A stretch of 56,459 nt of DNA, taken from the IMG/VR virus record IMGVR_UViG_3300044617_001663, positions 1 through 56,459 of that record. One strand, given 5' to 3'. The notes beneath the pieces are model-generated. The model had not been told where the DNA came from. It saw only the letters and a program-made list of their open reading frames with translations, and did no database searches. Origin of the DNA: a virus (Duplodnaviria; Caudoviricetes). Shown here piece after piece: positions 1-56,459 of the stretch. A program made the position numbers and the translations under genes. Positions within the stretch are counted from its first letter, which is position 1, and every line of letters starts with the position of its first letter.

Positions 1-2
1 CA

Positions 3-56
3 TTAAAAATGATGCAAAGAATAAGAAAAGATTTTAAAGACAAAAAATTAACTTAA
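3..56 (+). CDS. C-terminal fragment of an upstream gene (position usually held by baseplate wedge gp53)
   Basis: Open frame LKMMQRIRKDFKDKKLT* ends at TAA 54-56, 10 nt before the next ATG. Identity is by synteny only. Confidence 0.3.
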   Translation, partial: LKMMQRIRKDFKDKKLT

Positions 57-66
57 GAGATATATT

Positions 67-1488
67 ATGACTTTTTCTCCTCTTGGAAATACAGTAGCTT
101 CATTTGATTCTATTCTACTTAAAATACCAGTATCAGATTCCAAAAAAGAAGAAGTTGATATTAGTGGTCAAGTAAGATTAGTAGAAGTATTTCAAAGTAT
201 ATACGAACCATTTGTTACAGGAAAAATGGTTGTACATGATGTATCTTCAACAAGATTAAGAAAAATAGGAAGTGGTGTTTTCGGACAAGGAGAAGAAATT
301 GATTTCTCCATAGTTCTTTTCATAGACAAATCGAGATTGGCTATAAAGGATTTTTGCATTTATAAAGTTGATAATACTATACTTGAAAACATTCCAGGAC
401 AAACAAATCCAAACGAAATATCAACATTTTACTTTTGCTCAAAGAAAATGATAGAAAATGAGTTTAGAAAAGTACGCAAAACATATACAGGAAAAATATC
501 TGAAATAGTAAAGCAAATTGGAGATGAATATGGTTTTGTTTTTGGTGAAATAGAACCAACAGATAAAAATTATAAAATAACAATACCAAGTTTAAACCCC
601 GCAGATGCCATAATGTGGTTAACTAAATTTGCTCAAAGAGAAAAAAATAAAAATGATGTAAATTATGTTTTTTATGAAAGTTTAAATCATTTCTTTTATT
701 TTAAATCTGTAGGTAGTATGTTGGAATCCTTGCCTTTGACTGAACAAGATGATGAATTCGGTATAAAAATAACAAACATAAATGTAAATGAAACGTCAAA
801 GGGTGTTTATGATAAAAATAGTCTTAATGCAAAAAGACATATTGGTAAATCAATATCTCCATTAGGAAATGCATTATCTGGAATGTATTCCTCTTTGGCT
901 CTTCAATTTGATATTACTTCAAAAACTTATTCTAGTACAACATTTTCTTATGATGAAAAATTCTCTGAAATGACACACCCAGAAGGATATGATAAAAAAA
1001 TAGTATCCGGACCAAAAGCATTAGTATTGAATCAAATATATGATTATCCAGAAAATAACGTATCTTATTATCCAAGATGCACATATTTGTATAAGAATAC
1101 AGGAAAAGGGTTTAAAAAAACATCTGGACCAAGAAGTGACAGAAAACTAACAGGTGGTTGTGTTCAACCAAAAAATGAAGAAACTCCTGTAAATTACATA
1201 CATGAAATAGCTCAAATTAGAAATAGTCAATTTCAATCAATAGATCAATTAGGGTTGACTGTAGAAATGAAAGGATTGTCTTTATTTAATTTAGGAAATA
1301 TGGTTTATTTCTCAAGAGCACAAATAGATTCTAGAGATCGATATTCTGATGGAAAAAGAGATAAATACTTTACTGGGTTGTTCTTGATAACAAATCTTAA
1401 GCAAACTTTCTTCCTGAATAGTACTGTTAAAGGACCAGATTTAAGAACAACTTTGACATTAAGAAAAGAATCGGAAAAACTACAATGA
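67..1488 (+). CDS. Baseplate hub / tail protein (gp27-like)
   Basis: 473 aa directly upstream of gp5. Motifs 'VDIS..V..VEVFQSIYEPFVTG', 'P..AIMWL', 'YVFYES...FYFKSV.SM' and C-terminal 'FTGLFLITNLKQTF' fit T4-like hub proteins. Confidence 0.6.
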   Translation: MTFSPLGNTVASFDSILLKIPVSDSKKEEVDISGQVRLVEVFQSIYEPFVTGKMVVHDVSSTRLRKIGSGVFGQGEEIDFSIVLFIDKSRLAIKDFCIYKVDNTILENIPGQTNPNEISTFYFCSKKMIENEFRKVRKTYTGKISEIVKQIGDEYGFVFGEIEPTDKNYKITIPSLNPADAIMWLTKFAQREKNKNDVNYVFYESLNHFFYFKSVGSMLESLPLTEQDDEFGIKITNINVNETSKGVYDKNSLNAKRHIGKSISPLGNALSGMYSSLALQFDITSKTYSSTTFSYDEKFSEMTHPEGYDKKIVSGPKALVLNQIYDYPENNVSYYPRCTYLYKNTGKGFKKTSGPRSDRKLTGGCVQPKNEETPVNYIHEIAQIRNSQFQSIDQLGLTVEMKGLSLFNLGNMVYFSRAQIDSRDRYSDGKRDKYFTGLFLITNLKQTFFLNSTVKGPDLRTTLTLRKESEKLQ

Positions 1489-2537
1489 GTGCATTTTTAG
1501 GTAAAGATGGATTCGCTTGGTTTTATGGTGTAGTTGAAAGCAGAAGTGATCCATTGCAACTCGGAAGAGTAAAAGTAAGAGTTTTTGGTTATCATCATGA
1601 AGATAAAAATGTCATGCCTACTGACTCTCTTCCTTGGGCTACTCCAATACAACCAGTAACATCTGCAAATATAAGCGGAATTGGACTCTCTTCAAATGGT
1701 CTTGTTGAAGGAACATGGGTAATAGGCTTTTGGGCTGATGTAAATAATTATCAAATTCCAATGATTCTTGGTGCAATATCAGGATTGAACAAAGAACCAG
1801 ATTCAATAAAAGAGAGAAAAGAAATGTATGGAAATGCTTTTAGAGATTTCCGTTCTGATTCTACTCTTAAAAAGCATCCTAAAAATAAATTTACAAAAAG
1901 AGAATATCCAGATGGAAAGGTAAAATCTGGTGATTCGCATGGTGCTCAAATAAAAAATGCAGATTCTGCAGAAAAGAATCCTAGAGAATTATATCAAGAT
2001 GGGGCTTGCTCCTTTCCAGAAGGAACTCCAGATACAAATGTTGTTGCTGTAAATGATCCACAAAGAATCGATGAAACAATAGTAAAAATAAAAAAAGATG
2101 CATTCCCTGGAGGATTAAGAGAAACTTTTGTTCCAGTTGCAGATGCACCAACTAAACAATTTTTTACTGGAATTATAAATGCAAGAGGAGTTAATAGAGG
2201 AACAAATAAAGGACTTGCATATCCTCCAAATCGTTTGAAATCAAGTTCCTGGGAATCACTAAAAACAAAATATAAATCTGTTTTAGAAAAACCAACAAAT
2301 GTGAATAAAAAATCTGTTTATGAAAATCAAACAAGTGTTGATTCTTTAGGAAATGTAATAGATGAAAAAACTGTTGATGGTCTTGATAAAATATTAAGTC
2401 CTTCTACATTACAGGAAAAAGTTAATTTTTTCAAAATTGATGAAAGTATAAACAAGTTAAATGAAAAAATTAATTCACCCATAACTACAGTTAAAGGTAA
2501 AGCAGAAACTACACTAAGAGATAATTTAAAGGGATAA
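1485..2537 (+). CDS. gp5: Central spike gp5, N-terminal OB-fold part
   Basis: WFYGVVESRSDPLQLGRVKVRVFGYH...LPWA...GTWVIGFW...PMILG is the gp5 OB-fold signature. No lysozyme motif recognised. Confidence 0.85.
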   Translation: MSAFLGKDGFAWFYGVVESRSDPLQLGRVKVRVFGYHHEDKNVMPTDSLPWATPIQPVTSANISGIGLSSNGLVEGTWVIGFWADVNNYQIPMILGAISGLNKEPDSIKERKEMYGNAFRDFRSDSTLKKHPKNKFTKREYPDGKVKSGDSHGAQIKNADSAEKNPRELYQDGACSFPEGTPDTNVVAVNDPQRIDETIVKIKKDAFPGGLRETFVPVADAPTKQFFTGIINARGVNRGTNKGLAYPPNRLKSSSWESLKTKYKSVLEKPTNVNKKSVYENQTSVDSLGNVIDEKTVDGLDKILSPSTLQEKVNFFKIDESINKLNEKINSPITTVKGKAETTLRDNLKG

Positions 2538-2538
2538 A

Positions 2539-4425
2539 ATGAGTACAGGAAATTGGTCAGAACCAGAAACATCATATGCTAAAGTTGAAGGGGTTGACGT
2601 AAAACCAGATGAAAAAACTGGTGCAACAATATATCCATTCAATAAAGTATATGAATCTGAATCCGGTCATTTAATAGAAATAGATGATACTGCCGGTTCT
2701 GAAAGATTATCCATTCATCATAGAACAGGAACGTTCGAAGAATATCATCCAAATGGAGATAAAGTAGTAAAAGTAGTAAGAGATAATTATACAAGTGTTT
2801 TGAGAGATGATTATGTTCATATTGACGGTTATTGCAATGTCACAATAGATAAGGCATTAAAGATATTAGTAAATAAGGATGAACTTCCAAATTCAAAAGA
2901 ACAAGCAGTAAATTTGGATATAGAAGTAGGAAAAAATGCAAATGTTAATTTAGTTATTAACAGAGGACAATGCAATATTCTATTGAAGGATGGAGATTTG
3001 AATGCCCAACTTCAAAAAGGAGATGTGAATTTACGTCAAGATAATGGTAATTACAACCATTTTATAAATGGAGATTATAATCTTGAAGTTACTGGGCATA
3101 TGCATGTTGTAACTGGAGGAAGTGTTGTAAATGAAATTGGCGGTGCAAGAGATATTCGTGTCGATGGACCATTTGATAATCTTGATGTAAAAGGATATAA
3201 GGAAACAGCAGTTGCAGGAAAAATGAATTATGCTGTTGGTGGTGGAATATTTGAAATTGTCGGTGGTTCATATGAAACCTCAATAGCAGGAAAAAGAGTA
3301 ATAAGAACTGGCGGTTCGGTACATGAAAAAAATGGAGGAAATCATTATATTGGTTGTCCTCAGTTTCACGTTGCAAGTGTTAGAGCATACATTTCAGGTT
3401 CTTCTGGTGTTGATTTCTGGTCACCAGGAAATCAAATGAGATTTGACGAGACTGGATTTGGTCTTAAAACCACAGGTAATGCTCTTTTTAATGCCTCAAA
3501 AATCCATTTTAATGGTCCTCCAGTTCCAGATGCAGATAGATCATCTCCTCCTATAGATGATCCAACTTTTTCTGTTGGTGCTGGTGGAGTGTGGAGAAAA
3601 TCTATAAACCACGAAAGAAATAGTGTTCTTGCATTGTTGACAACAATTGGTGAACTACAAAACATACAATCAAGACTGACAGAGTTGCAAGAAGTAAATA
3701 AATTAGCAGAAAATGCCTCTGCTGGTTTAAATGCTTCAATACAAAAATTGCAAGAAGTTTCTTCTCAATTAGAACTTGGAGCAATAAGCCCAGAACAAGC
3801 AAAAGCATTCATGACTGATGCTCAGAACGTTTTGGAATCGGCAAATAATCTGTCTATGAACATCTCTGATACAGTATCAACTGTAGGCACAGTATCCGAT
3901 CAAGCATCATCCACAATAGATTCTGCGCTATCAACAAGTGAAAATCTTATACAAAATAGCACAGGTGGCATAGGAAGTTCTATCAGTGATGTTTTTGATG
4001 GAGTAAAAAGCGGAATAGGTGGCATAACGGATTTCGTGGGGGGAATCGTTGGCGGAATACTTGATGTTGCATGTACAATATCAGATGCAATAAACAATGC
4101 AGTATCTGGTGTGTTTGGTGCTGTTGGGTCAGCAATAGGAAAAGTAATGGGGAGAATTGGACAGGCAATATCAGCAGTTACAGGAGCCATAGGCGGTATT
4201 ATATCAAAAGTTACTGGAGTTATAGGAACTGTATTTGGAAAAGTCGGTGAGATAATCGGAACTGTAACTGGGGCAATCGGAGGAGTTATTGGAGATGTTA
4301 TCGGTGGTCTTGGTGGAATTTTGGGTGGTTTTGGTGGAAGACCCGGAAACTGTGGTTTATCTTTGGGAATAGCAACTCCGGATTTTAATGTTGGTTTTGG
4401 AATTTCTAGGCAAAGTACTCTCTGA
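2539..4425 (+). CDS. gp5: Central spike gp5, C-terminal beta-helix part with a long Gly-rich extension
   Basis: EP..SY...YPFNKVYESESGHLIEIDDT..ERL..HRTGTFEEYHPNG, then V.G-type beta-helix repeats ending at 'KIHFN', then ~300 extra residues. Confidence 0.85.
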   Translation: MSTGNWSEPETSYAKVEGVDVKPDEKTGATIYPFNKVYESESGHLIEIDDTAGSERLSIHHRTGTFEEYHPNGDKVVKVVRDNYTSVLRDDYVHIDGYCNVTIDKALKILVNKDELPNSKEQAVNLDIEVGKNANVNLVINRGQCNILLKDGDLNAQLQKGDVNLRQDNGNYNHFINGDYNLEVTGHMHVVTGGSVVNEIGGARDIRVDGPFDNLDVKGYKETAVAGKMNYAVGGGIFEIVGGSYETSIAGKRVIRTGGSVHEKNGGNHYIGCPQFHVASVRAYISGSSGVDFWSPGNQMRFDETGFGLKTTGNALFNASKIHFNGPPVPDADRSSPPIDDPTFSVGAGGVWRKSINHERNSVLALLTTIGELQNIQSRLTELQEVNKLAENASAGLNASIQKLQEVSSQLELGAISPEQAKAFMTDAQNVLESANNLSMNISDTVSTVGTVSDQASSTIDSALSTSENLIQNSTGGIGSSISDVFDGVKSGIGGITDFVGGIVGGILDVACTISDAINNAVSGVFGAVGSAIGKVMGRIGQAISAVTGAIGGIISKVTGVIGTVFGKVGEIIGTVTGAIGGVIGDVIGGLGGILGGFGGRPGNCGLSLGIATPDFNVGFGISRQSTL

Positions 4426-4443
4426 TATTATTCTAATAGGTTT

Positions 4444-4451
4444 TATAAATA
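4444..4451 (+). promoter_or_regulatory. T4-type late promoter TATAAATA
   Basis: Exact gp55 consensus in an intergenic gap, followed by AAGGAG and the ATG at 4468. Confidence 0.75.
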
Positions 4452-4467
4452 TTATCAAGGAGTTTTT

Positions 4468-5094
4468 ATGTCTTCAAATTCTTCTCTGTTTTTTGAAATA
4501 GGAATGGGTATCGTTTCCTTCTTAATGGGAGCATTTATAGCTCTATATACGTTTATAAAAAAAACACATAAAGAGAAAATTTCATCTAAAGTTTGTAATA
4601 AATTTACCAGAATTCACTCTTCAATAAATGAAATATTAACAGAATTGAGAATAAAGACAAATTCATCCAGAACTAGTTTAGTTCAATTTCATAATGGGGG
4701 TAACTTTCTAGATGGCACTTCAATATTAAAATTTTCGATAACCCATGAATCTTGTGATTTAGGAACTTCTTCAACAATAGACGGTCAACAAGCAATATTA
4801 TTAACAAGATTTACAGATAAACTTGAATTTTTACATGAAAATACTGCAAAAATTATAAAAACCAAAGAATTAGAAGGAAGTCATTTTAGAAATTATATGC
4901 AAAGTAGAGATGTGGTTGCTTTTATAATGGTTCCAATATATTGTGAGAAAAAAATTAATATAATAGGTTATATTTCATGTGAATGGTGCGATGAAAATTT
5001 GTTAAATAATGCAGTAGACGAGGAATACAGGTATATTGTAAAATATAATAGAAATATTATAACTGAACTGCTTTACAAACAAAAGGCAAACTGA
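4468..5094 (+). CDS. Single-TM protein with a GAF-like soluble domain, possible holin
   Basis: N-terminal hydrophobic helix (LFFEIGMGIVSFLMGAFIALYTFI) followed by basic residues. The C-terminal 'AFIMVPIY...IIGYISCEW' pattern is GAF-like. Has its own late promoter. Confidence 0.4.
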   Translation: MSSNSSLFFEIGMGIVSFLMGAFIALYTFIKKTHKEKISSKVCNKFTRIHSSINEILTELRIKTNSSRTSLVQFHNGGNFLDGTSILKFSITHESCDLGTSSTIDGQQAILLTRFTDKLEFLHENTAKIIKTKELEGSHFRNYMQSRDVVAFIMVPIYCEKKINIIGYISCEWCDENLLNNAVDEEYRYIVKYNRNIITELLYKQKAN

Positions 5095-5095
5095 A

Positions 5096-5476
5096 ATGGC
5101 TGAGAAATTAATAAAAGATATAGATTTTGATTTTGAGCCTCATCCTGTTACTGGGGACATTTTAACAAAAACAGACATAAGTGCTTTAAATCAAAATTTA
5201 AAAACTATTATATTGACTGATTTATTTGAAAAACCCTTTAGAACTGATATACCAGTCGCAATAAATCAATTCTTGTTTGAAAATGATAATGGATTTGTTA
5301 TTAACTTTTTGGTCGAAAGAATTTATAGTAAAATTAATAAATTTGAACCAAGAGTCACAAATTTATTAGTGAATGTTTCCAGAAGAGATGCTAATGGAAT
5401 GAGCATAGATATTTCATATACATTTAATAATAAAAGTAATGAATCATTCACTGTTAATATAGAGAGAAATAGATGA
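5096..5476 (+). CDS. gp25: Baseplate wedge subunit gp25
   Basis: DIDFDFEPHPVTGDI...EKPF...LFE...FEPRV; directly before gp6. Confidence 0.85.
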   Translation: MAEKLIKDIDFDFEPHPVTGDILTKTDISALNQNLKTIILTDLFEKPFRTDIPVAINQFLFENDNGFVINFLVERIYSKINKFEPRVTNLLVNVSRRDANGMSIDISYTFNNKSNESFTVNIERNR

Positions 5477-7308
5477 GACAATTAAACACAACTGGGATAG
5501 ATTTCTTTTCAATAAAGAACAATTTTATATCATTTTTGAGAAATCAATCAGAATTTTCTGGATTTAATTTTGAAGGATCTTCTATAAATGTTCTTCTTGA
5601 TGTATTAAGTTATAATACTTATTACCAATCATTGTACAATAATATGGTAGCAAATGAGATGTTCGTTGAAAGTGCTCTTTTGCGTAAGTCTTTAGTTTCC
5701 AATTCAAAACAATTAGGATATTTTCCCAAAAGTGTAAAATCATCAAAAGCAAAATTAAAAGTAATATCATCAGAGGCAAGTTTCTTACCAAAAAATACAA
5801 TATTCAAAGCATTAGGATCTAATGGAGTAACTTATAGTTTTCATACAAATGATAATTACACTTTAACTCCAAATTCATTTGATGAAAACGGAGTTGTTGT
5901 AGATTATTCTGCTACAATAGATGTATTTGAAGGATTATTGACAACCTATACCTTTATAGTTGAAGAACCAGAACAAATATTTGAATTGCCTTTTACTGGT
6001 TTAGATGAAGATAGTTTGAAAGTAATAGTATTGACATCACCAACTCAACTAGAAGGATCAGAAACAGTTTGGAATAGAAGTAAGGATGTGAATGAACTGA
6101 CTCCAACAAGCACAAGTTACTTTTTAGAGGAAAATGCAAAAACAACATATAACATATATTTTGGTGATGGTATATTAGGAAAGAAACTTGAAAGAGGAAA
6201 TCTTATTTTATGTGAATTCCGAGTAAGCAATGGTTCGATAGCCAATAATATAGGATCAGTTGGAGTCGAAAATACTTTTGTATTGTCTGGATTTGATGTA
6301 CAAACATTAGAACCATCAAACGGTGGTTCTGAAGTAGAGTCGGCAGCATCAATCAGAAGAAATGCAATTAAGAAATATTCAACTGCAAACAGAGCAGTTA
6401 CAGCAAAAGATTATGAAGCACTAATTCTTGAAAAATATCCATACGTTGCTGCAATACGTTGTTGGGGAGGAGAAGATGCAATTCCTCCTCAATACGGAAA
6501 AGTATTTGTTTCCTTAAAACCAACATTTGGAACTGTACTATCGAAAGAAGAAAAACAATCAATAGTGGCAAGCATAACAGAGCCAAAAAGTATTGTTGGC
6601 ACTGGTATAGAATTTATTGATCCCGAATTATTGTTTATAAATTTTTCTATAGAAGGAAAAATTAAAAACAGTTATAATTCTACAATCAATAAAATGGATA
6701 GAGATATAAAAAGAACAGTATATCTTTATTGCTTGAATAATTTACAAGAATTTAATGATTCATTTTTTAATTCTGATTTAGTAACTGATCTAATGAGCAA
6801 TCATTCATTAGATTCTGTTAATATTGAAACTAAACTAGAAAAAAGAATTTCTCCAGTTTTATTCAAGAAACAAAATATTACAGTAGATTTTAATAATGAA
6901 ATATATAATCCTATTCCAAACAATCCTATTTCTTCATTAACATCAACAATATTTGAAACTTCTATTAATGGAGTAATAACCAAGTGTTTCATAGAAGAAG
7001 ATGGAAACGGAAACGTAAATCTTTGCACAACTGGTTCTAATAATACAAAAACTGTTCTTTCTAAAATAGGAAATATTGATTATGCTTCCGGAACTGTTGT
7101 TCTACAAAACTTTACAATAACAAGTTACACAAACAATTTTGATTTTATAAAACTATTTGCAAAATTAAAAAACAAAGATATCATTACGAACAGAAATACA
7201 ATTTTAACTTTTGATGTCTCTTCTACTGAATTTATAAATCTAAGTTTGGCATTCAACACAGGGGCAGAAGGATTAAATAATTATTCTAATCCACTGACTA
7301 GAAGATAA
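5473..7308 (+). CDS. gp6: Baseplate wedge subunit gp6
   Basis: DF.SIKNNF..FL..Q.EF.GFNFEGS...LLDVLSYNTYY; YFGDGILGK; NRAVTAKDY; WGGE...PQYGKVF. Confidence 0.93.
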   Translation: MRQLNTTGIDFFSIKNNFISFLRNQSEFSGFNFEGSSINVLLDVLSYNTYYQSLYNNMVANEMFVESALLRKSLVSNSKQLGYFPKSVKSSKAKLKVISSEASFLPKNTIFKALGSNGVTYSFHTNDNYTLTPNSFDENGVVVDYSATIDVFEGLLTTYTFIVEEPEQIFELPFTGLDEDSLKVIVLTSPTQLEGSETVWNRSKDVNELTPTSTSYFLEENAKTTYNIYFGDGILGKKLERGNLILCEFRVSNGSIANNIGSVGVENTFVLSGFDVQTLEPSNGGSEVESAASIRRNAIKKYSTANRAVTAKDYEALILEKYPYVAAIRCWGGEDAIPPQYGKVFVSLKPTFGTVLSKEEKQSIVASITEPKSIVGTGIEFIDPELLFINFSIEGKIKNSYNSTINKMDRDIKRTVYLYCLNNLQEFNDSFFNSDLVTDLMSNHSLDSVNIETKLEKRISPVLFKKQNITVDFNNEIYNPIPNNPISSLTSTIFETSINGVITKCFIEEDGNGNVNLCTTGSNNTKTVLSKIGNIDYASGTVVLQNFTITSYTNNFDFIKLFAKLKNKDIITNRNTILTFDVSSTEFINLSLAFNTGAEGLNNYSNPLTRR

Positions 7309-9242
7309 TGGCAAAAATAAATTTAATATATCCAAATGAAAGAGTTGCGGTTTATGGTGATACAGTAACTATTCGTTATGAGACAATTGATATTCTTTCT
7401 ACTGATAGGGTAAATAAAATTGTTTTTATTTTGGATGAAGATAAAGTAGAAACAACGGATTTAAAAGGATTTAAAACTTTTTCAAATTTACCAAATGGAA
7501 CTCATGTTCTTTCTGGATATATTTTAAATGATAATAACAAAAAAGTCAAGTCTTCAGATTTTACTTTTAATTTTACAACTATAAACAAAAAATATAAGCC
7601 AGAAAATAAATTATCAAGTATTGTAGCAAAAAGAGTCCCAGAATTTATTCAAAATGACCATCCTCGTTTTGTTAAATTTGTAGAAGCATATTATGAGTGG
7701 CTGGAAAGTAGCAACAATCCATATTTTATGAATATATCATCTGGAGATTTTTTTGATATAGACAAAACTCCTGATATTTTTATAAACAGATTCAGAAGAC
7801 AATATCTTGACAATTTTCCATTAGAATTTGCCAAAAATTTAAATGGAGATACGGCAAATCTAAAAACAGTAATCAAAAATATAAAGCAATTTTATGGAGC
7901 AAAGGGAACAGAAAAATCATTTAAGTTTTTCTTTAGATTACTGTACGATACTTTCGTAGAATTCTATTATCCAAAAAATGATCTTCTGAAAGCTTCTGCA
8001 AGCAATTGGATAGAAAGAAAAACTATAAAATTGTTGTGTTCTAATATTAATTTATTTCACTCAGCAAAAGGAAGAATACTTTATCAAGCAACAACAGATA
8101 ATAATATAACTTTTACTGCAAGAGTTGTTTCCGTCCAAGTGTACAAACACGAAGAATTAACAATAGCAGAAATGGATATAGTATCTGAAAATGGCTCATT
8201 TGATAAGATGGAAAAAGTATATTGTGATTTGGATGAAGAACGAATAATAGCAAATCCAATTCAAGTAATTAATTCAATAACAATATTGAATGGAGGATTT
8301 GGTTATAAAGTTGGAGATATTGTAACTGCAACCAATGAATCTACATCAAATCAACAACCAAGTGGAAAACCAGCAAAAGGTAAAGTTGTTAAAGTTGGTC
8401 AAAAAGGAAATATACTCAAAATTGAAATGACAGATACTGGGTCTTTCAGTTTACTTTCAGATTCCTCTGCTGATATGCCAATTTCTTTTTCAATTGATTC
8501 TTTGCACGGTGGTAATGCAGTTTTAACTGCTGATTACACAGGTATAACAACTTATCCTGGTTATTATGGTAAGAAGCAAGGTCATATAAGTTTTAATAAG
8601 AAATTGCAAGACAACAGAAGATATCAAGATTTATCTTATGTTTTAAGAACAGATATGATGTTGCAGGATTATATTGTTTTACTCAAAACACTAGTTCATC
8701 CAGCAGGTTTTTATGTTGGTGGAGATATCATACTAAAAGCAGAGTTTGAAAATGTTGCTTTTTCTGGAAATGGAATTGTTAGAGAAGTTAGAAATCTAAT
8801 AGGAAATTATGTTGCATATCGCTTAGATTGTGATTTTAATATTCGTAACTTTGATCCTCCTTCAAATAGACTTGATTTAAAACCAAATAAATTACATGGT
8901 GATTTATTTCCAAATGGTTTCGATCCAACAGACCCAATTCCTGAGCAAACTATACAAGCATTAAATTCATCAAATGATGATTTGGTATTCCTTCATAATA
9001 TTGATGGAGATAATACAAATAGATTGAATGAGGGAGTTTCTGAAGTAAGATATACAAATATTCCAGACGGAATAACAGATACTGAAAATTTAAATCTTTA
9101 TTGGGTTGTATTTCCTCATCCAGGAATAAAGGCACAAAATACAGACCAAGAAATGGATTTAAAAGCTATTAATCAATTAACCATCAATGAATTTATCATA
9201 AATAGTAAGAATGACATATACTTTAACTTATCAAATGGATAA
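7308..9242 (+). CDS. gp7: Baseplate wedge subunit (gp7-like) with an N-terminal Ig-like domain
   Basis: PEFIQNDHPRFVKFVEAYYEWLE, IKQFYGAKGTEKSFKFFFRLLY, LQDNRRYQDLSY, LVHPAGF; lies between gp6 and gp8. Confidence 0.7.
   Translation: MAKINLIYPNERVAVYGDTVTIRYETIDILSTDRVNKIVFILDEDKVETTDLKGFKTFSNLPNGTHVLSGYILNDNNKKVKSSDFTFNFTTINKKYKPENKLSSIVAKRVPEFIQNDHPRFVKFVEAYYEWLESSNNPYFMNISSGDFFDIDKTPDIFINRFRRQYLDNFPLEFAKNLNGDTANLKTVIKNIKQFYGAKGTEKSFKFFFRLLYDTFVEFYYPKNDLLKASASNWIERKTIKLLCSNINLFHSAKGRILYQATTDNNITFTARVVSVQVYKHEELTIAEMDIVSENGSFDKMEKVYCDLDEERIIANPIQVINSITILNGGFGYKVGDIVTATNESTSNQQPSGKPAKGKVVKVGQKGNILKIEMTDTGSFSLLSDSSADMPISFSIDSLHGGNAVLTADYTGITTYPGYYGKKQGHISFNKKLQDNRRYQDLSYVLRTDMMLQDYIVLLKTLVHPAGFYVGGDIILKAEFENVAFSGNGIVREVRNLIGNYVAYRLDCDFNIRNFDPPSNRLDLKPNKLHGDLFPNGFDPTDPIPEQTIQALNSSNDDLVFLHNIDGDNTNRLNEGVSEVRYTNIPDGITDTENLNLYWVVFPHPGIKAQNTDQEMDLKAINQLTINEFIINSKNDIYFNLSNG
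9197..9204 (+). promoter_or_regulatory. Candidate late promoter CATAAATA for gp8
   Basis: One mismatch to TATAAATA, ~40 nt before the gp8 start, but inside an AT-rich CDS. Confidence 0.35.
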
Positions 9243-9245
9243 AAA

Positions 9246-11573
9246 ATGGCAGAAATAGAACTAAAATCAATATTTAAAACTCAGTTAGCAACTAGTGTTG
9301 CAGAGTCTTTTTACTTAAATCCAAAAGTAAAAAGTTACATATTTGTTGGTAAAGTAGATTCTTGGGTTGAAAATCAAAATGATTCTATACCATCAGTGCC
9401 AATTCCTGAAGTTACAGATACCCTTCAAGAAGAACTAGATGCATGGAAAAACATGTTGGCATGTGCTCCCGTAGAAAGAAAAAATGTAAGTTTGGTTGTC
9501 AAAAGAAATAATTGGAAATTTGGTGAATACTACGATCAATATTCTCATGACGATGAAATATTCAACATGAGAAAATTTTATGTAATTACACCATCAAATC
9601 ATGTTTATAAATGTTTAAGCAACAATGGTGGATCTGTTTCAGAATTTGAACCTTATGGTACAAGTGTTGAGGAATTAATTCTTCCTGATGGTTATATTTG
9701 GAAATATCTTTATACTGTTAGAGAAGAATTATATCGCTTTTTAACTCCAGAATACATGCCTGTAGAAAATTTAGAACTTCTCAGTTACAATGATGATAGA
9801 CAAAATCAATTAAATGTTCAATTAACTGCTATAGATGGAAGCATAGAAAATATAGAATTAGTTTCTACTGGAAGCCCATATCCATTTACAATAGATGAAG
9901 AAACAGATGAAAATAATAGTGAAAATTATATAACTGAAATTGAAACGTTATCTGATGGTAGTTTTAGATTTTATCTGAATAATGTTGATTTACTTTCAGT
10001 TATGGATAATTTTTATAATGGGTATGTGTTATACATTTCAAGTGGATTTTTAGCAGGAAAAGTATTTGATATAGAAGAATATTCATATAATGATGGATCT
10101 CCTATCATTACTTTAAATTCTGATCAAATAACTTCAACAACATTTACTTTTAATAATAGACCATTTTTTAAGATATTGCCAAAAGTTACAATATTTGGAA
10201 ATGGAACAAATGCAAGTGCTATTGCAAGAATCAACAAAACAACTAAACAAATTAGTTCTTTTGAAATTTTGAATCCTGGTGCAAATTATCGATATGCTAC
10301 TGTAGAAGTTGTATTATATGATTTGATAACAAATGCAGAAAAAGTTGAAACAATAGGTAAAGTAATAATTTCTCCATATGGTGGTCATGGTAAAAATGCA
10401 ATATTTGATCTATTACCTAGACATGTAATGGTTAGCGTAAATCTTAGAGAGGCAGAAATAGAAGATATTGTAAATGAAAATGAATTTAGGCAATTTGGTA
10501 TACTTCAAAATCCTGTATTGAATGATGGTACTGAAAGATTGGCTGGAACAGAAATACCAGATCAGATAATGTTGCGCCTAAAAAATAAAAATGCCACAGT
10601 ATCAATTACATTTAGCGATACAACAGAGGAAATTCAAGATATTTTAACTTCTACTGAAATTGCCGGAGAACTTATAGAACAAGGATTGGAAACTTCACCC
10701 AATAGAGCAATCGGAAGAATAATAAGTTATACGCCTACCAGTTATAAGAGTGGAATATTGTTGGCAAATTTATTGAATGGAAGTTTTTCTACAAATTTAC
10801 TTGCCAATCCAATAACAGTTGAAGAAAAATATACGATTGATGAATCAAATACAATCAGTTTGATAACTAACGATAATTTTTATACCTCCAGTACATTCGA
10901 AGAAGGTAAAAAAATCTTAGCATATACTACAAATTCAACGGCAGAGATACAAAAATCAGTTATTACAAATAATTCAGGAACTGCATGTAAAGTTTATTTG
11001 AAAAACATAAAAGGAAATTTTCAAGAATCATACTATAATTCTGTAGGTGAACTTATTAATGGTGAACTAGTTGTAAGCTATGATTATATTGATTCAAATA
11101 CTGGTCAATTAGTTTCTGCAAATGATATATTAGAATCAGTATCATACGTTGTTGATAGCGAAAAACAAAACTACGAAGCCTCTGTAAATAATTATAGAAC
11201 AACTACATTATTAACAATTAATTGGAATAATTATACAAATTTAATAAATTATGAAAAAGACGCAGTAGTGTATCAAGATTTAAACGACGGAACCAAAGCC
11301 ATGGGAACTGTAGTTTCTTGGACAGTAACAGATGAAAATAACAAATTAGGAAGACTAGAAATCACCAATGTTACTGGTCAATTTACAACTTCTTCCGAAG
11401 ATTTGGCTATAAAAACAGTCAATGATACCAATACGGACATTTCGGAACTAGTTTCAATAATAGAACCGGAGTTAATACCATTTTCTGGAAAAATTACATA
11501 TATACAAAATGTAAGACCTGTATTGAAAACTAGTGATCAAGACGAAGAAATTAAGATATTAATAGGATTCTGA
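9246..11573 (+). CDS. gp8: Baseplate wedge subunit gp8 (expanded)
   Basis: FYVIT...VYKCLSNNGG...EP...DGYIWKYLYT...FLTPEYMPV; ISPYGGHG; FRQFGILQNP; C-terminal SGKITYIQN.RPV...DQDEEIKILIGF. Confidence 0.85.
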   Translation: MAEIELKSIFKTQLATSVAESFYLNPKVKSYIFVGKVDSWVENQNDSIPSVPIPEVTDTLQEELDAWKNMLACAPVERKNVSLVVKRNNWKFGEYYDQYSHDDEIFNMRKFYVITPSNHVYKCLSNNGGSVSEFEPYGTSVEELILPDGYIWKYLYTVREELYRFLTPEYMPVENLELLSYNDDRQNQLNVQLTAIDGSIENIELVSTGSPYPFTIDEETDENNSENYITEIETLSDGSFRFYLNNVDLLSVMDNFYNGYVLYISSGFLAGKVFDIEEYSYNDGSPIITLNSDQITSTTFTFNNRPFFKILPKVTIFGNGTNASAIARINKTTKQISSFEILNPGANYRYATVEVVLYDLITNAEKVETIGKVIISPYGGHGKNAIFDLLPRHVMVSVNLREAEIEDIVNENEFRQFGILQNPVLNDGTERLAGTEIPDQIMLRLKNKNATVSITFSDTTEEIQDILTSTEIAGELIEQGLETSPNRAIGRIISYTPTSYKSGILLANLLNGSFSTNLLANPITVEEKYTIDESNTISLITNDNFYTSSTFEEGKKILAYTTNSTAEIQKSVITNNSGTACKVYLKNIKGNFQESYYNSVGELINGELVVSYDYIDSNTGQLVSANDILESVSYVVDSEKQNYEASVNNYRTTTLLTINWNNYTNLINYEKDAVVYQDLNDGTKAMGTVVSWTVTDENNKLGRLEITNVTGQFTTSSEDLAIKTVNDTNTDISELVSIIEPELIPFSGKITYIQNVRPVLKTSDQDEEIKILIGF

Positions 11574-11583
11574 GGAGAAATAA

Positions 11584-14500
11584 ATGGCTTATAAGCACAA
11601 TGATTTGTTGAGTTTAAATCCTTATTTTGATGATTTTGACGATACAAAGAAATTTTTAAGAATTCTATTCAAACCTGGTTATTCGGTACAGGCTAGAGAA
11701 CTTACTCAATTACAAACTTTACTCCAAGACCAATTATCAAAATTGGGAAGTCATATATTTGAAGATGGTAGTCAAGTATTTGGTGGTGGTGTATCTTTAT
11801 CAAAGGCAAATTATCTAAGAGTAAAAGGAACTGCTACTTCTTCAGATCCTGTAAATTCAGATTTAACTTATTTTAAAAATAAAATTATACAAAAAACATC
11901 TTCAACTTCAATCAAAGCAAAAGTTGTCGAGGTCTTAACTCCAACAGAAGAAGATCCATTTACTATTTTTATATTACAATATTTAACTGGCACTGAATTT
12001 ACTGCCGGTGATACAATTTCAGTTGAAACACTAGAAAGTACATTCGTATCGTCTGGATTTACTGTAGCAACAAGATCCGAAATTGATTTCTATCAAAATA
12101 GTGATACTAGTTTTGGAAATACTTTAGTTGGTATTTCTGGTATAGCACACACTATAACTGTTGATGATGGAATATTTTATATTGATGGATTTTTTGTAAA
12201 ATCAACAAAACAATCAATTTCATTATTTAAATTATCAAAAGAAGATGATAATGAATTTGTTGATGATGTACAATATACTTTCAGCACTAGTGGAGTTCGT
12301 GTATTCTCATCCCCAACCAACAGAGTTGGATTTTCAATAGTAAGAAAAGCAGTAACATCAGATGAAGATTTAACACTTAAAGATCCTGCAAATGGTTCTT
12401 ACAATTTCAATGCTCCGGGTGCAGACAGATATGTAATAGATTTAGATATCCATAGTTTAGCATTCAGCAATATCGAAACAGATACTTCTTACTTAGTAAC
12501 TGAAGATTTTATAGAACTTGCTAGAATAGTTGAAGGAAAACTTGATTTTATCAGAAGAATTCCTTCATACTCTGATTTGCTTGAGGTATTCGCAAGAAGA
12601 ACATATGATGAATCTGGAAACTATACTGTAAAACCATTTACTCTAGAAGTTTATAATCATCTAAGAAAAGATAGATTTGTATTAGATCTAGTTTCCAAAG
12701 AAGAAATTCAAACAAATAACAATGCCATCAATTCTCCTTATCTTCCAATACCTGGAGATATTGTTCAATATAAAGAAGTAGAACCGGGGGCAGGCACAGT
12801 AGTAAAACAAGGAAGAATAATTTCAGTTGTAAAACTATCTAATAATCAACAAAATTCAACTGGAACTCTTGATGATATAATTTATAGAACAACAGTAAAA
12901 CTATTAGATAATACAACTCAACCATTTGAAATTAATGATCTAGTAACTTTATACGCATCTTTAGATGATACTACAAATGGTCCTGAAAATTCATCATATA
13001 ATGAAACTGTATATCAAGTTGAAAAAGTTGTAATCGACAGAGATGAAAGAGGAGCATATTCCAATTTAGAGGGTGCAACCCCTTCTGGCGATGACAACAA
13101 AATGGTTCTATCTGTCCAACCAGGAAAGGCATATGTATTTGGTTACGAATTTGAAACTATAAATTCAACAAACATATCAGTAGATAAGCCAAGAGAATTG
13201 GCATCTTTGAATGGTTATAATTTACCATCAAATATTGGTAATTATATGATGATTAAGGCAGAATCTTCAACTACTGGTTATCAATTCCCATTCTGGGGAA
13301 GAAAATTAGATCAAACATCAGGGTTGAATACATTATCTAGCGCAGAATTGGACAAGATTTATTTTGGTGCAAATTACAAGAGAATAACAATACCATATCA
13401 ACAAGATTTGTTTGCAACTCTTCCAGTAAAATATTGGTCGCCTTTGACTGCAATAGAGAGAAGCAACACTTGGGATAGCATTCTATTTGTATCATGTGCA
13501 TCTCAATTTAATTCCGATCCTCAATTAACATATGCACAAGATTGTGGAGATTTAGTTAAAACTGATGATCTTGAGGATTCAGACGGAACACTACCAGACA
13601 GATTCTCAAGACCTCAATCAGTAGAAGTAGAGATAGCAAAAAATATAGGTCAGGACAATGGTTCTAAGACTTACTATACCATGTCTGATATGTCTCCACA
13701 AACAGAATCAAATATCTCAAGATTGATGTTCACTGAACCTTATCATGGAGATTATGACGTAGCATACGTTCCAGATTTGCCGCAAACTATCACCGATACT
13801 GAATTGGCAGATGATTTTTATCTTGATGATGAAAAATATAGTGTATATCAAATTTTGAATTATTCTTCAAACAATACGCCAAATAGCATCAGAATAAGAA
13901 AAGGAAAAGCAGTGCGTTGGGTTCCTGCTTCTCCTCTTGGAGTTCAAACAAACAGTTCTCTCTTCATCAAGACAAGTTCTGGAAGTGATGCTCATGCATT
14001 TGGTGATGATGATCAAAATTATAATTTTAATATTGATGGTGGAGTTGTATTCCAAAATAGACAATCCGGAATTGTTGCAAATGCGATGCTTTCTTATGGT
14101 AGCAGCGTAAAAAGAATTTCACCAGTTGAAAACATTATAAAAATAACATTCACTAGTTATAACCCAGAATGTTTTGGTTCTTCTGATGAATGCAATACAG
14201 GTTCTTTCTCTGAGGGAGAAATTGTCACTCAACAATACAAAAGAAGAATAACCACAGATGATTATGAAGATGTAACAGCAAGAGGAGAAATTGTTGCTGT
14301 TAGCGTTCCTAACAATCCAACAAATTATGCAGGGTCTTCTAAACTCGTAGTTTACGTATCCACTGTTGGTGTTGATGACTTTGAGGAAAAGATTCAAACA
14401 CCAGTTGAGGATTATACTGGAACTGTCAATGATGTTTATGACATCAAAAATGTTGGTCCTGTAATCGGAAGTTGCGGTTGCTATGATGTAGAAAAAATAG

Positions 14501-17500
14501 AAGTATTGAATGGTGCTGATTGTGGTAGATTGATATTGGTAGAATTCAGAGAACCCGGTCAATTTGGAAATTATATTCCCGGAGCAGATGTTTATCAATA
14601 CAATATTTCAGAAATTCAAGATATTTTAGCAAATCCTGGATATGATTTTGCAATACAATCTTCGCTAGCTTTATCTGTAGGAAAAGTTGTAAAGTGGAAT
14701 TCCGGAAGTTCTATTCTTTATATTCTAGAAACAAGAAATAGATTTAAGATAGAGAATGGTATCATATATCAACTTGAAGGGACAGATGGCGAAGTAACAA
14801 TACCTGCTGTAAGATACGGCGGTAGGGGCTGGAATCGTTCAAAGAACATATTTGTCGAATCAAGCAATAATTACATTCCTGGTGGCGACAGTTCAGGAGA
14901 AGCAGGATATATTGAAAAAGTACAAGGCATCTTTATCAATATTAAACAACAATATCAAGCAGGAAAAGACTTCCTAGAGTATAAGGGAGTTGGAGAACTT
15001 ACTTCAGCATATCTCGCAAAACAAGTATACTCTCTTTCTGCCGATAATTATGTGCCTGGAAATGATTTCATAATTGGTGAACAAGTAAGACAAGAGCATT
15101 TAAATGTAAATACACTTGATGCTCCTTCTTTCTTCTCAACTGGAATAATTAGAGCTTGGAAGCACAGAGATCCTAATAATCCAGTAGATGATAGTCCAAC
15201 TATAATTCTAATTGAAAGAACAAATGACTTTGATTTTGCAGTAGGACCAAACAAAAAACCAGTAGTATCTGTAAATACTGGCGTATCATACAAAACCAGT
15301 CTGCTTGGTACAAAAATAGAAGATGAATTCATAGGAGAAGCAAGATTTAAGCAACTTGGAAGACAAACTCCAGAAGAATATAGACTGTTCTTTATGGATT
15401 CCAAGATGTATAATATTTTAGATACAAATGACAAATACCTCTTAGCAGAAACTAAGACAGTATATATTCTAGAAAATGAGAAATTTAAGAATTCATTCTA
15501 TAAGAAAATAGCAGATGTACATCCAGACCATAGAATTGTTGATACAAATAATGTAGGAAAAACAACAATTTATGATAGAGAGTCAAATTCTCTTCTATTC
15601 CCAATTCCAATTGGAGATGTAATCAAATCTGTATATGATATGGATTATAGAGTTCAAAAAGAAATATATCCAGATGAAGGTTCAAATTCTAAGAAATTGA
15701 CATTCACAGTAACTGGAACTAATTATCAATTTGTTGGTGGAAAATTAAATGGAAAAGTAGAAGCCACAGATTTATATGAACATTATATTTTGATTGAAGA
15801 GCCAGTAACAATTAAAGATTCTGCAAGAATTATTGATTTAATTACACAAAATTACTTGATTAAAACAAATAATTCAAATCCAGAATCGACTTCTTTTGCT
15901 CAACTGACTATTGAAAATATTAGTGGTAATTCATCTTTTGATTTTGATATCAATAATAAGAAATATCGCTTATATGCTACAATTGAGGTAGATCCAACAA
16001 ATTCTGTAAATGATTACAGAAGAAAAGTTGAAGAAAGATATTTCAATTCAGATGGTAATGCTTATTATGAGACTCAAATAAGGAAAGATGAAAATGGAAA
16101 TTATTACGGAATAATTCCAATCTCAGACGTTATTGAGATCGATAATATTGATTATTCAAACAATAACATAACAGATATTTTTGAATTTGACAATGGACAA
16201 ACAGATAATCTTTATGATTTTGCAAAAATTAAATTGAAGAAAGAATTTGAACTAGAATACTCATATCTTGAAAATAATACAGTTAAAGTATTCTTTAGGT
16301 ACTATAAGCATGTTGGTACTGGTCCATTCATTGTAAATTCGTACTCATCACTGAATGAGATTCCTCTTTATACGAGTCCATCAACGGGAAGTATTTACAG
16401 GCTAGATTCTTTTGTCGATTTCCGTCCTGTAAAGAAATTGAAATCTGATGCAGAATCTGTAGAGGACTATGAATTTGAATTCTTCGGAATTCCAAAGGCA
16501 TCGGAATCTTTCAATATTGATTATGATTATTATCTTGCTAGAAATTATAAATTAATGCTAACAAGAAATAAGAAATTCAAGATTGTAAACGGTCCTTCAT
16601 CCTTGGTCCCACAATTGCCAAGCGATGAAGAAAATTCAATGACATTGTTCAATATCGAATGTCCTCCATACGTATTTGACTGCAAGCAATGCAATATCAC
16701 AAATATAGATCATCAACGATATACAATGAAAGATATTGCAAATCTTGAAAAGAGAATTTCAAATATTGAGGAATTTGTCAAACTCAGCAATCTTGAAAAA
16801 GAAGCACAAACCACATTTGTTGATGATAGATTCAAGTCAGCAATTATAGTTGATGATTATTCAAGTCATAAAGTTGGTGAAATCAATAATACTGACTATA
16901 ACGTTTCAGTAGATTTTGACGAAAACACTTTAAGACCTCCAACTAGAACTTCAAATGTTGATTTGGAAGTAGACATAACAGAATCACAAAATATAAAATT
17001 GTCTGATAACTTTGTCACTTTAAATTACACAACTTCCTTGTTTGAGCAAAAACAACCATATGGCACATCAGAAATGATTGTAAACAGTGGAGATGTCATT
17101 CAATGGATTGGTAATATGAAGTTGTCTCCAAATTCAGATTCTTGGTTTGATAACAAAATTGCACCAGATGTTATTAGTAATAATAATGGTACAAATGATA
17201 TAATGTACAAAAATCCAAGAATAAGCAAAGATCTCATTCAACAATTAGAAAAGAAATATGATTATTGGACTTCTCTCTGGAAAGGAAAACCACTTCCAAA
17301 AGAAGCAAATGAACTTAAGAATTTCATAACGATGCTCAAGGGTGAGGCTTTAGTTGTCCCACAACCAAATGACAAAATAGTTTGGAAACGAGTATCTGTA
17401 CAATTAGAGCCAACTATTATTCGATCAACAAGAAAAGGAACTATTTACGAAGCAAATAGAAAAACATATTCTATACCAGTAAGAGTTCCATCAACTGATG

Positions 17501-19161
17501 TTATAGTTGATAAAAGTGTTGTTCCATTCATGAGAACAAGAGACATCACCGTAAATGCAACAGGAATGAAGCCAAACTGCAGAGTGTATGCATTCTTTGA
17601 CAATATCAGCGTCGATGATAATTGCACTCAAGCAAATGCAGTTGTGGTTGGAAATCTTCAAACAAATTCATTTGGGGAGATTCAATTCACATTCAAGATT
17701 CCAGAAGGTAAGTTCAGAACTGGAGAAAAACTACTAGTAATAACAGATAGTTCAACAAATAATCCAAATAATGCCACAACAATTGCTGAAGCAATTTACA
17801 ATTCTAGTGGTGTAACTCAGAATAAGTCTGATCTTTATCTTTCTACTCGTCTTGCAAAGAAAGCAGCAGCAAACATCTCATATGATGAGATGGATCCCAT
17901 GGCTCAAACCTTCTTTGTAGATGAAGCAACTTATCCAAATGGAATTTTTGTAGATTCTGTAGTATTGTTCTTCTCAAGCAAGGATACAAATTTACCAATA
18001 ACATTGGAATTGCGTCCAGTCAACAGTGGAGTTCCATCATCAGGTAAGAACCTATTAGTATATCCTGGTGCTTCTGTAACATTGAATCCAGATTCAATTA
18101 CAACTACAACTATTCCAAGTTTGGTAAATTCAAATGGTTCAACTATATTTAAATTTGATCATCCAATACACTTGTTGCCCGGAGAACATGCAATAGTTCT
18201 CAAGACAAATAGCGCAAATTACAAAGTTTATGTTGCTATTCCCGGACAAACAGTTATTGAATCTGGAAGTTTATTGACAAACAATGCATATAAAGGTTCA
18301 TTCTACAAGCCTCAAAATGCGTCACAATGGACTCCAGATCAAGATACAGATCTGATGTTTGGTATTCAAAAATGTTCATTCGAAACAACAGGACAGGTAA
18401 TATTCAAAGAATCTTCAAATAATGATTCTTTGGTTGAATATGATTTATTCAATCTTACATGCCCAAATATTAATTTCGACAAGAACATTTCCTTCAAGAT
18501 CAAGACCATGAAGAAAGATTCTAATACTCTTGATTCTGAATATACTGAAATAGTTCCAGAAATTAATATATCACAAAGACAAACCAAGATTGCCAAAAAC
18601 AATGGTCAAAGCGTCAAGGTGAGAGTTGATTTGGAATCAGATGGAATTGTATCCCCAATTTTTGATGTTGATCGAATCAACATGATTGCAGTCAAGAATC
18701 TTATCGATTCAAACGATACAGTAGATAAGACCAGTGTAAATTACAACGGAGAATTGAATCCCAAAGGCAATGCACCGGAGAAGTCACCAAATGGAACTGT
18801 AGACACTCCAAGAGTTCGTTACATTAGCAAATTGGTTACCCTTGAAGAGGGAATTGATGCAAATAATGTAAATGTAATTTTGGATGTAAATAAGCCAGAG
18901 GGAACAAACATCCAAGTATTTGTTAAATGGCAAGGAGCAGGAAAAGACGCTTCGTTTGATGACGAGCCATATTATCAATTAATACCTGATAAGAAGGATC
19001 TCATAACTTATGATTCCAACACATATGAATCTGTAAAATATACTTTACCAGAAGATACAAAGGAATCTTTTGTTAAATTCTCAATAAAGATATGTCTATA
19101 CTCCTCTAATTCATCAATTGTTCCAACAGTCAAGAATATGAAAGTGATTGCAGTCGTATGA
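11584..19161 (+). CDS. Large virion/baseplate structural protein (VrlC / DUF4815-like)
   Basis: PYFDDFD..K.F.RILFKPGYSVQARELTQLQTLLQDQ; APGADRY; ARRTYDESGNYTVKPF; RYTMKDI..LEKRI; DPMAQTF. Confidence 0.85.
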   Translation: MAYKHNDLLSLNPYFDDFDDTKKFLRILFKPGYSVQARELTQLQTLLQDQLSKLGSHIFEDGSQVFGGGVSLSKANYLRVKGTATSSDPVNSDLTYFKNKIIQKTSSTSIKAKVVEVLTPTEEDPFTIFILQYLTGTEFTAGDTISVETLESTFVSSGFTVATRSEIDFYQNSDTSFGNTLVGISGIAHTITVDDGIFYIDGFFVKSTKQSISLFKLSKEDDNEFVDDVQYTFSTSGVRVFSSPTNRVGFSIVRKAVTSDEDLTLKDPANGSYNFNAPGADRYVIDLDIHSLAFSNIETDTSYLVTEDFIELARIVEGKLDFIRRIPSYSDLLEVFARRTYDESGNYTVKPFTLEVYNHLRKDRFVLDLVSKEEIQTNNNAINSPYLPIPGDIVQYKEVEPGAGTVVKQGRIISVVKLSNNQQNSTGTLDDIIYRTTVKLLDNTTQPFEINDLVTLYASLDDTTNGPENSSYNETVYQVEKVVIDRDERGAYSNLEGATPSGDDNKMVLSVQPGKAYVFGYEFETINSTNISVDKPRELASLNGYNLPSNIGNYMMIKAESSTTGYQFPFWGRKLDQTSGLNTLSSAELDKIYFGANYKRITIPYQQDLFATLPVKYWSPLTAIERSNTWDSILFVSCASQFNSDPQLTYAQDCGDLVKTDDLEDSDGTLPDRFSRPQSVEVEIAKNIGQDNGSKTYYTMSDMSPQTESNISRLMFTEPYHGDYDVAYVPDLPQTITDTELADDFYLDDEKYSVYQILNYSSNNTPNSIRIRKGKAVRWVPASPLGVQTNSSLFIKTSSGSDAHAFGDDDQNYNFNIDGGVVFQNRQSGIVANAMLSYGSSVKRISPVENIIKITFTSYNPECFGSSDECNTGSFSEGEIVTQQYKRRITTDDYEDVTARGEIVAVSVPNNPTNYAGSSKLVVYVSTVGVDDFEEKIQTPVEDYTGTVNDVYDIKNVGPVIGSCGCYDVEKIEVLNGADCGRLILVEFREPGQFGNYIPGADVYQYNISEIQDILANPGYDFAIQSSLALSVGKVVKWNSGSSILYILETRNRFKIENGIIYQLEGTDGEVTIPAVRYGGRGWNRSKNIFVESSNNYIPGGDSSGEAGYIEKVQGIFINIKQQYQAGKDFLEYKGVGELTSAYLAKQVYSLSADNYVPGNDFIIGEQVRQEHLNVNTLDAPSFFSTGIIRAWKHRDPNNPVDDSPTIILIERTNDFDFAVGPNKKPVVSVNTGVSYKTSLLGTKIEDEFIGEARFKQLGRQTPEEYRLFFMDSKMYNILDTNDKYLLAETKTVYILENEKFKNSFYKKIADVHPDHRIVDTNNVGKTTIYDRESNSLLFPIPIGDVIKSVYDMDYRVQKEIYPDEGSNSKKLTFTVTGTNYQFVGGKLNGKVEATDLYEHYILIEEPVTIKDSARIIDLITQNYLIKTNNSNPESTSFAQLTIENISGNSSFDFDINNKKYRLYATIEVDPTNSVNDYRRKVEERYFNSDGNAYYETQIRKDENGNYYGIIPISDVIEIDNIDYSNNNITDIFEFDNGQTDNLYDFAKIKLKKEFELEYSYLENNTVKVFFRYYKHVGTGPFIVNSYSSLNEIPLYTSPSTGSIYRLDSFVDFRPVKKLKSDAESVEDYEFEFFGIPKASESFNIDYDYYLARNYKLMLTRNKKFKIVNGPSSLVPQLPSDEENSMTLFNIECPPYVFDCKQCNITNIDHQRYTMKDIANLEKRISNIEEFVKLSNLEKEAQTTFVDDRFKSAIIVDDYSSHKVGEINNTDYNVSVDFDENTLRPPTRTSNVDLEVDITESQNIKLSDNFVTLNYTTSLFEQKQPYGTSEMIVNSGDVIQWIGNMKLSPNSDSWFDNKIAPDVISNNNGTNDIMYKNPRISKDLIQQLEKKYDYWTSLWKGKPLPKEANELKNFITMLKGEALVVPQPNDKIVWKRVSVQLEPTIIRSTRKGTIYEANRKTYSIPVRVPSTDVIVDKSVVPFMRTRDITVNATGMKPNCRVYAFFDNISVDDNCTQANAVVVGNLQTNSFGEIQFTFKIPEGKFRTGEKLLVITDSSTNNPNNATTIAEAIYNSSGVTQNKSDLYLSTRLAKKAAANISYDEMDPMAQTFFVDEATYPNGIFVDSVVLFFSSKDTNLPITLELRPVNSGVPSSGKNLLVYPGASVTLNPDSITTTTIPSLVNSNGSTIFKFDHPIHLLPGEHAIVLKTNSANYKVYVAIPGQTVIESGSLLTNNAYKGSFYKPQNASQWTPDQDTDLMFGIQKCSFETTGQVIFKESSNNDSLVEYDLFNLTCPNINFDKNISFKIKTMKKDSNTLDSEYTEIVPEINISQRQTKIAKNNGQSVKVRVDLESDGIVSPIFDVDRINMIAVKNLIDSNDTVDKTSVNYNGELNPKGNAPEKSPNGTVDTPRVRYISKLVTLEEGIDANNVNVILDVNKPEGTNIQVFVKWQGAGKDASFDDEPYYQLIPDKKDLITYDSNTYESVKYTLPEDTKESFVKFSIKICLYSSNSSIVPTVKNMKVIAVV

Positions 19162-19379
19162 ATTCCAAGATGAAAGTAGAAGGATTTGGTGATTTATATA
19201 AAGATAAATATTCAGGAGCAATTCTGAATTGCAATAAAGAAGCATATTATTCTGCAAAAAACAAAAAAGAGACATTAAATAAAATAAACAAATTAGAGGA
19301 AGAAATAACAAATCTTAAAAGTACGAATGAAGAAATAAAAAACATGTTAAAGATTTTGTTAGAGAGAAATAACCCATGA
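19158..19379 (+). CDS. Small coiled-coil protein
   Basis: KVEG..DLYKD..SGAILN plus a heptad C-terminus; commonly follows the VrlC-like gene in T4-like phages. Confidence 0.6.
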   Translation: MNSKMKVEGFGDLYKDKYSGAILNCNKEAYYSAKNKKETLNKINKLEEEITNLKSTNEEIKNMLKILLERNNP

Positions 19380-20782
19380 GTACTGAACCATTAAGCGATA
19401 CCATACAACCGTTGACATTAACAGATACAGTTTATACTTGGTATAACACTACGAATGAAATTATTAATCTCGTAAATCCTCTTAATATTTACGATGTTAT
19501 TCCTGAAAATGGCATAACTTCCAGTCGTAGTGGAATATCAGATGGAATATTAACTTTTTCTGTTAATTTAAAATCTGACGGTGGTTTAAATTTTGAAGGT
19601 GGGGGGTCGATATCTCTATCTACGGCTAATATTTTAAAAGAATCATTTTCAACTTCTAGTTCATATAAATTCTTTGCTGAAGATTCTTCTGGAACCATAA
19701 AAGCAGTTACATTTGATTTGAATGAAGGAAAAGGAATTGATTTTATAGATAATACCAATTCCTTGACGATTGGAATAGATTCCAGCGTTGTAACTTTAAC
19801 TGATACACAGACACTTACAAACAAATCATTTGTTGCTCCAAAAATTGTAAATGATATAAGTCCATCTGGAAGTATTACTTTATTAGCTCCTGCTGGTATA
19901 GGTTCATATAATTTAACATTACCCAGCAATTTCGGTGGGGCAGGACAATATTTAAAATCATTAGGAAATGGAACTTTGGCGTGGGACACTCCTTCAGGTG
20001 GAACAGGCGGTGGAATATTAAATATTATAGCAGAATCTGGAACAACTTTTGTAAATTTAAGTACACAGAATTTAAGTTTTCAAGGTGATACTGGTATCAA
20101 TACTACAGCAAGTGTAGTAGGTGGCACTCCTAGAGTGGTAATTGGAATAGATAACACAGTAGTGACCCTTGCTAAAACACAAACGTTAAAAGAAAAAACA
20201 TTAGAAGAACCAAAAATAAAAAATATAAGTGCACAATACACTATTACTTTAAAACCTAGTATAGCACAAGAATCTAATTATACTCTAACATTACCCACAA
20301 CAGATGGTGATAGTGGTCAATATTTAAAAACAGATGGATCAGGAGTTTTATCTTGGGATACTCCCTCTGGTGGTGGAGTTACTTCTTTTACCATTAAATC
20401 TGATAGTCAAACTGCAACTTTCAATGCTTCTTCTGAGGCATTACAATTTGTAGGAGGAATTGGATTAAATACTTCTTTGAGTTTATCTGGTTCAGATAGA
20501 AAAGTTACGATAGATTTGGACACATCCGGAAGTACATTTACCGATGGAAATAATTTAACTGTATCTTTCCCGGGCGGAAATACAGTTAGGTATTCTCTTG
20601 ATACTGTTGTTACTGATATTACCTTAAGTAATTCTTTATTTACTAATATAAATTATCTTTACTCAGATATCACTGGTAATACTGGACCTCTATATACTCT
20701 TATGGATTCTGATTGGGATGAAACACAAACAGAAGATGGACATATAGTAGGCCAATTGGTTCTTGTTCCTTTTGCAAATTAA
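19376..20782 (+). CDS. Tail fibre with a duplicated internal module
   Basis: N-terminal 'TDTVYTWYNTTNEII' anchor-like motif; two copies of 'VVTL..TQTL..K...P...Y.LTLP...G..GQYLK..G.G.L.WDTPSGG'. Confidence 0.7.
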   Translation: MSTEPLSDTIQPLTLTDTVYTWYNTTNEIINLVNPLNIYDVIPENGITSSRSGISDGILTFSVNLKSDGGLNFEGGGSISLSTANILKESFSTSSSYKFFAEDSSGTIKAVTFDLNEGKGIDFIDNTNSLTIGIDSSVVTLTDTQTLTNKSFVAPKIVNDISPSGSITLLAPAGIGSYNLTLPSNFGGAGQYLKSLGNGTLAWDTPSGGTGGGILNIIAESGTTFVNLSTQNLSFQGDTGINTTASVVGGTPRVVIGIDNTVVTLAKTQTLKEKTLEEPKIKNISAQYTITLKPSIAQESNYTLTLPTTDGDSGQYLKTDGSGVLSWDTPSGGGVTSFTIKSDSQTATFNASSEALQFVGGIGLNTSLSLSGSDRKVTIDLDTSGSTFTDGNNLTVSFPGGNTVRYSLDTVVTDITLSNSLFTNINYLYSDITGNTGPLYTLMDSDWDETQTEDGHIVGQLVLVPFAN

Positions 20783-20800
20783 TGTTAGGATTTTTATATC

Positions 20801-22141
20801 ATGGCAATTCATATAAATGTAGGTGAAAGTTCTTACAAGGAACTTTCCAACGTATATTTAAAACAAATCGACTCTTATACGGAAATTTGCAAAGTATATA
20901 TTTGCACAGGACCAAATCAGTATCAATTACTTTTTGATGTGTGTGAAACAATTCCTTGCGAAGAATCAGATGAAGAATGTGATGATTGTTTGCCTACTTG
21001 GTCAAGTTTTCATGATGAATTATTGTTATCCACTGATGGACCAGAACCAGTAGGAATAACAAAACTCATATGCCCAACAACCCAGTGTGCACATGGTGCA
21101 GGTGATGATATATTCACATTAGATACAACTTGCATGGATGACAACATTTGTTGTAATTGCGGATTTGATATTTTTGGTGTCAGAATAGAACCAGAAGCAT
21201 GTGTTCCTCTTGTTGATATAAATTGTCCATGTTTAAAATTAGATAGTACTTCATGTTCTGGTTTGCCAAAATATATCAGAAATACTTGTCAAGCATATGT
21301 TTGGACTGCTCTTGGTGGAGATTTACTTGAAGGTAAAACTTCCTCTTGTAAATCATGTATAGATTCCACCAGAACTATTGTTGGTAAATGCTGTAGAAAT
21401 GGAAGAAGATATTCTTATATTAAAGAAGCAACATGGATCAAAGATCCAACCAGCGAAAGTGATTGCGGAATAAAAAGAAATTGTTTTGCTTTTGAATATC
21501 TTTCTGCAATATACCCAGATGAAAGTATCGGTATAATTGATTATGGATATGGATTTGATATAGAAAAAATATTTTCTGAAGGTGGTATTGCAGGAGGCGG
21601 TCCCGGAGGACCAATAACTATATGCCCTAACATTGAAGAGGGAATAGATGAAAGTTTTTACTGTGCATGTTTTCCAAATTGCTGCAATACATTTTGTATA
21701 GGACAAGAATGTACACAAGAAGCAAGATGTGAAGCTATGTGTAATCCTATAAATAATTGTAGTCAATTTAATAATGTATATCAATCTTTATATAATCAAT
21801 CATTTGATGAATATAAATGTCAATATTGTTCTACAGTAGAAAACGATCCTTGCGGTTGTAATAGTCCACCACCACCAGAAGGATGCGATATCTGTGTCAA
21901 AAATCCTTGTGGTACAGGATGTTATGTGTCTTGTTCAGAAGGACCAATAAATTGGTGTGATTATTTCTGTACTACTCCAAATGAAATAAATTGGAGTTGT
22001 ATATTTCAATCTGCAGGACTTCCAAACGATGCTACACAATTGTTATTAATTTTAAGAAATCTCGGTTGTCCTTGTGCTCCGGATTTTGATACATGTAACG
22101 ATATTTGTTATAATTCATTTGGAACTAATGATGCAAATTAA
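20801..22141 (+). CDS. Cysteine-rich protein, putative fibre-tip adhesin
   Basis: About 49 Cys in 446 aa (manual count). The N-terminus resembles fibre-tip docking repeats. Directly follows the fibre gene. Confidence 0.45.
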   Translation: MAIHINVGESSYKELSNVYLKQIDSYTEICKVYICTGPNQYQLLFDVCETIPCEESDEECDDCLPTWSSFHDELLLSTDGPEPVGITKLICPTTQCAHGAGDDIFTLDTTCMDDNICCNCGFDIFGVRIEPEACVPLVDINCPCLKLDSTSCSGLPKYIRNTCQAYVWTALGGDLLEGKTSSCKSCIDSTRTIVGKCCRNGRRYSYIKEATWIKDPTSESDCGIKRNCFAFEYLSAIYPDESIGIIDYGYGFDIEKIFSEGGIAGGGPGGPITICPNIEEGIDESFYCACFPNCCNTFCIGQECTQEARCEAMCNPINNCSQFNNVYQSLYNQSFDEYKCQYCSTVENDPCGCNSPPPPEGCDICVKNPCGTGCYVSCSEGPINWCDYFCTTPNEINWSCIFQSAGLPNDATQLLLILRNLGCPCAPDFDTCNDICYNSFGTNDAN

Positions 22142-22158
22142 AAAGAAAGGATTTTATA

Positions 22159-22515
22159 ATGCAAGTGAAACTGTCTGAAATTTATAATGCAATTGAACCT
22201 CTTAATAAACTTTCTGAAATGCCACTTCCAGTAGCAATTTCATATAAATTAGTAAAATTAGTTAAAAAATTAAGTGATGAAGTAGAAACAATAGAGAAAC
22301 TTCGTCAAAAATTAATAAAAAAACATGGAAAAGAAGATGAATCTGGAAATATTACTGTTACAGAAGAGAAAAAACAAGACTTTTTGAATGAATTTACAAC
22401 TTTACTTAGTTCAAAAATTAAAGTGGATTTTGAGCCTATCCCAGTAGAATCTCTAAAAGATATTACAATGTCCGTATCAGACATGGGTAGATTACACTTT
22501 ATTTTTAAAGAATAG
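22159..22515 (+). CDS. Small helical protein (DUF1617-like), possible fibre assembly chaperone
   Basis: L.KL....LPVAISYKL.K..K.L..E......R.KLIKK.G pattern, often found after phage fibre genes. Confidence 0.5.
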   Translation: MQVKLSEIYNAIEPLNKLSEMPLPVAISYKLVKLVKKLSDEVETIEKLRQKLIKKHGKEDESGNITVTEEKKQDFLNEFTTLLSSKIKVDFEPIPVESLKDITMSVSDMGRLHFIFKE

Positions 22516-22529
22516 TACATATTCCTTTG

Positions 22530-22537
22530 CATAAATA
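22530..22537 (+). promoter_or_regulatory. Late promoter CATAAATA for gp13
   Basis: Intergenic, followed by AAAGGAG and the ATG at 22556. Confidence 0.65.
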
Positions 22538-22555
22538 ATATGTAAAGGAGAAATA

Positions 22556-23374
22556 ATGCCTAACCTATCGTCCAGAGAAGCCCTAAAAGATTACTGTTTG
22601 CGTAGATTGGGGCATCCTGTAGTACAAGTAAACGTAGACGATGCTCAGATTGAGGATCGCATAGATGATGCTTTGCAATATTTTGCAGAGTATCATTTCG
22701 ATGGTACTGAAAGAGTTTATATTCAAAAACAAGTAACTCCTAAAGATGTAGAAAGAGGTTACTTTGATCTTACAGAGCCAACAGAAGCAGACGAAGAAAA
22801 AGGTATTAAAGCAGCACCAGCAATAGATGAAACTTCAAATAAAATAGTTTCTATTGTAAGAGTATTTCAATTGTACGATACTCTTGGCGGTACTGGTATG
22901 TTCGATGCTCGCTATCAAATCGCTCTAAACGACCTTTATGGGCTTAGAACAAACACCTATAGTCAATCTATGATTACGTATGATATCACTCGTAGGCACA
23001 TGGGATTATTACAAGATCTTTTGACTCCAGAGAAGCAATTAAGATTCAGTAGAGTTACAAATAAAGTCCATATTGATATGGATTGGAAAAACCAAACAAC
23101 TGTTGGTAACTATATTTTAATGGAAGGATATGCAGTCCTTGATCCTGAACAATATACAGAAATTTATAATGATATGGTTGTAAAAAAATATACAACAGCA
23201 TTGATTAAAGAACAATGGGGAATGAATTTGATGAAATTCAAAAATATCGAACTCCCCGGCGGTATTAGTATTGACGGAGAATCAATACTTGCAGAAGCTT
23301 TGAAAGATAAAGAAAGAATAGAAGAAGAAATACAACTTAAATGGGAACTACCTCCCGGATTCTTCATAGGATAA
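22556..23374 (+). CDS. gp13: Neck protein gp13
   Basis: SRE.LKDYCLRRLGHPVVQVNVDDAQIEDRIDDALQYFAEYHFDG; IKEQWG.NL.KF..IELPGG. Confidence 0.93.
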   Translation: MPNLSSREALKDYCLRRLGHPVVQVNVDDAQIEDRIDDALQYFAEYHFDGTERVYIQKQVTPKDVERGYFDLTEPTEADEEKGIKAAPAIDETSNKIVSIVRVFQLYDTLGGTGMFDARYQIALNDLYGLRTNTYSQSMITYDITRRHMGLLQDLLTPEKQLRFSRVTNKVHIDMDWKNQTTVGNYILMEGYAVLDPEQYTEIYNDMVVKKYTTALIKEQWGMNLMKFKNIELPGGISIDGESILAEALKDKERIEEEIQLKWELPPGFFIG

Positions 23375-23375
23375 A

Positions 23376-24074
23376 ATGGCACTTAATCCATATTTTGATA
23401 ACAAAAAAGTATTAGGAACGCAACGCTTGATAGATGATATGACTAGAGAAGTCATAAAGGCTACAGGTATAGATGTTATTTACATAGCAAAAACAACAGA
23501 TAAATTAGATGCAATATTCGGAGAGAATCCATTAGGAAAATTAAAAAATGCATTTACAATTGAAATGTATTCTCAAAATGTTAAAACATTTGATGGAAAT
23601 GAAAGAGATATAGTCACTAAATTTGGTATGGAACTTAAAGATAACGTATCTCTTTTGGTTTCTCGTAGTAGGTGGTACGAAGAGGCTTCCAAATTACCAG
23701 AAGATTTCCCAAATCGTCTACATCCAAGATTAAGACCTATGGAAGGCGATATTATCTTCTTACCATATGCTCCATCCTCAAGAAATCTTTATGAAATAAA
23801 GTTGGTAGAAAATGAAAATATGTTTTACCAACAAGGAGATTATTATACTTTCCGTCTTGATTGTGAACTTTACAAATATGATATGGGTGATATTCAAACT
23901 GGATTTGACGAGATAGACAAGTCAACTCAAGGAATCATTTCCACAATTACAGATTCAAATGGAACATATCAGATGAATACATTGCAACCAAATAACAATA
24001 CAGAGTTGCAAACTAACGGAAATGATTTCATAGACTTTACTGAAATAGATCCATTCTCTGAGGGAAGATACTGA
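23376..24074 (+). CDS. gp14: Neck protein gp14
   Basis: MALNPYF; G.DV.YI; KFG.E..D; RPMEGDIIFLP; FYQ.G; DFTEIDPFSE. Confidence 0.92.
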   Translation: MALNPYFDNKKVLGTQRLIDDMTREVIKATGIDVIYIAKTTDKLDAIFGENPLGKLKNAFTIEMYSQNVKTFDGNERDIVTKFGMELKDNVSLLVSRSRWYEEASKLPEDFPNRLHPRLRPMEGDIIFLPYAPSSRNLYEIKLVENENMFYQQGDYYTFRLDCELYKYDMGDIQTGFDEIDKSTQGIISTITDSNGTYQMNTLQPNNNTELQTNGNDFIDFTEIDPFSEGRY

Positions 24075-24727
24075 TGTTTACTACATTTTATTACGGAATA
24101 ACTAAAAAGGTAGTTTCATCATTTGGAACTCTATTCAATAACATTTATATTGTTAGGGAAAATAAAAAAATTAAAGTTCCATTAATATATTCACCAAAAG
24201 AAAAATTTATGCATCGTTTGAAAATGGATTTTGGTAAACAACAATTTCAAACCATTCTCCCGAGAATGGGATTTAGTATTTCTGGTCTTGGTTATGATGC
24301 AGAAAGAAAGAAAAATAGCACAAATAGAAAAATAAAAGATGTAATAAATGTAAATCAAGAAGTTAGTTTCAAATATCGTTATGAAGATGTTCCATATAGT
24401 ATTGCATTTGAATTATATGCTTATGTCAGAAATATAGATGATGGATTGCAAATTTTTGAACAAATAGTTCCATTCTTTACGCCTGAATTTACAATAACAG
24501 TAAAACCACAAATTTTAGAAAATTCTGCAGAAGAAAAAATTGATATACCAATAATTCTCAAACAAACTGCAATAAATGAAATATATGACGGCAGTTATAG
24601 CGATGATACAAGAGTACTAAATTTTAATATGTCTTTTGAAGCAAAAGTATTTTATCCAGGACCAGTAAAACAAGCGGAAGTAATCAAATTTATCGATATA
24701 GATATATTTGATATCAATCAACAATAA
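24074..24727 (+). CDS. gp15: Tail terminator / sheath stabiliser gp15
   Basis: FGTLFNNI; IKVPL.YSPKEKF; LPRMGF; DDGLQIFEQIVPFFTP. Confidence 0.9.
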   Translation: MFTTFYYGITKKVVSSFGTLFNNIYIVRENKKIKVPLIYSPKEKFMHRLKMDFGKQQFQTILPRMGFSISGLGYDAERKKNSTNRKIKDVINVNQEVSFKYRYEDVPYSIAFELYAYVRNIDDGLQIFEQIVPFFTPEFTITVKPQILENSAEEKIDIPIILKQTAINEIYDGSYSDDTRVLNFNMSFEAKVFYPGPVKQAEVIKFIDIDIFDINQQ

Positions 24728-24729
24728 CC

Positions 24730-24912
24730 ATGGAAAAGACACCACTAACAAAATTAAACATATATCCTGTTGTATACAGAAAAGATACTGATGGTAATAT
24801 AGTATTAGATACACATGGAAATAAAATAATAGATAAATCATATCAAGAAATTAATATGAATGATGATTACGATATAATTGTTCAATACATTAGTTTAACA
24901 GAAATTAAATAA
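24730..24912 (+). CDS. Small protein, possibly the detached C-terminal segment of gp15
   Basis: 60 aa filling the gp15-gp16 gap; 'INMNDDYDI' recalls the DD(F/Y) motif near the end of longer gp15 proteins. Confidence 0.45.
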   Translation: MEKTPLTKLNIYPVVYRKDTDGNIVLDTHGNKIIDKSYQEINMNDDYDIIVQYISLTEIK

Positions 24913-24913
24913 T

Positions 24914-25360
24914 ATGAGTGATATAGATTCAAAATTGAGTGAAGAATTTGATTTGCCTATTGATAATAGTTCTATGATGAAACAAATTATGGAACCAAAA
25001 GAGATAGTTGCTGTAACTCCACAAACAGATTTAGAAAAAGATTATACTGATATTCGCCGTAATATCAAAAATATAATTTCAAAAGGATCTGAAGCAATTG
25101 ATGGAATATTGAATTTGGCATCAGAAACAGAATCTCCAAGAGCATACGAAGTTCTTTCTCAAATGATAAAAACTGTATCTGATGCAAATAAAGATCTTCT
25201 TGAAATTCATAAGAAAATGAAAGATATAGAAGGCGTATCAACACAAAATCAAAATGCATCCACTATTACAAATAACTCAATATTTGTTGGAAGTACTTCA
25301 GACTTGCAAAATATTTTAAGAGGAAAGATGAAAGAGTTAGATACTCTTGGTGATGAATGA
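24914..25360 (+). CDS. gp16: Terminase small subunit gp16
   Basis: DY...R.N....I.KG..AIDG.L..A.E.ESPRAYEV; TNNSIFVGSTSDLQ. Confidence 0.93.
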   Translation: MSDIDSKLSEEFDLPIDNSSMMKQIMEPKEIVAVTPQTDLEKDYTDIRRNIKNIISKGSEAIDGILNLASETESPRAYEVLSQMIKTVSDANKDLLEIHKKMKDIEGVSTQNQNASTITNNSIFVGSTSDLQNILRGKMKELDTLGDE

Positions 25361-26991
25361 ATGAAAAAGAAAGTTATTTAGGAAATAGCAATCTTAAAAA
25401 ATCAAATGTAAAAGTATCTTTCACACAGGATCAAATTACTGAATATGCAAAGTGCATGAAAGATCCTATATATTTTATTAAAAAATACATTAAAATTGTA
25501 AATGTTGATGATGGTCTTATTCCATTTGAAACTTATCCATTTCAAGAAAATCTGATCAATACAATAAATGACAATAGATTTACAATAGCAAAAGTTCCTC
25601 GTCAGATGGGTAAATCAACTTGCATAACTGCATATTGTTTACACCAAGCGACTTTTGCTCCAAATCAAAATATAGCAATTTTGGCAAATAAAGAAAAGAT
25701 TGCAAAAGATCTTTTACATAAAATTAAAGTTGCTCACGAATTTATGCCAAAATGGTTACAACAAGGAATAGTAGAATGGAACAAGGGTTCTATTCTTTTT
25801 GAGAATGGCTCTAGAATTGTTGCGTCGGCTACGTCATCTAGTGCCATTCGTGGTGGTTCTTACAATCTTATCGTCCTTGACGAGTTTGCCTACGTTGCTC
25901 CAAATATTGCTGATGAGTTTTATAGTTCAGTTTATCCTACAATATCATCAGGTAAGCAAACTAAAGTTGTAATCATTTCCACACCTAAAGGACTAAATCT
26001 TTACTATAAGATGTGGATAGAAGCCGTTGAAAAACGAAGCATGTTTGTTCCTTTTGAAGCACATTGGTCTGAAGTTCCCGGTAGAAATACAGAGTGGCGT
26101 GAAACACAAATTCGTAACATTGGTGAAGAGATGTTTAAAGTGGAGTTTGAATGTGACTTCATTGGATCCACAAACACTTTAATTTCAACAGCAAAACTAA
26201 AATCTTTAGCATTTAAAACCCCCATTTACAAAACAAATGATGGATTGTGTTTATATGAAAAACCATATAGGGATGAAAAAGATCCTAAAAATAATCATAC
26301 TTATGTAATGACAGTAGATACTTGTCGGGGAGCCGGTGGAGACTTTCATGCTTTTTGTGTAATTGATATTACAAAATCTCCATATAAAATTGTTGCCACA
26401 TTTAAAAATAATGAAATATCTCCATTACTATATCCAAATATTATAGTTCCTGTGGCGAAACAATACAATAATGCTTATATTTTAGTCGAAATTAATGATA
26501 TCGGCGGACAAGTTGCGGATCTTATTCATAATGAATTTGAATATGAAAATTTACTCATGTCTACCATACGAGGAAGAAAAGGACAAACTTTAGATGGGGG
26601 ATTTGGTGCAAGTCAAACACAACTCGGTCTAAGAACCACAAAAGCAGTGAAAAGATTAGGATGTTCTATATTAAAATCTTTGATTGAAGGTGATAAATTA
26701 ATTATTGAAGATTATAATATAATCAATGAATTAGTTTCTTTTATTTCTAGAAATAATAGTTTTGAAGCAGATATGGGTCACCACGATGATCTTGTAATGT
26801 GTATGGTTCTTTTTTCGTGGTTGACCACCCAAAATTATTTTAAAGATTTAACAAATATGGATATTCGAAAGAATCTGTTTCAGGATAAAATGGAAAATTT
26901 GGAAGAAGAAGTAACTCCTTTTGGATTTGTAGAAGATGGCTCACAAGAGCAAGGATTTTATGATAATAATGGAATTTTTTGGAAATATTAA
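25357..26991 (+). CDS. gp17: Terminase large subunit gp17
   Basis: YLGN.NLK; Walker A PRQMGKS; Walker B IVLDEFA; ISTPKG; nuclease HDDLVM. Confidence 0.97.
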   Translation: MNEKESYLGNSNLKKSNVKVSFTQDQITEYAKCMKDPIYFIKKYIKIVNVDDGLIPFETYPFQENLINTINDNRFTIAKVPRQMGKSTCITAYCLHQATFAPNQNIAILANKEKIAKDLLHKIKVAHEFMPKWLQQGIVEWNKGSILFENGSRIVASATSSSAIRGGSYNLIVLDEFAYVAPNIADEFYSSVYPTISSGKQTKVVIISTPKGLNLYYKMWIEAVEKRSMFVPFEAHWSEVPGRNTEWRETQIRNIGEEMFKVEFECDFIGSTNTLISTAKLKSLAFKTPIYKTNDGLCLYEKPYRDEKDPKNNHTYVMTVDTCRGAGGDFHAFCVIDITKSPYKIVATFKNNEISPLLYPNIIVPVAKQYNNAYILVEINDIGGQVADLIHNEFEYENLLMSTIRGRKGQTLDGGFGASQTQLGLRTTKAVKRLGCSILKSLIEGDKLIIEDYNIINELVSFISRNNSFEADMGHHDDLVMCMVLFSWLTTQNYFKDLTNMDIRKNLFQDKMENLEEEVTPFGFVEDGSQEQGFYDNNGIFWKY

Positions 26992-27015
26992 TAAAATAAT
27001 AGAAAATCGATTTTT

Positions 27016-27023
27016 TATATATA
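27016..27023 (+). promoter_or_regulatory. Late promoter variant TATATATA for gp18
   Basis: Intergenic; the same variant precedes the gp67-like gene and gp23. Confidence 0.55.
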
Positions 27024-27064
27024 ATTGAGACATATACTGAAAATATTCAAGAAGGAGAATCACG

Positions 27065-29071
27065 ATGGGATTCCAAGTTAGCCCCGGTGTAGAAATTAAA
27101 GAATTCGATTTAACAGCCATCGTTCCTGCTGTTACAACAACCCCTGCTGGTTTCGTAGGAGCCTTTGAGTGGGGTCCTACAGAGCAAAGAGTTTTAATAA
27201 ATAGCGAAAAAACTCTAAGAGAAACATTTTTTAAGCCATCTAGAAATGAATTTTATTCAACTTCTTGGTTTGTTGCCCAAAACTTTTTAACATATGGCAG
27301 CAATTTACTTGTTGGAAGAGTTCTCTTAGATAATGATACAAATGCATTCTGCCCTGGTTCTAATTGGAGAGATGCATCAGGAAATGTTACAATTCCTTCA
27401 GGCGAATCAGTATTAATCAAAAATAGACAAGATTTTGAAGAATTATACGGTGAAAAAATCAAAGGAACTTGGGATTTCACCTTTGCTGCAAAATATCCAG
27501 GTCTTCTTGGAAATGGTATTAAAGTAATTGTTTATGATATCAAAGAAGATCAATTTGATAGAGATAATTTATCATCAACTGTTTGGGGTCAAAGATCAAT
27601 AGATCCAGAAGATGCAGATATTATCATAGGATATGTAAACAAACAAGCCCCAAATACAAGTTCATATGCTGCAAATATACTTGCTGGTGCAGAGGATGAA
27701 ATACACGTAGTTGTAGTAGACTCTTTAGGAAAAATTACAGGAAGTAAAAACACAGTATTGGAAACCTATTTAGGTCTATCTAAAGCTCCAAGTGCTAAAA
27801 ATCCAGATGGAAGCACAAATTATTGGAGAAATGTAATTAATAACAAATCTCTTTACATTTGGGCCGGTGAAAGTCCTTATCTTGAGGAAGTAGCAGAACT
27901 AGACCCATCAGAACCTAATCAAGTAGATAAACCAATAAGTGGTGGAGTTGCTAGTTCTGGTAAGCCACCTTTACAATTCTATGGTGCAATAACAGGAGAA
28001 AAAGCACAAAAAATAGGAGAAAATTATAATTTAATTCTTTCCGCAACTACAGGTCACATCGACTGGGATGAAGAAGTTAGTATATCTTTCCCATATGATA
28101 GATGTGGTATTATGGTCCACGAATTGGATTATGGTACATTAACATCAGTCGTTACTTCTGGTGATAGAATGGATGCAGAAGCAAATGTTGCCGCAACATT
28201 TGAACAATTATTCGGTGATACTGAAGAAGTTGACGTATCACTACTCATCGCTGGTGATTTGAGAAATGAAGTAAACAACAATACAATAATTGCTTTGGCA
28301 GAGAAAAGAAAGGATTGCGTTACATTCGTTTCTCCATCTACCAGTGCAATAATTGAAGCAGCACCAGCAGACAGAGCAAATATAGTATTGAGTTATAGAA
28401 ATGGAACAGATGGATATGTTGGAATAACATCATCTTCATACGCAGTCATGGATAGCGGTCCAAAGTATCAATATGATCGTTACAATGACCGTTTCATATA
28501 CGTTCCAATGTGTGGTGATATCGCAGGATGCTGTGTAAGAACAGACACAACGAGAGATCCTTGGTATTCGCCTGCAGGATATGATCGTGGTCGTATCAAC
28601 AATATCGTTAAATTGGTTTACAATCCAAATAAGGAAGAACGTGATTTACTATACCAAAAAGGTGTAAATCCTGTAGTAACTTTCCAAGGATCTGGTGCAA
28701 TTCTTTTCGGTGATAAGACTCTTCAATTGAAGGCATCTGCTTTTGATAGAATCAATGTACGCCGTCTCTTCATCGTTCTAGAGAAGGCAATTGCAACAGC
28801 AGCCAAGTTCCAATTGTTCGAATTCAACGATGCATTCACTCGTAATCAATTCAGACAATTAGTTGAACCATTCCTCCGTGACGTACAAGGTCGTAGAGGC
28901 ATCAGTTCATACGCAGTTGTTTGCGATGAAAGCAACAATCCTCCAAGCATAATTGATTCTAACCAATTCGTTGCTGACATCTTTGTTGCTCCTGCTCGTA
29001 GCATCAATTTCATTAAGTTGAACTTTGTTGCTACACCAACAGGAATACAATTTGCTGAATTTGGTGGATAA
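27065..29071 (+). CDS. gp18: Tail sheath protein gp18
   Basis: FQVSPGVEIKEFDLT; PWYSPAG..RG; FGDKT; SAFDRINVRRLF; PARSINFI.LNFVAT. Confidence 0.97.
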   Translation: MGFQVSPGVEIKEFDLTAIVPAVTTTPAGFVGAFEWGPTEQRVLINSEKTLRETFFKPSRNEFYSTSWFVAQNFLTYGSNLLVGRVLLDNDTNAFCPGSNWRDASGNVTIPSGESVLIKNRQDFEELYGEKIKGTWDFTFAAKYPGLLGNGIKVIVYDIKEDQFDRDNLSSTVWGQRSIDPEDADIIIGYVNKQAPNTSSYAANILAGAEDEIHVVVVDSLGKITGSKNTVLETYLGLSKAPSAKNPDGSTNYWRNVINNKSLYIWAGESPYLEEVAELDPSEPNQVDKPISGGVASSGKPPLQFYGAITGEKAQKIGENYNLILSATTGHIDWDEEVSISFPYDRCGIMVHELDYGTLTSVVTSGDRMDAEANVAATFEQLFGDTEEVDVSLLIAGDLRNEVNNNTIIALAEKRKDCVTFVSPSTSAIIEAAPADRANIVLSYRNGTDGYVGITSSSYAVMDSGPKYQYDRYNDRFIYVPMCGDIAGCCVRTDTTRDPWYSPAGYDRGRINNIVKLVYNPNKEERDLLYQKGVNPVVTFQGSGAILFGDKTLQLKASAFDRINVRRLFIVLEKAIATAAKFQLFEFNDAFTRNQFRQLVEPFLRDVQGRRGISSYAVVCDESNNPPSIIDSNQFVADIFVAPARSINFIKLNFVATPTGIQFAEFGG

Positions 29072-29085
29072 TTTATTAAAAAGGA

Positions 29086-29093
29086 TATAAATA
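29086..29093 (+). promoter_or_regulatory. Late promoter TATAAATA for gp19
   Basis: Exact consensus in the gp18-gp19 gap. Confidence 0.8.
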
Positions 29094-29116
29094 AAAGAGG
29101 AAAATAGGAGAAATAA

Positions 29117-29875
29117 ATGGCAGACTCATCAATCAATTCCTTCATGTCGGCATTTGACGGCGGCGCAAAACCAAATCTTTACTCTGTAAATGTTTCTTGC
29201 CCTGCCCTTGGTAATGCTTTTCAAAATCTTCAGTTCTTTTGTAGAGCAACCACTCTCCCTTCCTCACAATTAGGAGAGATTGTATTACCATATCTTGGTC
29301 GTATGGCTAAGTATCCCGGTGACCGTTTTTATGATCCATGGTCAATTACTGTAATCAATACTCAAGACATGCAATTAAGAAAAGTATTTGAATATTGGAA
29401 TGAATTGTTTAATTCACATGCAGGAAACGTTTCTGCATCAACAAATCCAAGACAACTTTTTGGTGGTGCAACAATTACACAATTGGCTCGTAATTATCAA
29501 CCAGTTCGTTCATATTTCTTAGCAGAAGTTTATCCTTCAGCAATAAGCCCAGTCGGAATGGGTTTCGCTGATGATAACGTAATATCAGAATTTGAAGTTA
29601 CATTAACATATTCATATTTCATCACAGATACCTCTGCTGCAGTCAATGGGGTTGGAATATTCAGCGGAAATCCACTTGCCAATCCCGGAGCAATTGGTGG
29701 TGGCGCTCCTGCTGGCGCAATTCCTGCATTCGGTGGTGTAGGTGGTCTAGGTGGAGGATTTGGTCTACCTGGAGCATTTGGACAATCCAGTTCAGGTGGC
29801 TTCTCTTTCCAAAATAAGAACTTCGGATTCAGCATTGGCGGAAGCAATTCCAGCTTTGGTTCAGGTATAGGATAA
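29117..29875 (+). CDS. gp19: Tail tube protein gp19 with a Gly/Phe-rich C-terminal extension
   Basis: GGAKPNLY; F.CRAT.LP.S.LG.I..PY.GR..K.PGDR....W..TV.N; EFEVT..Y.YF, then ~84 extra residues. Confidence 0.93.
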   Translation: MADSSINSFMSAFDGGAKPNLYSVNVSCPALGNAFQNLQFFCRATTLPSSQLGEIVLPYLGRMAKYPGDRFYDPWSITVINTQDMQLRKVFEYWNELFNSHAGNVSASTNPRQLFGGATITQLARNYQPVRSYFLAEVYPSAISPVGMGFADDNVISEFEVTLTYSYFITDTSAAVNGVGIFSGNPLANPGAIGGGAPAGAIPAFGGVGGLGGGFGLPGAFGQSSSGGFSFQNKNFGFSIGGSNSSFGSGIG

Positions 29876-29891
29876 TAAGAAGTAATATACT

Positions 29892-29899
29892 CCTACATA
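29892..29899 (+). promoter_or_regulatory. Candidate late promoter variant CCTACATA for gp20
   Basis: Same spacing to the SD as other late promoters here; lies inside an RBS-occluding hairpin. Confidence 0.45.
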
Positions 29900-29917
29900 T
29901 AACTGAGGAGTTATATT

Positions 29918-31540
29918 ATGGCTTTCAAATTATTCGGGTACAGTTTTACCAAAGAATCAAAAGAAAATTTAATATCTTTCGTTCCGGAAGATCTAAATGA
30001 TGGCTCATCGATTATCGCAGCAGGCGGTACGATGGGCTATTATGTAGATCTTGATGGAACAATTCGTAGTGATATAGAATTAATAAAAAGATATAGAGAA
30101 ATGTCTCTCCATGCAGAGATTGAACTTGCAATTGATGATATTATAAATGAAGCAATTGCAGATGATGCTACGGGAAGATATGTAACTTTAGATCTAGATA
30201 AAACAAATCTTCCTCCTATCATAAGACAAATTATAATTGAAGAATTTGAAAGAATTTTAACTTTATTAAATTTTAATCGTTATGGAAAAGAACTTTTCCG
30301 TAAATGGTATATCGATGGTAGATTATATTTTCATAAAATATTAGGAGATGATCCAAGAGAAGGAATTAAAGAATTAAGACAAATTGATCCCATCTACATC
30401 AAAAAAGTAAGAGAAGTTAGAAAGAATGATCAAGTTCTTGGAGTACCAGTTGTAGAGCAAGTCGATGAATATTATTTGTTTTCTGCATTTGAAAAATCAA
30501 ATGCATATGATACTCAAGGATTGAAGATTTCGGTAGATTCTATTTCATATTGCCATTCTGGTCTTTACGATGCGCAATCTAAACGTGTGGTAGGCTATCT
30601 TCACAAAGCAATCAAGCCACTCAATCAATTAAGAATGATTGAAGATGCTACAGTCATTTATCGCATATCCCGTGCTCCAGAAAGAAGAGTATTTTACATA
30701 GACGTAGGTTCTCTACCAAAAAATAAAGCAGAACAATATCTTCGTGATATTATGAATAAGTTCCGCAATAAAGTTGTTTATGATGCAGCAACCGGAGAAG
30801 TTCGTGATGATCGTAAACATATGCACATGTTAGAAGATTTCTGGCTTCCACGTAGAGAAGGTGGTCGTGGTACTCAAATTGAAACTCTTCCTGCAGGACA
30901 AAATCTAGGAGAGATGGGCGATGTTCTTTATTTTCAAAAGAATTTATGGAGGGCATTAAATATCCCAATGACTCGTATGGAAGCCGAAAATGGTTTCAAT
31001 ATGGGAAGATCCTCCGAAATTACAAGAGATGAATTAAAATTCTCAAAATTTATTAATTCATTAAGAATGAAATTTTCAGATTTCTTTCTTGATATTCTCA
31101 AAACTCAATTACTTGCAAAACAAGTTATGAGTCAAGAGGATTGGGAGGCAATAGAACAAAAAATTACGTTTGTTTTTTCGACCGATTCATACTTTACAGA
31201 ATCAAAACAAGCAGAAATAATGAAAGATCGTCTTGCAATGCTTAGAGATGCTGCTGACTTTGTAGGAAGATATTACTCTGAAAGATGGGTAAGAAAGAAT
31301 ATTCTACGTCAAACAGAAGATGATATAGATGAAATGAACGCCGAAATTGAAGTAGATAGGCAAAAAGAACTTGAGAGACAACAACAAGAAATGGCTATGC
31401 AAGCAGAACAACAAGCTCAAATGCAACAGCAACAACAGGGAGCCCCTGCAGAAGGTCAAGAGCAAACTCCAACCGGAGAAGCGACTGCAACTTCCTCTAC
31501 ATTAGGAGAAATAGTTTTCGATGCCAGCAGCTTACTATGA
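29918..31540 (+). CDS. gp20: Portal protein gp20
   Basis: FRKWYIDGRL; YLHKAIKPLNQLRMIEDA.VIYRISRAPERRVFYIDVG; MLEDFWLPRREGGRGT. Confidence 0.98.
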   Translation: MAFKLFGYSFTKESKENLISFVPEDLNDGSSIIAAGGTMGYYVDLDGTIRSDIELIKRYREMSLHAEIELAIDDIINEAIADDATGRYVTLDLDKTNLPPIIRQIIIEEFERILTLLNFNRYGKELFRKWYIDGRLYFHKILGDDPREGIKELRQIDPIYIKKVREVRKNDQVLGVPVVEQVDEYYLFSAFEKSNAYDTQGLKISVDSISYCHSGLYDAQSKRVVGYLHKAIKPLNQLRMIEDATVIYRISRAPERRVFYIDVGSLPKNKAEQYLRDIMNKFRNKVVYDAATGEVRDDRKHMHMLEDFWLPRREGGRGTQIETLPAGQNLGEMGDVLYFQKNLWRALNIPMTRMEAENGFNMGRSSEITRDELKFSKFINSLRMKFSDFFLDILKTQLLAKQVMSQEDWEAIEQKITFVFSTDSYFTESKQAEIMKDRLAMLRDAADFVGRYYSERWVRKNILRQTEDDIDEMNAEIEVDRQKELERQQQEMAMQAEQQAQMQQQQQGAPAEGQEQTPTGEATATSSTLGEIVFDASSLL

Positions 31541-32027
31541 CATAACAACTGACGAAGGTGCAACATTTCGTTTAAAACTAAAGTACATGGATACTTTTGG
31601 TAAAGTTTATAATTTAATTGATCCTGTACCACCATTTGGTTTTGAGGAAAGATTCACTACAAATGATCCTAACAATCCATATCAAATTAAAGCATATGCC
31701 AGAATGGAAGTTCGCAACTCACACGACGGACAGATAGTTGGATTGGTTGGCACACCCGGAACTTCAATTGAAAATACATTAAGTGGAAATTCTGAATATA
31801 CAGTATCTCCTATAAAAATAGAATTAGGTGATGGTGGAACTTCACAAACTGAACCAAACATAATAATAACAATTGAAGCAGCAAAAATGGCAAGAGTTCA
31901 ATACGGAAGATATCTTTATGATATTGATATATGTTTTACACAGGATATCGTAGGTCATCCGAATGAAGTTATATTTAAAATATTACAGGGTAGATTCATA
32001 GTAAATCCAAGTATCACTAGACAGTAA
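31521..32027 (+). CDS. Beta-sandwich adapter-like virion protein (paralog of 51892..52305)
   Basis: AAYYDI..DEGATF...ARMEVR...G.YLYDI...ILQGRFIV pattern of phage fibre/collar adapters. Confidence 0.55.
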   Translation: MPAAYYDITTDEGATFRLKLKYMDTFGKVYNLIDPVPPFGFEERFTTNDPNNPYQIKAYARMEVRNSHDGQIVGLVGTPGTSIENTLSGNSEYTVSPIKIELGDGGTSQTEPNIIITIEAAKMARVQYGRYLYDIDICFTQDIVGHPNEVIFKILQGRFIVNPSITRQ

Positions 32028-32030
32028 AAA

Positions 32031-34961
32031 ATGCAAGATTTTTTAATAGAAGTTATAAATTATGTCCCATCTTACTATCCTTTCACAGAAAGAGATGGTT
32101 CTATTGGAATTGCTGACTTCTATGCCCAACAGCCAGTATCAAACTTCAAAAAATTGCATGATGATCCTGTTTATAGAAACTTTCAAGCAACTTGTGATGT
32201 CATAGGAGTTCCTGTTGGGCCTTGCAATAAGTTATTGAAAGGTACGCAACTTGAATGCGTAAGAAAACCACCTCCATCAATAAGTCCACCTCCAATATGT
32301 CAAGACAATAATGGAATTACATTACCATGCCGTTGCAGTTGCACCGGCTCTTGTCTTTATAGAGAAGGGAAAACATCAGACTATATTGAGGATTGGGATA
32401 GGCAAGAATTATTGGAATTAATTGATTCTGTAAGATTGTTTCCAGAAATCGATACAACAGATTTAAATAATACTTCTATTGATAACAATTACAATAGATT
32501 GATAACTCATGAACTTGCAGGAAATGCTTATTGGATAGGATTACCACCATCTTGTGATGGAATTTGGATAACAATAGTAAGTTGTGAAGACTCGGAATTT
32601 ATAGGATTTTACGAATTAACTTCTCCTGTATTTGGTATTGGAAATCAAGTAGAATTAAAAGGCAGAGGGCAAAGAGTAAAAATAGAAACAGAAACTCCTG
32701 GAGTTTACAAAAAATATCAAGTATATTATTCTTATGAATTTGAATATAAACTAGAAATTACTCCTCCAAATCAAATGACTTTTAGATTGGCAGATTCCAA
32801 TATAATTCAAAATGCAGAAAATGATGATTTCCAATCAAATCTTGCAGAAGAGGAAATTAATACATATTCTCGTTTTTGTTATGATGAATTTGTGTCATTT
32901 ACTGCTAGAAGTTGCATAAAAAATAATAGTACACAAGGAACTCTAGGAAAAATACCTTGTGTTTGCGAAGAAGAATTCAACACAAGTTTTAATACTTCTG
33001 ATGCAGTCAAATATGTTTTGAAAAAGGATGTTCCATATGAAAGATTGCAATATGGAACATTTTCTTATGAAAATGAAGAAACACAAATTGCAATGAATGC
33101 CTCATTTGATGAAGTTCCTCCTCCAGATGGGCTTGCTTCTAATACTTTAATTTACGAATTTTATGACGCTTTTTCCAGAGATGTCATAAGATGGAATCAA
33201 TCTGGAACTTGGGAAGATAGTAATCAAGAGGAAAACTGGTATTCGTGGGAAAGAAAACAACCACTTGATGCATTCATATGGGATAATGAAAAAATTTACA
33301 ATTCTTGCTATGATCTTTTAAGTCAAAAGAAAAGAGAAAATCTAAGAGATGAAGTTCCACCATGCGAAAACGTAATGTGTGGAAGAGTTGAAATTAATGC
33401 AAATCCAAATGGATCAAAATTTAGTAATTGGAAAAATGCTATAGAGAATAATAATTTTACAGGTATTACTTCTGCACAAATTTTAGAATGGAATATGTTC
33501 TCCAAATTTGGATTCCCAACTGCTTATGTTTATAATCCTTTTGCCTCTAACCAACTCAAAGATTTATGGTATGATGAAATAAACAATAGGTTTATAGATG
33601 GTGGGACATTCAAGGCAGAAAAATCTCAATTTACGATTCCGTGTTTTCCAAAAATAAAGTGCGAACAAGGATTTATCCGAGTTACAAACGTATTGGATGT
33701 TGCAAGACCTTGTTCATTAAAATATGGTGGTCAATGGACAAATGAAAATACGGGTGAAATAACAACAACGACTGCAGGGGGAGCAATCCATGATTTATTT
33801 GTTGGAATTGACTTCAGACCCAATTCAGGTTGTTCTGAAACTTGTCCTGAATGTTCCCCTGCAGATTGCTGTGTAAGTAAGAATGGTTCTTTTGAAATAA
33901 TTTCAGGACCAATAGGTTTAGTTGCATATAACACTATTTCAGTAACTGAAGATGAAAATTCTGATTTGCAAATTAAAGAGGCAATTAAGAGTCTTGACTT
34001 GACTTTTATGGAATGCTACTTGGAAAACTGCAATAGTAGAGGTCTAGAACTAAATTATAAAAATTGCATTGAAAATAATTTATCTCCCGATGATTGTGAT
34101 GGAACTTTAGAAGATTGCTGCAAGCAATATGCTATAGAAGCATGTATAGCACAATATGAAAATAATGATAATTTTGCTTGCAATAATCAAAGTATAACGG
34201 AAGCAAATTTCACAAGAATACAAGAATTCGTGTGGAATTTCAAAGGTTCTCCTCTTTCATCGTGCAATGAAAATCCTCAATTGGGTGCTCCATTCCAGTG
34301 CGCATATGAAGTTAATCCATTAAGACCAAGTAATCTGTACTACACTGAAATATACGAAGGTCAATGCTTGGTAAGCACTACAAGAGGAGATTCTTCATGT
34401 AATGATGGAAATGAATATTGTGAAATAGTAACTAAAGATAAAAGAACATCACCATTATATTTCGCAGGGAATACTAAATCAACTCATACATGTCCAATAA
34501 CCTTCTGCAGCAAATGTATAGAAGGAACTACTTCTGATTGTTCCTGTTGCGGAATTAATAACATAACAAGCAAAGAAAATAGATCAAGTCAATCAGTATT
34601 TAATGATTGTGGTTCTTGTTCTGGTAATGAAAAATGTTGCCCAGAATGCTGCTCAGTATGCAATGAATTTGGAAATGATGCTTGTGGATTAAATTCACAA
34701 TTTATTAGTCCAAATTGGTCATCAGAAATGCCATGTGGTGTTCCCCCTTGCGAATGGTATTACTTGGACTGGCTAGATTGTGTTCAAAAATGCTTACCCG
34801 GAGATCTTTCGGGAAATGATTGTGAAAATGCATGTTCATATAATCCCAATTTTGAATGTAATTGCGATGATTTATATCAAAAATATCAAGATTGTGATGT
34901 AGATGAAGAATATAGCGATGATGGTACTACAAATAGCGGGGGATTTGGTGGTTCAATTTAA
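32031..34961 (+). CDS. Large acidic cysteine-rich protein, putative virion decoration
   Basis: 976 aa with about 60 Cys (manual count), many CC and CxxC; lies in the head gene cluster. Confidence 0.5.
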   Translation: MQDFLIEVINYVPSYYPFTERDGSIGIADFYAQQPVSNFKKLHDDPVYRNFQATCDVIGVPVGPCNKLLKGTQLECVRKPPPSISPPPICQDNNGITLPCRCSCTGSCLYREGKTSDYIEDWDRQELLELIDSVRLFPEIDTTDLNNTSIDNNYNRLITHELAGNAYWIGLPPSCDGIWITIVSCEDSEFIGFYELTSPVFGIGNQVELKGRGQRVKIETETPGVYKKYQVYYSYEFEYKLEITPPNQMTFRLADSNIIQNAENDDFQSNLAEEEINTYSRFCYDEFVSFTARSCIKNNSTQGTLGKIPCVCEEEFNTSFNTSDAVKYVLKKDVPYERLQYGTFSYENEETQIAMNASFDEVPPPDGLASNTLIYEFYDAFSRDVIRWNQSGTWEDSNQEENWYSWERKQPLDAFIWDNEKIYNSCYDLLSQKKRENLRDEVPPCENVMCGRVEINANPNGSKFSNWKNAIENNNFTGITSAQILEWNMFSKFGFPTAYVYNPFASNQLKDLWYDEINNRFIDGGTFKAEKSQFTIPCFPKIKCEQGFIRVTNVLDVARPCSLKYGGQWTNENTGEITTTTAGGAIHDLFVGIDFRPNSGCSETCPECSPADCCVSKNGSFEIISGPIGLVAYNTISVTEDENSDLQIKEAIKSLDLTFMECYLENCNSRGLELNYKNCIENNLSPDDCDGTLEDCCKQYAIEACIAQYENNDNFACNNQSITEANFTRIQEFVWNFKGSPLSSCNENPQLGAPFQCAYEVNPLRPSNLYYTEIYEGQCLVSTTRGDSSCNDGNEYCEIVTKDKRTSPLYFAGNTKSTHTCPITFCSKCIEGTTSDCSCCGINNITSKENRSSQSVFNDCGSCSGNEKCCPECCSVCNEFGNDACGLNSQFISPNWSSEMPCGVPPCEWYYLDWLDCVQKCLPGDLSGNDCENACSYNPNFECNCDDLYQKYQDCDVDEEYSDDGTTNSGGFGGSI

Positions 34962-34973
34962 ACAATAAACTAT

Positions 34974-34981
34974 TATATATA
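34974..34981 (+). promoter_or_regulatory. Late promoter variant TATATATA
   Basis: Intergenic, followed by AGGAG and the ATG at 35000. Confidence 0.55.
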
Positions 34982-34999
34982 CAAATATAGGAGATTTTT

Positions 35000-35176
35000 A
35001 TGGACACTTCAAATATTATAAAAAATATAGCATTCGGCAACTATGAGGCTGCTAAAGATGCTATTAATCACGCTTTATTAACAAAAACCGCAATGGCACT
35101 TGATGAAAAGAAAAAAGAAGTAGCCAAAAAGATGTACTGTGAAGAATGTAATTCTTCAAAAAAAATTAAGGATTAA
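35000..35176 (+). CDS. Prohead core protein (gp67-like), not in the supplied ORF track
   Basis: 58 aa MDTSNIIKNIAFGNYEAAKDAINHALLTKTAMALDEKKKEVAKKMYCEECNSSKKIKD with AGGAG SD, just before the protease gene. Confidence 0.7.
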   Translation: MDTSNIIKNIAFGNYEAAKDAINHALLTKTAMALDEKKKEVAKKMYCEECNSSKKIKD

Positions 35177-35185
35177 TGTCTTAAA

Positions 35186-35827
35186 ATGAAACTAATAACA
35201 GAAACAACACACGATTTAAAATATCTTGCAGAAGAAACTGCTGGTGGAAAAAACTACCGCATTGAGGGAGTTTTCATGCAAGCAAATACAAAAAATCGTA
35301 ATGGTAGAATTTACGAATCAAATATATTAAATAAAGAAGTTGGCCGTTATTTAAAAGAATATGTACAAAATAACCGTGCTATGGGAGAATTGGGTCACCC
35401 TGAAGGTCCAACACTCAATTTGGAAAGAGTTTCCCATCTTATCACAGATCTTAAAATTAATGGAAATGATGTAATTGGAACTGCAAAAGTTCTTGGTACA
35501 CCATATGGAAAAATTGTAGAAAATCTTATTGATTCTGGCGTAAAACTAGGCGTTTCTAGCCGTGGCATGGGTTCTCTAAAAGAAGTAAATGGCGTTCAGA
35601 TGGTACAAGAAGACTTCATGCTAGCAGCCGTTGACATTGTAGCCGATCCCTCTGCCCCTAATGCCTTCGTAAATGGCATCATGGAAGGTAAGGAATGGGT
35701 ATGGGAAAATGGTTCATTTAAACAAGTAGATCTTGAAAATGCCAGAAGAATAATACAAAAAACATCAAAAAGAAACCTAGAAGAACAAAAATTAGAGATA
35801 TTTAAGAGATTTTTAGGTCATATTTGA
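35186..35827 (+). CDS. gp21: Prohead protease gp21
   Basis: MKLITE; IEGVFMQA..KNRNGRIY; RAMGELGHP; GVSSRGMGSL; DIVADPSAPNAFV. Confidence 0.97.
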   Translation: MKLITETTHDLKYLAEETAGGKNYRIEGVFMQANTKNRNGRIYESNILNKEVGRYLKEYVQNNRAMGELGHPEGPTLNLERVSHLITDLKINGNDVIGTAKVLGTPYGKIVENLIDSGVKLGVSSRGMGSLKEVNGVQMVQEDFMLAAVDIVADPSAPNAFVNGIMEGKEWVWENGSFKQVDLENARRIIQKTSKRNLEEQKLEIFKRFLGHI

Positions 35828-35839
35828 AAAGTTAAATAT

Positions 35840-35847
35840 TATAAATA
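35840..35847 (+). promoter_or_regulatory. Late promoter TATAAATA for gp22
   Basis: Exact consensus in an intergenic gap. Confidence 0.8.
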
Positions 35848-35874
35848 ACTAAGATAATGAAATAGGAGAATTCA

Positions 35875-37080
35875 ATGGATCCCAAGAAAATAGCAGAAGA
35901 AATAATGGAACACCTCTTCGCAAAACAAGAAGAAACTCTTGTTGAGGAAATGGATGAAGAAGAGGGCGATGAAGAGGAAGAAGAGGGTGAAGAAGAGGAA
36001 GCAGAAGATTCTTACGAAGAAGATTCAGAGGAAGAGTCAGAAGATTCAGAGGAAGAATCAGATGATGAAGATTCCTATGAAACAGAAGAAGCAGAGTCCG
36101 CTGGTTCTGGGGATGCATCAAAAAATGCAGCATCAGTTTCAATGAAACCATCAATGGCTTCACCATCAATGGTTGGTGGTAAAGTAAGCCAAGGAGATGC
36201 AGATTTAACAGGTAAAGGTTCAAGAGATGCATTTGGAAAAGGCCAAATGGAACTTTCCGCTGATGTTCCTGTTGATGCTATGAAAAATCAAGCAACACTT
36301 CAAATGAAACCAGTTGATTTTTCTCTTGACAAGAGCAAATTGTCAGAGGATATCAAGATTCTTTTCGGTGGAAATGAAGAATTATCCGAAGAATTCGTCA
36401 ATAAAGCAACAGATCTTTATGAAGCATCAATGATGACAAATCTTCAAGCAATCACTGAAGAACTCACAAACCAATATCAAGAAGCACTTGTAGAACAAGT
36501 CGATCAAGTAAGAGAAATTCTTGAAGAACAAATTGATGCATATCTTTCATATGTCGTAGAAGAATGGATGAAAGAAAATGCTCTTACAGTTGAAAATGGT
36601 CTTCGCACAGAAATTGCAGAAGAATTCATTGGAAATCTTAAGAATCTTTTCCAATCTTCATATATTTCAGTTCCAGAGGAAAAAACAGATCTTGTTGCTG
36701 AAATGATGAATTCTTTAGAGACTTACGAAGTTAGAGTCAATGAAGAAATTGAAAAGAACATGCAACTCAAAGAGCACATTGATGCACTCACTGCACTCAA
36801 TGTATTCAATGAAGAAACAAAATCTTTAAATAATCTTGACATTGAAAAAGTTCGTTCTTTAGTTGAAAATCTAGAGTACGAAAACGAATCAGATTTCCGC
36901 GAAAAAGTTCAAGTAATTGTTGAAGGTTATGTAAAGAATAAAAATTCAGGAAAAACAAGTTCAAAAATTTCAAAAATAATTGAACAAGTTCAAGATACTT
37001 CAAATACACAAGAAATACAGCCAATAAATGAATCTATTAGTTTGTATTCACATGTTTTGAATAGATCAATTAATGGTTAA
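35875..37080 (+). CDS. gp22: Prohead scaffold protein gp22
   Basis: LSEEF..KA...YEA; DAYLSYVVEEWMKEN.L.VENGLRTEIAEEF; acidic N-terminus; between gp21 and gp23. Confidence 0.92.
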   Translation: MDPKKIAEEIMEHLFAKQEETLVEEMDEEEGDEEEEEGEEEEAEDSYEEDSEEESEDSEEESDDEDSYETEEAESAGSGDASKNAASVSMKPSMASPSMVGGKVSQGDADLTGKGSRDAFGKGQMELSADVPVDAMKNQATLQMKPVDFSLDKSKLSEDIKILFGGNEELSEEFVNKATDLYEASMMTNLQAITEELTNQYQEALVEQVDQVREILEEQIDAYLSYVVEEWMKENALTVENGLRTEIAEEFIGNLKNLFQSSYISVPEEKTDLVAEMMNSLETYEVRVNEEIEKNMQLKEHIDALTALNVFNEETKSLNNLDIEKVRSLVENLEYENESDFREKVQVIVEGYVKNKNSGKTSSKISKIIEQVQDTSNTQEIQPINESISLYSHVLNRSING

Positions 37081-37105
37081 TTTTAATAGTCAAAATAAAA
37101 CATTT

Positions 37106-37113
37106 TATATATA
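37106..37113 (+). promoter_or_regulatory. Late promoter variant TATATATA for gp23
   Basis: Intergenic, upstream of AAGGAG and the capsid gene. Confidence 0.6.
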
Positions 37114-37146
37114 GTATTGTAATAAAAATATTAAGGAGAATCGAAG

Positions 37147-38625
37147 ATGGACCCCAAAACCGTCACCCTAACAGAGTCAGTAAAAAATAAGTGGAAGCCA
37201 ATTGTCGAGCACAAGGCTCTCCCTGCAATTCAAGACAATTATCGCAAGGCAGTAACCACAGTTCTCCTTGAGAATCAAGAACAATTCCTCCGTGAAACCT
37301 TCCAAGGTGTAACCGGTGGAAACCTTGGTACTTTCGGTGGCGGTGCTCTTAATAGCACAGGTCAACCAACAGGTGGAACCAGCAGCATCGATGCATTCGA
37401 TCCAATCCTAATCAGCTTGGTTCGTCGTTCAATGCCAAATCTCATGGCATACGATCTCGCTGGCGTTCAACCAATGACTGGTCCTACAGGTCTTATCTTC
37501 GCAATGAAGACCCGTTACGGTGGTACAAGATCTGGCACTGAAGCATTCTTCGGTGAAGCAAATACTGCTCACTCAGGTGCTTCTGGTACAGCAGCAGGTC
37601 AAATGGATGACCTCTTTGCTAATGACGTAGCCAACACTTCAGCAGGCGTATTTGATGCAGGCAAGCCATTAGCCACAACAACCGCTGAGGGTCTTGGTGC
37701 TGGTCAATATCAAAATGTTAATGGAAGTACAAATGTCACTTCTGATAACTTCAACGAGATGTCTTTCTCAATTGAGAAGACAGCAGTTCAAGCCAAGACA
37801 CGTGCTCTCAAAGCAGAGTACACAGTCGAACTTGCACAAGACCTCAAAGCAGTTCACGGTCTTGATGCTGAGTCAGAACTTGCTAACATTCTCAGCACAG
37901 AGATTCTTTTTGAAATCAATCGTGAACTAGTTCGCACAATCTATGACGTTGCTCGTCTCGGTTGCCAACAAGCAGATCTTACTGGTAAGACAGCAAATAC
38001 AGGTGGATTGAATGCAAACAAAGGTGGCGGTATCTACGATCTAGAACTTGACTCTGACGGTCGTTGGTCAGCAGAGAAGTTCCGTGGTCTTCAATTCCAA
38101 ATCGAACGTGAATGCAACGTAATCGGTGCAGAAACACGTCGTGGTCGTGGAAACTTCATCGTATGCTCACCTGACGTTGTTTCTGCTCTCTCAATGAGCG
38201 GAATTCTCAACACAGAGCCAGCATTCCGTCCTGATATGAACACTGATGTCAATGGCAACACCCTTGCAGGTACAATTGCAGGCGGCAAAGTAAAGGTCTA
38301 CATCGATCCTTACTCAATGCCAACATCAATTGAAACCTACACACCAATCAACTTCGTTTGCGTTGGTTACAAAGGTACAAGCCCATACGATGCAGGTATC
38401 TTCTATTGCCCATACGTACCTCTACAAATGGTCCGTGCAATCGATCCTGGTTCATTCCAACCCAAGATTGGTTTCAAGACTCGTTACGGAATGGTTTCAA
38501 ATCCATTCGTAATGAACTCTACTCAAACACCAGACGGTATGAATCTCGGTCGTAGACTCAATCACTACTACCGCATCTTCAGAGTCGATAACCTCCACGG
38601 TAACGACGCATCATACGGTGGCTGA
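37147..38625 (+). CDS. gp23: Major capsid protein gp23
   Basis: DPILISLVRRSMPNLMAYD.AGVQPMTGPTGLIFAM; RALKAEYT.ELAQDLKAVHGLDAE; YCPYVPLQMVRA; FQPKIGFKTRYG. Confidence 0.99.
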   Translation: MDPKTVTLTESVKNKWKPIVEHKALPAIQDNYRKAVTTVLLENQEQFLRETFQGVTGGNLGTFGGGALNSTGQPTGGTSSIDAFDPILISLVRRSMPNLMAYDLAGVQPMTGPTGLIFAMKTRYGGTRSGTEAFFGEANTAHSGASGTAAGQMDDLFANDVANTSAGVFDAGKPLATTTAEGLGAGQYQNVNGSTNVTSDNFNEMSFSIEKTAVQAKTRALKAEYTVELAQDLKAVHGLDAESELANILSTEILFEINRELVRTIYDVARLGCQQADLTGKTANTGGLNANKGGGIYDLELDSDGRWSAEKFRGLQFQIERECNVIGAETRRGRGNFIVCSPDVVSALSMSGILNTEPAFRPDMNTDVNGNTLAGTIAGGKVKVYIDPYSMPTSIETYTPINFVCVGYKGTSPYDAGIFYCPYVPLQMVRAIDPGSFQPKIGFKTRYGMVSNPFVMNSTQTPDGMNLGRRLNHYYRIFRVDNLHGNDASYGG

Positions 38626-38648
38626 TAGAATATAAAATTCTAAGATTC

Positions 38649-38684
38649 AAGGGAGAGGGTTAAAAACCTCTCCCTTTTTCTTTT
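38649..38684 (+). terminator. Intrinsic terminator after gp23
   Basis: 10-bp stem AAGGGAGAGG/CCTCTCCCTT, 8-nt loop, followed by a T-rich tract. Confidence 0.9.
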
Positions 38685-38692
38685 CCTAAATA
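38685..38692 (+). promoter_or_regulatory. Candidate late promoter CCTAAATA for gp3
   Basis: TAAATA core directly after the terminator and before GGGAG and the ATG at 38707. Confidence 0.55.
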
Positions 38693-38706
38693 TTCTGGGA
38701 GATATT

Positions 38707-39255
38707 ATGGTTCCATTTAGTCAAAGAATTTTAGAAAGTGCTATTCTAGCAAAAAAGAACACAAACTTTTTGCAGGCAAATGAATTTCGTTTGGTATTTC
38801 ATAGAATACCAAATGTTGTTTATTTTTGTCAATCCATAAAGATACCGGAAATATCATTTGGAAATACTGTGCAACCCTCCATGTTTGCCACACCAATTCG
38901 TGTCCCCGGAACAAAAATACAATATGGTTCATTTGATGTTTCTTTTCCAGTTTCAGAAGACATGAAAAATTGGTTAGAAATATTTAATTGGATTACAAAA
39001 ATACCTGCAAATAGAGATTTTAGTGGTTATACAGAATATAAAGAGGCATTCTCTGATGCCACTTTAATTTTGCTAAACAGTGTTTCAAAACCATTTATAA
39101 AAGTAGATTTTATAAACTGCTTTCCTACCGATCTTGCAGAATTAACTCTTACAACTACTGTCTCTGATATTAATCCAGTTTTATCTCAAGCCTCTTTCGC
39201 TTACAGTGGTTATGTGGTAGAATACATAGATAAGTCCTTGGAGTCTGTATCTTAA
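38707..39255 (+). CDS. gp3: Tail tube terminator / completion protein gp3
   Basis: NFLQ.N.F......IPNVVYFCQS..IP; F.VSEDMKNWLEIFNWI; SDATLILL; FP.DL. Confidence 0.9.
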   Translation: MVPFSQRILESAILAKKNTNFLQANEFRLVFHRIPNVVYFCQSIKIPEISFGNTVQPSMFATPIRVPGTKIQYGSFDVSFPVSEDMKNWLEIFNWITKIPANRDFSGYTEYKEAFSDATLILLNSVSKPFIKVDFINCFPTDLAELTLTTTVSDINPVLSQASFAYSGYVVEYIDKSLESVS

Positions 39256-39274
39256 ACTTTAACTAATTTATATT

Positions 39275-39712
39275 ATGAATATTGAAACATATCGTGAAAT
39301 GCTAGAGCAAGATTTGAAGTTTGATGAAATTAAACTGGATATTGAATCACTGAGAATTCCACAACTTCACGGAAAGTATCTTAATTTTTATCATAACGAA
39401 AAGAGAAATCTGCACATTCTTAAAAAGAACAAAGCAAATCTTTTTAAATTGAAGTGGGAATACTATACAGGAAGAATTTCAAAAGAAGATCTAGATGCAA
39501 ACAAATGGGAAGCATTCGATCATAAGATTCTGAGACAAGATGTAGATCTTTATCTTGAATCTGACAAAGATCTACAGGAATTAGATTCTAAAATATTTTT
39601 AGTTGAAGAAAAAGTGGATTATTTAGAATCAATTCTAAAAACAATCTCCAATCGTCAATTTCATATAAGAGATGCTATTGCTTGGAGAAAATTCATAAAT
39701 GGCGTAGTATGA
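39275..39712 (+). CDS. uvsY: Recombination mediator UvsY
   Basis: LD.ESLRIPQLHGKYL; KWEYYTG; R.F.I.DAI.WRKF. Confidence 0.93.
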   Translation: MNIETYREMLEQDLKFDEIKLDIESLRIPQLHGKYLNFYHNEKRNLHILKKNKANLFKLKWEYYTGRISKEDLDANKWEAFDHKILRQDVDLYLESDKDLQELDSKIFLVEEKVDYLESILKTISNRQFHIRDAIAWRKFINGVV

Positions 39713-41193
39713 TGGATTTAACAATAGATCAACAAGACTCAGTTTATATAAAAGTATCATGTGAAAGATCGATAGCAAAAGAACTTTCTGATTTTTTTAC
39801 TTTTACCGTTCCAGGTCACAAATACATGCCAGCATTTCGCAACAAATACTGGGATGGTAAAATAAAACTTTATAACATCTACACACAAGAAATATATGCA
39901 GGTCTTGTTGACTATGTTATACAGTTTGCAAAAGATAGATCTTATACTTATGAGAACAATGTAAAAGATTCTGTTGATGTGCCAGTAGACTTAAATAAAT
40001 TTATAGACCATTTAAATATAACAATATCAGGAAAACCAGTACAACCATACGATTATCAAAAAGAGGCAATATATCACGCTCTCAAAGAAAAACGTGCATT
40101 ACTTTTATCTCCTACAGGTTCTGGTAAAAGCTTGATAATTTATACTCTTTGTCGTTATATTTTAAATTTAATACCAAAAGATAAGAAGATACTTATTATT
40201 GTTCCAACTATTTCATTAGTTTCGCAAATGTATTCTGACTTCGCAGATTATGCTGGAAAGACAGAATGGAAACCTAGAAATTTTGTTCACAAGATATTTG
40301 GCGGAGAAGAAAAAAATTCTAATAAAAGAATTACTATCTCTACTTGGCAAAGTATTTACAAATTACCAAATTCATATTTTGAACAATTTGAATGTGTATT
40401 TGGAGATGAATGTCACTTATTTAAAAGTAAATCTTTGACCGCTATTTTAACAAAACTTAAAAATTGTCCATACAGAATTGGAACAACGGGAACTCTAGAT
40501 GGTTCTTTTACACATAAACTAGTAATTGAAGGACTGTTTGGTAAGGTCAAAAAAGTTACATCCACAAAAGAACTCATAGACCAAAAGGTTCTTTCTAATT
40601 TATCAATTGATTGTATTGTATTAAAATATCCTGCAGAAATTTGTAATACAATGAAACGTTTAAAATATTCTGAAGAAATAGAATGGCTTGTAATAAATCA
40701 AAAAAGAAATCAGTTTATAACAAAACTTGCATTATCATTAAAAGGTAATACGCTTGTATTATTTCAATTTGTAGAAAAACATGGTAAAGTATTATATGAA
40801 ATGATGAAAGACAAGGATAAAAAAGTATTCTTTGTCCACGGTGGTACTGACGTAGACGATAGAGAAAAAATTCGAAAGATTGTTGAAAAAGAAGAAAATG
40901 CTATTATAATTGCATCCTATGGTACATTCTCTACAGGTATCTCCATCAAAAGACTACATAATATTGTATTCTCTTCTCCTTCTAAGAGCAGAATACGTGT
41001 TTTGCAATCGATAGGAAGACAATTGAGAAAGTCTGAATTCAAGGAGAAAGCCAGACTTTACGATATTGCAGATGATCTTTCATGGAAATCCTATCAAAAT
41101 CATACTCTTCGTCATTTTGTGGAAAGAATCAAGATCTATGAGTCAGAGAAGTTTGAACATAGAAAAATTATAGTCCAAGTAAAGGAGAGTTAA
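39709..41193 (+). CDS. uvsW: SF2 DNA helicase UvsW
   Basis: WDGKIKL; SPTGSGKS; GDECH; GTTGT; LQSIGR.LR. The ATG at 39709/39712 is preferred over the TTG at 39682. Confidence 0.96.
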   Translation: MMDLTIDQQDSVYIKVSCERSIAKELSDFFTFTVPGHKYMPAFRNKYWDGKIKLYNIYTQEIYAGLVDYVIQFAKDRSYTYENNVKDSVDVPVDLNKFIDHLNITISGKPVQPYDYQKEAIYHALKEKRALLLSPTGSGKSLIIYTLCRYILNLIPKDKKILIIVPTISLVSQMYSDFADYAGKTEWKPRNFVHKIFGGEEKNSNKRITISTWQSIYKLPNSYFEQFECVFGDECHLFKSKSLTAILTKLKNCPYRIGTTGTLDGSFTHKLVIEGLFGKVKKVTSTKELIDQKVLSNLSIDCIVLKYPAEICNTMKRLKYSEEIEWLVINQKRNQFITKLALSLKGNTLVLFQFVEKHGKVLYEMMKDKDKKVFFVHGGTDVDDREKIRKIVEKEENAIIIASYGTFSTGISIKRLHNIVFSSPSKSRIRVLQSIGRQLRKSEFKEKARLYDIADDLSWKSYQNHTLRHFVERIKIYESEKFEHRKIIVQVKES

Positions 41194-41744
41194 TGGAAAA
41201 CTATAAACTCATAAAATTACGTTCGGGAGAATCTATTATTGGTGATGTAAAATCTATTACTGATTACAAAACAGTGTTAATAGATCGTCCGATGTGTTAT
41301 AGAGTTGTATCTTTGATGGATCAAAAAAATGCAATCAATAACGATTTATTGATTTTTAGAAATTATAATGAATTTTCTGCAGATAATTTAGTTGAATTGC
41401 CTGTTGATTACATTGCAACTATAATGAATCCAGATAAAAATATTGTAAATTATTACATCACAGAAAAGAAAAAACAAGATTTGCCAGGTCCTTCAACATT
41501 AAAAGAAATATTTGAAGATGTTGACAATCTAGAATTTGATGGTCCATTTGATTTACCAACAGAAATAATAGATCAAATGATGAATGGTATTCAAGAAAAT
41601 CTTCATTCTATTGAAGGACTTCAGCCACCTAAGAAGAAAAAGAAAAGCAAAAAGGCTCCACCTTCTTCCTCTAAAAATAAAGTTGACCCTACTTGGGGAA
41701 ACAAATATACTGATTGGCCTATAGATCCTAATGACTATCTCTAA
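41193..41744 (+). CDS. Hypothetical protein with an Sm-like N-terminal pattern
   Basis: KLIKLRSGESIIG...P pattern; usual position between uvsW and gp55. Confidence 0.55.
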   Translation: MENYKLIKLRSGESIIGDVKSITDYKTVLIDRPMCYRVVSLMDQKNAINNDLLIFRNYNEFSADNLVELPVDYIATIMNPDKNIVNYYITEKKKQDLPGPSTLKEIFEDVDNLEFDGPFDLPTEIIDQMMNGIQENLHSIEGLQPPKKKKKSKKAPPSSSKNKVDPTWGNKYTDWPIDPNDYL

Positions 41745-41772
41745 TAGATCTATGGATGATTCCAACACAGTG

Positions 41773-41800
41773 ATTGTACAGGTCATTTTTTGCATGTCAA
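41773..41800 (-). promoter_or_regulatory. Antisense sigma70-type promoter TTGACA-N16-TACAAT
   Basis: Reverse complement reads TTGACA tgcaaaaaatgacctg TACAAT. Confidence 0.65.
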
Positions 41801-41840
41801 GTAAAATCTTTTAAGATTTTTTCACATTAAAACTTTTAAA

Positions 41841-41868
41841 TTGCATTCATTCCTTTGAGAGGTATAAT
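41841..41868 (+). promoter_or_regulatory. Sigma70-type promoter TTGCAT-N16-TATAAT for gp55
   Basis: Perfect -10 box, 20 nt before the gp55 ATG, with an AAGGAG SD. Confidence 0.65.
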
Positions 41869-41888
41869 GACCTCAAAAGGAGTATAAA

Positions 41889-42488
41889 ATGAAGAAAAAG
41901 AAGAAAAGTTCGCTGGAAGATATAGAATTAACTCAAGAAGAATTAAATAATATAGTTAAACCAAAAGCTAATAAAAATCACTATATTGATAACAAAAAGT
42001 TCTTCCAAGAAATGGTTGAGTGGAAAAAGAAAGTTAATGAGGCACAGCAACAAGGAGATCCAGTTCCTCCTGTATCAGATTACATTGGAATGTGCTTTTA
42101 TGAAATTGCACAAAATTTAGCAAAAAAACCAAACTTTGTAAACTATCCCTTCAAGGAAGACATGATTGGAGATGGGATTGAAAACTGTTTGATGTATTGC
42201 TCTAATTTTGATCCAGATAAATCAAGCAATCCATTCTCATATTTTACTCAAATAATTTATTATGCTTTCCTCCGAAAGATCGCAAAGGAAAAGAAGCAAA
42301 ATTATATCAAGTATAAGTATCTGAAATCTCTAGATACCAAGGGAGAGTTTAATGAAATACTCAAGGCTATGGGATTTACAGAAGATGAAGCTGAACATCT
42401 TGAGGAAATGGATGTAAAACTTTCTCCAAAAAGAAAGAAAAGAACAAAGAAAAAGAAGAAAAATCTAGAAGATATTATGGAGGATTGA
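41889..42488 (+). CDS. gp55: Late-transcription sigma factor gp55
   Basis: HYIDNKKF; YIG.CF..IA.NLA.KPNFVNY...EDMIGDGIENC; FDP.KS.NPFSYFTQIIYYAFLR.I.KEKKQ. Confidence 0.97.
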   Translation: MKKKKKSSLEDIELTQEELNNIVKPKANKNHYIDNKKFFQEMVEWKKKVNEAQQQGDPVPPVSDYIGMCFYEIAQNLAKKPNFVNYPFKEDMIGDGIENCLMYCSNFDPDKSSNPFSYFTQIIYYAFLRKIAKEKKQNYIKYKYLKSLDTKGEFNEILKAMGFTEDEAEHLEEMDVKLSPKRKKRTKKKKKNLEDIMED

Positions 42489-43531
42489 TGAAAGTAGCAT
42501 TGATTACTGATACGCATTTCGGTATTCGAAATGATTCTCCTCTTTTCGTAGATCATTTTTTAAATTTCTTTGAGAATATTTTTTTTCCGTATCTTGAAAA
42601 AAATAACATCACAGAAGTTATTCATCTAGGTGATCTATTAGATCGTAGAAAGTTTGTAAATTTTTACATTCTTTCTCAAGTTAAGAAGAGATTCTTTACT
42701 CCTTTCAATGAAGGAAAGTATAATCTTCATTGTATTATTGGTAATCATGATACTTATTTTAGAAATACAAATGATTTGAATTCAGTGACAGAACTTTTTG
42801 AAAAAGATAGGCTTATAATTTATGACAAACCTCAAGTTGTTTCTATTTGTAATCTTGATATGGCTTTTCTCCCTTGGATTAGTAAATCGAATGAGGAAGA
42901 ATCCCTAAAATTTATTCAAAAAGCCAAGGCAGATATTTTGCTTGGTCACCTTGAATTGAAGGGGTATCAAGTTCTTCGTGGTGTAAAATCAGAAGAAGGA
43001 ATTGATGCATCTCTTTTCAAGAGATATGAAATGGTTCTTTCTGGTCATTTTCATTGTCGTCATGAGGATGGAAATATTAAATATCTCGGGACGCCATACC
43101 AGATGACGATAGCAGAAACAAATGAAAGAAAGGGATTTCACGTACTAGATTGTTCTACAAGAGAACTTGAATTCATAGAAAATCCATATAAAATCTTTCA
43201 TAGCATTCGATATGATGATCGAAATACCGATATGAATAAAATTGATTTTACTCCATATAAGGATGGATATATTAAACTTTTTGTGGATAATAAAACAAAA
43301 CCTTCCATGTTTGAAAAGTTTTTGGATAATTTATATTCTCTTCCAACAACATCTGTGACAATAATGGAAGAAAATAATGCAATGGAACTTGACAAAGAAA
43401 GTTTAGTCGATACAACTAAGGATACTCTTACAATCATCAATGATGAAATTGATAAATTGGAAGAAGTTCAAAATAAAGATAAACTTAAGAAAATCGTTCA
43501 TGACCTTTATCTGGAAAGTGTAAATCAATGA
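42488..43531 (+). CDS. gp47: Recombination nuclease gp47 (Mre11/SbcD-like)
   Basis: ITDTHFG; HLGD..DRRK; GNHD; GHLE; SGHFH; YLGTPY. Confidence 0.96.
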   Translation: MKVALITDTHFGIRNDSPLFVDHFLNFFENIFFPYLEKNNITEVIHLGDLLDRRKFVNFYILSQVKKRFFTPFNEGKYNLHCIIGNHDTYFRNTNDLNSVTELFEKDRLIIYDKPQVVSICNLDMAFLPWISKSNEEESLKFIQKAKADILLGHLELKGYQVLRGVKSEEGIDASLFKRYEMVLSGHFHCRHEDGNIKYLGTPYQMTIAETNERKGFHVLDCSTRELEFIENPYKIFHSIRYDDRNTDMNKIDFTPYKDGYIKLFVDNKTKPSMFEKFLDNLYSLPTTSVTIMEENNAMELDKESLVDTTKDTLTIINDEIDKLEEVQNKDKLKKIVHDLYLESVNQ

Positions 43532-44133
43532 ATATTTTTGTGGTTTCCGAAGATCCTGTCGAAGCAGCACACAGTCTGTGTGATAAACATGTGGTAAAAA
43601 TGATTGTCGAAACGGCACAAATGCTTTCCACGGCCCATCGTGTTCTCGATGGAGTGGAATGTCAACGACTTTCAAAAAATAATAGAAAACTCAAATACTG
43701 GCGTCTGGATGATATTTTTATGGAACAATATCTATGTTTGCCAACAATGGTAAATCATCCATGCACAAAATGGGCAATGATATGTAACGAAAACTATCAT
43801 TGGCTTGCCGTACATGGTGTTGGTCTTTGTGAGGCATATACATGCAGATACGGAAAAACACATTCCATGCATGAACTGTTGTCTGTTCATCTTACGAACC
43901 CACCAAGATCAATTAATAGGGATATGTTTTTAACAAAATTTGCTCAAGCAATGCCAGATAAGTACAAGAATGAATGTGCTATTACCGCATATAGAAATTA
44001 TTATATTCATGAAAAATCAAGGTTTGCTAAATGGAATAAGGGTCAAAATGCCCCAGAATGGTATACTAGAGGAGTATCAGAATTAATAAATACTCCTAAA
44101 GAGGATATGAATGCTATTTTACAATCCATTTAA
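43528..44133 (+). CDS. Pyrimidine-dimer DNA glycosylase-like protein
   Basis: MNIF....DP..AA...CDKHVVKMIVETAQMLSTAHR; NHPCTKW; Y..RYGK.H; QAMPD.YK; AYRNYY. Confidence 0.75.
   Translation: MNIFVVSEDPVEAAHSLCDKHVVKMIVETAQMLSTAHRVLDGVECQRLSKNNRKLKYWRLDDIFMEQYLCLPTMVNHPCTKWAMICNENYHWLAVHGVGLCEAYTCRYGKTHSMHELLSVHLTNPPRSINRDMFLTKFAQAMPDKYKNECAITAYRNYYIHEKSRFAKWNKGQNAPEWYTRGVSELINTPKEDMNAILQSI
44085..44092 (+). promoter_or_regulatory. Candidate late promoter AATAAATA for the gp68-like gene
   Basis: One mismatch to consensus, followed by GAGGA and the ATG at 44111. Confidence 0.45.
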
Positions 44134-44599
44134 AATTGATTTTACCGGGCAATTATCTATTATAGACGTAGACGAATATACGTCTATGATATCATTTGAC
44201 AACATTGTAGCAGAAGAAATTAAACAAATTCTTGAATTTGACGCTTATGAATATAATCAGGTTCAAGATAATATTATAGTAATAGACGGAAATTTAGAAG
44301 AATTAACTGAAACATTTTTAGAATTTGATTTATTTCATACAGACAATATTCACGAACTTTCTGAAGGTGTTGCAAAAAGAACTTTAGTAGTCAGAAAAGG
44401 ACAAAGAAAAGTTATTTTTAAATGCAAACCAGGTGAGAAAAAAATAGGAAGAAGATGCGTTCAAAGAAAAGCATCAGAACTAAATAGGATGAAAAGAAGA
44501 GCTAAGATAGCAGCAAGAAAAGCAAGAGCCAAAAAATCAAGTGCTAGTAGACTTCGTAAAGTATCTTTAAGAAAAAGAAAACAACTATTTCACAAATAA
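44111..44599 (+). CDS. Prohead core protein-like (gp68-like)
   Basis: Acidic N-terminal half, an 'LSE' motif resembling gp21 cleavage sites, then a very basic tail (RRAKIAARKARAKK...RLRKVSLRKRKQL) like T4 gp68. Confidence 0.55.
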   Translation: MLFYNPFKIDFTGQLSIIDVDEYTSMISFDNIVAEEIKQILEFDAYEYNQVQDNIIVIDGNLEELTETFLEFDLFHTDNIHELSEGVAKRTLVVRKGQRKVIFKCKPGEKKIGRRCVQRKASELNRMKRRAKIAARKARAKKSSASRLRKVSLRKRKQLFHK

Positions 44600-44605
44600 T
44601 ATATT

Positions 44606-46309
44606 ATGATTACATTTGAAAAGATTAGATGGAAAAACTTTCTATCTACTGGTAATAATTTTATAGAATTATCCTTGGACAAAAAGAAAACCACCTTAAT
44701 AAGTGGAGAAAATGGAGCAGGCAAGACAACGTTACTAGATGCTCTTGCATTTGTTCTATTTGGTAAACCATATAGAAATGTAAATATTGATCAAGTAGTT
44801 AACTCTATAAATCAAAAAGATTGTGTTGTTGAAATAGAATTTTCTATTGGTTCTTTTTCATATAAAGTCAGAAGAGGACTCAAACCAAAATTGTTTGAGA
44901 TTTATCGAAATGATGAACTTATAGATCAAGAATCAAAATCAAAAGATTATCAAAGAATGTTTGAAGAAACAATTCTGAAGATGAACTACAAGTCTTTCTG
45001 TCAAGTAGTTATTCTGGGAAGCACAAATTATGTTCCATTCATGCGTCTAACTGCAGCAGAAAGAAGAGAACTTGTAGAAGAACTTCTTGATATTAATATT
45101 TTTTCAAACATGAATTCAGTTTTAAAAACAAAGTTGGCTACTTGCAAAGAAGAACTGAAAGATGTTGATCATAATCTGGCTTTGATAAATGAGAGAAAGA
45201 AAGCACAACAGAGGCAGATTCAAGTCCTTGAAGATAAGGCAAAACAATCTACTCAAACTTATCAAAAAGAAATAGAAGAAAATCAAAACATCATTAAACA
45301 ATGTGAAATTGAAAATAATTCTCTTAGAGATAAGATGAATAATATCCAGGTTAAAAGAGATGCACTAGATAAAGTTAATATAACTGAAGCATTTAAGGCT
45401 ATGGATAAAGAAGACGATACTATAACTGCAGCAAAAAAAGAAATAAAATTTTATGAGAGTAATAATAGTTGTACTCTGTGCAAACAAAATTTATGTGAGG
45501 AGCACAAGAATAGTATTATAACAGAATTGAATAATACAATTGAAACCTCTAGAAAAAGCATAACTAAGATAGAAAAAATTATTGTAAAAATGAAAGGCAT
45601 TAAAGAGCAAGATGATAAACTCTATGTTGAACTGATGTCCTTGGAAAAACAAATAAGAGATAATAACAATAATATTTCTGCTTGTAATCAATATATTACA
45701 AAAATGCAAAAACAAATTAGTGACCTTCAAATTGAAGATATTGAGGAAGAAAGGTCTAAATTAGAGGAACTTGATCTTTCAATCAGTGAACAACACCAAA
45801 GAAGAAAAAATATAGAGGAAGACGTTCAATATTTGGCATATGCTAGTTTTCTCATGAAAGATACTGGTATTAAGAGCAAAATTATTAAATATTATTTGCC
45901 AATTATGAATAAAACTATTAATAAATATCTTTCTAGTATGGATTTCTTTGTCAAATTTGAATTAGATGAGACATTTACTGAAACAATTAAAAGTAGACAT
46001 AGAGATATATTTACCTATGATAGCTTCAGTGAAGGAGAAAAAAGAAGAATAGATCTATCTCTTCTTTTTGCCTGGAGAGCAGTTGCGCAACAGAAAAATT
46101 CATTAAATTGTAATCTTCTTATATTTGATGAAGTATTAGATGGCAGTCTAGATGATACTGCCACAGAATATTTCCTAAATATTTTGAAGAATCTAGGTAA
46201 GAATACAAATGTATTTGTAATTTCCCATAAATCAAAAGAAATATTACAAGACAAATTTGTAGATCATATAACATTTGTAAAGAAAAATAATTTTACTAAA
46301 CTAACTTGA
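44606..46309 (+). CDS. gp46: Recombination ATPase gp46 (Rad50/SbcC-like)
   Basis: WKNFLSTGN; GENGAGKT; zinc hook CTLC; FSEGEK; LIFDEVLDGSLD; FVISHK. Confidence 0.97.
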   Translation: MITFEKIRWKNFLSTGNNFIELSLDKKKTTLISGENGAGKTTLLDALAFVLFGKPYRNVNIDQVVNSINQKDCVVEIEFSIGSFSYKVRRGLKPKLFEIYRNDELIDQESKSKDYQRMFEETILKMNYKSFCQVVILGSTNYVPFMRLTAAERRELVEELLDINIFSNMNSVLKTKLATCKEELKDVDHNLALINERKKAQQRQIQVLEDKAKQSTQTYQKEIEENQNIIKQCEIENNSLRDKMNNIQVKRDALDKVNITEAFKAMDKEDDTITAAKKEIKFYESNNSCTLCKQNLCEEHKNSIITELNNTIETSRKSITKIEKIIVKMKGIKEQDDKLYVELMSLEKQIRDNNNNISACNQYITKMQKQISDLQIEDIEEERSKLEELDLSISEQHQRRKNIEEDVQYLAYASFLMKDTGIKSKIIKYYLPIMNKTINKYLSSMDFFVKFELDETFTETIKSRHRDIFTYDSFSEGEKRRIDLSLLFAWRAVAQQKNSLNCNLLIFDEVLDGSLDDTATEYFLNILKNLGKNTNVFVISHKSKEILQDKFVDHITFVKKNNFTKLT

Positions 46310-46333
46310 CAAGAAAACTATAAAGACTACAAT
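46306..46333 (+). promoter_or_regulatory. Sigma70-type promoter TTGACA-N16-TACAAT
   Basis: Perfect -35; the -10 box ends 7 nt before the ATG at 46341. Confidence 0.7.
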
Positions 46334-46340
46334 ATACATC

Positions 46341-47492
46341 ATGGCAAAGCGATACCTAACAGTCCCTAAAGGTGAAAATGCATATGTGGCAATTTATGGT
46401 AGAGAGCCACTTTTAACCGTAGCAGATTACCCAGATGCTGCAGCCAGAGAAACAGCAATTAATTCTGCTCTAAATTGGTATAGAAACAATTCTTCAAAGA
46501 AAGATTTGAAGAAGTATTCTATAGAGTATGCAAAGAAAAATTCGTACTCAAAAGAACAAATTGAAAAGTTGGAAAATGAACAATACACTGCTTTTGAATT
46601 TAGTATAGTTGGTGGTCTTTGTCGAATTTCAAATAGAGGATTTCCTCTAACAGACAATTTGACAAAATTTGTCACAGATAATCTTCTACCAATTCTTCAA
46701 CGAAAGAAGATTAAAGAGGTAGACAATGATATAAAGCAAAAGATAACAGTTCAAGATAGAATTGTAAATCAAGTTAAAGAGTATATTTCTGAACTTGAAA
46801 GATATGTAGATTGTTATTTGGACAATCTAATTTCCTCTAATCCAGAAAAGTTGAAAGATCTTTCAGAATGGATTCGGGAAAAAGATGTGAAATCACAACA
46901 ATCAAAAATGATTGCGGATTGGTATAGACCAAAGATCGATCAGATTCAATCTGCAATCGATGGTGATGAAATTATGAGGGAAGGATATTGTTTTCTTTCT
47001 ATGCCAAAGTTGCGTAGATATGGAGAATTTTTTCGTAATCTAGTTAATATTTTTGATGAAAATTCCAAGATTACAAAAGCAGTTAGAAAGCCAAGAGCAA
47101 AGAAAAAGAAGTCACCAGACAAACAAGTTGCAAAATTGAAGTATCTTAAGGAATATTCTATTGGAAATAGAAAATTGACTTCTATAGATCCACGTGATAT
47201 AATTGGCGCTAGTAAGTTGGTTGTGTTTAATACAAAATACAATAAACTTACAGTTTATGAAAAATCAAGTCTTGTTGATGGATTTTCAGTAAAGGGTTGC
47301 ACATTGATTGGTTATGACGAAAAGAATTCTTCCACTAAGAAGATCAGAAAGCCAGAATCTTTTGATTTTAATAAATTCTTGGGTGGAGCAAGGGCAGTTA
47401 ATAATACTTTTAAGGACATCTCAACCAAAGAGTCTCTTCCCAATGGAAGATTCAACGAGCACGTAATTATAATTCAGGCAATTCACTCATGA
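46341..47492 (+). CDS. Conserved hypothetical protein of T4-like phages
   Basis: ALNWY; RKPRAKK...DKQVAKLKY; SIDP..IIGA..L.VFNTK; GFSVKG.TL; IRKPE. Confidence 0.65.
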   Translation: MAKRYLTVPKGENAYVAIYGREPLLTVADYPDAAARETAINSALNWYRNNSSKKDLKKYSIEYAKKNSYSKEQIEKLENEQYTAFEFSIVGGLCRISNRGFPLTDNLTKFVTDNLLPILQRKKIKEVDNDIKQKITVQDRIVNQVKEYISELERYVDCYLDNLISSNPEKLKDLSEWIREKDVKSQQSKMIADWYRPKIDQIQSAIDGDEIMREGYCFLSMPKLRRYGEFFRNLVNIFDENSKITKAVRKPRAKKKKSPDKQVAKLKYLKEYSIGNRKLTSIDPRDIIGASKLVVFNTKYNKLTVYEKSSLVDGFSVKGCTLIGYDEKNSSTKKIRKPESFDFNKFLGGARAVNNTFKDISTKESLPNGRFNEHVIIIQAIHS

Positions 47493-48322
47493 TTTTACTT
47501 GACAATACTCAAATTATTCTTTCAAGCATTTTTGTTCATTATCGATCTCCACAAGAGATTAATGAGGATATTATTCGCCACACTACACTGAACACATACC
47601 GAATGTATAAAAATATGTACGGTAAAGAGTATGGCGAACTTGTAATTTGTCAAGATGCTGGTAATTCTTGGCGTAAGGACATTTTTCCACAATATAAAAT
47701 TAATCGCAAGAAGAATAGATCAAAAGACTTTGATTGGGATAGAATCTTTGAAGTGATGTCTCAAATTCGTAATGAAGTTGCAGAGATTTTTCCCTATAAA
47801 AGCATTCGTGTTGAACGATGTGAAGCAGATGATATTATTGCAATTCTCACAAAGCATTATCATGAAACAGAAAAAATTATGATTGTTTCTAGTGATAAGG
47901 ACTTTGTTCAACTGTATAGATATCCGAATGTTAAAATTTATAGCCCTTCACAGAAGAGTATTGTTTCTTGTAAAGATCCAGAAGTTTCTCTTTTTGAACA
48001 TATTGTTAGGGGAGATTCTGTTGATGGAATTCCTAATATTTTGTCTGATGACGACACTTTTGCTGTAGACGGAAAACGACAGAAGCCACTCTCTGCTAAA
48101 AAGTTGGATGCGTGGTCAACTTCAAGATCATTTCCAACAGAATATACTCAAAATTGGGAAAGAAATCAAAAATTGGTCGATCTAACCTATATACCAGAGG
48201 AGTATGAAAAGAATATCATGAAGGAATACATGATTCCTCCTGTAGGATCTAGGAGTAAAATTTTTGATTACTTTGTACAGCATAAGATGAAAAATTTGAT
48301 TGAAAACATACAGGAATTTTGA
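47489..48322 (+). CDS. rnh: RNase H / 5'-3' flap exonuclease (T4 rnh-like)
   Basis: MILLD; WRKDIFPQYK.NRKK; EADDII; SSDKDFVQL; GDSVDGIPNILSDDD. Confidence 0.93.
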   Translation: MILLDNTQIILSSIFVHYRSPQEINEDIIRHTTLNTYRMYKNMYGKEYGELVICQDAGNSWRKDIFPQYKINRKKNRSKDFDWDRIFEVMSQIRNEVAEIFPYKSIRVERCEADDIIAILTKHYHETEKIMIVSSDKDFVQLYRYPNVKIYSPSQKSIVSCKDPEVSLFEHIVRGDSVDGIPNILSDDDTFAVDGKRQKPLSAKKLDAWSTSRSFPTEYTQNWERNQKLVDLTYIPEEYEKNIMKEYMIPPVGSRSKIFDYFVQHKMKNLIENIQEF

Positions 48323-48323
48323 A

Positions 48324-48767
48324 ATGAATAAAACTATACCAGAAATACTAAGTTTGATCTCTGAAGCAAAATCTGACAAAGAAGTTGTAGATATTCTTAC
48401 AAGAAATACAACCCCAGCACTACAAATTTGTCTTAGGGCAAATTATGATCCCTCTATAGAGCCAATCTATACATCTTCTTCCATCCCAGAATATGAGCCA
48501 GATGATTCTCCTATAGGTTATTCTTATAGTTCTCTCTTTAGAGAAGCAGATAGATTGCCTTATTTCTTTAAAACAAATAGACTCATAACAGATGAAAAGA
48601 AAAGAAATAGAAAATTAAAAATTATTCTAGAGAGTATAAATTCTGCTGAATCTGCAATTTTAGAAAAAATTCTAACTAAATCTTATATTAATCCCAATTT
48701 AAATATTGATGTTATCAATACTGCATTTCCAAATTTGATCGTTGAAAGGATGAATGATTTGCTATGA
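48324..48767 (+). CDS. Conserved hypothetical protein downstream of rnh
   Basis: IPEIL...NYDP...P.Y.P...SL..E...L.YF...LESI...E...AFP pattern; the ATG at 48324 avoids overlap with rnh. Confidence 0.6.
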   Translation: MNKTIPEILSLISEAKSDKEVVDILTRNTTPALQICLRANYDPSIEPIYTSSSIPEYEPDDSPIGYSYSSLFREADRLPYFFKTNRLITDEKKRNRKLKIILESINSAESAILEKILTKSYINPNLNIDVINTAFPNLIVERMNDLL

Positions 48768-48949
48768 GCAATAAAGATTATCGATATGATGCATCTGATG
48801 ACAGAAGAGATGCAAAAAGAGTTAGAAAAAATTGTAGAAAGGGAAAGAAGCAAAGAGGAAATGAACAAGAAATTTTGAGAGGAATAGCAGACGGTTATAT
48901 TCCAGAAGATGATTATTATGATGACTATCTAGATGAAGATGAGGATTGA
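48764..48949 (+). CDS. Small protein, basic centre and acidic tail
   Basis: 61-aa ORF coupled by an ATGA overlap, filling the gap. Confidence 0.55.
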   Translation: MSNKDYRYDASDDRRDAKRVRKNCRKGKKQRGNEQEILRGIADGYIPEDDYYDDYLDEDED

Positions 48950-48952
48950 ATA

Positions 48953-49396
48953 ATGAGCGACGAAAAGATAGATCAAAAAAAGCAAAATTTAGTAAACAAG
49001 GCAGTTTCTTTTGGAAGAGCTATCGCTTCTAAAGGTATTACAAATAAAAAAGCAGAGTCTAAAACTCTTGAACTCAGAAAAATGAGTTGCCATGGAGATT
49101 CAACTAAAAATCTACCTCCATGCTCTGAAAGAAAAGATAGTGAGAAATTTCCGGGTTCTTTCTATTGCGGGGCATGTGGATGTGGAGATAAAGCACACAC
49201 ACAACTTGTAAATGGTAAAAATCCAGATGGTTCTGAAAAATATTCAAAACTTGATTATCCAAAAGTAACTTGTCCTTTGAAAATGCCAGGATTTGTTAAT
49301 TATGTTGAATCACAGACAGGAGTATCAGAAAATCCAAGAAAATTGTTTATTGAGATGACTATAGGCGTAAGTGAAATTAAAGAAAATTCTAAATGA
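48953..49396 (+). CDS. Small Cys-motif (probable metal-binding) protein
   Basis: R..SC-x10-C...CGACGC...K......CPL, resembling DUF6171-type cysteine patterns. Confidence 0.5.
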   Translation: MSDEKIDQKKQNLVNKAVSFGRAIASKGITNKKAESKTLELRKMSCHGDSTKNLPPCSERKDSEKFPGSFYCGACGCGDKAHTQLVNGKNPDGSEKYSKLDYPKVTCPLKMPGFVNYVESQTGVSENPRKLFIEMTIGVSEIKENSK

Positions 49397-50094
49397 GAAA
49401 TATTATGACAAATACAACTATGAAAATTACAAAAAGAACATTCGATATCCTAAAGAACTTTTCAACTATTAATTCAAATATTTTGATAGAGCCCGGTAAT
49501 AGAATTACAACAATCTCTGCAACTAAAAGTATTCTTGTGGAGGCGGAAATTGATGAGGAGTTTGAAACTCGTTTCGGTATTTGGGATTTAAATAAGTTTC
49601 TTGGTACTATTTCTTTATTTACTGATCCAGAGTTTGAGTTTTCAGATAAGTTTGTTACAATTTTTGGCTCAAACAATTCATCTGTGAAGTATTTTTATTC
49701 TGAGCCAAAATTGCTGACTACATCAGCAAAAAAGATCAACATGCCAGAAGTTGCATTTTCATTCAACATTACAGGAAAACAAATTTCTGAAATGTACAAG
49801 GCAGCATCAGTCCTACAACTACCGGATGTCTGCATTCGTTCTGTTGACGGAAAGATCATGCTTGTTGCAGAGGATAAGACAGACTCAACTTCAAACAATT
49901 TCTGCATTGATGTGAATGAAGAAACAAATTCAGAATTTGAAATGTACTTGAAGATGGAGAATCTTAAGTTGTATCCTGGCGATTATAAAGTCGATGTTTG
50001 TCAGAAAGTCGTATCCAGATTCACAAATACATCTTCCTCCAAGGATTTTGTATACTGGATTGCCCTAGAGAGCGATTCTACTTATAAGGCTTGA
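49393..50094 (+). CDS. gp45: Sliding clamp gp45
   Basis: T..ILKNFSTINSNILI..G; FGIWDLNKFL; KAASVLQLPD; ENLKL.PGDY; YWIALE.DS. The true start may be a downstream ATG. Confidence 0.95.
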   Translation: MRNIMTNTTMKITKRTFDILKNFSTINSNILIEPGNRITTISATKSILVEAEIDEEFETRFGIWDLNKFLGTISLFTDPEFEFSDKFVTIFGSNNSSVKYFYSEPKLLTTSAKKINMPEVAFSFNITGKQISEMYKAASVLQLPDVCIRSVDGKIMLVAEDKTDSTSNNFCIDVNEETNSEFEMYLKMENLKLYPGDYKVDVCQKVVSRFTNTSSSKDFVYWIALESDSTYKA

Positions 50095-50096
50095 AT

Positions 50097-51050
50097 ATGT
50101 TAAAAACAACAGGTTATCTTTGGACTGAGAAATATCGTCCGAAGACGGTTGAAGAATGTGTTCTTCCTAATAATATTAAGAAGACATTTCTTGAGATTGT
50201 AGCATCCAATAATCTACCAAATCTTCTACTTTCTGGTCCTCCGGGATGCGGAAAGACAAGTGTAGCAAAAGCACTTTGTGAAGATATGGGCTGCGATTAC
50301 ATGATGATCAATTGCTCTGAAGATGGAAATATTGACACTCTTCGTACAAAAATTCGTAATTTTGCAAGTAGTATTTCTTTATCAGGTGGATTAAAAGTAG
50401 TTATTCTTGATGAGTTTGATTACTCCAACCCACAAAGTATGCAGCCTGCATTAAGAGGATTTATGGAGGAATTTGCTAATAATTGCAGATTCATACTTAC
50501 TTGTAATTATGAAAACAAGGTTATTGATCCTTTGCATTCTAGATGCACAAAAATTAACTTTAGATTCAATAATGCAGAAAAGTCAGAGATGTGTAAGGCA
50601 TTTTATGATCGACTTTGCGATCATATATTGCCAAGTGAAGAAATTGAATGCAAGAAGACCATTTTGATGAGATTGTTTCCGATTTACGGGACAGACTTTA
50701 GGGCATTACTCAATTATCTCCAAAAATATTCAATTACGAGTAATGGCTTTATAGATGATGGAATTCTTGCAGGAAAGAATGACGTTGATTCTGATTCTTT
50801 AATTTCAGCAATGAAAAGTAAAAACTTTGCGGATGTTAGAAAATGGGTATTTAATAACCTTGAAAACGATCAATCACACGTATTCAAAAGTATTTACAAT
50901 ATATTAATTCGTAATCTAACCCCGAATAGTATTCCACAAGCAGTCGTAATAATTGCAGACTATCAATATAAATCTGCATTTGTTGCTGATCAGGAAATCA
51001 ATCTTGTTGCTTGTATAGTTCAACTGATGGTTGAGTGTGAATTTGTATGA
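50097..51050 (+). CDS. gp44: Clamp loader ATPase gp44
   Basis: LW.EKYRP; GPPGCGKT; ILDEFD; LHSRC; YQYKSAFVADQEIN. Confidence 0.96.
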   Translation: MLKTTGYLWTEKYRPKTVEECVLPNNIKKTFLEIVASNNLPNLLLSGPPGCGKTSVAKALCEDMGCDYMMINCSEDGNIDTLRTKIRNFASSISLSGGLKVVILDEFDYSNPQSMQPALRGFMEEFANNCRFILTCNYENKVIDPLHSRCTKINFRFNNAEKSEMCKAFYDRLCDHILPSEEIECKKTILMRLFPIYGTDFRALLNYLQKYSITSNGFIDDGILAGKNDVDSDSLISAMKSKNFADVRKWVFNNLENDQSHVFKSIYNILIRNLTPNSIPQAVVIIADYQYKSAFVADQEINLVACIVQLMVECEFV

Positions 51051-51433
51051 ATGTATTTGATATTGTAAATTCTTTGTCATCAACTAAAAAGTTGACATTT
51101 GAAGAGAACGATCCAGAAATGGAGAAAGAATATCATTCATTTTTAGTTAATAAAGCATTTTCATATTATCCGGATACTATTATGCATTCAAATGAAATGA
51201 ATCTTCGACCATTCATTTCAAAACGAATGCAGCATAATTACTATCATAATTCTTTGCGTTCTCGTAAAAGATACACAAAGTGGCTAAAAAAGACTAAAAA
51301 TGAAGATATTGAACTAATTCAAAAATATTTTAATTTTTCTAAAAAGAAAGCCATTGAAGCCTTGAAAATTCTATCGGACAAGGATATTTCCTGTATTCGG
51401 GAGGAGATGTCTGAGGGGGGTGCTCAAACATAA
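51047..51433 (+). CDS. gp62: Clamp loader small subunit gp62
   Basis: Y..FLVNKAFSYYPDTIM..NEMN; R.RKRY.KW.K; Y...S.KKA.EAL.IL; ends GG. Confidence 0.92.
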   Translation: MNVFDIVNSLSSTKKLTFEENDPEMEKEYHSFLVNKAFSYYPDTIMHSNEMNLRPFISKRMQHNYYHNSLRSRKRYTKWLKKTKNEDIELIQKYFNFSKKKAIEALKILSDKDISCIREEMSEGGAQT

Positions 51434-51439
51434 TATTTT

Positions 51440-51447
51440 TATAAATA
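51440..51447 (+). promoter_or_regulatory. Late promoter TATAAATA upstream of regA
   Basis: Exact consensus in the gp62-regA gap. Confidence 0.65.
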
Positions 51448-51467
51448 TAGTATAGTAACTATATTAT

Positions 51468-51890
51468 ATGGAAAATATTATGGAAAAGCAAAAAATAACC
51501 GTAGATGACCTTTTAGAGGTCAGTTTAAATAAATCAGATGACTTCTTAAAAATAAAAGAAACACTAACAAGAATCGGTGTATCTTCCAAAAAAGAAAAAA
51601 AGTTATATCAATCCTGTCACATACTCCATAAAAAGGGTAAATATTATATTGTTCATTTTAAAGAATTATTTTCTTTAGATGGACTTCCATCAGATATTGA
51701 TGAAAATGATATAGGCAGAAGAAATAGTATAACAAAATTACTAGAGGACTGGGGATTACTAAAAATAGTAAATCCTGATAAAGCCAACTCTCTGATGGTT
51801 CCTATAAACCAATTTAAAATACTTTCTCATAAAGAAAAAACTGAGTGGGAATTATGTCCTAAATATCATATAGGAAAAAAGAGGATTTAA
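51468..51890 (+). CDS. regA: Translational repressor RegA
   Basis: DDFLKIKETLTRIGV.S.KEKKLYQSCHILHKKGKYYIVHFKELF.LDG; W.L.PKY.IG. Confidence 0.97.
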   Translation: MENIMEKQKITVDDLLEVSLNKSDDFLKIKETLTRIGVSSKKEKKLYQSCHILHKKGKYYIVHFKELFSLDGLPSDIDENDIGRRNSITKLLEDWGLLKIVNPDKANSLMVPINQFKILSHKEKTEWELCPKYHIGKKRI

Positions 51891-51891
51891 T

Positions 51892-52305
51892 ATGGCAGCA
51901 GGATCATATGATATTTTTGCAGAAAGAGGAGAGTCATTTTCTCTAGAATTTGAATATTTAGATGTAAATATGAATTCTATAGATTTGTCTGATTATATTA
52001 TTCAATTTAAAGTAAAAAGTACTTCTACTACTACAGATGAATATATTTTTGAAGTTTATTCTGAACTAGGAATAACAGTAGAAGGAACTTTAGATATTTT
52101 AAGTACAGATAAAACCGAATATGGATCTATTGAAATATTAGATGATACTGATTCTGTCGGTAAATTTGTAGTAAAAATAGATTCGGAAACAATGCAAGCA
52201 TTAAAACGAGGTTATTACTTTTATAATATTCGTTTAATAGGAGATGATAATAGTATAACTTCTATTCTAAAAGGACGTTTTGTAGTTCAATCTGAAGTCG
52301 ATTAA
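51892..52305 (+). CDS. Beta-sandwich adapter-like virion protein (paralog of 31521..32027)
   Basis: MAAGSYDIFAERGESF...IDLSDY...G.YFYNI...ILKGRFVV. Confidence 0.55.
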   Translation: MAAGSYDIFAERGESFSLEFEYLDVNMNSIDLSDYIIQFKVKSTSTTTDEYIFEVYSELGITVEGTLDILSTDKTEYGSIEILDDTDSVGKFVVKIDSETMQALKRGYYFYNIRLIGDDNSITSILKGRFVVQSEVD

Positions 52306-52316
52306 TTGGATTAAAA

Positions 52317-54455
52317 ATGCCATTACCAACTCCACCACCCCCTGCACAATCTTCTGAGGATTATGAAATTTGGGCATTTGCTTTCTTTGGCACAGTGCCT
52401 GGATTGAATATGTTCAGCCAAAATGTTAGTTCTCAATATAGATGGGGAACAACAGATTATGAATATAATGCAATAGTACCAACTGTAAGAATTTACTCTT
52501 TAGATACTTCATATAATGGTCATCGACTTCCCGGAATTTCAGATTCTGGTACAGATACTTACTTTGATTTTGATTTTTTTAAAGAAAAAATTCAAACTAT
52601 ACCAGAGTCGAGAAGAGCAGTTGATGGTTATTATTGGTGGCCTGATGTTTCAATTTATTCAAAAGCACATGAAAATTATTATAAGAATACATCAGATGGT
52701 ATGACTTATGATGGAGATGTATTATTATCTCCATGGCTAGAAACAAATGCAGAAGATACTGCAAATTCTTTAAAAGCATTTTTAGATAGATGTGTAGAAG
52801 AAAATATAACTTTTAGTTACTTTATAGATGATAAAGAAGCTAATGATTATTTTTGGTTAAATGGAAGAAATTCTTTTAATTACAACTGGCTTCCGGATTC
52901 AAATGGCGATGGATATCCAGAAGATCCAAGACCTAATGTTCCATACGCAGAAAAAATGTCTGATGCTAGAGTTATATCTGCTATAGTAACAGATCCAAGA
53001 TTTACAAGTTATGTGAATCCTAGCAGTGGATTAAGTTTATCTGATCAATTTATTGAAAACTATAAAGCAATAACAAATAATCCAGGAGAAACAAGAACTG
53101 CTCAACAAATTCTTGCTCCGTTTATAAACATCACAGATCCAATGGATTATGTTGATCAGAATTCTATTTGGAGGCCATGGGGATGTGCTGGCGGCTGTGG
53201 TCCTGAAGGAAATGATGTAATTCAAAATGGATATGATATATGGCATAATGTAATACCAGCATGGAATTGTGCTGTAGATGATTTACATTTTAATGATTTT
53301 TTGAATAAATCATATGTTCAAGTTTTTAATGAATATCCAGAATTTGAAGACGTTGTGTATTGTCAATACAATGTAGATCCAACAGATCATGAAGAATCGT
53401 TCTATTTTCAGGGAAGTAATTTACAGAGATATTTTCAAAATCCAATAGAGGATACACATACAGGATCTGCTATTTATTACTCAGGCTTCAATAATGTTAT
53501 ATTTGAAGGTGGCAATTATCCTCCTAGCTCAGGATTTTCATCTTCATTTAGTATTAGAAGTGGATATGTTATCAGTCCTGTAAACGATGAAGAAGCATAC
53601 AATTGGTCGGGATATTACACTACTCAATATAAAGGACCAGCAGGCAATTCAAAATTAGTTCGTTATCCAGAAACCAATCCTTATCAAAACGGAATTTATT
53701 CTAATTATTACGCTTCAAAATTTTATGATGAATTATGTTTTAAATTTTTAGTGAATAGCGTTAAAAGAACAAGAACTGCTTTAAGAAGTGATACAAATTT
53801 GTGGCAAAGATTTACTCCTTGGATTGCTCCTCCAAGTTATCCAGGAGCACCATTCCTGAGAAGTGATAATGGAATTGCATATTGGTATGAAATGATTTAT
53901 CACTTATGTTTGGGTGGGACAAGATTTTTTCATCTGTTTGATTCTACATATAATGTAACATATTGTTCTCATGTTCAACGAGTATTGGATGAATGGAGAA
54001 GAATAAGTGGAAATCATAAAACAAGACCATGTTCATCTTTAACTGGTAATTTCGGAAAAGTTGATAGAATTGTTCTGTGGGAAGCATTTGAAAAATTATT
54101 AATAAGTGGTGGACAATTACAAGGTAATGGAACTTATTTGTGGAGACTCACTCCAGCACCAAAATATTTTAATAAGAAAGGAGTTTGTTTATTAAAAAGA
54201 GTTGGAAATGATTCAGACCTTCCAGAGTTTATAAGAATAGATTCTTCAAGTCTTGAAAATTCAAGAGGAGTTTGGATTTATAGACAAGTTCAAACTCCAC
54301 CATCATATGTTCCAATTACTACTGAAAGTCTTACTAGAAGTAATAAGAATGACATAGTAAAAGTTTTTCAACCAGTTGAAAATTTTGTTTATAAAAAAGA
54401 AAACAAAGTTATTATTCAACAAATGTCACCTAATAAATTATTAGTGAGATTGTGA
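52317..54455 (+). CDS. Large aromatic-rich hypothetical protein, possible glycan-binding/degrading virion protein
   Basis: 712 aa rich in W/Y/D/N; between the adapter and collagen-fibre genes; no family recognised. Confidence 0.4.
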
Positions 54456-56459
54456 TGCGAGATACACCTCATAATTATGATGATAGATGGAAAAGAGGCG
54501 AACGACTGAGTACGGTTGTTCCCAGAATAGGAAATGGTCCTCCACAAAAAGGACAACTCCAAACAAATGAAATTGGAGTTGACATTAAGAATAAAAGCAT
54601 TTATATTGGTGGAAAAGATGGTGTTCCAATATTAATTGGTTTGGGTGCTTCTGGTGCATCAGGATCAACAACTTTGCCTGTTGTTGGTCCTGGAGGAATA
54701 AAATTTACAGCAGATATTACACCACCCACAATAAACAATAATGACGGAGACTTGTGGTTAGATACGAATAGTGGTATTTTGTATTTGTATCTTATAGAAC
54801 TTGACACTGTTGGATTTGTTGATAGTGAGCAGTGGGTACAAATTATGGGAGTTGGTCCACAAGGAGAAAAGGGATCAAATGGGGCAACTGGAGCGACTGG
54901 TCCTACGGGTGCAACAGGACCATCAGGTGGACCTATTGGTGCCACAGGTGCAACAGGATTAGGTGCTACTGGGTCTACTGGTGTCAGAGGTTCAACAGGA
55001 GCAACCGGTGCAACAGGTATACAAGGAAGTACAGGAGCCACGGGAACTAAAGGAGCACAAGGATCTCAAGGAACTACAGGAGCAACAGGATTAACTGGAA
55101 ATCAAGGCGCTACTGGCGCAACAGGATCTCAAGGTGTTCAAGGAACCACAGGTGCCACTGGTTCTCAGGGTGTTCAAGGAACAACAGGTGCTACAGGATC
55201 TCAAGGTGTTCAAGGAACCACAGGTGCCACTGGTTCTCAGGGTGTTCAAGGAACAACAGGTGCTACCGGTGCAACTGGTCCAACAGGAGCAACAGGTCCA
55301 GAAGGAATTCCGGGTATTGGTTCTCCGGGACCCATAGGTGCAACTGGTGCAACGGGAACTACAGGTGCAACAGGTCTTCAAGGAACCACAGGTGCTACAG
55401 GATCTCAAGGTGTTCAAGGAACAACAGGTGCTACCGGTGCAACTGGTCCAACAGGAGCAACAGGTCCAGAAGGAATTCCGGGTATTGGTTCTCCCGGACC
55501 CATAGGTGCAACTGGTGCAACTGGTGTTCGTGGAACTACTGGTGCAACAGGTGCAACGGGAACTACAGGTGCTACTGGTCTTCAAGGAACCACAGGTGCT
55601 ACAGGATCTCAAGGTCTTCAAGGAACCACAGGTGCTACAGGTTCTCAGGGTGTTCAAGGAACCACAGGTGCTACAGGATCTCAAGGTGTTCAAGGAACCA
55701 CAGGTGCTACAGGATCTCAAGGTGTTCAAGGAACAACAGGTGCTACTGGTATTCAAGGAACCACTGGTGCTACTGGCATTCAAGGTAAATTAGGTGGTCC
55801 AAAATATCAATTTACAACAAGTTTATTTGGTAATGGTAATTTCACATATAACAATAGCAGTCCTTCAACCACAACAACAATTACCGTCTCTTATCAAACT
55901 ATAGATTTAATTGATATATCAACTTATTTAAATACTTGGGATGACTCAAATTCAACAATAAAGGGATATTTAACTGTTTTAAATTCTTCTAGTACTTCTA
56001 GTTTTGTTAATATATTTGCTATAACAGCATTATCTGACGATTCAATAAATAGTTATGTAGATTTAACAGTAAGTCATATTTCTGGTAATACACAGCCAAC
56101 TAATAGTTCTGAATATGTTTTATTATTTAGTAGAACTGGAGATAGGGGATCTACCGGTGCTACAGGATCTCAAGGTGTTCAAGGAACAACTGGTGCCACT
56201 GGTTCTCAGGGTGTTCAAGGAACAACAGGTGCTACCGGTGCAACTGGTCCAACAGGAGCAACAGGTCCAGAAGGAATTCCGGGTATCGGTTCTCCGGGAC
56301 CAATAGGTGCAACAGGTGCAACGGGAACTACAGGTGCTACTGGTCTACAAGGAACTACAGGTGCTACTGGTCTACAAGGAACAACTGGTGCCACTGGTTC
56401 TCAGGGTGTTCAAGGAACCACAGGTGCCACTGGTTCTCAGGGTGTTCAAGGAACAACAG
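54455..56459 (+). CDS. Collagen-like fibre protein (3' truncated, not in the supplied ORF track)
   Basis: ATG overlaps the previous [23 protein letters not shown]...P..GQL..NEIGVD.....IYIG...GDLWLDT.SG.LY.Y...QWVQ, then G-X-Y repeats to the window end. Confidence 0.9.
54854..55792 (+). repeat. Collagen G-X-Y repeat tract 1
   Basis: 36-nt units such as ggaaccacaggtgctacaggatctcaaggtgttcaa ([12 protein letters not shown]) and GAT triplets. Confidence 0.9.
56138..56459 (+). repeat. Collagen G-X-Y repeat tract 2
   Basis: Same DNA units as tract 1, after a ~115-aa globular insert. Confidence 0.9.

Follow-up and report, generated by a model that had tools for sequence, protein, structure and literature searches.

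The window analysed here is a 56,459-nucleotide stretch of DNA from a virus of the Caudoviricetes (IMG/VR record IMGVR_UViG_3300044617_001663), taken at its full length. In the window the central spike protein gp5 is split over two genes on the plus strand. The first (1485..2537) encodes the N-terminal part with the OB domain (Pfam Gp5_OB, 60.9 bits against a cut-off of 25; PHROG 430, E 9e-44), and the second (2539..4425) encodes gp5C, a protein of 628 aa (PHROG 430, E 2e-38). No lysozyme family was detected in either gene using Pfam and PHROG; a lysozyme is not defining for a spike. The tail tube protein gp19 (252 aa) is encoded on the plus strand at 29117-29875, between the genes for the sheath (27065-29071) and the portal (29918-31540). 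Both proteins carry lineage-specific C-terminal additions, and the T4 and cyanophage orthologues are without them.

Anatomy and conservation of the two additions

Residues 6-268 of gp5C are 29-32% identical to gp5 of T4-like phages by tblastn, and the score on Pfam Gp5_trimer_C, 20.9 bits, lies under the cut-off of 30.9. The beta-helix (residues ~1-340; 2539..3558, plus strand) is the sole part matched by gp5 of cultured phages, and in the alignment the motif IHxNGP closes its conserved block. Beyond it, gp5C extends for about 290 residues that comprise a coiled coil, a hendecad helix, two invariant cysteines and a tip. The coiled coil (residues ~355-470; 3601..3948, plus strand) is built of heptads with a hydrophobic period of 3.5, and AF2 predicted helices here at 359-412 and 418-475 with low confidence. 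The hendecad helix, rich in Gly, Ile and Val (residues ~471-600; 3949..4338, plus strand), has a period of 3.6-3.7 with visible rows of 11, and orthologues have D, A or S at the Gly positions of this stretch. Cys512 and Cys605 are invariant in all 29 aligned sequences. The AF2 model of whole gp5C was of low confidence throughout (mean pLDDT 48) and was used for secondary structure only.

PHROG tape-measure families matched residues 363-601 of gp5C, a periodic and hydrophobic region, with E values of about 1e-10 to 2e-10. A search of the region against 5.8 billion proteins gave just three weak outside matches, one of them with Pfam TMP_3, and the ESM Atlas returned for the extension only helical look-alikes, all under the bar. 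That the extension is the tape measure of this phage was considered and dropped: it projects from the far tip of the beta-helix, and its outside homology is weak.

The gp5C protein closes with Cys605 and a variable tip peptide, in the window of type A (CGLSLGIATPDFNVGFGISRQSTL; 4351..4422, plus strand). At least four types of tip, A-D, were distinguished. Among 35 long gp5C ORFs, drawn from 70 complete loci, 17 tips are of type A, 11 of type C with 2 more C-like, 3 of type B and 1 of type D, and one ORF has no Cys; the relative P0094 has ~190 extra residues past the Cys. Tips that read CGISLALC hold a second Cys. AF2 placed two strands of 5 residues each in the window's tip, at 609-613 and 616-620, with pLDDT <30. 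Identical, synonymous and nonsynonymous codons in the tip number 18/4/2 for L033/L044 and 9/12/3 for L018/L032, and the peptide is under purifying selection.

Residues 1-172 of gp19 (29117..29632, plus strand) form a tail tube domain with the complete T4-type fold, a beta-sandwich plus helix (PHROG 45, E 5.8e-45). T4 gp19 aligns over residues 9-162 of its 163 to profile positions 12-168 (PDB, E 1e-27), and Foldseek matched the gp19 model to 9ev2 (E 4e-11) and 5w5f (E 1.9e-10, TM-score by target 0.63); on Pfam PF06841 it scored only 17.3 bits, under the cut-off of 28.2. T4 and cyanophage gp19 have nothing past the tube domain, and the tail of the window's gp19 is an addition to a complete domain. 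It consists of a Gly-rich linker (residues 173-225; 29633..29791, plus strand), predicted to be disordered (AF2 pLDDT 26-44), followed by terminal repeat units (GGFSFQNKNFGFSIGGSNSSFGSGIG; 29792..29872, plus strand). All tail-bearing relatives have 2-4 such SFG-type units, which show an alternating phi/small pattern with ~8 residues per strand. AF2 gave pLDDT values of 70-86 in the tube domain and ~30 in residues 173-252, with no structure for the tail. At both termini, of gp5C and of gp19, AF2 confidence was below 30-40.

The Gly-rich tail is found in 46/46 complete gp19 ORFs among 49 loci at >=48% identity, the other three of which run off their contigs. It is absent from 25/25 complete ORFs (178-205 aa) among 31 loci at <=41% identity. 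Six of these 31 rows were left out: L154, L155 and L166 run off the contig, L165 looks truncated, and no ORF was extracted for L152 and L164. In a tree of 53 rows the tail-bearing gp19 proteins form one clade (support 99/98), with 1 change needed. The last 30 codons of gp19 in the window and in L087 comprise 16 identical, 13 synonymous and 1 nonsynonymous, and the first 168 codons of the same pair 99, 45 and 24, respectively; purifying selection on the terminal 30 codons is strong. Comparisons of L089/L097, L024/L028, L027/L030 (upstream part), L016/L023, L006/L002 and L012/L004 were left out since indels broke the register. A profile of the gp19 tail, run against a whole library of 1.84 billion representatives, retrieved 4 proteins, with no gp5C and no other protein family among them. 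The ESM Atlas yielded nothing informative for the tail, only small viral clusters.

These data bear on whether the Gly-rich tails could be spacer without function, or products of slippage, tolerated at C-termini. The linker does vary among relatives in both length and sequence, a search for tandem repeats in the tail DNA turned up only micro-repeats of 9 and 18 bases, all in the gp19 linker, and AF2 gave the tail no structure, all of which would suit such an origin. No tandem repeats were found in the motif-coding regions of the tail DNA. The tail is, however, kept in every complete close relative, its profile occurs in no other protein family of the library, and the excess of synonymous changes in the terminal codons largely refutes this explanation, which we regard as very improbable.

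Comparison of the terminal peptides

The original prediction was based on a 13-residue pattern common to the translations of gp5C (LGIATPDFNVGFG, residues 609-621 of 628; 4363..4401, plus strand) and gp19 (FSFQNKNFGFSIG, residues 229-241 of 252; 29801..29839, plus strand). The pattern positions hold in both, with hydrophobic residues at 1, 3, 8, 10 and 12, D/N-F at 7-8 and G at 13, and no other 13-mer matched among the 56,790 stop-free six-frame 13-mers of the window. Since the pattern was derived from these two sites, its uniqueness in the window says little. The proteins do not end in the 13-mers, as had been stated, but continue for 7 residues (ISRQSTL) in gp5C and 11 (GSNSSFGSGIG) in gp19. 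Nor is the likeness above chance: the peptides share 2/13 identities with a BLOSUM62 score of 10, and a better pair of 13-mers was found in 1000/1000 shuffled tail pairs (mean 31.3, minimum 19). The best real pair between the tails is pure Gly-rich sequence (VIGGLGGILGGFG vs AFGGVGGLGGGFG). A long Gly-rich linker had been described before both peptides; it is present in gp19 (residues ~173-225), while gp5C has a helical domain of 11-residue periodicity instead. The exact pattern is not conserved in gp19 (8/61 homologues; 4/46 tail-bearing loci) or in gp5C (2/33 long homologues; 0/35 long loci). On an HMM of the gp5C tips the window's gp19 scored 1.3 bits, which was equalled by 18% of shuffles. 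In this genome the 13-residue match is no better than chance.

Comparison of the two families gave a different result. The window's gp5C tip scored 7.1 bits on an HMM of the gp19 tails, a value reached by 0.7% of shuffles and by 10 of 19,894 natural background windows, these background matches being Gly-rich stretches. With the same HMM, 95% of shuffles were beaten by 10/16 type-A tips and by 0/17 other tips; in whole-protein context the gp5C match was just 0.6 bits, with the next best at -0.9. Reciprocally, with an HMM of the 16 type-A tips, 27/62 gp19 tails beat 95% of shuffles, and the tails of one gp19 subclade, marked by FGINTG, scored 9-19.7 bits compared with at most 8.6 in natural background. 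Among the ORFs scanned, the only other match of the gp5C-tip HMM in record G004 was the gp19 tail (15.2 bits; next 3.6), and no third carrier of the terminal peptide was found among 760 six-frame ORFs of three records. Close pairs include P0060 SLGLSIGGTSFGL vs P0070 SLGLSVGGTSVGI, and P0018 GINTGNFSFGIATSR vs the window's GIATPDFNVGFGISR, the latter with 7/15 residues identical. Codon comparison gave no sign of recent DNA-level exchange between the two tail-coding regions. The proposed likeness of the terminal peptides thus stands for type-A gp5C tips against gp19 tails of the sister (FGINTG) subclade and not for the window's own pair; judged by these profiles, the resemblance appears significant only between those two groups.

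Ends of low complexity, rich in Gly, Ser and aromatic residues and sharing phi-G-phi, could resemble each other by chance, with the tails unrelated in role. We hold this to be possible though rather doubtful. The 13-mer pair scoring under every shuffle is what it would lead one to expect, and so are the Gly-rich character of both the top real pair and the background matches, the small lead of gp5C in whole-protein context, and a library-wide tail search that does not reach gp5C. It accounts less well for the fractions of type-A tips and gp19 tails that beat composition-matched shuffles, and for scores of 15-19.7 bits, about twice the natural-background maximum. The matches also fall at the same site, the unit at the very C-terminus, in gp5C as in gp19.

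Co-occurrence and interpretation

Co-occurrence was counted in the six records that hold both genes. Spike extension and tube tail are both present in the window, G001 and G004 (3/3) and both absent in G005, G007 and G008 (3/3); in five further long gp19-bearing records gp5C was not found. The predicted co-occurrence is seen for the extensions as wholes. It is not strict for the hairpin, since G001 has an FG-type gp19 tail beside a dissimilar type-C gp5C tip. A single origin fits the joint occurrence, so the effective sample is ~1. From the trees and genome pairs, type-A gp5C tips accompany the gp19 branch whose tails resemble them.

One explanation of the likeness is that both envelope-entering parts bear, on flexible or extended supports, a shared recognition or association peptide, which would bind a common partner, either an envelope component or itself, after contraction. 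Such a peptide would anchor or seal the tube, or help breach a membrane. The reciprocal HMM scores above shuffles and natural background argue for it, as do the match in G004 and the purifying selection on both terminal peptides. The window's own pair, however, fails every test not built from that pair, and the profile of the gp19 tail does not recover gp5C from the library. The joint presence and absence of extension and tail agrees with a shared peptide, but a single origin can explain it and reduces it to about one effective observation. The pairing of type-A tips with the gp19 branch that has similar units also speaks for it, and against it stand the unlike tip in G001 and the non-A tips in 18/35 long gp5C loci. 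The predicted strands of 5 residues are short for a membrane barrel, the form that the hairpin might take according to the original prediction, and the DNA bears no trace of exchange. On balance we consider a shared peptide unlikely. Still more doubtful is a proposal that joins tube tails and spike extension in a single, undescribed device for crossing the envelope. In it the needle, made longer by its coiled coil and fitted with an exchangeable tip, would act with a tube coated with ~100 or more Gly-rich tethers; the same short beta-hairpin peptide on both would bind a common envelope target or zip to itself after contraction, anchoring and sealing the tube in the host wall.

The explanation that we favour, with about even confidence, is that a single clade of uncultured myophages of the T4 type has acquired two separate, lineage-specific C-terminal appendages; tube tail and spike extension are not one demonstrated shared system. 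In this reading gp19 is a full T4-type tube subunit plus ~80 residues, its linker bearing at the end 2-4 units of the form [ST]-S-F-G-phi-x-T/G-G. Since every known C-terminal add-on of this fold lies outside the tube, we infer by analogy an exterior position for the gp19 tails too: in the extended phage tail they would lie between tube and sheath, and sheath contraction would uncover them. The units would most likely be short beta-strand contacts on flexible tethers that grip neighbouring tube rings or the inner sheath, in assembly and in the loaded state. The C-arm of SPP1 and 80alpha, or the C-terminal extension of Goslar gp217, would be a comparable case.

The spike is lengthened past the beta-helix by a coiled coil of heptads and then of Gly/Ile/Val hendecads, followed by the invariant Cys and the tip. 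The tip is exchangeable, to judge from types A-D and the whole domain in one relative, and hairpin-like in the window's branch; three copies probably cap the distal end of the spike trimer. What the two proteins have in common is a short strand-turn-strand unit that contains Gly, phi-[SA]-phi-G-phi ... phi-G-phi, and we read the likeness as one small structural solution that may have been reached twice, or as an old shared unit that may have diverged here. The likeness follows phylogeny, and a shared function therefore fits at least as well as convergence. At the family level it is also stronger than simple convergence might predict.

To our knowledge, it is poorly understood by what means the bare tube of a contractile tail is fixed and sealed in the envelope, and how it passes the inner membrane. 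A large, purely metagenomic T4-like clade with a conserved peptide on a long, predicted flexible tether on every tube subunit, and with a helical spike extension of ~290 residues ending in an exchangeable tip, bears on this question. Neither the gp19 tail nor the gp5C extension was found described in the literature searched. Should the two additions cooperate, they would amount to a new mechanism for envelope penetration or sealing. Otherwise, the gp19 tails would form an unusual disordered brush in the tube/sheath interface, relevant to models of sheath assembly and sliding. Both additions are variants of known parts.

Relation to known systems

The closest known counterpart of the tube protein is T4 gp19 (PDB 5W5F / 5IV5; Pfam PF06841), which agrees with it in fold and in gene position, between sheath and portal. 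The window's gp19 differs from it in having ~80-84 extra Gly-rich, predicted-disordered C-terminal residues that end in SFG-type units. For the spike, gp5C is homologous to the C-terminal beta-helix of T4 gp5 and has a Gp5_OB protein as its partner; the split between the two genes of the window falls about where T4 gp5 is cleaved. Unlike T4 gp5, gp5C has ~290 more residues, and its N-terminal gene has no detected lysozyme domain. Tape measure proteins, with their Gly-zipper or hydrophobic segments, share with residues 363-601 of gp5C the PHROG matches and the hendecad periodicity, but they are separate proteins inside the tube, whereas the gp5C segment continues the spike at its distal end.

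Cohesive low-complexity repeats of FG type are known from nucleoporins (FSFG/GLFG) and LARKS. The gp19 tail likewise has FSFG, GFG and SFG motifs in Gly/Ser/Asn-rich spacers, a likeness of composition and motif only. The polyglycine-II receptor-binding domains of S16 gp38 and Pam3 gp24, as described in PMC9942802, are also Gly-rich C-terminal parts of tail proteins with aromatic and polar residues, but there they are folded lattices at fibre tips. The gp19 tail is on a tube subunit. Its Gly pattern is mostly G-x-G-x and AF2 gave it no fold, and on these grounds a gp38-type domain was dropped as a candidate.

Ig domains, the C-arm and a beta-sheet extension lie on the tube exterior according to a review (PMC8718954), and in the Goslar preprint the extension at the C-terminus of the tube protein threads its way up into the overlying layers. 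An exterior placement of the gp19 tails needs ~480 extra residues per ring between tube and sheath, and a linker of ~50 residues far exceeds the need of a C-arm, which speaks against an exterior contact role; T4 gp19 itself, moreover, offers no C-terminal add-on for the analogy. The C-arms of SPP1 gp17.1 and 80alpha gp53 and the extension of Goslar gp217 resemble the gp19 tail in being C-terminal pieces past the tube fold that make contacts outside the barrel (PMC8718954; Goslar preprint). They are short and ordered, whereas in the window's gp19 a Gly-rich linker precedes the conserved units.

The tube protein and its glycine-rich tail

The window (56,459 bases, 32.6% G+C, estimated completeness 31%) is an entire IMG/VR virus record and carries the structural module of a distant T4-like myophage. 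The module includes a hub-type protein, the gp5 OB-domain gene (1485-2537), the gene for the central spike protein gp5C (2539-4425), gp25, gp6 and other wedge proteins, neck proteins and terminase, the sheath (27065-29071), the tube protein gp19 (29117-29875), the portal (29918-31540) and prohead genes. Identity to the nearest cultured phages is about 30-36% and covers core domains only, residues 6-268 of gp5C and 1-183 of gp19. The baseplate/fibre region also holds a giant ORF of 2525 aa (11584-19161) that matches two PHROG families without assigned function, 358 and 877. An ORF of 976 aa (32031-34961), flanked by the prohead protease and a small post-portal ORF, ends in ...NSGGFGGSI; a PHROG search at E 1e-5 gave it no match.

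A gp19 profile built from 29 relatives aligned, over positions 12-168, with residues 9-162 of the 163 residues of T4 gp19 (E 1e-27), and in a structure search the predicted core matched the tube structures of T4 and a Klebsiella phage. These matches place the end of the tube domain at about residue 172, so the other 80 residues are extra. AF2 gave this extra part a pLDDT near 30. Glycine makes up 37% of the last 60 residues, a content approached in the window only by gp5C and the collagen-like fibre. The collagen-like (Gly-X-Y) tail fibre ORF (54455-56459) is 25% Gly and continues past the end of the record. Among complete gp19 ORFs at viral-contig loci, after omission of six rows that had failed or were cut or truncated, the Gly-rich tail was present in 46 of 46 at ≥48% identity and absent from 25 of 25 at ≤41% identity. 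Tail-bearing proteins grouped as a single clade (support 99/98) in a tree built from 53 tube domains.

The linker varies in length and sequence between subclades, and all tails finish in two to four units such as TSIAFGINTGSTSFGFGIST and GFSFGYGNGNSSFGVGF, or GGFSFQNKNFGFSIGGSNSSFGSGIG in the window. In three loci of one subclade (L106, L122 and L134) the tail is less Gly-rich and shows three to four clear tandem units, SFG[IV][NQ]T, with short G/N/S spacers. Between the window and the related locus L087, the last 30 codons differ by 13 synonymous changes and 1 nonsynonymous change, compared with 45 and 24 for the first 168 codons of the tube domain, which makes the end peptide the best-kept part of gp19. 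Because of this selection pattern, the idea that the tails are functionless spacers is close to untenable. When a profile of 26 tails was run against 1.84 billion representative sequences, four proteins matched at E up to 0.001: three were gp19 of this clade or a gp19 fragment and one was a 63-residue scrap.

A flexible, variable linker with a strongly conserved terminal peptide looks like a tethered contact peptide. According to PMC8718954, the Ig-like domains, the C-arm and the ‘beta-sheet extension’ of tube proteins all lie on the tube exterior, and a preprint describes a C-terminal extension of the phage Goslar tube protein that threads into the layers above. By analogy with these additions, we infer that the gp19 tails protrude outward from the tube. 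In the loaded tail they would occupy the space between tube and sheath, to be exposed along the stretch of tube that is driven out. The most likely use of the tails would be in contacts within the virion, either with the next ring up or with the inner sheath.

The spike extension and its tip

In this genome gp5 is represented by two abutting genes: the last base of the first gene's stop codon is 2537, and the second gene opens with an ATG at 2539. This break falls near the maturation cleavage site of T4 gp5. Neither gene (1485-2537 and 2539-4425) matched a lysozyme family. An ORF of 208 aa between gp5C and gp25 (4468-5094) has a hydrophobic helix at its N-terminus; its PHROG matches are all to families of unknown function.

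The gp5 beta-helix occupies residues 1 to about 340 of gp5C and is followed by a conserved Pro-rich joint, a heptad coiled coil (residues ∼355-470), a hendecad Gly/Ile/Val helix containing the invariant Cys512 (residues ∼470-600; hydrophobic moment peak at 3.6-3.7 residues), the motif GGRPxNCG with the invariant Cys605, and a short tail, the tip. The hendecad region stacks in rows of 11, and in orthologues D, A or S stands in place of the window's G. Residues 363-601 are matched by tape-measure families of PHROG at about 1e-10. We read this match as the likeness of one periodic helix to another, and the extension as probably not a tape measure; homology outside is weak, and a search of a large protein collection with this region yielded, apart from the two closest orthologues, just three weak matches from outside.

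Of 70 complete gp5C-like ORFs on viral contigs, half (35) were short and had no extension. The tips of the 35 long ones were of type A (17), C (11, plus 2 C-like), B (3) or D (1), and one lacked the Cys; the peptide after Cys605 is thus exchangeable. The homologue P0094 (843 aa) has about 190 extra residues past the invariant Cys, starting with the Gly/Tyr/Phe-rich YGYYGYGSGFGGGGGGFG, which shows that this site accepts whole modules. The window has a type-A tip (CG[LI]S[LV][GA]...), in which AF2 predicts a small hairpin with very low confidence. In two pairs of type-A tips that align well, synonymous to nonsynonymous changes stood at 4:2 and 12:3, similar to the preceding helix.

Cys512 (4072-4074) and Cys605 (4351-4353) are kept without exception in the 29 aligned gp5C proteins, lie 93 residues apart and flank the hendecad helix; many type-A tips have a third Cys (CGISLALC). 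Together these residues suggest a disulfide or metal site near the distal end. The needle would be a helical trimer, its far end probably closed by the three terminal hairpins and the nearby Cys.

Likeness between the two ends

The original prediction held that gp5C and gp19 end in a shared 13-residue pattern (4363-4401 and 29801-29839). The two 13-mers lie exactly there and have the listed residues; however, 7 residues of gp5C and 11 of gp19 still follow. They share 2 of 13 identities (BLOSUM62 score 10), and when the two tails were shuffled 1000 times the top 13-mer pair scored 19 to 54, higher in every shuffle. The pattern is scarce in shuffled tails (3/5000 and 1/5000), a figure to be read with the fact that it was derived from these two sites. 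It is confined to the nearest relatives, occurring in 8 of 61 gp19 homologues and 4 of 46 tail-bearing loci, and in 2 of 33 long gp5C homologues and none of 35 long loci. A preceding Gly-rich linker, claimed for both proteins, exists in gp19, while in gp5C its place is taken by the periodic helix. The 13-residue match alone is no evidence. The top real 13-mer pair of the two tails is VIGGLGGILGGFG in gp5C and AFGGVGGLGGGFG in gp19 (4285-4338 and 29720-29770), with a score of 47 that 0.4% of shuffles reach. Since gp5C orthologues have D, A or S at these Gly positions, this lineage has made both proteins more Gly-rich.

Cross-family profiles were used that did not derive from the flagged pair. 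An HMM of 44 non-redundant gp19 tail ends (18 positions) scored type-A gp5C tips at 5-14 bits, with 10 of 16 exceeding 95% of their own shuffles, compared with none of 17 other tips. The window tip scored 7.1 bits, a value reached by 10 of 19,894 24-residue windows of natural background (83,111 residues), all Gly-rich stretches. In whole-protein context the gp5C match falls to 7 residues and 0.6 bits, narrowly the top non-gp19 match among 45 window proteins (next, -0.9 bits). The reciprocal HMM, from 16 type-A tips, gave 9-19.7 bits on gp19 tails of the FGINTG subclade versus a background maximum of 8.6; examples are gp19 P0060 SLGLSIGGTSFGL with gp5C P0070 SLGLSVGGTSVGI, and gp19 P0018 GINTGNFSFGIATSR with the window gp5C GIATPDFNVGFGISR. 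In all, 27 of 62 gp19 tails exceeded 95% of shuffles, and none of the GFSFGYGNGN subclade matched. Across 760 six-frame ORFs from the window and the related records G004 and G001, this HMM ranked both type-A gp5C proteins first and the G004 gp19 tail next (15.2 bits); no third carrier of the end unit was found among them (next best ≤3.6 bits).

These profiles point to a genuine likeness within one part of the clade, short and dependent on residue order: phi-[SA]-phi-G-phi, a turn of 4-6 residues, then phi-G-phi, where phi is a hydrophobic residue. A single end module common to both proteins would account for the cross-family scores and for the agreement of tip types with tail branches, as the gp19 branch with the window and FGINTG tails corresponds, through paired records, to the type-A gp5C branch. 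Against it stand the window's own pair, in which gp19 scored 1.3 bits (equalled by 18% of shuffles), and the sister gp19 branch, which pairs with type-C tips dissimilar to its FG units, as in G001. With the single origin discussed below also counting against it, we consider a common module quite unlikely. Codon comparison of the tail-coding regions gave no sign of recent copying between them. Plain chance likeness in low-complexity sequence is a possible, if doubtful, explanation, because every match is short and Gly-rich. As judged from the profiles, the likeness has faded to chance level in the window genome and co-occurrence is not strict.

Co-occurrence and known systems

Both genes were present in six records. 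Of these, the window, G001 and G004 have the spike extension as well as the tube tail (3/3); G005, G007 and G008 have neither, and their gp19 (177-181 residues) stops at the tube domain. In five more long gp19-bearing records gp5C was not found. The gp19 tail has one origin on the tree, and the gp5C extension requires two changes on a poorly resolved tree, compatible with one origin, so the association may rest on a single event.

A full-text search of papers available without subscription, main texts only, found neither a myophage tube protein described with a Gly-rich tail nor a gp5-type spike described as prolonged by a coiled coil. The anatomy seen here is real and unusual: throughout the clade each tube subunit carries a tethered end peptide under selection, alongside a spike with a long helical extension and swapped tips. 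We rate both additions as variants of known parts. Among the nearest known uses of such sequence in phage tails are the Gly-rich receptor-binding domains at the fibre tips of S16 gp38 and Pam3 gp24 (PMC9942802).
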